DNA of 64,000 nt, taken from positions 12,710,001-12,774,000 of the forward strand of contig JAGIQG010000016.1 in the NCBI GenBank assembly GCA_024679065.1, in the 5' to 3' direction. The translations under genes were made by a program, and so were the position numbers. The stretch comes from Sphyrna mokarran. Lineage: Eukaryota. The notes under the pieces are model-generated. The model made no database searches, was not told the origin of the DNA, and was given only the letters and a program-made list of their open reading frames with translations. This document shows, piece by piece, positions 1 to 64,000 of the stretch. Position 1 is the first letter of the stretch, and each line of letters begins with the position of its first letter.

Positions 1-74
1 GTTATTCACAGCTCTTGATACATGTTTAAACAATACGAGAATACAAATGCTGCTTTATGGCGGACTACTTTGCA

Positions 75-245
75 GTTGGCACAGTGCTACGTTTATTGAC
101 AGAACTGCCTCCGTGCATGAGGGACCAGTTTGATTCTAGCCTTGCCTGGAGATTGTATATTCATGTTATGTGTACGTATATTGTCTTGAGGTGTTCTGGT
201 CCTCCATCACAGTGCACAGATGAGCAGGCTGGGTGATTTGGTAGG
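75..245 (+). mobile_element. Degenerate tRNA-derived V-domain SINE (HE1-like)
   Basis: Head 'ggcacagtg...ctgcctcc...agggaccagtttgattctagccttg' followed by a decayed core 'gtgttctggtcctccatcacagtgcacagatgagcaggctgggtgatttgg', resembling the V-SINE consensus as I recall it. Confidence 0.6.
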
Positions 246-3200
246 CGTTTATTGCTTATTAGCGATGACAGAATTTGGGTGGATTCCCAATACTGATTTC
301 CAGGGCTAGCTGTTTTGGTTTACATATTGTTTCGAAGAGTCGACTCTGATTTGATGCTCGGGTTATGGCTGAATTGATGATGTCCTGAACGCCTTGCGAT
401 GCATTACTGTTGAAACAAGATAACTTTTGGAGCAGAGAATTGTTGAGCTGGAGATGGTCGAAGTCATTGCGGCTTAACATGTATTTGGGAACGTAGATAT
501 TCGTTAGCGAATTACCTATTTAATGGCACGTAATGATCTTAAAGGGTGTTACAACAATATTCCGAAAGAGAGAAGTCTTCATATCAAAAAAAAGAGACAA
601 GTTGCAGTGCAGGAAACGATTCAATCAAAACAAAACTATTTGCTAAGTTTTCACCAGGAACTTCATGGTACAGAGATATGTTGGCAGGCACCAGACGTTC
701 ATGGCTTCCTTCAAAGTCACAGCATATCCTGATTTTACTCTGCCTCACGCTGTTTTCTTTATCCCAACAATTCTGGTCCAGCGAATTTCAACATGCTGTC
801 TATTCAGGAATTAGCCAGGAAAATCCCTTTTTGGCTGCCTCTAATATTATTTTTGTTTTCAAAACAAGGTGATCAATTTGTACTCAGTGGTCCAGTTGAT
901 GCCTAAGCCATACTGCGCACAATTGCAACAAAACCTCCATATACCTAAACTGGTTAGCAATTAATGCAAACATGGCTTTTATCTTTTAAAGTTGTTGTTG
1001 GGCTGGTTAGTAGATCTTTTTGATGAATGCACGATTACGCCGAAATCAATCCACACTTAATTAAGCTCAGTCTCCACATTTCGATGTTGATTTCTCCTAG
1101 CAAAGTGCAAAATCTCACGTTTATTCACGTTTATCTTCAATTGCCATGTTTTCACTCAGAAAACAGTCCATTTATATCCTGTTTTAGAAACACATTATCA
1201 TCATAAAAGCATGTCCTTCCATTTATATTGTTACCATCAGCATGTGAGGGTGAATACAGTATTGGGCTCAGTTTGCAGCTAAATGCACGTACTTGAACAA
1301 TTTCGTGGAGTTTTACAGTTTCGGGAGGGGACTTGGACTAATCTCATTTGCTGCAATCTCGGGAAGAGATGAGGTCTACCTGTATGACAACTGTTCTAAA
1401 CATACATTGAACTGGGAGTAGAAACGTTAACGATAATCTAAATATGGTTTAATGAGATCTACTATTGACATTTTTTTTTATTATCACAACACAATATCAA
1501 ATCGCTTGTGTGTACTATCGATTTAATTTACGATTTCAAATCGTTTCCATTTCAAAACAATTCAGATCATTCCTGCAAAATACCGTTCAATCTTTATTTC
1601 GGTTCCACAGAGGGGTATGAAATAGATTGAGATGGTTCTGCAGTGCGAACTTATCTTGTTAATGATTGATTTAGTGTTGAGATATTGCATTCAATCCTGG
1701 CAGGAGACAGGGAAACTAACCAAGTTAGCGGAAATCCACTCAGGAAGATGCATTTCAGCTCCACTTCCAGGAGGGAGAGCATAAGAGAAGATCCGTCGAA
1801 CGAAAAATAGCTAATGGTGAAAAGAAAACTGACGCTATGGCTAATGTCACATGAGTAAGAAAATAATACAACAGCCACGCCCAATAAATGACTTTAAAAT
1901 GTGAATGCAAAGAAAACAAAAGTAGAATGGCACATAACATAAATGGGAATCCAAAAGTTTTCAAAAGTTAAGTCAGTAACAATCTCTGTGATGCCCTCAT
2001 TGCAGGACACTGAAACTTTGGAGTAAGGCAATCATTCTTTTCACAAAACAATGAACAACATTTCACCGCAAACTTCAATTTTATGTTGTACCATTGCTGT
2101 TTACTAAGAAGATTTTGAAAAAGGCATATCTCTCAAAATGTGTTTATTTTCTTTAAATCGTCTAACTTCTTCTATTTTGTTGCAGTAAGAAATTTCTCGA
2201 AGACAGTACCAAAAATACTTAATGTTTCCAATGAATTGCGGCAACCTTAAAAACAGAGTCTGTGACTGAATTTAGTGAATATGGCTTTACAAAAAAAAAA
2301 TCAGACTTTTCTAAACATTAATTTGATGGAGATGGGATGGAGTCTTCAAGATACCCATGACATTATTTTCACCTGGCATCGCAAACAGTCAGGAGAACTA
2401 ATGTAGTTACGAGAAGCGTTCGACATTGAGGTCGTGGAGGCATTTAATAGGGGTCGTATTCAATTCGAATAGGCAGCATAATGGAGCATGATGCACGTAA
2501 GCACTAAAACTTACAGGGCAACGAATGTAATTCTGAAGTTTGCTATGACCCTGATTAATTCAAGGTGGTTGAGGAATTGCGAAGTTTGCATGACAAAAAT
2601 ACATGTTAATATATAAGGTTGAAATTGTCACACTAGATTCTTAAGTTAAGATGGGTATCATGCAATAAATGCTTATATCTGTGAAGCGTGCTGACTAACA
2701 GAAAATATGTCTGAAATTTGTTTTCATGTTTAATACGTTTATTGAAAAGATTGCAGGAATCTCTATGGTCCATTAACAACATATTTTTTTAAACGACTTT
2801 TTTTTCTCTCTCTCATTCATGCATAAGTATTGGCAATATTGTGCAGAAACAAACATTCGTGATGAGGCTGAGATTATCATTTGTACGGGGAGATTGAAGA
2901 CCTTAGAAGTAGGTATTGTTCCCCATGGGGAAAAAGAAACTGAAAATGCTGAAGTGACGCAACAGGGCAGACATAGATACCAAGGTTACAATTTTCATCT
3001 TAAGTGCTGAATCTGGGCGCAATTCAGAATCGACTGTTAACATGTTTTCAGGCAAACCCGTAGGCGCTTTGCCTGAAAAAAAGATCGCAACTCCGATTTG
3101 CGCTGTGGGCGAGGCTTAGCACGCCCGAAACGAACGAATCGCTGACCTGCACATGCGCAGTTAAAAATAAATTGAAAAGTGGGCCTGTGTCACAACGCTC

Positions 3201-3511
3201 CTGGGCGACCCCGTAGTGATGCACCCCCACCAACGCCCCCACCCCAACCCCAGGGCCCAACACACTTCACACCCATCACTACAAAACTTTACATAATTTT
3301 TCGCACCATCTACAACTGCCTTTCCTCACACAGTTATTGCCTATCCCCTCCCCCGCACAGCGACCCCCATTCCCCTCCAAAAATGGCCATTCGGGGCGAT
3401 CAGCACCCCCCCACCCGAAGTATATCTTCCCCTCCACACCCTGCCCCCTCTATCTGGAATGATCTGTTCTCCCTCCATACTCCACTCCCCCCACAGAGAA
3501 TGCTCTGGCCT

Positions 3512-3840
3512 CAAAGAACAAAGAATAATACATCAGGGGAGGGGGAAAATAGGACCTTCGGCCCAACGAGACTTCGCCACCATTTTAACATTATGACTGC
3601 CCTCCTCTACTTACGAACGTTGTCTCGACATATTGGGGAAGATTGAGAGAGAACTAATTTAGGGACAACTTGTTACACCAATCAGCTTAAGAGCACGTTT
3701 TTGGGGTGTTGGAGGAAACTGGAGCATCTGGAGAAAACCCACGCAATCACGGGGAAAATGTGCAAACTCCCGCAGACACAGGCCCAAATCCGTATATCTG
3801 CACAACAAACAGTAATAAGCACTGAGCTGTCATGTTGCCC
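3512..3840 (-). mobile_element. V-domain SINE portion (HE1-like) of the composite element
   Basis: Reverse complement reads 'gggcaacatgacagctcagtg...ggagtttgcacattttccccgtgattgcgtgggttttctccagatgctccagtttcctcc' (V core) and ends in a HER1-like tail 'ctcgttgggccgaaggtcct...ttctttgttctttg'. Confidence 0.9.
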
Positions 3841-4540
3841 GTCAGGTGGTCCAGTTTAATCGTATACTAACGATGTGAAGCACTAGGCAACTCTCGAAGC
3901 AACATCCAAGAGCAGGCTTCGCACGACCCACCACATGTATGTCCCATGTCGGTCAACAAGTCGTGAAGTAAAATGTTTTTTTTTTTCCGGGGATTTGTCT
4001 ATTTTAATGTTTCCTAAAACAAAACCTAACACTTCCTCCCTTGTAATTTAAATTTACTCTAATGGATTAACACATCCCTCTGGCAGACTCCCAGTCAACA
4101 AGTCCCTCTCCTTTGTAAATACTGATGCAAAGTATTAATGCCATCAAAAAACATGCAATTCTTAGACTTACATTTACTGAACCCCTCAAAGCACAGAAAT
4201 AAAGCAAGTGAGCCATGGCATATGATGAAAGGTCCATCGGAATCATTTGATTCCCAAGGACGTCGGAAGGCTCTTGATTTTATTTAGAAAAATCCTCCGC
4301 ATCCCTCCATCTCTAGTTCGCTCATGTACCTGTATAAGTAAGTCTCAAACAAACCTAGCTTGCCTGCCTCGACCAGCTTACTTGGCAATGCATTCCAAGT
4401 TCCCACCCCACCTTCTGTGTGAAAAACCTCCCTCTGAATTCCGAATTATACCTCGCTTTTCTCACCCTAAGCTCGTAGCCCCTCGTAATTCTTGTATCCA
4501 ATGCCATCGTCCAACTGTCCCATACCCGATAATAATCTGG
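3512..4540 (-). mobile_element. 5'-truncated CR1 LINE 3' end with V-SINE-containing 3' UTR
   Basis: Minus-strand translation 'TRITRGYELRVRKARYNSEFRGRFFTQKVGWE' is a CR1 ORF2 C-terminus. 3512-3965 aligns with 37338-37776. The tail reads (caaagaa)n on the plus strand. Candidate TSD is tctggcctc (3504-3512) / tctggcttc (4536-4544). Confidence 0.85.
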
Positions 4541-5389
4541 CTTCATTCGTCCATTCCCACCCCGCAAGAGAATGGTCCCTTCCTGCCCTCCCCACCCCGC
4601 AACCTCACCAAGAATTATCTGGCCTCTCTCCATTGTCCCTCTCCGCCGTACATCTGAATCTGTTCCTGCTTCTTCCTCTTGCCCCACCAGATGATATCGG
4701 GCCTCCCTTCTCCCTCGCCCCACTCATCAGGCAACGATCTGACCCGCCTCACCAGCACGACATCCCCCCACTCCCCACACTCCACCCCATCGCGCCACTA
4801 CCACACAATTCAGTCAGAGATCAATTGGAGGTTCTCAACATACCTTTAGAAGCTGGAGCGCCCAAATGGGACTTCCATTTAGCATGTCGATTTCGGCTCC
4901 ATTCTCCATTGGCCAACGCAGTGGTAAAGAGGAAATGCTGAAAATGTTGGACGGGCAATTCATTAATACATTTCATATGCATGTCCATGCATTTAGATCA
5001 CCGTTGTGCCCGTTTCAATTGCAAGTCGAATCGCGTCCATTTCCGGCCTCAGTAAAGTGGTTATCTGTCTAAACATGAACGTGGATGTCGTTAATGATCT
5101 TACGCGCTACTTTGGCACGTTTTCGCACCCGAAAACGGGCGCGATGCAAAGGTTACATCGGGCGCATTATGTCAACGTCTTGCTTTGACTTAAAAACCTA
5201 TATTTGAACTATATTTGAATCGGCTTAGGCAGATATATACAGATGGTATGCACGTATTTTTCCTCGTGGGAATGCTTGGAATCAGGAATGCATCGACTGC
5301 AAATTTGTTTGATCAATACAATAGAGCAATTTAAATGCAAAAAAAAAACCTTCTCGAAAGTAGACTAAAACAATTCAATGTGGCAGTCA

Positions 5390-5800
5390 GTTTTATTATA
5401 TTCATCTTGAGGAACACTATCCTCGCAGAGTGTACCAGCACGTGTTGTCAACCCCTAGTCGCTCTTCACAAAGTCAGCTGAAATGTTTTCCACACGTGCC
5501 GCATTCCATAACCTGTAGGGAAACGCAGAGTACTACTTGTTCCCACATTTTGGTGCAGCGGTAGTGAAGAAACACTCATGCAATTTTGAATTACCTTGAC
5601 AAGTGACTTTGATTTGAAAATTCAGCTGTTGTTGTACTCCGGAAACTGTTGTTCCTCATTCGAGATCGCAAAGTTTGTTTGTTTGGAAGTTGCCAGCGAA
5701 ACTATCTGTTGTGTTCCTACAATGCATCTTGTAGAGGACACACAGTGGAACTAACATTCATGGATGACGGAGGGTTCGTGAATTTTTAGAAAGGGATTGT
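5390..5800 (-). mobile_element. Old CR1/L2-group LINE 3' fragment
   Basis: 'caatgcatcttgtagaggacacacagtgg...gacggagggttcgtgaat' resembles the antisense of the 'SLHHRR..AA...IYKMH' ORF2 C-terminal region. Confidence 0.5.
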
Positions 5801-5904
5801 TTTCGGAAATAAAGTAGTTGTGTATGAATATTGATTAGATTGTGAGAAGCACTGACGCAGCCACTAATCAGTTTCTTTCTCCCAGGTTTAAATTCATAAA
5901 TTCA

Positions 5905-6990
5905 ACCAACTCAGAGAGGTTTGCAGCATAGAAAATAGCATTTTGGCCAAACATGCTCCTCTCCCCCTTTGTTGTTAACCAGATACGAGTTCCAATTACC
6001 CGCCTATGAGCCATACCCTCCATACTCATCTTAACCATGTAACTCTCTGAACACTTTTCAATAGAATTGTACCCACTTCTACTATTACTACTGGTAGGTT
6101 ATTTCAGACACTCACCACCCTTTCTGTGAAAAAAAATAAATGCGCTTTGGGTCCGATAGTCTCTTTCACCTCTCACCTTAAATCAATGCCTTCTAGTTTT
6201 AGATGCCACTGTATTTTGGGGGCAAAATGGTTTTCCAGCTGATCTGTGCCCCTCATCACTTACAGACATCTGCAGATCACTACTAAGCCTCCTATGTTCC
6301 AAATGGGGAAAAACATCGCAAGCTATACAGCCTCCTCTTGTAACTCAAATCTTCAACTCCCGGTCGCATTCTTGTAAATATTTTCTACTTTTTTTTTAAA
6401 TTCTAGTATAATCTGCAATGGGATTATCACTAGTGTATACAGTGTTCCAAACATGATTTTATCAATCTCTTGTACAAGTTCATCAAGAGGTCCATCTCCT
6501 GTATATAATTTTTGACCAATGAAAAGAAGCATACTGAAAGCCTTCTTCACCATTACCTCCACCTGTGACCCCAATTTCAAAGAACAATGGACCTGTATCC
6601 TTTGATATTTTTTTCTTGATAATTCTCCCTATTGCTCTGCCATTAACGGAACAATTCCTACCCTAGTTTGATGCACCAAAGTTCATCAGCTTACATTTGT
6701 TTAATGTAACTCCATTTGCCACTCGTCAACCAACGGACCAATTTACTAAAATCCTGCTGCATTCCGAGATAACCTTCTTTACTGTCCACTGCACCACCAA
6801 ACGTTAAGCCATCCACAGACTTAGGAACAAAGTTCTCGTCAATCCTTAATATAAATGACAAATAACAGCAGACCCAGCACCGATTCCTGAGACATACCAC
6901 TGATCACTGGACATCAGTTTTAAAAAAAAACCTCTATAATTATTTTCTGTCTTCTGTCATCAAACAAATTGTGTCCATCATCATTTGCTT
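5905..6990 (-). mobile_element. CR1 LINE 3' fragment (RT domain end and tail), frameshifted
   Basis: ORFs 6691-6900 ('TFGGAVDSKEGYLGMQQDFSKLVRW') and 6353-6580 ('KLGSQVEVMVKKAFSMLLFIGQ') are typical CR1 RT motifs. A tail-like 'agcatgtttggccaaaatgct' lies near 5940 (reverse complement). Confidence 0.9.
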
Positions 6991-7220
6991 GAGTTGCGTG
7001 TTCACTTAATTCAATAAAACGCAAGCCACAAATCTCTCATCCGATATGTCACAGGATTTACCTCCCCTAGTTCAGATCCAGAAGCCCAGGGTTGACCGTT
7101 TAGTTATTTCTTCCTTCATATTTGGCAAACCCGGACAATGTTTGCATAATGTTTCTAAGTGATGCAATGCATTATGATAGACTATTCAATGTTTCTCTCA
7201 AAATGAATGATTCACATAGA

Positions 7221-7238
7221 CACACACACACACACACA
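7221..7238. repeat. (CA)n microsatellite
   Basis: Direct reading. Confidence 0.9.
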
Positions 7239-8730
7239 AATTCGGATGTGCACACATTTAATTACATAATGTTTACAAATCTGCCAGTAATTTATTAAAG
7301 CACATCATCACTCGGTGAGTTGATCAGAATGACCCAATACAGCATAAATCGTGCGACAAATTGCTTACACACATTGAAATCAAATTGTCAATACATTTCC
7401 TCATATATAGGCAATGCCTTTTCACATGTTTTCAATCCTTCATGTTAACTCACACCAACACACAAAATTGCACTATTCTGCCATGCTCCTTAGCACATAT
7501 GTCTTGTATTGAGTTATTAATTCACATCTGAACTCAGTGATGAAGGTGTCCAAGTAAACGAAGTTTAACATTTACTTGAAAGAGCACGACTGTTTGCCAA
7601 TGGAGTCATTACTGAAACGTTCCACAGGCATTTCAGGGATCCTGGTTTTGTCGATTCAGTAGACAATGCATTTGACTTCCAACAATCATGAATGATTCCA
7701 AAATTGTGCTTTCATTGACAATACTCTTTCTATCCACAATAAACATGTATATGGTCCAGTGAAAAAATTATCATTTATTCATATGATCGTTATCGATTAA
7801 GTAGCATTAAATATTTTCACCTGTGAACAAATAATAGTATATACTTGATTTTTACCTTTAAAACTTCTCTCTTCCAGCAGTTTCTCCATATCTATAAAAA
7901 GACAAAGCACGTGTCTCAGCTGTAATAAATGTATTCAAATAATGTGGAATCCTCTGTACTCATAAACCATGCTATTACTTGAACGAGAAGGAAAAAAAAA
8001 AATGACAGTCAGCCTAATTTCCTTTCACTGCAATTAGATCAGAGAGTCCTCGCCACAGGCGAAGTCAGGGAACGCAGGCCGATTTTCACATTGTCCTGTG
8101 TGCATCTTACGAAAGTACAATTTATGTGTTCTGCCAATTGGAGGTGAAACAGCATTCTGTCTTTCCCCCAAATGAAGTCAGTGACTTCTATTCCACTTCA
8201 GTGTTCCCCATAGAACTGGATATAAGACAGAATGCGATATTTAATTCTGGAATATATTCCCTGTAAATCAGGCGTTGGCGTATTATGTGCGAGTTTGCTG
8301 ATCATTGAATACCAGACTGATTTGAAAATAGTATTTCCCCTAAATCAGATTAGTAGAAAACGACGTTCCCCAACATTAAAAAAAAAACACGGGGTGAAAC
8401 AAAAAGTGTTTGAATTGAGGGAATTTAGACAACATTTAACCTAACTGTTAATTTTAAAGATGTAACTCGCTGGATCAAAACACAGTTTCCTTAGCTGCAT
8501 TCCTTGAAAATAACCAGATGTAATGATACAAAAAAACTAAAAAAAATGTAAACTCACATCTATTTTTGTTTGGACACATTACAATCCAGAAAACGTTATA
8601 ATTTCAGATGATCTACTTCTCACCAATGCCCAACAAAAAATAATTCCACCGTAACAGAGGGTAAGTAACAATTTATTTACCTGAAACTGTCACATCGGTA
8701 GAGAGCACCGGTAGAGAATATTGTAACATA

Positions 8731-8960
8731 TTCTTCTTCATCATCTCTGTATTTTTATTCTTCTCCTCTTACTTTATTCTTCTTCGTCTTCTTTTTCTTC
8801 TTCTTCTTCTTTGTTATTTATCTCCGTATTTTCTGCCTCTTCCTTTTATTTTTTGTCTTCATCTTTGATTCGTCATCATCTTATTATTCGTGTTTATTGT
8901 TGCCTTCTTTTTACCCCCCCTTCCTCCTCCTCCTCTTCTTCCTCTTCTTCTTCTTTCTAT
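8731..8960. repeat. CTT/CCT-rich low-complexity tract
   Basis: Imperfect (CTT)n and (CCT)n runs. Confidence 0.85.
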
Positions 8961-9351
8961 TGCTGTTGTCATTAGTATCACTATATGCCCAAAGATATAT
9001 GGCATTTTGGATACAAAAGATTGTACTTTCGAACTCGACATAGCTTGCAATTAGATTTACAGCCTGTTGATAACAAAAAAATACTCAAAGTGTACAGCAA
9101 ATTTTGCCCCGTATCTAAACATCCTGACATGTGATTACTTCTAAAGTGAGATCCACTGTTTTCACACGTTGAACAATCTCCCTGCACAGAACAGACACAT
9201 TGCAATAAACTCTGGAATGCATATTTCAGCTAGCTGAGGAGCCGTTTCTGGGGTAGTTTGTGCAAACTATAACAATTGCATTCTATTCGATTTATTCAAT
9301 TATTTGTGGTTCCACAAATAATAGTTCTGTCTCCTAACTCCCTCAAAATTG

Positions 9352-9352
<1 letters not shown>

Positions 9353-9398
<46 letters not shown>

Positions 9399-9405
9399 TG
9401 TGTGT
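9353..9405. repeat. (TG)n microsatellite
   Basis: Direct reading. Confidence 0.95.
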
Positions 9406-11881
9406 TTACGCGTTGTGTGTTGCCCGACTATCATACATAGGATTTGATTGTATGAATGAACAATATTACCTTATCCGTGTTAAAGTTGTTTGAAGTGAGT
9501 TGAAAAATCACTACAAACATCTGGTCTGTGGGTTCAGGTATAGCTCATTTCCAAAATTATTGTACAGGCACGCTTTCTTTCTCCCTCTCTCTCGCACACA
9601 TACGCACACACTGTTTATAAACAGACAGCGAGAGAATCCAAACAAACAATCAAAAATAACACTTTGTCGATCAAATAATTACTGTCAGGCTCACAGTATT
9701 AAAACAGATAAGTTAGAAGATCATGCTGCATGTCGGCATTTGCAGAAGCAATAAATAAGAGGATCATGGCAGATCTCGGATTACAAAAGCAATGATGGGG
9801 GAACGAAAACTGTAGTGTAATTGAAACATTGTGAGCAACGTATTAATATGATGACAACTGCGTGTTTGTATTGCAAACGGTTTGCATTGCAAATATGCCC
9901 CCAAAATATTGTGTCAATCTATTGGTGAAGGGAAGTGTTGAGTTTTCCCGGAAACATGTTCTGAAAATATTTTAACCTTGCATTTTTTAATATAGTTGTC
10001 AATGATGCAAAGAATATATCAGTATTAAGAAGTTTCACTATTTAGTTATATGTGCCATTTGATGGCACACGCATGAAACTTTCGTATTTCTTGGAAAGAG
10101 TGTACATACCGATTTAATGTAATCATACCAAATTAACTTGATATGCAAATTCCCCCGAGCTGTATAAGAACAGCTGTTTCAAACTAAATTTCGAAACCAT
10201 AACGTTAAGTGCAATCTAGGTTCATCTGCAGTGACGATATAATAATCAGATGCAGAATTTACTTCATTTGCGCTAGTGTCGACACTGTTACAAGGTGATT
10301 TGGACGTGGTGTTTCCTCCATTCTTACTCTTATTTCTATGTAGGTAGGATCGGACTGTAACAGTAGTCCAACAAGGCTGTTAAAACTTGCTATTGCATAA
10401 GCGGAAGGGATTCGATGACTCTTTCAATGCGTTGGAAGTTTGAATAATTAAATGTGAGTATGGATATCTATCATACTGGGATCAGAGAATTATTTACAGT
10501 TGCTGGAACAACAAACAAACGGAAGGAATGCAATCAACCTATTTAAACGTGCAGTTAGATTTGCAACAGATTTGCCATAGTACGGTCTTGAGTTGTACAC
10601 TGCAGATTTTGAAGTCGATGAGCAGTGTTTCAGATTATATATTCATGTGGTGATTTCCGTAGGTTTCATTGAGATAGCAATTATCATTGATTGATACAAG
10701 AACTTGATGAGCAAATTATATCATTTAAGGGATAGGCTGATATTGATATGCTTTTGCATTTGAAGGATGTTCTGGTTTGGAATTCACATCTCGACTTTTA
10801 GCGTTGACACTTCCCTGATTTTTTTTAAGAAATTGAAATTTTCAGTGCATCATCCGACAATGTTAGAATTCTGAGGTGCGATGTGACAAGATTCCTTTTT
10901 TTTCTGTTTTCACGAGAAAGCTCCATTTCATCTTTGCGTGTTTAAAATACGACATTGACTTCCTTTAACTTTCACTCTACAATGCTTCAGTTCCCTGCTG
11001 ATATATTACAGATGCTGCATATTTTTTTTTTCGGATAGTGATCCGTAGGGATTGAAATTAAAATCGTAGCTATTGAATTGAGATTTAGCATACTGAATTA
11101 ATTCGTCTTAATTTTGTGAAGTATCATCAGACAGATGGATCCGTTGTAGAACAGCTCTGTTTAATGTCTGAGACATATTCAACCACAGATACCTTCAAAC
11201 TACTTGAAAATTCACCGGTGCAAGGAAGAACAGAATATCTTTTCCATTCGCCTATTCCTCCAGAGGAACTATTTTGCCTGTTTTGCCGATCAATGTCATA
11301 CTCAGCACAGAATCATTCACTCATTGGGTATGGATTATCTTGAAGACCCGATCACTACTCGGAACCGTTTCTAAAATTTCAAAATTCAATTCGCTATGTT
11401 AATTGTTTCCGCATTCACAGATTCAGTTTCAAATTCAAAAGTGGCAAAGTGATTTCTTTTAATTTTTAAGTACATTTATGGAAAAAGTCCGAATAGGTTT
11501 GCAAGAGCACATTGTTCACTGGGAAATTTAGCATGAGATAGGCATGGTTAACGCATTCAACGAGTGTGATTGGCAAATATAAATTTATGCTCATGAAACT
11601 TGACTACAAGTGTTTGCATGTGTTTGTTAATTCCAAAAAGAAGTAAATTAAGAAGTAGCTAGTTGACATATCAATTACGAAATTTTTATTCAAAATTGGA
11701 GTGCGATCCCAAAATAAGTACAGTCTTAATGCATCGCTAAACTGGTTAGATTATTCACGTCTTTTAACTATACCTGCCGCTGTCCTAAAAATGGCAAGAT
11801 TTTCGTAATCATTAAAATAAAAAAACGCATAATTTTTGCAGAATTTCATCTTTAGCTTTTGCACCGTTTTTCAAATTATAT

Positions 11882-11895
11882 GTCCTCGTCTCCAG

Positions 11896-11932
<37 letters not shown>

Positions 11933-11976
11933 GTGTGTGTGTGTGTATGTGTGTGTGTGAGTCCTCGTCTCCAGAT
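11882..11976. repeat. (TA)n(TG)n compound microsatellite flanked by a 16-bp direct repeat
   Basis: gtcctcgtctccagat occurs at 11882-11897 and 11961-11976. Confidence 0.95.
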
Positions 11977-12196
11977 CCATTAAGGGAAATACGGAGAAAG
12001 CGTTGAAGTCTTCGCCTTTTAAATTTTTGATGGTGTGGGTTTACAATTCTATTTAAGCATATAGGGAAAAGTAAAAAAAAAATGACACCTATGCTTGGAG
12101 GAAATTAGTAAATTAGCCTGTCCTGTTCAGTGGACGTACTTCCCCGAGCAAATGTGTATTTATGATTTGGACCTATTTTATCCAAAGCTCGTTCAT

Positions 12197-12260
12197 CCTA
12201 CTACTACTACTAATACCACTACTACTACTACTAATAATAAAATTATTAATAATAATGATA
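12197..12260. repeat. (CTA)n/(TAA)n trinucleotide repeat
   Basis: Direct reading. Confidence 0.9.
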
Positions 12261-15200
12261 AAAAAATCCCCGATGAAAGAACGACACGCTCTGAGGAGGA
12301 AATGGGAGATCAGAACTTTAAAATCAAAACCTGCCGATAACCGGTAATGATTGAAAAAAATAATCCTTCATGTGAATGAAGAATGTCTGTTTTTACTTTT
12401 TGTTTCAAAAATACACAAAAAAACACTCATTGACATTTGAAGGATAACAAAAACAACCGTTATATTTGTAATGCGGTGAATAAATGCAACCGTTGTACCG
12501 TTGCGTCTCATCAAGAATGTGAAGAAGAAACACGATAACCAGGAATTTCGAGTCCGCAGACGCATTCATTCAGCTGATTTTGAATTAAACCAAGCGAGTT
12601 CAATGCCTTGGCATCGGGAAATTAAATGGAAGTGTGAATATCACAATGAATATTTTTCTAACGTGTAGTTTTTTTAGTTTGGAATTAAATTCCGCATTAA
12701 TATTCTCGCAAAAAATATCATTTCGGGTGGGGTGTGCTTTGAGTCATTGCGGTTTAGGTCTTGGAATTCAGATTTGGCTTCATCAAACTGTTCATGAAAT
12801 TTTGTTTTCACAATGAAATACCTCAGTGATGAATATCAGTGATAGGACCTTGCATGTTTAATTCTTCTTATCGCACCATACCGCCAGCTCAAATGGTGCG
12901 CATACACCTATTTACTCTTACGGGATGCAAATGTGGGTAGCTGAAGTAAAACCAAACAACTGTCACTTGTTTTTGCTCATTTAGAATTTCACTGCAAATT
13001 TTACCACTATTTCACTGCAAACGTCAGCATTATTCAATTTTTGAGACGCCATTATATACATTATTGTCGTTTTGTTACCACTCAGATATTGTTTCTTTTT
13101 TCTCTGACTCTGTGATGGGGATTGTATAGATACGTAGCATGGATCAGTGATTGGCTCACATAATAATTTTGGATATTGTGATTAGGCCATCTAGTCTGTT
13201 TGACGAGATTAGGTATGATATTCAGATATTAAGAATAATATAATAATTTTACCAGGCAATGTAATGCCAGAGAGGCCAGTCAACCCTCATTGACTCTGTC
13301 TCTCTCCTCATGCATGCATGAGTAAATAAATTCATTTTTGTTCTTTAACTATTTACTGCCTTTTACATTCTATGTATTGGTTGAGTAAGGTTCAATAAAT
13401 ACAGAGCACCCCAGGAGATTACCATAGGAAATTTCCTCTTAAACTATCAGAGAATCAACTCCATTTGTGATGAAGGAATCAATTATAGTTTTACTGGTAT
13501 TGCCACGTTTATTTCACTCCTATTGGATCAATTCAACATATCTTCAAAACAACGCGTGGGACTTACATCAACGGTGCAATATGTTTTTTTAACAATAAGT
13601 TTTGTAACGAACATGTTATTATCTGTAAAAAACTGATTCTGCACCGTATGCTTGAAAAATACCACAATCGATTTGCAAAATCTCCCAAAAAAGCGCAATG
13701 TTCTCATGCATGATTCGGCGTCATTTTTAATGGTTATTGGTGTTTAATGAAATAAATAGTTGAAATGGTCAGGAATCTAAAAATATGTCTACTTTTTCAA
13801 GAACATAATGGCCCATGGTTTCAGATTCACACTGAAAAGCCACAGGAGAGAAAACAATATAGACTTTGGACATTTTGGTCTTAAAACTTTCCAGAAACGT
13901 CCACTAACCAGAGCTGGACGGGTTTTCTCACCGTAGCCCAGAAGTGGGCGAATCTAAGCAAGGTAGGCATCTTTTTCGCTGCAGTGTTCTTTTGTAGTAT
14001 CCATACAAACTGCCACTTAATGCGAGATCATTCAACAACTCAGCAGAACAAACATACTTGATGACAAGATATAACGCACTTAGGCACATTTGCATTTGCC
14101 ATCTCAATTTCTGTCCTTCACTCTTACATACTCAGTTAATCACACGAATCCACCAGTCGTTTTATTCCGCTGCAATTGAATGTTAGGGGAACAATCACGA
14201 AATTGCCTTTGTATTCTGATGGAAAACCTCATTGCTCACAAAAAAACCTAATAAACATTCTTAGAAACATCTACTCAGATGTAGACAATTGTTTCAGATG
14301 TCACGATTCAATAAAATTAAAAAAAAATGAAAAATGTTACCAGCAGAGTGAGGGTATTAAATAGTTTGACAGCTGGCATTGTTTGGTCGTTTTCTTTAAC
14401 CAAGACTTGCGCCGTGGGACAACCGACGCATTGCAAACTCTGCAATACTCCATTCAGCACATTTCACCTTTTATTATTTTGCCCTTGTCTCTCTCACCCC
14501 CTCTTCTATAATGGCGTAAATGAAGTATTATTCGGCATTTTTCATCGCTCTTAATATGCCAACTCGCCTCAAATCCTTACATTACAGACCATTCATGTCC
14601 GCCGGCGATCCGCTACATTTTTCATCACTATCTCTTCATTTACTCTCTCTCTCTCCTCTTACATTATTAACGAAACATTGAAAATCCAGGATTGAAACTC
14701 TCGTCCGCAAGGAAACTTGAAGAATATTCGTTGTCCGCATCACTTACTTTTGATGATATATTACCATTTCAACACATGTTTCATCTCACAGAATGCCATA
14801 TTTTGCTTTGCGAATAAACGTGCCAAGGAAATGAGGACATATTGTGGCCCATTGGAAAAATCGCCAATGATCATGATGTAAGCTAAGTAAGCTGCGTCGC
14901 CATCAGTCTATCAGGAGACTGTGTGAACTATACCCTTGCTTCATCCTCCTCCCATGTTTTGCATGAACATTGAAGTTTCTGTGCCAGGGCCATTCCGCTA
15001 CCAGCGCATCACAATGCCAGCCTTCTGACGTTCCAATCGCCATTTATCTCCTTTATTGAACATTTTATTCCTCGTGTATGGAAGCTTTGGAACATTACAA
15101 CTATATCTTAAGTAATTCTTCAGAAATGTTTTTGTTCAACTTTTACGGGCAGTTTTGTTGTCTAAATTGTTTGATTGCAAAAGTTAACACAGCTCCAGGA

Positions 15201-16819
15201 TCCGCAATGTTTGCATGAAACCGATTTTCGCTGCTGCTAGCGTTGTACAATTTAGGTTCTTCAGCCTCGTTCATGCCTCAAAGTGATACATTGACAGATT
15301 TAAACCAATTAATTTCTTCTCGTATTGAGGACAGCCCTGACAAGTGAAGTCGATGTTGTCCAATCATAAATGCTGCAAATATTAATTGCCTTTTGTTGAG
15401 AAATTTTGAGCAGCTGGATTGAAATTCAGAGGGTTTTTGAAGTGCATAAGCTACGACAAATGTTAACTCGCAGTGAGTCCTCAACTGACAGAACAAAATA
15501 TTTTAAAATACTTTCATGACGACTTTCATTCATTAAGTCACATTCATTAAAAAAAAGGTAGGCCTTGTTTTGTATTATTATTCCATCACCAAGTTGACGA
15601 CCAGTGGTTGGGTTTATCATTCATCACTTTTTTTGTTCAAAATGCATCTAAAATTTTAATTCCATTGGCCGTGCAATTGATTCAAAAATGCATGAAATTA
15701 CTTATCCATTGTCTACGCAATTATAAGACCTCACGATGAATGCTCATTAATAATTGTGCTTGTTGTAGGCAAAAAAAAAAATACCTCACGGGCTGTTAGA
15801 GAGTCAAAATACAGTGGATTTTATTTCAAAGCTCTGCTGCTCATTCGAGAGCCTTGGAAACAATAGGGACTACCAAACTTTCATAGAATACAAATTCAGG
15901 TGGGCAATTATACATCTGAATCTGAGAGGCAATCATGATTCCAAGTTTTCCATTCCGGCCCGAACTCCAAGTTTCCTTCCTTGGTCGTGATGCAGTTTCA
16001 AATGTAATCACGACTCGACTCACAATCCAGCTGGCAGCTGCAGTCATGATTCTGGCTTAATCTGTCATGATTCAAAACCCTTCTGCAGCAGTACCGGCAT
16101 CGCTGTCTTTGAAGTTGCTTGTGCGATCGTGGCTGTCCCAGCAGGACTAATCCAGTTAAAAGTCGATATCGCGATCTGTCATCAGCAGCTGTCAAATGCC
16201 GGTATCATAATCTACCATTTGTGTAACGATGTCCGACTAACACAAATAGATAAGATTGACAAAGTGAACGAAATAACAGCTACATTAAATTATCTGTCTT
16301 TGTACAAATGAGAGTTAAAACATGTAATACACGTACAAATAACATATTAATGTCAGGTACAATATAAGCTTGAGAAGTTCAGTCATGATGAAGGTTTATG
16401 GTTTTTTTTAGATATTCTAGGTATAAAATGTATTAGCCCTTTCCTTCAGGTACAAAACGCATTCACTTTTTCGCGACTTTATGCATATCTTTCGAGTGTA
16501 AAGTTCAGAAGACGAAACCGTCCAAGTGGATTATTGACAATCCTGGCTGCAGTAGAAAGCCATTTAGAAATGTATGGACATCGTTCCAATTTCATCGTTC
16601 ACTGCATCCCCGACTGGCTTTCCGCACAAGTTCGAACACGTCATTCATGTCGATCCGCATAAACAATAATGCATAGGATCAGTAACATGCAGAAGAACGC
16701 CCATCCGCTGCACTACCATTTCAAAGGAGCGCAGTTCCAGGGTCATTGAACGTGGATCTCACTTCGGTAAAAACCAAGTTATTAGCTGGAATCTGCAAAA
16801 GTTGACACATCTGTCATCA

Positions 16820-17150
16820 TACAATCATAGAATCCCTAAAATGCAAAAGGGGGAATTTAACTCAAGGGATCAGCTCCGATGCACTTACTGTTTATCGTTC
16901 ACATGCATTCTTTCTGGCATGACTCGTCGCCTGAAAGTTCTTATATGGTTAATGCATCTAACCAGCACATCATTGGTCATATATGAAAATTTAATACGAC
17001 GAATCCACCAAAACTGCACATTCTTAGACATAGAGGAACATTTAGTGTGGTCAATTCACCTAAACTGCACAGTTTTCGAATGCCGAAAGAAAACTGAGCA
17101 ATCTAGGGACACCGACATGGGCCCAACGAGAAATTGCACGCTCCATTCAA
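16820..17150 (-). mobile_element. Degenerate V-domain SINE with LINE-derived tail
   Basis: 'tttagtgtggtcaattcacctaaactgcacagttttcgaatgccgaaagaaaactgagca' matches the antisense V core, and 'caatcatagaatccctaaa' resembles the antisense tail. Confidence 0.65.
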
Positions 17151-20079
17151 TAGGTCATTGCGTTGAATTTGTTTTATTTTCTACAATTTGTTGCATTACG
17201 CTATATTTGGAGAATAACTGATTAATGTGTTTCCACTACATAGATTTGTACTTCATTCACGAATATTTTACCGACGAAAATTAAAACGAAAGGACGCAGT
17301 GGGACCAAATTGCGTACCCCCAAAATCAACTGTGTCTAAACTGAAACATGCAAAAAAAAAAAATGCCAGTTCCCGTCGTCGTTTAATGGATGTTGAAAAT
17401 TAGCACGACTAAATCAGTGAGAGCATGTGGAGGCTGATCTTTCGACCACGTTCCGTTTCAGACTTCCGGTCACTTCAGTCTTCCACAGATCACAGTACTG
17501 AACGAAGAATCCGACCGCTGGTTACTCCAACTGTTTCCTTCATTGACAATGTTAGTTCAATAGTAGCTCATCAGCATTGTTTTCAAGGATTTTTTTAATG
17601 CTTTGCTTCTTGAAATTCGTGTTTGTATAATTCGTAATATTGCAATACCAATTACTTCTAGAGGTTATATGTTTATTTTTATCCAGAGAATCATACTCAT
17701 TTCAATTGTTTTTCAACAATAGAAACTCTAACCGGCAAAATGCTAACTGCTACATCATACTTGCTATAACTGGGAGGGATGTAATGTAGACGTGCCAAAG
17801 TTGGACTGGACTCGGCACAATAAGCTTTGGGAGAGCTGTTCTTTCAATTAACCTGATCAAGGACCAGCACTCTGAAAGTTATTTTTTCAAAACAAATCTT
17901 TTCGACTTTACCCCGGTGTTCTGAAGCATTTCAGCAGGAGAGAAATAATCAAGAGAAATTCATATTTTCCCAATCGTCTTCTCAGTACCAGTGCTGTTCC
18001 ATGTGCAAGGACATTTCACCACAGACCTCCAAATAAACGAAATTACTGGTTTCACTACATGGTTGATCTGTGGCGAATTTTACAAGGACTTTTCACAAGT
18101 TTCCCGATATGCTCACAGCAAAATTCAAGGAACGCTGCAAAACAACAGCTAAACGCGGATTCTGAAATATCAACTGCAGCCTACAGAAGGCAAGCAACAC
18201 AATCTTTGAGAGTAGCTTACTGACCCATGTGTCAATTTTTGCACATTCCAACTAATAACTAGGTTTTTTACTGAAGTGAGATCCACATTAAATGTCATAA
18301 ATATTATCTTTATGTTTCATAAATATTGCGAGAATCATAAGCCCTTCAGTTGCAGCGTTGCTTCAAGTTTTCGTGAAGAGCTGACGACTGCGACCTTGTT
18401 GTTTTGAGGGCATGTTTCCAGTTTTTTGTCCAATGCCAGAGCACAGACTACTGTCACAACATGACTGGCATGGTGGCGCACGCACGTACGTTTTGAAAAC
18501 ACTTGCTGCCAAATGGAGCACAAATTACATCTATGAAAACAGACTGACATCAAACAGCCGATGCGTATAATCTTAGAACAAGATACATGTAAATACATGA
18601 AAACAACCCTTGGAATACATACCGTCAGTTTTTTTTTCTCTCTCTGTGAGAAAACGTGCAACTATTTACATTACCAACAGTAATGTGTAGTGCAATGACT
18701 TGTTTTTTTTTTATATATGTGGATAGATTACTTTGCTTCGGTTCCGGGGGGTATTATTTTACTGAGAATACTCGTGTCTTCGAAATCATTTTTTTTTTGA
18801 CAGAACAAGAAATAATTTGCATCAATGTTCATTTTTGTTGTTGTTGTAATTGTGTGTCTTGATTGCAATGCAGGGAAAAAAAATATTTTTTTTTTTCTGA
18901 AAATGACATCGTCAGTATTCCCAGCCTTCTCTCTCACCTAAAAATCTTCCACTTTGTGAAAACGTCCTCAAATTTTCTGACATTTCTGTTACTTATATTA
19001 AGTCTACACCAGAATTTATTGGTTTGGGTCCATCCATGGCTTGCCGCCTTGCTTTCCGACTCATTTTAGCAAAGATTTTTACAATCATTCCTGAGCAAAG
19101 GAACCACTCGTCAGCCTTCACGTCGGGCATTACTTTGTGTCTCCCTAGCTTCGGATATAGGGCACCATAAATATCTCCTGGAATATGCTTGGTATTTTTG
19201 CGGCAGATGTCCGGAAGCATTAACTTCGATTAGATCGATATGTTGCGCCGCGATCAATACGACAAAATGATTTCTAAAGTCATCTATGAATTATAATGGC
19301 ATTGGTGCTTCAATAACATCTCCAATATGTTTCGATGACATTCTTAAAAAAGAAACCACATCAAAATTCAGAGTTAACTACATAGATCGTGCCTCACACG
19401 ACAGATCTGCCATTCTGCACTTCACATCGTAGAATTTCGGACTCCACCCTAACTAAGCACTCTTCTAAATGACTTTGCGCACCAGAGAAACCACCCACAC
19501 ACGGTTATCCAATTCCTTCTTCTCCCGCAACTGGTGATCCGACCCAACTGACACATGTCTCGATCCCGCAATGCTTTTTCAACAAAAGTGGCATGCCCCC
19601 TCACAGTCTGACCTGCGCCCGATCACAATCGCTTTGCTTCAAGAACAGAAAACTACGCCGCCACAACAGCAAAAAAAAAAATACACATCAATGCGTTGCA
19701 TGTATGTAGTGAGTGCCGATCTGGCGTTTATTGTCATTTCCTGCAGCCACACCCGTGTTATCTTCCGTCAATCGCAAATGACATTGATCGCCAATATAAG
19801 AAAAAATTGGCAGACATTCTTCTTTTCATGTTCGGTCTTTGATTATTTTTTTCCCTTTTCCTGTTTTTATCGGTACCAAATTACTTTCTTATAACATTTC
19901 ACGACGCTCGATTGTACAATGGAAAATGCCGAAGAAATATGACATACACCAATTCCAAGTTACGATCTTTCCTAGAATTAACCATGTTGTTTTTATTTTA
20001 ATCACGTTAGCCTCGATGGCTTAGTATACGCCAAAGATGCACGTTTACTTCAACTGGATTTCAGAGACTGGCATAAAAT

Positions 20080-20400
20080 AGTCCGAACATTGGAACAGGC
20101 AGCATATCAACAACAACTGAATACACTGAAAAAAAACATTCTATCTCCTATGCACCTGATTCCACTTCTGCATTGTCACTTACCATGAAGAACCTTTGCC
20201 TCTCTTGACGTGTACGTATCTAATTACCTCTGACTCAATTGTATACTATGACCCATCTGCGCAGCGTTCTATGACAGATAATTCCAAAGTCAGACCACAC
20301 TCTAGGACAATCAACCATTGTTCAGTCAATATCCAGGAAGTCATGCGATAAATTTTAAAACCTTCAGATTTTGACGGGCTATACATTTCAGAATTCCACG
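20080..20400 (-). mobile_element. Degenerate CR1 3' end
   Basis: 'tatctaattacctc...gacagataattccaaagtcagaccacactct' resembles the antisense of the 'RVV..WN.L' ORF2 end. Confidence 0.45.
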
Positions 20401-22439
20401 AGATCAGCTAAGATGATAATTATGTAGAGCATCAGTCCCAAGCGGGGTAAGGACAATTCTAGGCTCTTTATTTATATGCGGTTATGTCTGGATGCATCCC
20501 CATTCAACGCACTGTCCTTGCGCCTTCACCAAAGCCACTCTAATTTAGAAATGCCAACACAAGTTGCGCTTCGAAATTATGGAACAGCTTAGGATTGGAT
20601 TATCTCCATCCGGACAACCCACCCTTTTCTCAACCACAATGGAAGGAAGAAAAACATAATCAACCTAAAATCATAAAATAGCATGCAAACTCCAGACATC
20701 AATCAAGTCAATATCATATACATCCAGATATTAATCATATGCTGAGCCACTACCAAATGTTCAGAACCTTCCTTAAATGGGCAGACCAGGCACGACACTT
20801 GATGGTGCTTAGAATCAGACTTGTGACTCTTTTTGTGAAGCTCTTATTTGTCAAAAATTTGTATCTAAAAATTACGGATGGAGGAAAGTAAATCAAGTTC
20901 ACACCGCTCACGGTATTACCAAATGATTTCTTTTTCCTCTCTCTGATGGATTTTCAGCATGACAGTAAAATTTCCGAGTTTACAGAAAGCTTTAAGCTCA
21001 CAAAACTAGATGAATGTCCGTGAAATCGTAGACACGTCAGCAAATAAAGAGCGTGGGACTGTCGTCTGAAGTACAGAATTTAACGTCAACGCTCAATAAC
21101 TGTGATGTATCAACACACTTGTACAAAACTTTCCAGAAGGCAAGATAAAAGGGAGGATTTCTATTAAGTAGCTTTCTTTGCAAGCGCAAAAAACAGTGAA
21201 TTATAAAATCTAATTGAAGTTTACGTGGCCTCCCGACGACAAATCTCAGAGTGATTATAGTGCCAAAATACGATAATCAGTAATCCAGCTGAATCGATTT
21301 TTTTTTCATTAGCGCCGAAGATTGACAGATATTCTAATATGCAAAATTAGATAGTATATTGATGCAGTTACGGTAGAGAATGTTCTGCCGAGATTTGAAA
21401 GGTGACATTCCAATCATAAAGACCATTTACTGACCCAATATTATCTCTTCCCTTCTGCAGCTGCCTCGAACCGACATGTAATGAAAACAAAGCCTCTGAC
21501 AGCGATAGTAAAAATTCTTCGGCAAAAAAAAAACAGCCTACTTACAATGTGAATTATTCGCAGTTTGGCTGATGTCTTCCACGATTCGTCTAAACGTCTT
21601 TGTCGAAGACTAATAACAAATTTCATGGCAGCATAATCGTCATTAACTAATCGAGAAATTTGCATAATGATTATTAAGTCAATAATTTCCATAAGTATTG
21701 GTTAAGTGTGTGAAAAACAAATCTGTTTGCATGAAAAAAAACGCTGTTTGTTTAGCGCCAGACGTGTTTTCGAATTGTACTAATCAGACTATCGCCCGTT
21801 AAATCATATCGGCAATTCATTGCATATACAATAGCAAGATTACTGTAGGCAACTCATCAAAATGAACCAACGTTCTTATCTGTAATTACATCCAAATGTG
21901 CAGTGAATCTAACATTACTGTTGCCCATCGTGAGCGTTGGTACAGTGCATCTGTGCAACTTCGAAATGGCTAAATTCGTCCACGACATTTATGTATTATA
22001 CCTCTGACATTGCAGTCTGACCTACGTAGTACTGGCCATTGGCGTGGCACAAATATGAAACTTGTGTTTGAAGATCAAGGTTTATTTCGATTTATTAACA
22101 CAATTCCTCGCATTTCTTTCAGCATGTGATATTTTTTAAAAAAAATCAGCAATGCATTTGGACGCAACATAAGCTTCCATTCCAACCTTCGTATTCCCGA
22201 TGCCCCCAAACACGGTCCTTGCCTCCCCGCCAACACCGACACGTAGCGAACCTTGTTGAACATGTTCCTATACAAATGAATGCGATGTGAAATAAAGTAA
22301 TGGCTATAAACAAGGAATAATATTCAGGATGTGGGAGGTACTTAGAAAAAGGAAAATTTAATATCGCTCAGTTGTGGCGATTACGGTAAATAAACAATAT
22401 TTTCATGAAAACGGTAAGGAGTAACAGCGTGGAAGTTGT

Positions 22440-22870
22440 GGGGGTGAGCCGGGAGAGTTCGAATTGGAGACATTAAATGGTGAATGGATCGAAAATGAAG
22501 AGGCTCAATGGAGTACGTATAGATCCTTAATTGTCTTGTCGCGTTGCAAAACTGGAGAGGCTTTCTGGGAAATGAAGAAACGACAACGTGAGTTAAGGAA
22601 AATATTAATATAAAAAACTGCCTCACTACTAAGAAATTTATTTCAATGGTGGGCAGATTAATGCGTGAAATGCCTTCACTGAGATTTACAAGGGCACAAA
22701 CATATTTTTTAAGAAGCAGTCCAAGTGAGGATAAACATCAATTTGCGACCTAAAATAGTTGAAAGTGGGGATAGTCAGAAATGTGACAAACTGAAAAATA
22801 ATCTGCCCATTTGATGGAATGGATCATTAGTTGATAGCTCATCAGAGACTTCGTGTTTTTTTTCATGTTT
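22440..22870 (+). mobile_element. Degenerate CR1 3' end
   Basis: 'aagaaatttatttcaatggtgggcagattaatgcgtgaaatgccttc...gagatttacaagggcacaaacatatttttta' resembles the 'FFS.RVV..WN.LP...FK..LD' ORF2 end. Confidence 0.5.
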
Positions 22871-23989
22871 TCTTGTCATAATAGCATTGAAATTGTTCGG
22901 GGACATTTTCACTAGCCTGCTGCTTATTTGAAAATACGATTTGTTGGAACAACGCCTGGGTGCTTTAATTCACATGTTTTCAACTTTGTGTATAGTTGTG
23001 CAAAATTTGATCAGTAAGTAATGAGCACCACAAGACAATTGTCCATTGAACTATCTCAGTGGACATTGCATTATGTACGAGAAAATAATCAAAACTCCTC
23101 TTTCTGCCATGGCGCCAACAATGTCCAACAGCATTTAAGTTTAACTGGGAAATAGAGACTGCTATATGTGACTCAACATTATTCGGCAGCACACGATCGA
23201 CATTCTTTTCCTTTTTATCAAATTTTAATAATGCATTCCTGAAATGGGAAGCCAATTCGCTGCTAGTCTAGAGCCAATCTGTACTACATCAAATCTGCTA
23301 TTCTGTCTGACACATACGTATTGCCGACCCAGAATTCATCACCTGCAGAATTTCTGGCACATGCGGTACAGGGGATTTTTTTTCTCTCAAATATAATCAC
23401 AAGTGATGGAATCCCACATCAATTGATTGTAGCTAGATATATCAACTGAAAATTACTTCTTAGATAATCATTCATTTCTTTACAGACCATTCCGTGACAT
23501 AAAAATCCCCTCTTAGGTTTGCTTGTTTTTTTTTCAGAAAATACATATTTTCACCATCCCCTTGTTGTGTTAATATGTTTATGCAATTGCAAAGTCCAAC
23601 CATCTGAAACGACTGTATAGACCGACAATATTTCTGATTAAGAGTAATAACATTCGATAGGACGTCGTGTTATAATTGACTGAAACATATATTTTGAGAA
23701 CGCCGGTTTTGAAAAACAAAACTCTGCTGAAATTACTCGTGCTCTAATTTATTTTATACCTGCAGATTAATTGATTTGAAAACCGTACTCGAACTGCAAG
23801 ATACATAAAGTTTAACAAATATTATGTCTAAGTGGTTGCATTGTTACGATAAAGCGACACTAATGGAGAATTGACTAACTACGAGAAACTCAAGTTCAGA
23901 AATATAAGTTGTAAAGAAAGGTATTGATGTAAGCTGTGTGATTTGCATACGTTTGCTGAGGAGATAAGACACGTCAGATGAATCTCAAA

Positions 23990-24385
23990 ATTAGGGAACG
24001 TGAAGTTGTCCATTCTTAGATGATCGATAGCATGACTATTTGCTATTTAAATATGGATAAAGTATACACGATTCAGACGCACACAGAAATGGGTATTTCT
24101 ATTTACATGAGTCAGAAACAAAATATGAAAGTACCGGCCAATTTATGAATCAAAATTGAATATTGAAATTTATTGTGAGAGAGAATGCGCCGTCAGTTAC
24201 ATGTTTTATAAGTTAAATCCTTTCAGAACTTAATTCTAGTAGTAGGTTCGGTTTTCATCTCCCAACAAAGGGACGAGGTAGCAGGCGTTCGAGGCTGTAC
24301 ATTGAAGGATCATTAGGCTAATTACTAGGTTGAAGTGTCTGTTTTATGAGGAATATGCATCAAGGCTGCGGCGACATCTATTGGA
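23990..24385 (+). mobile_element. Degenerate CR1 ORF2 fragment
   Basis: 'tgaagttgtccatt...ttcatctcccaac...ttcgaggctgtacattgaaggatcattaggctaattactaggttgaagtgtctgttttatgagga' resembles the 'C.V.H...WSP...LE.VQRR..RLI.G...L.YEE' region. Confidence 0.55.
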
Positions 24386-24462
24386 ATGTTGGGGAATGAG
24401 AGCTCATTTTCTAAAACAGCGAAATTCTGTAGGACTGGTGAAGGCCAATGCTGATACTGTTA

Positions 24463-24654
24463 TCATGCTTATATTATTTGCTGTTTGGAGATGCTCTAAA
24501 TTATTCCATTCAGTTTAGTCCTCTTGAATTTATATACGGACGTGAAGTAAGAGGGGCTTAAAAATTTATTCACAGGAAGTTGCTTGGGCCAATATCGGGT
24601 ATGTCGTATTTACATTATGTAGCTGAATTGGGAGAAAGGTTAGCCGGAAGTACA
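24463..24654 (+). repeat. Inverted duplicate of the Gypsy integrase C-terminal segment at 26254-26429
   Basis: The two segments align as reverse complements over most of their length. Translation gives 'FSPLEFIYGREVRG' and 'MSYLHYVAELGERL'. Confidence 0.9.
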
Positions 24655-24691
24655 TACGTTCCCACGCATTTCCCTTCCCTCTACCCCCGCC

Positions 24692-24692
<1 letters not shown>

Positions 24693-24732
<40 letters not shown>
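24693..24732. repeat. (CA)n microsatellite
   Basis: Direct reading. Confidence 0.95.
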
Positions 24733-24737
<5 letters not shown>

Positions 24738-24949
24738 ACACACGCACATGCATACGCAGCTCTGAGAACACAATCATGTTCCTGTAAAAAACACACTGCT
24801 GAGCACCTAGTTGATTGTGTCGATGGCAAATTTCAATGTTTTGGGGAAAAAAATCGCTAAAATGTGTGCCGTGATGAAAAATCTTTTTTTTTAAAATTCT
24901 CAAGTGTAGTGCACCGTGAGTTTTTTTTTTTCACCACATTGTTCAGTTC

Positions 24950-27900
24950 TTTTTTTTCAATAAAATCCGTCAACTATGCCATGACATTATTCAAGTTTGG
25001 TGCAAATCTCTTTTAGAATCCTCTGTAGCCAAGAATCATTATATTTCCTTCTTCGAGGTGGAAAATGTGTAGATTGTCTTTATATTCACAATGGTCTCAT
25101 CAGTACATATCAAATGTTGTGCTGTGAGAATGTAATTTCTGCTACTCAAATTCTGCGTTTTGCCAAGTTAACGACGAACTTTGCCATCCATATCTTTCGG
25201 AGATCTTTGGAAGTTGTTCCATACGATCTTTACATGAATGGTTAAAGGTCGTTAACTACGTTATCAGTAAAATTAGCGAATGCAGCACAACTCTGTCTGT
25301 AACCCTCTGAGAAGTTTTTCGTATGTTTTTCAATCAGAAAGGGAATTAATTTAAATTGCTATAGCTCATTGAGCGTTGCAAAATCAGAAGCTTGTTTCGT
25401 TCTCACTGACAAAAGTACACAAAATATACCGTAAAATAAATCCAACTTTGTAATGTAAATGACTCGTCGTACATTTTATGAAAAAAAAACAATCTTCTGC
25501 TTTCGGATTAGATACGAATCCGTTTTTGTCTCGCTATTCAGCTTCCGATAAAATCCGTAGAGAATTAATGACTACAGTCGGGTTGGGAACAAACGCGATC
25601 AACAAACTCGATTCACCGTCACCTTGTTTCCGTTCCCTCATGTCTTCTTGGAACATCGCTTTCTGAACTTGCGTTGCTATGAGAAGATTAAACAGGTAGT
25701 TGTGTTGTTTTATCGGGACACCATTGCTTACTACAACCTCATGAATTATGTCCCTCCTCCTATGCATACTTTTTTTATAATTTTACGTAGGTCCTCTTAA
25801 AACTGTAACACATTTTTCAATGCAATTCATTGTTCCCGAAAGGGTAGCACATTATCCGATTCCATCCTTAATGAGTTCTTCATTATTCAATTTATTTTGA
25901 AGCACATCAAAATCCAAATTATCGGTGTTTGATTCCTCATGTTGAGTAGCACAAACAAATAACAATTTATCCAGCTCTCTTTCTCTGTCATAATACTTTT
26001 TTGCAGTGTGTTGACATGGTGCGCACTATATTTTTTTTTTCGAGTTGCCATCCTTACCAAACAATTACACAATAGAAACATATGCTCAACCTGATGGACC
26101 CACCACTAACTCATGCTTTCAAGTAATCTCTGACCACTGCTAGTAACTCTAAAATAATAGCCCTTGTAGCTAACCTACCAACTTTCGATGTACTATCTTT
26201 TTTATTGTTTCATTAGGTGATATTCCATCTTCAATTGTTGTCTAGGTAACCCGTGTACTCCGGCTAATCTTTCTCCCAATTCAGATACATAATGTAAATA
26301 TGACATAACCGATATTGATAAAAATATATTTTTAAGCCCCTCTTACTTCACGTCTGTGTATAAATTCTCGAGGACTAAACTGAATGGAATACTTTAGAGC
26401 ATCTCTCACAGCAAATAATATAAATATGAAACCTTTATCCCAATAATTTGTGGAATTATGATAAGAAACCCTCAGCATGATCGTAACCGTCTCATGGTAA
26501 CTTTTCAATGCTTCTTTGGATTCAAGGCAAAGAGTCTGATGCCTAATTTATACATGACCTCTTTAAGTAATTGGGCAGATAAATCGGAACCTTCGTCTGA
26601 CTGAATTCCCTTTCCTATCCAAAACAGTGAAGAAAGCGAGCAAGTCCTCCGCAATCTGATTTTCCTTTAATACCATACTGGAATTGACTCAGAATATTGG
26701 ATAGAGAAATCGATTACGCTAAGCAAAACATTTTTTTTTACATTTTAGAGGGCGGAAAAGCAAAACAAATTATTAACCGGATAAAATGTTCTTCAAATGT
26801 GGTAACTGGCATCAAAGGTGCGGGTATTTTCGCTGTTTGCATTTTTTCCGATTGAGATGGATGACAGGTACGATAAGTTTCAACAGCATTTGTATCTGAG
26901 CCTGAGGGTTCCTCACTCCTGGATGATATTCTGCATGTAATCCAATCGCTATTGGCAATAGTTCCGTCCGATTTCTACCGGCAAAGTCATCGGGGTAACA
27001 TCCTCCTATTTCTTACTTACACTAACCTGACAAGCTCTCTGTGTTGACTTGTTGATTTTATCCTGAAGGTAACAGCATTCTAGAAGACATTCTTGCTCAT
27101 TGTCCGTCGAGGCTTTACGGTATAAATAATTTTGCATCTGATTTATTTGTGGTAACTGCATTAAACTATCAGAACTAAAAACATCTGCCGGATCCTCTGT
27201 TGCTTAGCTTTCTCCCTTACCATGTCATCAAACAGCGTGTTCGCTATCTGACCCTAAACACCTTTATATTTTTTTCGTCTTTTCTCATGACCAGTTTTAA
27301 CGAATGGCTGTGGGATGTTGTCACACAGTTCGAAAGAAAATGTTCCAAGATATGTTTATTTTACATCCTCGTTTCCAAAGTATTATTTTGGCTTTTCCAC
27401 TACAAAATGCATTAAATGCTCCCGTGATCCAGCTTCATTATTATCATGAATAAATGTATTCCTGAAATAGCATTCATTACCGTCACTCCGACTGTATTTT
27501 CCCCAGTGTTGGTTGGACTTTCTAACATTACCTTACACAATGATGTCTACACTTCTCTCTCTTCTCTCATAGATTTCCACTCTAGCGCAATATTTAAGAA
27601 ATAATGCAATTATTCCTATCTCTTACTATCAAAATAAGAGTAGTTTTCGTATCGCTCAACATCTTAACTTTTTCACCTACTCTCCCATTCTACATGAGTG
27701 AATCTCACCACGCAGTGGAAACTTTTGACATACTGAAATCTTTGAACTATTTTCCACTGTCCTGGGTTTTCTTCACACATGATAACCTGTTCCCAGTATT
27801 ATCTACTTTTTTTTTCATTGAAGAATCTCCCTCTTTGCCAATTTCTATGCCCTGTGGAATGACATTTTTGTTTTAGTATCTTGCCTAAAATGAATTAATC

Positions 27901-29200
27901 TGCCATCTTCGCAGTGCTGCATGCTATTCAAAATTTATTTCCTTAACAGAAGTATTTATAATTTCGAAAATGAGTTCGTAATTACCTCCAGCAGAATAAT
28001 ATTATGAAGAGCGTCATGTGTGGTTTATTTTTGTAATAATCTCACTCGACTAACAATATTGATTTCTTTAATCCTTTCGAACTTGATGTAATTCTGACGT
28101 ATTCTTCTCTTCCATTTCTGAACCGTTGTAACATTTTTTTTTTCCTTTGTATCGTTTCGTGGGCACTTAGAGTAGCCTTTTTAACGGTGTCATGTTCTTC
28201 TGAGAACTGCGTCTGCAACACATCAAAAAGCTCTGTTGCCCTGCCTAAGAATTTGGCACGAATAAATATTATCCACGCCTCCTCTGATCATTCCATATGT
28301 GACCGCAATTTCTGAAAGGAAATTAAAAAAAAAAATCTTCTGTATTGTTTGCGTCTCATTTTGGTAATGTTTAGACAAATTTGCATATGGGCCTACTCGC
28401 CAATTGTCTGCCATCATTTTGTTCATCTATTCTAATTTGCATTTTTACGTCTGGCGTTTGAAGTATCTTCGCTTTAAGTTCCAACTTTGTATTTTCCAAC
28501 TCCAGCATTTCGCCTGTTTTTCATTTCCTTTTCTTACGACTCCAGCTTTTTAAGTTCAAATCCCAATACCAATTGGTTCACTTCCAAATTTTTATTTGTG
28601 TAACTCCACTGCAGGTTTGAATATCTGTTGTGCAAAGATGCATGGCTTAGCCCGTTAAGTTTTCAGCTTTCTTAATATCTCTAATTAACACAAATTTTAA
28701 AGTTATTTGTTAATTCTACAATGTTCATGGTTCCTGACTGTCGGAACTTGCTCGAAAAAATTATGCAACATCTTCAATCGCCAGAGACACTTTAGCAATA
28801 TTAAGAGACATTCCCCCGCTTTCCATTTAAGCAAAATTAAGCCACAAAAGTTAAACAGGTTTTCCCATTCTTGCTTAATGTTAACTTTGAGACCTAGGAC
28901 TGTTCAAGTCCCAGATCTGAGCGTCCAATCTCCTTTCAAACATTGGTTGTTCCCTCCTTTCAGAACTAACATTGAAACATTCAAATTCTCACTCTACGAC
29001 ATTTAAAAAAAAGATATGTGTGAAGTGGTATGGCATGCTTCAGCATTGTTTAGTAGCTAAGTAAAAACCTTAACAACCCTTCTAAAAACAACACATGACA
29101 ATTTATTTAGATAACTAACAATAAACTAATTAACTAAAGTACGAACACACAAAACAGCTCCATTCTAACTCTTAACAATATCCGATTATGCAAGATTGTA
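24950..29200 (-). mobile_element. Decayed Gmr1-like Ty3/Gypsy LTR retrotransposon (gag-PR-INT-RT order)
   Basis: Minus-strand motifs in order: PBS-like sequence (28903-28927); protease-like 'VKMLSDT..TLI' (~27620-27670); integrase 'HPGVR..AQI', 'YRTCHPSQ...PAPLMPVTTFEEHF' (~26770-26950), 'IQSDEGSDF' (~26580-26610), 'FSP..F..REVRG' (~26340); RT 'PIKQHNY', 'RKLNSETKTDSY' (~25510-25720), 'QFKLIPF.LKN..TSQR' (~25300-25370). Many stops and frameshifts. Confidence 0.85.
28903..28927 (-). other. Degenerate tRNA-Pro primer-binding-site-like sequence
   Basis: Reverse complement TGGACGCTCAGATCTGGGACTTGAA resembles TGGGGGCTCGTCCGGGATTTGAA (complement of the tRNA-Pro 3' end) and lies just upstream of the gag-like region. 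Confidence 0.55.
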
Positions 29201-30819
29201 ATTGCATGCTGTTGGAATCAATAGAATTTCCATTCATTTGCAAATATGACATATCGACAATGTTTAAATTGCAACCGGATTTCCGTTCTTTCAGAATATT
29301 ATTCCGGGTTTATTGTGTTGATTTTTCAGTCTGTTTTTTTTCACCTTTTTTCTTACCTTCATTTCTGAATGGCATTTTCTCGAAGATACAGATGAAGCTA
29401 TGAGAACGATTGATTCTCTCACTAGAGAGAGTTGAGATCAGTGAGCTCTTGGCACTGGAATGTGGCCGTTACTCTATTCTCTTTGTCTACCGTCCCATTG
29501 TTTTATACCGGCGATGGCATAACGATAATTCTCACAGTAGAATCGGCCCTCGACTTTCAAAGCTAATAGATGTAAATGCATTCGTTTCATTGTATCTAGT
29601 TGTATGAATCAGACTGATTGGCTAAATTCAAAATCATGTTTCGTGTTGAGAAGAGATGCTTGGCATTTCCTGTTAACATTTATCGAATTTGGGTTCACTG
29701 CATACTCCTATTTTATAATTTTACATTCACCAAATTCGAAGTTCGTAGCTCTCAGTCTACACTTTCTCCACCCTCCTTCGCAAAAAAAAAAATACAATGA
29801 TCCTATCGTTCGGAAATGCAAAACAATATTACAGCAGCGAAACTTTAAGGTCCAAATTTAGACCGATGTAAGGAGACAATCCGTCTCCTTACATGATGTC
29901 CGTTAGCCCGTCAGATTCATATTCAAAAATAATACTGCATAATATTTCATCGAATGTAATTGGCGCATAAATATAAAAGACGTTTGATCAGCAATGTAAT
30001 ACAAAACACTGCTTGCAGGAAAGTGGAGTAAATGAAACAATCAGTTCAGTCAAATTGCTATTGAATAGCGAGGCAGAGTGAACCGGACAAATATCTGTAT
30101 TGTATGAGGCTTTTTTTTTTAAACCTGATCAGACATATCTTTGCTTTGATTTCAGTAAGATCAGATGACAACAATATTAAGCCTCGTCATAAGCAGTAAT
30201 ACCGCCAAAGAAACCTGATTGGCGGGAATTTCAACTTTCTTTGGGCATATTCACGGCACACTCCGTGCAAATTGCTTTCGTGTGAACAGTAGTTCTCCGC
30301 AATTGACCACATCATTTCACGGTTTACTTGCATACTTGGGATATCACAAAGTAATTGTCATGTTAAAAGCTGGGCGCCGTTAGGAACGAATCGAAGGAGC
30401 ATTAAGTTGCCATTCGCTCTGGTGTTGCATCTTGCTGCCCAGACAACTTCCATCGCTTCCACAGCTCAAAATGCAATTGATGGCTCCTAAATTTGGAGTG
30501 GCGAGATGAATTACGAAACATTACCCGTTCTCTGTTCCAGAAACCACAGATCTGCAAATTTGAAGTGCACAAACGCATAAGGAAGAAACATAAATTAAAA
30601 TCAATTCAAAGCCACTTCAAAAATGCGAAAACGCAATTATTTGTTTTTTGTCCCCTTTGATTCAATATTTTTTTTTGTTTCACATAAGAAAATGCCCTTC
30701 AAAGGAAATGTCTCAGTTTTTTTTTTGGATCAGAGTATTATGTGAAGCAGAAATGCCTTATATTTTAAAACATAGAGACCGAAATTTGAGTTTTAAATGC
30801 TCCATCGTTTCTTTTTGGT

Positions 30820-30973
30820 NNNNNNNNNNNNNNNNNNNNNNNNNNNNNNNNNNNNNNNNNNNNNNNNNNNNNNNNNNNNNNNNNNNNNNNNNNNNNNNNN
30901 NNNNNNNNNNNNNNNNNNNNNNNNNNNNNNNNNNNNNNNNNNNNNNNNNNNNNNNNNNNNNNNNNNNNNNNNN
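30820..30973. other. Assembly gap (154 N)
   Basis: Run of N. Confidence 1.
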
Positions 30974-33900
30974 GTATAATTTTCCAGATATCCAAAACGT
31001 CACAATATCTGGAATCATGAAATAGTGCATTCCACTCAATTGCAACAGTAGCTATTTATCAGCAATTTCAGTGCCAATAGAGACTACTGCAATCGGGGAG
31101 CTAATTTTAGTTTGCAATCGGTAGGAGACTTGAACAAACATCCCGGTTGTTGCTTGCTTGTTCGTTTTTAGCCAAGACTTTCACATTGCTAGAGCAAGCA
31201 CAGTTCTTTAACTTTAAAGATGCCTTCTTTCTTGACAGATTTGGAACTCAAATCATTCAGACAACTGATCCCTGAGCCTAACGTGTCCTTGCTTTCTCGG
31301 TATACGCATTGCTGATTCAGTTACTTGGTGACCTATTGGGATTGCAATGCAGCTGAACGTAAATGTTATATAATATCCGTCTTCCCTCTAGATAGACAGA
31401 TGGTCGATTTTTTTTTTGTTATAGATGATTTTCATAAAATTTTCGGACGTCAAGTAGCACAGAATGCAATCAATTCGATTTTGTACATGACGAATCCAGA
31501 TTAGAATTGATGATGTATAATCATCACTTTGAATGTGCAATTTAGGACAGAATGTCCTGCTCCCGGAAGATTATCTCCTGCCCTATCGTGAGCAGAATTC
31601 CACCGCCGCAAACTTCCAGCATCGCTCAGTTCTGAGGTATATATGCAGCGAGTCAAAGTTGCATGGACTTCAGTACAAATGCACTCCTTCATGCTAGCAC
31701 TTGTCAAATATTTAACTGGCGACAATTACAGTGAAGCCGACCACATTTCCGAATTTCAGTTCTTCCCTCTTCCTTTACCGAACAGGCGAGAGAATTTTCA
31801 ATAACCCAAGCGCAATTTCAGTCATGAGTTTATTGCTGAACAAATTCCAGTTTATAATGCAATAAATCACACAGTCCACCATTCCTAAGATGACTGGCAG
31901 TGGATCAAATGGTTACGTTATCCTCAATTAGTCGTTTATGCCTCAAAAATGATGTCCCCACTTTTGTCTACAGGATATATTACAATATCGTGCACGTTAG
32001 CCACATGACTGTTTCGTGGGTGCACTCAAATGGTTTTGTCACAGTTTTGCTATTCAGTGATCGATCACTTACATCTCTGCTGAAATTTTTTAGATACGTT
32101 GCTTATATTAGCGGGTCATTTGTAGTTAAATAAATGAAATATTTCGATGAATCTACCACAAAATAGATGTCACAAAACATCCACTTTACGTTTCTTCTTA
32201 TTTCTCGTCCGGCTGAATGTTTCTTATAAGGAGTATCATTTTAAGGGAAAACATTTACATTAAAAGAGGAATGATGTTGAAAATGTTTCATTTATTCAGG
32301 CCCAAATTTTCTTTGTTAGCTAGATGTAAATGGAGATTGGAATTCTCGGTACTGAACAATTAGTGCACATGCTCACGTCAACGCATTGCAGATTAGGTAT
32401 GCTGTATTTAGGTTGCACTCGAACTTATGTTTTCGTTAATATCAGATGCAAATCAAACATTCGAAATGTTACGTATCCCATTGCATTCCCAAATTGCCTG
32501 TTTTAACTGCAGACAGTTCTTTAGTTGCAGGTGAAATAATATATTTTGCACACTCAATCTACGAAAAAAAACAGTTCTTTCATTAATAGGTCTTGATATG
32601 GGAAATGCTTGGTTTTATGAAATTTTGTAGTTCTAGATCCAGATTGTCTATTTGGGAATGCTTTGGAAATGACTTGACGTTATGTTTTCATCCTTAAACA
32701 GATATGGAACGTCAGACATAGCTGCACGCGATCAGTGTCGCATTTTGGTCGAGTAGTTGTTTCAGAGACTTGATAGCAATAACAGATTCCAACTGCTACA
32801 CATTGCAATGGCCGTTTGTTTACAAGAGCCAGTCTGTTTGAATTATGCAATCACATAAATATTTCTCCCTGCGTACAAGGTCCATGCGACTTAAATTTAA
32901 ATTATTATGTTCCCTCGGGTTGGAAGGTTCGTAATGTAATTTTAACACATAAAATTTTGAAATATGTCTGAAATTAAAGAGGGAAAATATCTTTGGGTGA
33001 GGATTTAACAGCCAGCGAACATAAATAAACCACCGTTCAAACTATGGAGTACTTCATTTATATTTGTTCAGGTCTGTTGTTTGCAACAATTGCATCGACA
33101 CAGAGGGTGAAAAGGCCTGTTCCTGTGCCGAAGATTTATTTTCTTTGTCATACCAATTTCTACTGAAAGGGAAAAAAAAAGGTTTTTTTTTAGTATTATT
33201 TGGTGAGAATTTTGATGATCCGGAAAGTTAGATGAAAGATGCTGCTCTGTAGCTAAAGTATAAATATAACATTTCGGCACTGAACAATCACTTATATTGT
33301 TAATATAAAATACTTTAATGGTTGAAAAACGTGGCATTGAAGATACAGAAAAAATGCTAAAAGAATGTTGAGAGGATCTAATGTTTCAATTTTTTTCTTT
33401 ACCTTTTTTATTAGCAGATGTATTCATTACGTGAACGCTGGAAGAGAAGGACACATTTTGCGTTCGCAAATTCAATTCAGTTGATTTATTGCCAGTTCCT
33501 TTAATCTGGGTAAATTATGAAGTGTAGATATTTGGAATGGAGAATAGAAGCTAAAACATAGATACAGTTAAACTATCAACGATGCACATCTCTCAACTGA
33601 TCAAAATGCCATTTTCAAGCGTTGCAACACTGGCAATCGCGTAAAGTGGGGAATTTTCATGTTAGTGTATGCAAACTGGCACCTTTCCGCCTTAACTGCC
33701 ACATTGATAGGGTGCATGATGAAAGTATATTTTAAGCCTGGTAATATAATAGCCGGGAATGAAATTACACAGAACCGAGGAGTTAAACGTATTATGCGTC
33801 TCAATATCAAGATTCTAGAATTTATTTACTAGTAATGAAACAGTACTTTTTTTTATGGACAATCTCTTGGCTTTTAGACACTGAGTCTGGTCGTTCACAG

Positions 33901-35389
33901 CCATATATCACGTTTTTTTTAAAAAAAAATTAAGCAAGCAATTTTTTACAGAATATTAGATCGGACATTTGGTATGATATCACAGTTATTGATGTAGAAT
34001 CTGCACAAAAGGGATTTTTTCACAAAAAAATGACTCTAGAATCAACACGAAGTAAATATAATGACTACGGAATTAAATAAGGAAAATACAAACAACAATA
34101 TACTGTTATTTGAGGCATGCCGCAGGGATGACCCAATCAAAGAATAAAGTACAAAATTTTATTCTGAGTGAATAGTTGCCGGGAATTTTACACACTCCAG
34201 GATTTATTTTGCCAAAATTTCCGGTAAATTTCCATCACGGTAATGCTTCACTGTCGGAGATTAGAGAATGGATTGGTGCTGATACGAATCGACAGCGTGG
34301 CGAGGACATAGAGGGGTTCAGAGAGAAAAAAAAAAGTTGACAGTTTTCATGTGAAGCCAGAAAACCAAGAGCACTAGGGAAGGTTCTTATGGGAAACAAC
34401 ACAACTGATTTACTTGTTCACCAAGTGTTCTGGCATGATGGAAAACAACGCGTCTTCGATGTTTATAATAAATTAGAAACAAAAAATGTTGGGAAACCAG
34501 TCTTTTTTTTAAGTACCTTAAATAAAATGACAGGACATTCACCGTTATTGGTATGTTGTCACCTACATTTTCAAGCATTTTGAAAATTTTATCACTTTTA
34601 AATGAATTTTCAATTTTCTTCAACTCTTCGGAATTAAACATTCAACCAGCTAGAATTTCGATCCGTAGTGTATCTTACAGCTTGAATGTAAACATACGAC
34701 TGAAATGTATCTATTTATCCCAGATTTCAAAGAAAATGTGCTTGTATTATGAAAAATATCCTGCAATTTGTCTTCAAGAGGATTTTCCATCTTACAAAGA
34801 GACTACGTACAATTCGTTAATTAATCATTTCCCGTGTCTACTTCTAATGCTCACACAGATCATCAAATAATAATAAAATATATTGTGCTTTGAATCGCTC
34901 GTGTCCTGGGTCTTCACATACAACGGTGCAGACATGCTTGGCGAATTTTCAATAACGATTGAACTGAATGTCATATACGTTCAAAAGAATTGACTACTGA
35001 CGCGGCTTGCTGTCATCGTTCATTTTAGGGCAACTGTTTGTCGGTGTAACAGGAAACAGAGTTCATAAGGAAACTGGTGTCCACAAACATATCAAAAGTT
35101 TGCGTTTTGTGTTCCTATTCTTCCTATTTATGTTACAATTCTCTCTCTATATCAGAGGCAACACCCCTCAGACACTTCTGACACTATTCATAAATTCCAT
35201 TTTTTCGTGTACAATTTCTCACTTCTCCCGTAAATCCGAAATTGTGATGCGAGACGGATGGCATAATCTAGAGTAGGCTTTAAATATGTGTGCATTTTTA
35301 GAAATGATAATCAAAATAAATGGTGGTACAACCTCTTTTGGTGACTTTTCGGCAAAAAGTAGAAATGTGAAGAATGAGCACACGTAGGA

Positions 35390-35535
35390 GGAAAATGAAG
35401 CAATGCTAGAGATCTGTAGAGTTGTGACGTTGGGAAGTTTAATGACAGAAATCAGGTTCTGGAAAATATCCGAAAAAAACGGGGAAAATGTTGATGGATT
35501 CGAAAGAATACGTGCTGAGTGGAGAAATGAAACTT
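35390..35535. mobile_element. Penelope-like terminal repeat fragment
   Basis: 'gcaatgctagagatctg...tctggaaaatatccgaaaaaaacggggaaaatgttga' shares a motif with similar fragments at ~50890-50960 and ~56855-56960. Confidence 0.4.
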
Positions 35536-35727
35536 GAAAGAAAAGGAAAATAGGCATAAGAATTTTATAACATCAAAAATGGTGTTTTTTTCTCCCCTGG
35601 AATGCAAAATGCAACCCCATATTTTAAGATCCTGCATGCGGCTATATCGGCTGCAGTGCACATTGATTAATTTATTGATTTTTTTTCCCCAAAAGATGAG
35701 GATTCTAGCAAGATATCCGTTGATGGA

Positions 35728-37776
35728 GTGATATCGCAATTTCTAGGTACCATTAAAACTGATAAATCTCCGGGGCCTACTGGCATTTATCCCAGGCTGC
35801 TTAGGGAGGTGCGAGATGAAATTGCTGGGCCTCTAACGCAAATCTTTGTCTCTTCCTTGGACACAGGTGAGGTCCGAGAGGACTGGAGAATATCTAATGT
35901 TTTACCGTTGTTTAAAAAGAGTAGTAGAGGTAACTCTGTAAATTATAGGGCGGTGAGTTTGATGTCAGTCGTAGGGAAGCTGTTGGGAGGGAGTCTTAGA
36001 GGTAGGATGTATAGGCACTTAGAGCGTTGCGATCTGATTAGGGATACGCAACATGGATTTGTTAAGGGGAGGTCGTGCCTTACAAATCTGGTAGAATTTT
36101 TTGAGGAGGTGACGAAAACGGTCGACGAAGGGCGAGCCGTTGATGTCGTCTATATGGATTTTATTAAGGCGTTGACAAAGTCCCTCATGGAAGGTTAGTT
36201 GAGAAGGTCAAGGCTCAGGGGATACTAGGACAGGTAGCTAGATGGATATGTAACTGTCTTGGTAATAGGAGACAGAGAGTAATAGTGGAAGGGTGTTTTT
36301 CTAGCTGGAGGTCGGTCACTAGTGATGTGCCGCAGGGGTCGGTATTGGGACCTCTTCTATTTGTAATATATATATAAATGAGTTGGAAGAGGGAGTAAGT
36401 GGAGTGATCAGCAAGTTTGCAGGCGATACAAAGATGGCTGGACTTGCGGATAGTGAGGAGCATTGTCAGGCGATGCAGCAGGACATAGATACGCTGGTAG
36501 CTTGGGCAGACAGATGGCACATGCAATTCAATCCTGATAAATGTTAGGTGATGCATTTCGGGAGAAAGAATGTAGGGGGGAGGTGTATGACAAAGGGTAG
36601 ACCTGTTAAGAGTATAGGAACGCAGAGGGACCTGGGGGTGCAGGTGAACAAGTCTCTGAAGTTGGCAGAGCAAGTGGAGAAGGTTATGAAGAAAGCATAT
36701 AGCATGCTAGCCTTTATAGGAAGGGGTATAGAGTACAAGAGCTGGCCTTTAGTGTTGCAGTTGTATAAATTTTGGTTACACCTCATTTGGAATATTGCGT
36801 CCAGTTCTGGTCGCCCTACTACCGGAAGGACGTGGAGACTCTAGAGAGAGTGCAGAGGAGGCATACGAGGATGCTGCCTGGTATGAAAGGTCTGAGTTAC
36901 GAGGAGAGGTTAGGCAAATTGGGACTGTTTTCCTTAGAGTGACGTAGACTCAGAGGAGATGTAATAGAGATGTACAAGATTATGAGGGGTATAGATAGAG
37001 TAGACAGGGTTAAACTCTTTCCTAGGATGGACTCGAATAGCACGAGGGGTCACGGGCTTAGGGTGAGGGGGGTAAGGTATAATTTGGATGCCAGATGGAG
37101 TTTTTTTCACACAGAGGGTGGTCGGGGTATGGAATGCGCTGCCATGTAAAGTGGTGGAGGCAGGTACTCTGGAGTTATTTAATAAATACTTAAATGGACA
37201 CATGAACAGAATGGGAACGGAGGGGTATAGAAAACTGACTTAAAGTAGGGATCGTGAGCCTTGGGAGTCCCTGGGAAGTGTGTAAATAGATGATGATATT
37301 GATGTACTTGTTTTTATCCTACAGCTGCTTTGGCCCACTTTGTTGTCTAACGAGGGGCACACACGCGATGGGTCGTGAGAGGGCTGCTCTAGGATTTTTT
37401 TTTTTCGAGAGTATCCTAGTGCTTCACGTCGCTAGTGTACGCTTGACTTGGACTGGGCAACACGACAGCTCAGTGACTATCGCTGTCCTATGCAGATAAA
37501 TGGAATTGGGCCTGCGTCTGTGGAAGTTTGCGCATTCTCCCCCTGCTTGCATGGGTTTTCTCCGGGTGCTCCGGTTTCCTCCCACATCCCAAAGATGTGC
37601 TCTTAGGCTAATTGGCAAAACAAATTCTCCCTAAATTGTCTCAAATTTGTTTTTTAATCCATAGGTCTATAATCATGGACAGGGATCCCGGGTAGAGATG
37701 GGAACATCGAGATTGCGGCGCGGGCTCGTTGGGCCGAAGGGCCTGTTTCCCGTGCTGTTTTCTTCTTTGTTCTTTG
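35728..37776 (+). mobile_element. 5'-truncated CR1 LINE (RT domain, frameshifted) with long 3' UTR ending in a V-SINE
   Basis: ORF 35728-36198 contains 'KSPGPTGIYPRLLRE', 'QHGFVKGRSCLTNLVEFFEEVT', 'VDVVYMDF'. Downstream are '[12 protein letters not shown]', 'KFAGDTK' and 'FFTQRVVGVWNALP'. ORF2 ends near 37240; the tail is (ttctttg)n at 37763-37776. This is the best-preserved element in the window. Confidence 0.97.
37455..37776 (+). mobile_element. V-domain SINE portion (HE1-like) of the composite element
   Basis: 'gtttgcgcattctccccctgcttgcatgggttttctccgggtgctccggtttcctcccacatcccaaagatgtgc' is the V core, followed by the tail 'gggctcgttgggccgaagggcctgtttcccgtgctg'. Confidence 0.92.
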
Positions 37777-40079
37777 GTGAGCCCGGTTACTCAAAAAAAA
37801 TGTTAATTGCTGTAACAAATTCTCACTTTAGAAAGGACTGATACCTTAGCTAGTTAAGATTATGCACATCACAAACTTGCTGAAGAAAATTGAAATCGCG
37901 AGATGTAAAAGGGTGCAATAAACTGTCAATGTTTCACACATCGGGTCATGTTCCCAGTGGAATGCAAGTAACCGATTCTAAACTCTCACTGCCTTCTGCA
38001 TTGTAATTCGATTGACACGTTTTGACAGACAGATTTTAGAAGCAATAATGACTGTTAGGAATGAAGGGCACTGTGAGACTTATTTTGAGATAAAGAATGG
38101 GAATCCTGATTTTTAAAAGCGAGATCCTGCTGCCAAGCATAACTAAGTTTTCTTCTGAGAAGCACATGCAATAAATGTTGTCAAAGGATGTATTCAACAA
38201 TCGAGTAAAAAAAAAAGTAGGGGTCCCGGACTGCATTCATGACAAGTTAGATTTAATTGGATGAATCGGATGAAAAAAGTCTTTCTAAATACTTGATTTG
38301 CATTTGAACAATTTTGTACACAATTATTTATCATGCTTCAATGATTGGAGAATTTCAATTTAAATAAATTGGCGTCAGACTTCCAGTTCCGAACTGAATG
38401 TCAAGTGTTGCTATTGGTTCAAGGCGTAATGAACTCTAGATATCTGGAACGATATAACACTGCGCATACGTCCTTGTGAAGAATGGCTGGCTATTGGACT
38501 GGTGTAACATAACACATGCATTTGAGTTATTGCACGTTTTTTGCAGGAGATATAGCAAAAAACAAGAGTAATAAAAATCAAAGGTGCTTGCCAAAGGAAA
38601 AAAAAATCAAGGGAAAAAAATATATACTTTATTTTATGGCACAGTTGAAACAATTTTGAGATTCGCGAGTAATACGCCTGGAATATTAAGGCTATTTAAG
38701 TGAGGAATCGATAAAAAAAAAATGAAACATTTTAATGATCTTTTCAAAACATAACTGGATCGGATCACTCATCCTTATCTTGTCTATCCACCTTACGAAT
38801 TAAATAATGTTTTGTGGATTTTGCAGCAATGAGATAACAGAACATGTCATGTATTGTAGGTCACGAGGAAGAAAGCAGTATTTTTTCTCGCTGGAAAATG
38901 ATAGATAAGTGGAGACACAAGCTTGCAATTTTAAAGTATGATGATATGTAGTGATAACTCATGAAGGGTTAAATTGTTCCAACCAGCTAAAGTCCCAAGG
39001 GCACATCGGCAGAGATTTAACGGTTTTTCATAAGAGATGTTTTTTTGTGAGAGAATGACAAACGATAAATTTCATTTTTGTTCACACAGACCTGGAACTG
39101 GCTCGCAAGTGCGTCGGTAAATTATTCTGTTATTTCAGTCCACATAATAATTTACCGAGGCAATTACTGTAACGAAACAAATGTCCGACGGGCGTTATAT
39201 AAATCTGAGTCTTCGAGGATCAGCTGTGGAAAAAAAAAGTGTAAATATATGTTGCAAATGACTGTCAGAATCTGCGTTATCCTTTCATGGTCTTTTACAA
39301 GGGACTTTTCATGAAACCACAATATAGTGCACCGTTCAATGTAAACAATCAGAAGCATTTGCCACCTCCCACTCCCCATCCCTGACATAGAGTTGTCTGT
39401 CCTCTTCAGACGCAATAATGTGCTGCAAGATACAGTATTATCAGATCTGTAACTGCCATATTAATTCTTTCCAAAGGGGCCAAACTCTGATGAAGCAAAT
39501 ATAATCGGTTGAAATGTGTTCCTGACGCTCACAATCTAATAATTATGAAGGAGGACACAACAAAACCATGAATATAATGAAATAATAATAATAATAAAAT
39601 AAATAATAACGAAAATTGAATAAACCACGAACCTGAAACAAATCATGAATATAAATACGATTTGGGTGACATTTCTTCAAATCGCTAAGTGAACCTGATT
39701 GGAGCATTTTCCCGAAAAGACCACTATTATTGCTGCAATATGGTCTGCACATGTTGTCATCGCCTTGCAATACAAACGTTTTTAGAAGATTAATCTGAGT
39801 ATTCGTGTTGAAATGATTTTGCAGCACCGTTGGAGGAATTAAACTTCATTTTTGTTAGTTCCTGAATGGAATGTACTGTTTAGTCCTGGACGCATTTTTC
39901 GTGTAATTTTCGGGGCCTAGCTTATAAAGTTTAAGATTATTTATTAGTGTCACATGTCGTATTGCATTAACCCTGCAATGCAGTTATTGTGGAAAGTATA
40001 AGTTATTCTAAAGTTCAGGCTTCATTTTGGTGCGGCTAAGTGCAGTTATTCGTCGAAGTGTTCTCGGTGACAAATCACA

Positions 40080-40300
40080 CTCTTCATGCAACAGAGCCAA
40101 AAAAAACAAGCAATGCAATTGACTAATTGGGGCACAATTTGTTAAAGTAATGGGGGCATGGAATTTCAGGTTTACTTTTAAAGCATTGCACGCCTGCATA
40201 CTTCTTTCCGAATGTGAAGGGGAGTACGGACCTCTGCATATCCAGCAAGCATCATGCTGAATTGATGAATAGGCTGTTGGGTCCCTGTCTTATATGTTCT
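40080..40300 (+). mobile_element. Degenerate CR1 3' tail
   Basis: 'catcatgctgaattgatgaataggctgttgggtccctgtcttatatgttct' resembles the HER1-like tail. Confidence 0.4.
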
Positions 40301-40636
40301 GTCCAAATGTTATCATGTCATGCAAATTCGTTTATATCACTGGAAAACCATAGAAGTATTTAAATCGCCTGGAATAATGGATTATCTTCTCTCATGCCAT
40401 ACATTGACTTATTTCTTCTCTTCCATGTAAACAGTTCTTTATACGGGAAATAATTGGATTGCATATGGAGGCAGTAGACATACAAGTTGATGATTTATTA
40501 ACTTGTTGAGTGAAGTGGAGTATTGTAATCACCTGCATGCATTCACCCTCCCAACCTCAAAGTGATGCAGTGAAAATGACAAGGGGAACAGATATATTCG
40601 AATACTAGCATATGCAAGTCCTTCCTACAATCCACA

Positions 40637-40791
40637 NNNNNNNNNNNNNNNNNNNNNNNNNNNNNNNNNNNNNNNNNNNNNNNNNNNNNNNNNNNNNNNN
40701 NNNNNNNNNNNNNNNNNNNNNNNNNNNNNNNNNNNNNNNNNNNNNNNNNNNNNNNNNNNNNNNNNNNNNNNNNNNNNNNNNNNNNNNNNNN
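40637..40791. other. Assembly gap (155 N)
   Basis: Run of N. Confidence 1.
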
Positions 40792-42356
40792 AATTAACAG
40801 TTATTTATGTCACACATTAATTGCTGTGCTGTGTATGATCAGTGACTCAAGCAGGAAATAAAAACCTAAATTAATTTACTTCATCACATTGCAAAAAAAA
40901 ACTTCATGAATTTAAGATGAATTTGAACAATCAAATGAGTACTAATGTACGTTGACGAATCAGTTGGTAATTGCATATGGGACGTTTTAAGCATTGCATT
41001 TTTGATCAAATGTGGAGGTCCATCTGTTAAGTTGTGTGTTCTCCTCCAACGTGGAAAGATACCTTAGCAAAGTGTATCCGAGGTCGTATTAAACATATTT
41101 TTTTTTTCTAAGGTGAATAAAAGTGAAGGGGGCAAGGGCAAGGGTCGGAGCAGAGAATATAAACAAATCTTCCTAATGATGCAAACAAACACTGAGGTAA
41201 TGAACGGCAAAACCGGCTGACCGTTCTGGAATACATCAGATTTTTTGAAATTTATTTCATCATAAACGTAAGGTATGCATCGGGTGGAGAAATATAACTT
41301 GATGACATTTCATCGGGAATGTTGTAAGATATCTAAAAATCAAGGTAGTTTTGCAAATACGTTTCTGCAAGTTTTTGGACACACAACTTCGTACTCTATG
41401 GGTGATTCTGTGCGAATCGAATAAAATAAATTGAAAATGGTATAGCAATGACTGCTAAAAGATGGGTATCCTGATTTTTTTATCCTCAACTTGCACAATA
41501 AGGAAATAAGTGGCGAAGCATGAGCAATGCCTTATATTAGAATGCCTGATCAGAGTACGCCAAACAGACCCAGGCATATTTTGAAGACAGTGCTGTTCAT
41601 ACATTCGGAAAGAAAATTTCAGCGGATGCCGAACATATAATGCACAGACGGAGTTATAATTCTTCCTACCCTAAATTAACCTGAAATTCTTACCCATAAC
41701 AAAAGAATTACAGCGATTTCCACATTTCATCATGAGTTATCCTGAATTATTTAGGCCCAGTGATAATTCTTTGATCCCAGCTCTGATAATAACTGACTTG
41801 AATCGGATCTTTTCTCCCCGGTGGACCTTCATAAGACGCTCTGTATGCCATCCAATATTGCAGAAAGAAATAAGGCAATTTCATGTTTGAAAAAAATGCA
41901 CGATTTAAGACATGTTTGTTTCAGAAGCATGTTCGTAAAATTTTCGAGCAACTGAAGGAAATCATTATTTGTTCACAATGGGTGTTTGCAAAATTCACTT
42001 CATTGATGATCGGTAAAATTTCGTGGACTGTACTCAGTGTACTTAAAGAAATGGCCCGAGAAATGAAAGATGCATTTGTATCTATCTTCGGGTTTCTATA
42101 AACCCTAGAGTAGTCCCTGCAGATTAAACATAATTGAACATAACTAAATAGTTTTAAATAAATTGTGATCACGTCAAAACAGAGAATGATTAACCAGTCA
42201 CACTAACATTGGTAGAAACGAAAATTCCAGACGTCGTTATCAAAGCATGTAAAGGAGAGCACGTAGAACAAAACGATAGAACTGAACAGAATCAGCATTG
42301 ATTTATATTTAAAAAAAAACAAACAAAAAAAATAATGCTTTAAATATATACTAAAA

Positions 42357-43390
42357 TTGATGGAAGAGAGATCTGATAGAGCTGATGAGAGGCAGCCAGT
42401 CGATTTTGCTGGCTTGGACATAAAACAGCGTTTCGATATTGTCACACCACAGGCATTGGTGTGTAAAGTTATGGAAGATTGGATTGAACCACAGTTGTTG
42501 ATCAGATATAATAATACTTCTGGTAAAGGACGTAAATGCAATACGTCCATATTTGTCCATATTGTCGAATTGGGTGGGATACTGAGGGAAATCTGGACAA
42601 GCTGAGTGCGAAAAAAAAATGCACGTGGAATATCAGACGAATAAATGTGAGGTTATTCAGTTTTGTAGCAAAAATTACGAATGATCAAAATATGATAAAT
42701 TAGGAAATGAGCATTCAACGAGACCTTACTTTTCTTTTTAACAATCCCTGAATGGATGCATTTGGGAAAGAATGCTAAAATATGTTCGCTTATGTTGAGA
42801 ACAGGTTTGAGTATAGGATCAGAGATATTCATCCTCTTGTTATACAGGGCCTTTCTGAGGCCACTCCTGGAATCTTTTGTGCCGTTCTGGTCTCCTTACT
42901 TCAGTAAAGATTTTCTCGTGAGTCGACCAAATGTCACCAGACTGATTCGTGTATAGCAAGACTGAAATATGACGACATGTTGAATTAGCTGGGATTTTGT
43001 TTGCTGTGATTCCAAAGGAAGGAGTCGTATCTCATAGAATTGTCTTGAAATTCAACATTAACGACACAAGCTAGACGAAGAGTGACAGGTGAGCATAATC
43101 AGACAGCAGAGTCTAAGGATATTGGGCAAATCATTTAATACTGTGACCAGGTTGCATTTATTCACTCAAAGACTGACGCACCTATGAAATTTGCTAATAT
43201 CGAAAGTTCCTGAGGACAACATAGTGTACATTTTCAGGATGGAGTTACATGTGGCCCTTTGGGCGAAAGGAATCACAAGAACTTGTGTAGTTGAATTATG
43301 CTAACGAATTGGATGATCCACCATGTTAATCACGAAACAACAGAGCAAGCTGGAACATGAAACGACCTTTTCTTGTTTAGAAGTAATGTG
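42357..43390 (+). mobile_element. Old, internally deleted CR1 LINE 3' fragment
   Basis: 'DERQPVDFAGLDIKQRFDIVTPQALVCKV' matches the 'VDVVYLDFQKAFDKVPH' motif, and 'LLYRAFLRPLLESFVPFWSPY' matches 'LY.ALVRP.LEYC.QFWSP'. Confidence 0.85.
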
Positions 43391-43779
43391 TTCATTAGTT
43401 TCTATATTGCCATCAAGCCTCGCTTAAGAGGAGAAAAAAAAACTCAATATAGATTTAAAAGCTTTGCGTTCTGTGCATTTGCATTTGATTTTTGAAGGGA
43501 ATTCGGATGGTAAACATCCAATCATATTATTTGAGTCAAGTATCTGACATCTGGATACACCCACTACAATGCCGCTTTGATTCCTGTATGTCTGCATCTA
43601 GGACCAAAGAACGTCAAATGTCTACAATTCAGGGAAGCCCATTCTGCCATCAGGATTGGACCTACTTTCTGAAAGAACATCAGAACCAAGACCAAACTTC
43701 ATCTTACCCTCATATCACTGCGCATTTACCTCACAAATCCCTTTAATCTAAGCACGCTGCAATATTAATGGGCTAGTTA

Positions 43780-43930
43780 CATGCCGAATCCATTTAAACT
43801 CCAGACATTGGATTGTGGGCGGAAACCAGAAACCGTGCATATTCCACAGAAAATATCACATAAGGTGAGAATTGAATCCTAGTCCCTGCTTCTTTGATAA
43901 CACGGTGCTTCCGTTCCACCTGGATGCCCG
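43780..43930 (-). mobile_element. Degenerate tRNA-derived SINE
   Basis: 'ttggattgtgggcggaaaccaga...gagaattgaatcctagtccctg' matches the antisense V core and B-box region. Confidence 0.55.
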
Positions 43931-44911
43931 AATCGCAACGCTGAAATATTTCGGGAGAGTTACATGAAATGCATTGCTTATTAACGTCAATTCTTTCATG
44001 CTGTTTTCATTTTCTAAATGTTTGAAAAAATCAACGCATTTCAGACAATGTTTAGATTCATAGAATTGTGACAGCACGAAATGCCGAATTCAACGCTGAG
44101 CTGCAAGTTATCTCCTTTCATCGACACCCAATTGAAAGCTCATTCCACGGCTGCATTGCGATATTCTCCCAGCTCAATACGAAAATAATTTGCGTTTTGC
44201 TTATCCCATCAGCAGGAATGAAATTTAAATCCATTTCTCTCCCTGTATGTTCACAGGGACTATCTCACCTCCTGTTGTTCTTCTTTCACTCCGGATGTAT
44301 ACTTCAATGAAGCGATGGAACTATAATCAAAACACCTTGGGAATTATTCCACTTCGTCAACTTTCATAACCTATTAAGATCTTGTTCTCCCGTAGGCCTA
44401 GAAATTGCCACAAAAATGTTTCATTGTATCCAGGAAAAATCGTTTGCTTTTTTCAACTTTGTCAACAATAAATCAGGAGCCAATACTGAAGTCAAAAAAA
44501 TATGTTTAGCAGTTCCAAAATCTTGCAGCCTCTCAATTGAAAGATTCAAATTGTACTAAATCCTCCAGGACATCTGTACCTCGGTTACGGTACACCATTC
44601 TGTTCTATTCTGATTTATTTAATACAATACAATACCACAGTGAATGGAGCAGAAAGCCATTACGCACTCCAACTATTCATAGTAAATCAATTTATTTACC
44701 GAGTTTGATCCATTAAGCTGATCCAATAAGAAAAAAAAAATTTTCCCATTTGTTGTCAACATTCCAAAATCATATCAAGGAATGTGAGCTATTTAGCAAT
44801 GAACTAATTTGTTGATCAATTCGGAGACGTTCACAAGAGGATAGTTCCTTTGCTGCTCTTCCCTAATTCAAATAAAATTAATTCGCTTTCAGAAGATGAG
44901 TTTCGTGCGAA

Positions 44912-45120
44912 CTGTGGTACAATCCTTAGCTTTGCCACCTCAATGTGCCAGGGGCCCAGCGACCATTTACGCACTGTCTTTGGGGATTCTGCACGTTTTC
45001 CCCTTGTCAGAGAGGAGTTCCTCCACGTCCTCTGATTTCCTCAAACAGTTCAAAAGACGTGAGGAATAGTTGCATTGGTCATGCCAGCATGCCCCTCAGT
45101 GTATGTGAACAGGAGCTGGA
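44912..45120 (+). mobile_element. Degenerate V-domain SINE
   Basis: Head 'ttagctttgccacctcaatgtgccaggggccc' and core 'ctgcacgttttccccttgtc...ttcctcaaacagttcaaaagacgtg...attggtcatgc'. Confidence 0.7.
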
Positions 45121-45959
45121 ATGTGGTGACGAGTGGATTTTCACAGTGACTTAATTGCAGTGTTAGGGCTACTTTAACACGAGTAAGTAAAAAAAAAACA
45201 AAATCGTGGCCAAGGCTAATGCCAAATTCCGTTCCTAAAATTTCAACCATCTTTGAGATTTTTTTCTCTCTCTGTTTCAACTTCTAATACAATGGACCAG
45301 AACAAATAACATCCCTAAACTATTACAAAATCACAACCCCGTGCTTTAGGGAGGTGGATGAATGGAATTTGAGCATTAATGTTTGTCGCACTGTAAGCAA
45401 AATAAACAAAATCATTGTAGCACTGAAATTGTAACTCTTTAAGTCTAACTTTCCTTTCACATTCCATGTTCGACAAATTGTTTCATTTGATTCTTGCATT
45501 GCATCGACGATGCAGTAAAATTGACCAACTTTATTTTTTTTTTCAAATTATGAATTTATGTTATATAAGTAAAGTTATGAAGAAGAATTAAATATGATTG
45601 AAATGCGTCAGTGTTGCTTGAAATCAGGTATGAATTCTGGCAATGCAGAAACAGTGACTGATTCACTCAGCATATATTATCACACAAGAACAAATTAAGA
45701 CTTCCAAAATTTTGCTTTATGTTCAATATATTAAACACCAGCCCTTATTTGCAATACATCAACGATAATCCGTTCCAATAGTAGATCGTAAAATAAACTT
45801 ATTTTGAAATGAACATATTTTGGTAAAGAGTACTGGAAACGCAGGTACATCTACGCCAGTGTGACAATGAGTATTCTCGGAACTCACAGTGTGCATGCAT
45901 TTCAAACAACATAGTATTGTTTATGTAAGAAAAGAGAGCATTCCGCACTGTTGCTTTGG

Positions 45960-46640
45960 ATAAGGTCCCCACATGTGAATCATGGTCAAATTCTTGCCTT
46001 TTCTCTTCCACTGCAAACCCTTTCGAATCAAAATAATCATCTATTATTTTGATGAAAGCTTCAATTGTATCTATGTCCACTATACGTCAATTCAGAGACT
46101 GGAAGGATTCACTGTTCTGGAACGATTTTTTTTCATAACTAATTTTCTAATATTGTAAGTCAACTTAAATCTTGAAGTTTCCATTTACCTATGCAATGAG
46201 GCGCCTCTTCATTTTCAAAACTTCGATAAGATCCACCAGTTGTCTTTTCCTCTGCACTGTGAAAATTCCCAAAGTATATTTGCAAATAGAGTGAATCATC
46301 TCACCACCTTGTCTGTAAATATATTCTAGAACCATTACTGTGCGTTCACATTTTTATTTCCGATGTTTGTCGACGAGAACTATATTCAGCACTCAGCTGA
46401 CCTATAAATGCTTTCCTGTGCAAGCTCAGCATAACATAATCACTGTTATACTTTGTGTTGTCATTAATAGTGCTGAGGATATATTATGTTTTATTAACAT
46501 TCCTTTGAAAATGTTTGGGCAACCGAATTAGCTGTGCATATCGAAGTCGATATCCCTGTACGCCTAGAGCCTCTCTACAAGTTTAGTCCTTATTGTATAT
46601 TCCAATTGCCTTTTTTCCCATCAGGATAAAACACCTGATA
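45960..46640 (-). mobile_element. Degenerate CR1 3' fragment
   Basis: ORF 45799-46080 begins 'DTIEAFIKIIDDYFDSKG', a CR1 ORF2 C-terminus. The upstream sequence is also CR1-like. Confidence 0.7.
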
Positions 46641-46919
46641 ATGGTCCTTCTTGAGCTTCATTTGCGTTAAATTTGCGCACGGGGCAAGTTTGTTTTTTAA
46701 ATGTTTTAAACGTTCTGCTCGACAATTCTCACTTTTTATATTATTTGAAATTTTCGAATCAACAAAGCACTTCGGAAGCGTCTATTATATTCCAATGTAT
46801 AGACCATTAACATATATCAGGACAAGTGATTCCCCCAATACAAACAGAAATGAACTTGACAACAAATCTACATGTAGCTGGCAAAACAAAATCACAAAAA
46901 CTGCCTTTCTTTTGCTTGA

Positions 46920-47297
46920 GTAAGAAGACTCACAACATCAGGTTAAAGTCTAACAAGCTTATTTGATGGTAAGCTTACTAGGTTTCGGGATTTGCCCCTT
47001 CGTCAGGTAAGTGGAGAGTTCTGGTCACAAGCAGAGCATATACAAGCACACACAGTTTACAGAATACTGAATAGAATGCCAGTCATTACATCTAATCAAT
47101 TCTTAAAAGTGCAGACAATGTGAGTGGAGATAGCATTAAGCATAGGTTAAAGATATGTGTATTGCCTGCAGACTGGACAGTAAGTGGGATGATGCAAGTC
47201 CGGGCAAGTTATAGGGGTTACTGGTAGTATGACATTAACCTAAGATCCCGTTTGAGGCCATCCTCATATGTGCGGAATTTGGTTATCAGTTTCTGCT
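46920..47297 (-). mobile_element. Penelope-like element 3' end (GIY-YIG C-terminus plus terminal repeat)
   Basis: Minus-strand translation 'QKLITKFRTYEDGLKRDLRLMSYYQ*' matches the 'E..LI..F.T...GLN.D' GIY-YIG end. It is followed by 'acctgacgaaggggcaaatcccgaaacctag' (ctga.ga...cgaaac motif) and 'cctgatgttgtgagtcttcttac'. Confidence 0.8.
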
Positions 47298-48699
47298 ATT
47301 TTACTAAACTGAGTCTTCTTTTCAGCATTTGTTTAAGTTTTCCAGTGCACAATTACGTTTCGTGAAAGATAGAAAGCAGATGTCAGTTGTTTTATTGCGT
47401 CCTGTTTCAACAAACGAGCACCAAGTTCCACGTCAAATGCGATGGCGATTGTTTTGGACCATTGTATATGATCCCGCGCTGCTGAAATAGATGCAATACT
47501 CGGAACATACTTTAAATTGTTAAAATTAGACTGACAGTTCTACTCCATCTGAACTCTCCATTCTTCATTATTAAATCTTTTAATGGATCAATTAAAGTAC
47601 AGACATTTGGCAAGGAAATGTTCTTTAGCATCCACAAATTAATACAATTCATAACATATTCTGGTGGGGATAACTGAATGGACTTTGACAATAGCACTTC
47701 AGTTTCATCCTCTGCGCCCTTTTGATCATGATCAACAGTGCTACTTAAATTGGTGGATTTGAATGTTGCTTTTTTGCGAATTGCTTCTTTTTGAAATGCT
47801 TCACTCTTGAAAACTGCATTAATTTAACTATACTAATGTCTTGACTTTGTGTAATTTTTGCAATTTTTCACGTTACATCTGGTTGTCTACTTTTCACGAT
47901 AGACAATCTTCTATCAAAGTGACTTCTACAAAACATGGACATTCATGCATTAATGCAATTCATTTTCAAAGTGTTTTGAGGTCTCACATTTCTGCTATTT
48001 GTTAAGATCCCAGTTTATCATTGCAATTTTGGCAAATTAGATGAACTGAATGGATTTTTTTTCTCTAAGTCACTTCCACATTTTTCTGCAGGACATCATA
48101 ATATGACATTTTATATATATGGCCATTTCCATGAAGTTAGATGAACCACACCGTCTTGTCTTTTTTTTTTTTGCTTTTATTCAATGTAAAGTTTGACAAA
48201 TGGCATCCACATTCTTCTGCCTAAATTGTCGTGATAAGGAATGTGATTGATTACTATATGACCAGTTAAGAAATGTCTTGGTATGGATACATGTCGAACA
48301 CATTGTGTTTTTCAATATTTGCAGAAACTACATAAATTCTATGACATTATTTCTTAATTTGATAAATTATACCGGTTGTTTATTTGGCAATTCAAATGAA
48401 AAGGCAAAAACACAATGAGCTTCCTGGAGCAAAGCAACATGAACTGATTGCAACTCACTAACATGGCTTGCATATGGAAATTCAAAAGTTGTCTGATAAA
48501 CGCCATGCCAGAATTAACATCTTTTTTGTTTTAAATGTAATTGTATTACACCTTCCAGCATGCATTTTGAAAGTTCCGATACAGATGGGAAATATAGAGT
48601 TAATGGCAGATCCCTTCAGAGCAGTGATAGCCATAGGTATCTGGGTCCGCAGGTACACAGATCACTGAGCGTGACAAACATTTAGCGAATACAGATATA

Positions 48700-49325
48700 A
48701 ATGCATTCAGTAGCATTGCCTTGGTCACCAGGGGCACTGAGCTTGTAACTGGCAACCCGTGCCAAAAGCCTGAGTTAGGCCGCACTTGAAATGGCATGTT
48801 TACTTCATGTCACCCAAATACCAAAAAGATGTGAAGGCTTTGATGATGGTACAGAAATGATTACCAGAATGTTGTCTGGTATTGGGGGCATTAGCTCTGA
48901 AGACAGGATGGGAATAAATGTTTTTTCTTCTTACTGGGACAACAGAGGTTGAGGGGCGATCTGATAGATGTCTGCAAGATTATTAGCGGCATGGGCAGAG
49001 TGGATCGTCACGAGCATTTTGTTTCCAGCATGGAAGAATCAATTATCAGGGTGAATAGAATTAGAGTGCAATGGACAACGTTTAAAAGAGGTGTATTATA
49101 ACAATGTCTTTTTTTTACACATGGAGTAATGAGGACCGGAAACTCACTGCATGGGAACGTAGTGTAGCCACGTAAGATGGTGACAATTAAGGGATGCATT
49201 GATAGATACATTAATGGGATAGGAATACACAACACTAATCCCCAAATGAGTAATGGAGATTAGTTCGGACAGGCAGATTGAGCGGCAAGGCTTGAAGCAC
49301 CAATTCTGTGCCGTAATTTTCTTTT
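48700..49325 (+). mobile_element. CR1 LINE 3' fragment with tail
   Basis: 'gttaggccgcacttga...gtacagaaatgattaccagaatgttgtctgg...gaggttgaggggcgatctgatagatgtctgcaagattat', then 'ttttttacacatggagtaat' and a tail-like end. Confidence 0.85.
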
Positions 49326-52300
49326 TTTTTGTCCACTGCTCCTTTATAATCCACAAAAGTTCTTCTTGACTTTGATTTAATTATTTCCTCCGTCCGGTTT
49401 GATTGATCCTCTGATTTTTGACTACATATCAATTGAAACAGTCTAAAGCTGGTTGACATTTTTTTCTTATTATTTGAAAAGGAAAGTCTGCCAAATCCCA
49501 ATCACTTATCATTCAAAATTTGTAACTACCAGGTGTAAGAGATACAATTGTGTGGAAAGGTAGTGATGTTACATTATGATGGTTGCCATGAAAATCCATA
49601 ATCTGTTGCAAGAATTAATAAACGTAATGAAGGTTACTCAATGGTGCAATTCATTATTTCATAAATATGAAACCGAGTTGTGTGCAGTGAATATTTACAT
49701 AAAAGGATTCTGGCACCATTAGGTGTGTAGTTAGTAACGTTAGAATACCAAATTGGAAATTATTAGGACAATTTAAAATAATTTGAAATCATTTTTACTT
49801 TGCAATACATATTTTATGTTCAAGCATCTTTATCATCAATTGCTTGCAGCTGAAACCCAGTGTCAACACAGACACATGCTTCCACAGTTTAATGATTTAA
49901 ATATCATTACTTCCTTTCTGCCTTCAACGTCTTTTTTAAACTAATGTGATGCCAATTCCACCTTTCCAAGAGTAGTCGAGAAGTTACAATGAAGAAAATG
50001 CAGCGGATGTTCTTGTTAGAATAGGTCAATATATTCAAAGCAACCAGTCCATCAATGTTTATCTCAATGTAGATAAGAGAAAATGGAATAGTCCAGAACA
50101 AACATCATCCTGACAATACGAAATATTTTGATGGACCAATGTACAATTCAGTGAAGAGTTCCATGTGTTAGCTCTTTTAGAGCTATCGCAAGCTACTGGG
50201 ACAGAGAAAGAGTTTGCTATATAATACCATGCAAAATTTGTACACTTTTTCTAAGAAGCAGGAGGTAGATACTACATAGCAGCCTGTAAGACTGTTATAG
50301 GTGGCAGAAGAAATAAGAATGTAGAACCCGTGTATGGAGTATGTCAATACTCAAACTTCCCTCAACAACAAAAAGAAACTTCTCGAGAATCAATTCACTG
50401 TCCTACTTTCCTTATTGTTTGCGAAAAGCTGAGTATTTTCTGGATCACTTTATTTATATCATCGAACCTGCTTTGTAAATTTGCATTTTTCTTTTCGAAT
50501 CACCCAAATCTGTTGAAATTAGTGCATGAATTCTAAATGATCATAATATCATGTCCATTGTTGAACACTGACACTGAACCAGACGGATGGCAGACAGAAT
50601 AAAGCCTTTTGGCTCGTGTAAGAATGGTATCTCCTATGTCTTTGGAAGATTCATATGATAAGTGCTGATACAAATTTGTTTATTTAAAACTTAACATGGA
50701 ATGTTTTATGCATTAATACATGATCTGTATTTCAGAGAAATTGTAAACAATGCAGATTTTTATTGTTTTAGAACGGTTTGCTACGTGATATTAATTTGGA
50801 CTTGCGATACGATCTTAACCATAGAGTTGGAAAGACCCTTGCAGACAGAAGGTGCTAACATATGTAATTGTGTGAATCAAAAAGAAAATATTGCCAATGC
50901 CGGAATCCGAAACAAATACTGAAAATTGCTGAAATATCTCAATAGCATCCGTGGTTTGAGTATTTAAGTATTTGCGTACGTTTGTCAGCGATACATTGGT
51001 AGAGTTAGTCGTCAGCTGAACTATTTAGGTGAGAGAATAGGTACATATCGGTCCTGATTTTACCACTAAGTGATACCTGTTTTTGCAAGCGAAAACATGT
51101 TTAAGGCGAGCGTGAGGCGAGTAGCACCATCCTCTTTGAGACAAATCTCAAAAAAGTAGCCACCGATGGTTGGGGGAAACCTTTAATGATGATAAGGTGT
51201 TTAAATTAAAAGCCCTAATATAAAACTTGTGAACACTAAACATTAAGTTGGAAAAAAAAGGTATATTGTGTCCATCGCCCATGCAACAATGTGCAACCAC
51301 AACATCCTAACTTGGCTTACCAGTACGTCTCGGTGTCTCCCAAAAATGCACACCAGACGAGGTAGGGCCAGGTGCTCTGTTTCTTGTGATGTGCATAGCA
51401 GCGTCCTCTGAAGGCCCTGCAACTTGAGGGCCCTGACGGTTTTATAGGATCTGACGTTTCCATGACACTCTCTTAATCCTGCTGTCCTGGAGATGTGCCG
51501 ATGTTGGGAGCGGGGTTTCACAACGTGTAGTCACAGCCACAGTCTCTCGAATGAAGGCATGCGTTCCAGTCCTTCCTGCTCGCTGGATCACTCAATGGGA
51601 CAGTAGTGCTTCTGCAGTGAGATGCCATTGGTGTCACCATTTCCTGCCTGTCTGGGTGGGCCACCTGAGCCCTATCTATGGTGGTGGAGCCCTCTGCGAT
51701 GGTCAGTTGAGTGGGACCAAATGCCACACTCTGCAGCATAATAAAAATAACCATTGTGCGACTGGTTTGTTTTTTCACGGCCTGCTTCCATAGCTCGCTG
51801 TGTCTCAGTGCTGCCCTTTAGGTCTTTGCAACTCTGCAGTCATGGTCATCATGGTCATCTGTGAATGGACCATACCTTCAAGTGCTGAAGCCATAACTCG
51901 TTTTGCCTCAGCACTGTCCCACTGGATATGCATAAAGTTCTTGAGGCTTTCTGCCATGGGCTGCAGAATTCGTGAAGCCTTTCCTGTCCTGTCCTCAGCA
52001 ATGGCCCACTGTGGCTCTGCCATGATTGTCAGGGACTCTCCGGTGGCCCGCTGTGGCTTGACGATCACTTTGAGGTGCCATCTGATATAAACCCTCATCT
52101 CAACGCTTCTGGAGACCATATGCCTCTTTTCCTATCACATTCACGTAACTGTAAAGACACCGCCTATAGTTCAATCTCATATTTCTCTCCAGGACTTCCC
52201 CCGCAACGAGTTCAAGGCACAAACTGCGCAAATGTATATGTCTCGTACATCTCATTTAACACCCCCCCCCCACCACCACCACCACCACTACCACCACCGC

Positions 52301-64000: not shown

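Follow-up and report, generated by a model that had tools for sequence, protein, structure and literature searches.

A CR1-type LINE with a V-SINE-like 3′ end, seen as two copies in a 64-kb window

The window, a 64-kb stretch of animal DNA (38% G+C, with two N gaps) that was analyzed as a whole, contains two copies of a composite element in which the end of a CR1 LINE is followed by a linker, a degenerate head, a V-type SINE core, and a CR1-type tail. Copy A occupies positions 35728–37776 of the plus strand, and copy B lies at about 4505–3512 of the minus strand (Table 1). We consider it quite probable that the composite of A and B moved as one unit, of which two copies are present in one 64-kb window. 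With slightly better than even confidence, we further propose from the sequences that A and B are old copies of an autonomous CR1 subfamily of the elasmobranch type, the 3′ end of which consisted of the linker and a V-SINE with a dead promoter.

Self-BLAST of the window gave six off-diagonal HSPs, three of which link A and B (37042–37776 on the plus strand and 4486–3512 on the minus strand), and this pair is the sole long interspersed match in the window. Two short inverted duplicates are also present elsewhere in the window. The order common to A and B is the end of CR1 ORF2, a post-stop block, the linker, the head with the V-type core, and the tail. The scores of these blocks were judged against dinucleotide shuffles (n = 500; n = 200 for the ORF2 end), and no shuffle was as good as the alignment of the ORF2 end (139/193 identical), the post-stop block (22/27), the linker (85/111; 37340–37453 in A and 3959–3849 in B), the head and core (149/182), or the tail (55/67). 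The predicted composite of LINE and SINE in two copies was thus recovered as five blocks of shared order, none of which was equaled by any shuffle, and the junction strings quoted with the prediction were found in the sequence as given. The minus-strand copy had been placed at 3512–4540; the same order was indeed observed there, and the 5′ limit was shifted, as the ORF2 homology runs from near 4500 and not from 4540.

Table 1. Features of copies A and B in the window
Feature	Position	Strand	Basis
A: 5′-truncated CR1 ORF2, RT domain to C-terminus	35728–37243	+	tblastn with P0002; translation
A: ORF2 stop	37241–37243	+	translation
A: post-stop UTR	37244–37339	+	first block (37251–37277) common with B, remainder weakly so
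A: linker (114 bp)	37340–37454	+	85/111 with B
A: degenerate SINE head	37455–37507	+	A-box-like site (2 mismatches), without B box
A: V-type SINE core and conserved stretch behind it	37508–37637	+	77% to L001/L002
A: variable spacer	37638–37709	+	at chance level against B
A: CR1-type tail, stem-loop then short T-rich repeat; element 3′ end	37710–37776	+	fold, alignment
B: last ~70 codons of CR1 ORF2	4284–4505	−	139/193 to A; P0002 residues 895–950; translation
B: ORF2 stop	near 4286–4284	−	translation
B: post-stop UTR, homologous to that of A	4209–4283	−	shuffle test
B alone: 248-bp extra segment	3962–4208	−	absent from A
B: linker	3842–3961	−	alignment to A
B: degenerate head (A-box-like site, without B box) and V-type core	3656–3841	−	alignment, box scan
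B: spacer and CR1-type tail, same end base as A	3512–3655	−	tail 55/67 to A

The ORF2 of A is interrupted by two in-frame stops and by shifts of frame at four points. Five tblastn HSPs align it with residues 462–960 of the protein P0002 (349/512 identical), and it is collinear with this intact ORF2 over about 500 codons. P0002, to which this ORF2 is closest, is an intact protein with APE and RT domains (Pfam Exo_endo_phos and RVT_1); the fragment of A alone matched RVT_1 at an E-value of 0.0055, below the curated cut-off. Its record assigns P0002 to Carnobacterium and to a contig of 3,047 bp, and we presume that its source is host DNA rather than Carnobacterium. In a tree built from a 145-residue RT stretch with 23 rows, which we picked from protein searches, the ORF2 of A grouped with elasmobranch CR1 proteins with a support of 85/94, a value under the starred threshold. 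The group has 14 rows, including P0002, seven named shark or ray proteins, and five others, and the CR1s of birds and turtle are placed apart from it. Judged by its ORF2 sequence, the element is a canonical CR1-clade LINE of the elasmobranch type.

At the ORF2 end, A is 72% identical to B and 64, 58, and 55% identical to the three other CR1 ends in the window; a five-row DNA tree of the ORF2 ends did not resolve a grouping of A with B. The K2P distances between copies range from 0.17 to 0.37, which shows that the family is old. Both A and B are dead and lack the APE domain through 5′ truncation, and no copy of full length connects this 3′ end with an intact ORF. A distinctive C-terminus of ORF2 was considered as a mark of the family and rejected: the end of A resembles that of P0002, yet the ends of close relatives vary. 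When the last 47 residues of A were used as the query, none of the six candidates was borne out. The matches of the search with the ORF2 C-terminus were swamped by bird CR1s, and a search of proteins clustered at 50% found distant relatives alone (33–52%).

The distance from the stop codon of A to the SINE-like part, which begins at 37455, is 211 bp, in agreement with the UTR of about 210 bp that had been predicted. Between 37244–37339 of A and 4283–3960 of B, the score was 47, compared with 26.7 ± 4.2 for the shuffles (0/500 as good), and 37281–37339 of A by itself was at chance level (90/500). Neither blastn nor nhmmer detected a third copy of the linker in the window, and at both sites the linker sits between ORF2 and the core. 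An Rfam search of the UTRs of A and B gave nothing below an E-value of 5.7. Since the predicted fold of the linker is strong in A (z = −2.5; 1/200 shuffles) and ordinary in B (z = −0.65; 37/200), we claim no conserved fold.

The homology of the linker was as predicted. The linker is not collinear between the two copies: B possesses 248 bp extra between 4209 and 3961. This segment is composed of about 70 bp without a recognized match, an internal fragment of ORF2, and an A run. The ORF2 fragment (4134–3988) is in the same sense as the element and corresponds to residues 425–472 of P0002 (26/49 identical, E = 2e-7); its end reaches into the region in which A begins, possibly by chance. An assignment of the first ~70 bp to further ORF2 was tried and found no support. 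A direct repeat of 5 bp (6/7 if one mismatch is allowed) flanks the segment, and A has a single copy of it at the homologous junction. The 248 bp may have been gained by B, through a subsequent insertion or a template jump, or lost from A by microhomology deletion. The traces of such a deletion in A would resemble those of an insertion accompanied by target duplication in B.

Both heads are preceded by the common linker, unlike stand-alone SINE insertions, which have unrelated 5′ flanks. The heads were scanned with the A-box and B-box consensus and compared with four contigs in bacterial assemblies (L001–L004), which were found by the A/B core motif and are host-DNA-like in appearance. The best match to the B box has four mismatches in both A and B, compared with 0, 1, 0, and 2 mismatches in L001–L004, and there is no B-box site with two or fewer mismatches in either head. 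The A-box-like site, which has two mismatches, is located 87 bp (A) and 89 bp (B) before the core motif; in L001–L004, the A box is located 104, 104, 104, and 105 bp, and the B box 60–61 bp, before the motif. The heads of A and B are thus 15–18 bp nearer to the core than those of the four free comparators, a difference that bears only indirectly on a shortening relative to true HE1, since L001–L004 are not known HE1 copies and a decayed free SINE copy at ~44.9 kb also has no recognizable B box (A shows a 16-bp gap against that copy). In a global alignment to L001, a gap of 18–20 bp falls over its B box in both A and B. The head of B is preceded by 7 bp that are absent from A.

No tRNA was called by ARAGORN in the tRNA search, no Rfam tRNA match appeared even at E-values up to 10, and no Rfam match across the window reached the gathering score. 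When the heads were compared with those of L001 and L002, 1767/2000 and 1406/2000 shuffles were as good for A, and 101/2000 and 293/2000 for B. The core is 77% identical to L001 and L002 over 106–107 bp (E = 2e-15 and 3e-13, respectively; 0/2000 shuffles as good), a length that includes 30 bp matching by construction of the search pattern. We take the core of A and B to be the V domain, and HE1 may be the appropriate element label for their SINE part. The length of the V domain is given as about 80 bp in a section of PMC4824008. The original prediction had described a whole V-SINE with a tRNA-like head. The core and the tail stand, a tRNA origin of the head was not borne out, and "whole V-SINE" is too strong. 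The SINE part is best described as a core plus a tail behind a degenerate head; it resembles the 3′ part of a V-SINE and, as a candidate free SINE, failed the promoter test.

The spacer that follows the core in A (37641–37715) is no more similar to B than shuffles are (240/500 as good). The element then ends in a short repeat without poly(A), and the last base of this tail repeat is the limit of the A/B homology. The predicted fold of the A tail is −26.9 kcal/mol (z = −3.71; 0/200 shuffles), that of the B tail is no better than shuffles (z = 0.15), and five tails together gave a weak consensus fold, with a compensatory change in 3/11 pairs. Five CR1 3′ ends and four matches to the V-type core are present in the window. 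In two plain CR1 copies, 6970–5910 (minus strand) and 48548–49330 (plus strand), about 60 bp separate the ORF2 end from a related tail, and the core is absent; a third CR1 copy, at ~42.4–43.4 kb, is more decayed and likewise without the core. In comparisons with the plain copies at 48548–49330 and 6970–5910, 0/1000 and 12/1000 shuffles were as good for the 3′ end of A, and 55/1000 and 58/1000 for that of B. The 3′ ends of A and B did not match the copy at ~42.4–43.4 kb (315/1000 and 934/1000, respectively), and the A tail matched a solo tail at 60066 (0/1000). In both A and B, a CR1 tail between ORF2 and the head and LINE sequence past the tail are absent. We also looked for a duplicate of the ORF2 terminus in front of the tail and found none (149–914/1000 shuffles as good), which makes a SINE that brought its own tail and a core inserted ahead of the LINE tail inseparable.

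The boundaries of the two copies provide insight into how they arose. The 3′ ends of A and B coincide at the tail, and the 5′ ends are about 1.3 kb of ORF2 apart, a pattern in which the 3′ end is constant and the extent of 5′ truncation varies. Homology was detected neither between the 3′ flanks (432/500 shuffles as good) nor between A and the sequence upstream of the ORF2 match of B (225/500). B is nested in a GC-rich repeat, and this repeat is absent around A. There is no target-site duplication for A; in B, a 9/10 repeat is found at 4545–4536 and 3513–3504, and a third similar unit is present in the host repeat at 4608–4626. The common 3′ end, the differing 5′ ends, the unrelated flanks, and the location of B inside a repeat are explained better by two retrotranspositions than by DNA duplication. 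The shared linker and the shared shortened head imply that the fusion occurred once, before both copies, and the junction has unrelated flanks in both of the two linker copies in the window. The proposal that the element retrotransposed as one unit is therefore supported by the shared order, linker, B-box-less head, and 3′ end, together with the differing 5′ ends and unrelated flanks. Homologous flanks, which had been named as the mark of a segmental duplication, were not observed.

On the basis of this anatomy, we propose the following origin. The RNA of the subfamily would have ended in the ORF2 stop, a UTR of ~210 nt, the V-SINE remnant, and the CR1-type tail. A master CR1 may have taken up a V-SINE, in the same sense, at its 3′ end, either by insertion of the SINE into or just past the UTR followed by read-through or by a template switch. 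With an identical type of tail on the SINE, the reverse transcriptase of the LINE would be able to start at the SINE end; reverse transcription would have been primed by the LINE enzyme at the SINE-borne tail, and the composite would have spread in the form of a single transcript. The SINE promoter would have been dead at the time of the fusion or lost soon after it, and the B box was probably gone by the time the lines of A and B separated; the passenger SINE would hence not have been transcribable alone by Pol III. More speculatively, the loss of the B box may have been favored, since each LINE copy would otherwise release a competing SINE RNA. Capture of the SINE by the LINE that it parasitizes, as the original prediction had it, is the likeliest polarity, though an inferred one.

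A broader form of this proposal is put forward tentatively: an abundant, once-autonomous, and uncatalogued elasmobranch CR1 lineage may have swapped its 3′ end for that of its parasite SINE, with the Pol III promoter of the SINE silenced by deletion of the B box and the V core selected within the LINE RNA. The basis for selection of the core is the identity between the two copies, which is 133/186 (72%) at the ORF2 end and 156/187 (83%) in the core and tail (Fisher p = 0.006). The greater divergence of the ORF2 end is a hint that the masters were separate and the core was conserved, or else that free SINEs brought about conversion.

Possible but rather doubtful is a second explanation, in which a dead CR1 fragment was located upstream of a V-SINE that was likewise dead, forming a non-autonomous composite, and a Pol II read-through RNA with the SINE tail at its end served active CR1s as a template in trans. 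Such a composite would be a family, or a few 5′-transduced copies, that never coded its own enzyme. The similar anatomy, the common 3′ end, and the unrelated flanks are predicted by this explanation as well. In addition, the differences between the ORF2 ends of A and B at codon positions 1, 2, and 3 (15/60, 16/60, and 22/59) gave no significant third-position excess in a test for separate active masters (p = 0.12; p = 0.01 for the A–C pair as a control), and the out-of-order ORF2 fragment of B overlaps the 5′ start region of A, as if derived from a rearranged template. However, A is collinear with an intact ORF2 over a length of about 500 codons, and an ORF2 end more diverged than the core and tail fits diverging masters better than a frozen template. 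The two copies in 64 kb also point to a large family, with a Poisson range of 3.8–113 per Mb if the window is typical, an estimate that is biased upward because the pair was chosen for its presence in the window. We retain the autonomous subfamily as the preferred reading.

It is unlikely that A and B result from independent insertions, in which a CR1 subfamily had the linker as part of a long native UTR and a V-SINE landed separately in each copy. Remnants of both CR1 and V-type elements are available in the window, and the 7 bp before the head of B, absent in A, would be accounted for. Against this, both heads lack the B box and have a common shortened spacing, the orientation and position are alike in A and B, and neither a CR1 tail between ORF2 and the head nor LINE sequence after the tail is present. 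Similarly improbable is an origin of both copies from a single chance neighborhood of CR1 and SINE, whether through inverted duplication of the DNA nearby or through gene conversion. The inverted arrangement of A and B, 32 kb apart, and the short inverted duplicates elsewhere in the window are compatible with it; however, the homology does not extend past the final base of the tail repeat, A and B have unrelated sequence on either side, the divergence is uneven along the unit, and a different repeat surrounds B. A reverse polarity, in which the core was native to the LINE 3′ UTR and was taken up by V-SINEs, the "head" being ordinary UTR, would agree with the lack of significant tRNA or SINE-head similarity and with LINEs as known SINE-body donors (PMC5786205, in part), but is very unlikely given the A-box-like site at the expected position of the head, the other CR1 copies in the window without the core, and the occurrence of V-SINEs from vertebrates to cnidarians and bivalves, far beyond this CR1 lineage, as described in a portion of PMC4824008.

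Further copies were sought in other sequence collections. A scan of bacterial and archaeal genome contigs for P0002 yielded 70 pattern matches, none of which was confirmed. The core-motif scan of bacterial and archaeal contigs gave four loci, none with the linker or with a tblastn match to the three CR1 proteins listed, and plasmids and phages contained no further composite copy. A literature search found no description of a CR1 with a V-SINE 3′ end, a negative result that is weak since the matching was by exact words and "3 UTR" matched poorly. Excerpts of PMC5786205 contain no CR1/V-SINE case, and its supplement is without HE1, CR1, or V-SINE; two of the three supplementary files of PMC4824008 gave no match, and excerpts of PMC1513397 and PMC13295347 contributed nothing about such a composite. 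In excerpts of a 2026 survey of CR1 (bioRxiv 10.64898/2026.01.13.699120), SINE is mentioned once, historically; the supplements of this survey list 1003 full-length elements and may bear on the novelty of the element.

According to parts of PMC5786205 and PMC3747384, the traffic described in stringent pairs is that of the LINE tail, and sometimes the 5′ UTR, into the SINE. A LINE lineage spreading with the core and tail of its partner SINE would represent borrowing in the opposite direction. The persistence of the V and other conserved SINE cores is presented as an open question in a section of PMC6887750. If the core was conserved inside a LINE transcript that had no Pol III promoter, it would act in the fate or reverse transcription of the RNA and not in SINE transcription. 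In the broader form of the proposal, modules would flow from SINE to LINE within a stringent-type pair, which would offer a natural test of what the V domain, for long without an explanation, contributes to a retrotransposing RNA. According to the 2026 survey (bioRxiv 10.64898/2026.01.13.699120), CR1-group elements account for 22–34% of elasmobranch genomes, and composites of this kind would be annotated as a separate LINE and SINE, raising SINE counts. Chimeras are common among transposons, and so frequent a family may already be present in repeat libraries as an unremarked consensus.

Several known systems can be compared with the composite. In the HER1/HE1 system, the LINE and the SINE share the tail alone, and HE1 moves by itself from its own Pol III promoter. 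The elasmobranch CR1-type ORF2, the V-type core, and the shared stem-loop tail are points of likeness to this pair; the difference is that the core and a head remnant are here inside the 3′ end of the LINE, behind a 210-bp UTR and without a B box. BovB is a LINE lineage of the RTE clade, found in tetrapods, with SINE-derived termini. The presence of SINE sequence at the termini of a LINE is thus shared with BovB, which differs in its clade and in its hosts. The pairing of the HER1 LINE with the HE1 V-SINE of sharks and rays appears in a table of PMC3747384, and a section of the same paper describes target-primed reverse transcription of CR1-group LINEs from a 3′ tail that is common to their SINE partners and stringently recognized.

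Part of PMC5753468 outlines that LINE lineages can exchange their UTRs for sequence unrelated to them and that a composite built from older elements is able to move as a single RNA; L1 and SVA resemble the present case in these respects. L1 is, however, of the poly(A)-dependent, relaxed type (PMC3747384, in part), SVA is non-autonomous, and neither is a stringent-type LINE that adopted the end of its own SINE. Passages in PMC5786205 and PMC5499810 indicate that LINE and SINE modules recombine, probably via template switching, and the exchange of SINE modules is noted in parts of PMC5499810 and PMC4824008. In a comparison of Repbase LINEs with SINEs, RTE and Vingi were the sole donors of SINE bodies (PMC5786205, in part). 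In these SINE bodies derived from bipartite LINEs, the flow was from LINE to SINE and involved RTE and Vingi, whereas it would here be from SINE to LINE and involve CR1. The nearest precedent for the composite, by analogy, is MER6/MER6A, a Mariner-derived MITE carrying a headless V-SINE (PMC6887750, in part). As in the composite, a promoterless V-SINE remnant was spread by another transposable element; the head of the MER6 SINE is fully lost and the SINE is cargo, whereas in the composite the partner LINE acts as carrier and replication would be signaled by the SINE end. The composite is real, and MER6 and the replacement of UTRs in L1 are precedents for it.

Three older CR1 copies that lack the V-type SINE core served as controls for the CR1-SINE composite, and fainter CR1 traces were seen near 982-1146, 24223-24386, 46204-46841, and 63587-63689. 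The window also contains two decayed free SINE remnants and a solo tail, the latter being an insertion with extreme 5' truncation. In copy B, the second, minus-strand copy of the composite, the UTR carries an extra segment whose end overlaps the ORF2 region at which copy A, the 5'-truncated plus-strand copy, starts. Stretches related to the GC-rich repeat hosting copy B were found at 59053-59420, 51041-51142, and 53907-54111 of the window.

Features located in the window and in contigs of bacterial records
Feature	Location	Strand	Remarks
Older plain CR1, control	5910-6970	-	no core
Older plain CR1, control	~42370-43400	+	no core
Older plain CR1, control	48548-49330	+	no core
Decayed free V-type SINE remnant	17026-17138	-	no linker or ORF2 upstream
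Decayed free V-type SINE remnant	~44905-45100	+	no linker or ORF2 upstream
Solo CR1/SINE-type tail, about 50 bp	60066-60116	+	3 copies of 7-bp unit at end
Extra 248-bp segment, copy B UTR	3962-4208	-	contains internal CR1 ORF2 fragment and A run
GC-rich repeat, host of copy B	~2990-3511 and 4541-5200		internal degenerate units, short palindromes
Assembly gap (N run)	30820-30973		
Assembly gap (N run)	40637-40791		
SINE-like element	L001 58-200		A and B boxes intact; contig in bacterial MAG record
SINE-like element	L002 2465-2636		A and B boxes intact; contig in bacterial MAG record
SINE-like elements	L003 and L004, around 2501-2530		A and B boxes intact; contigs in bacterial MAG records

Two short inverted duplicate pairs, 24463-24654 versus 26254-26429 (83% identity) and 16744-16816 versus 18221-18294 (86% identity), are each separated by about 1.5-1.8 kb and may possibly be old DNA transposon ends or local inversions. 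A tandem repeat (2 copies of a 116 bp unit, 74% matches) lies at 55030-55258. Neither a long ORF outside the repeats nor an Rfam family (gathering score) was found in the 64,000-nt window.

The four contigs L001-L004, which were retrieved with a motif from the core of the two copies, are probably animal host DNA, since they carry SINE-like elements with both promoter-type boxes preserved; two tRNA matches are additionally present on L001. The database entry for P0002, the ORF2 reference, assigns it to Carnobacterium and places it on a contig of 3 kb; its presence in that assembly is probably contamination by host. The protein is an intact CR1 ORF2 of 966 aa, and its closest relatives are shark proteins.
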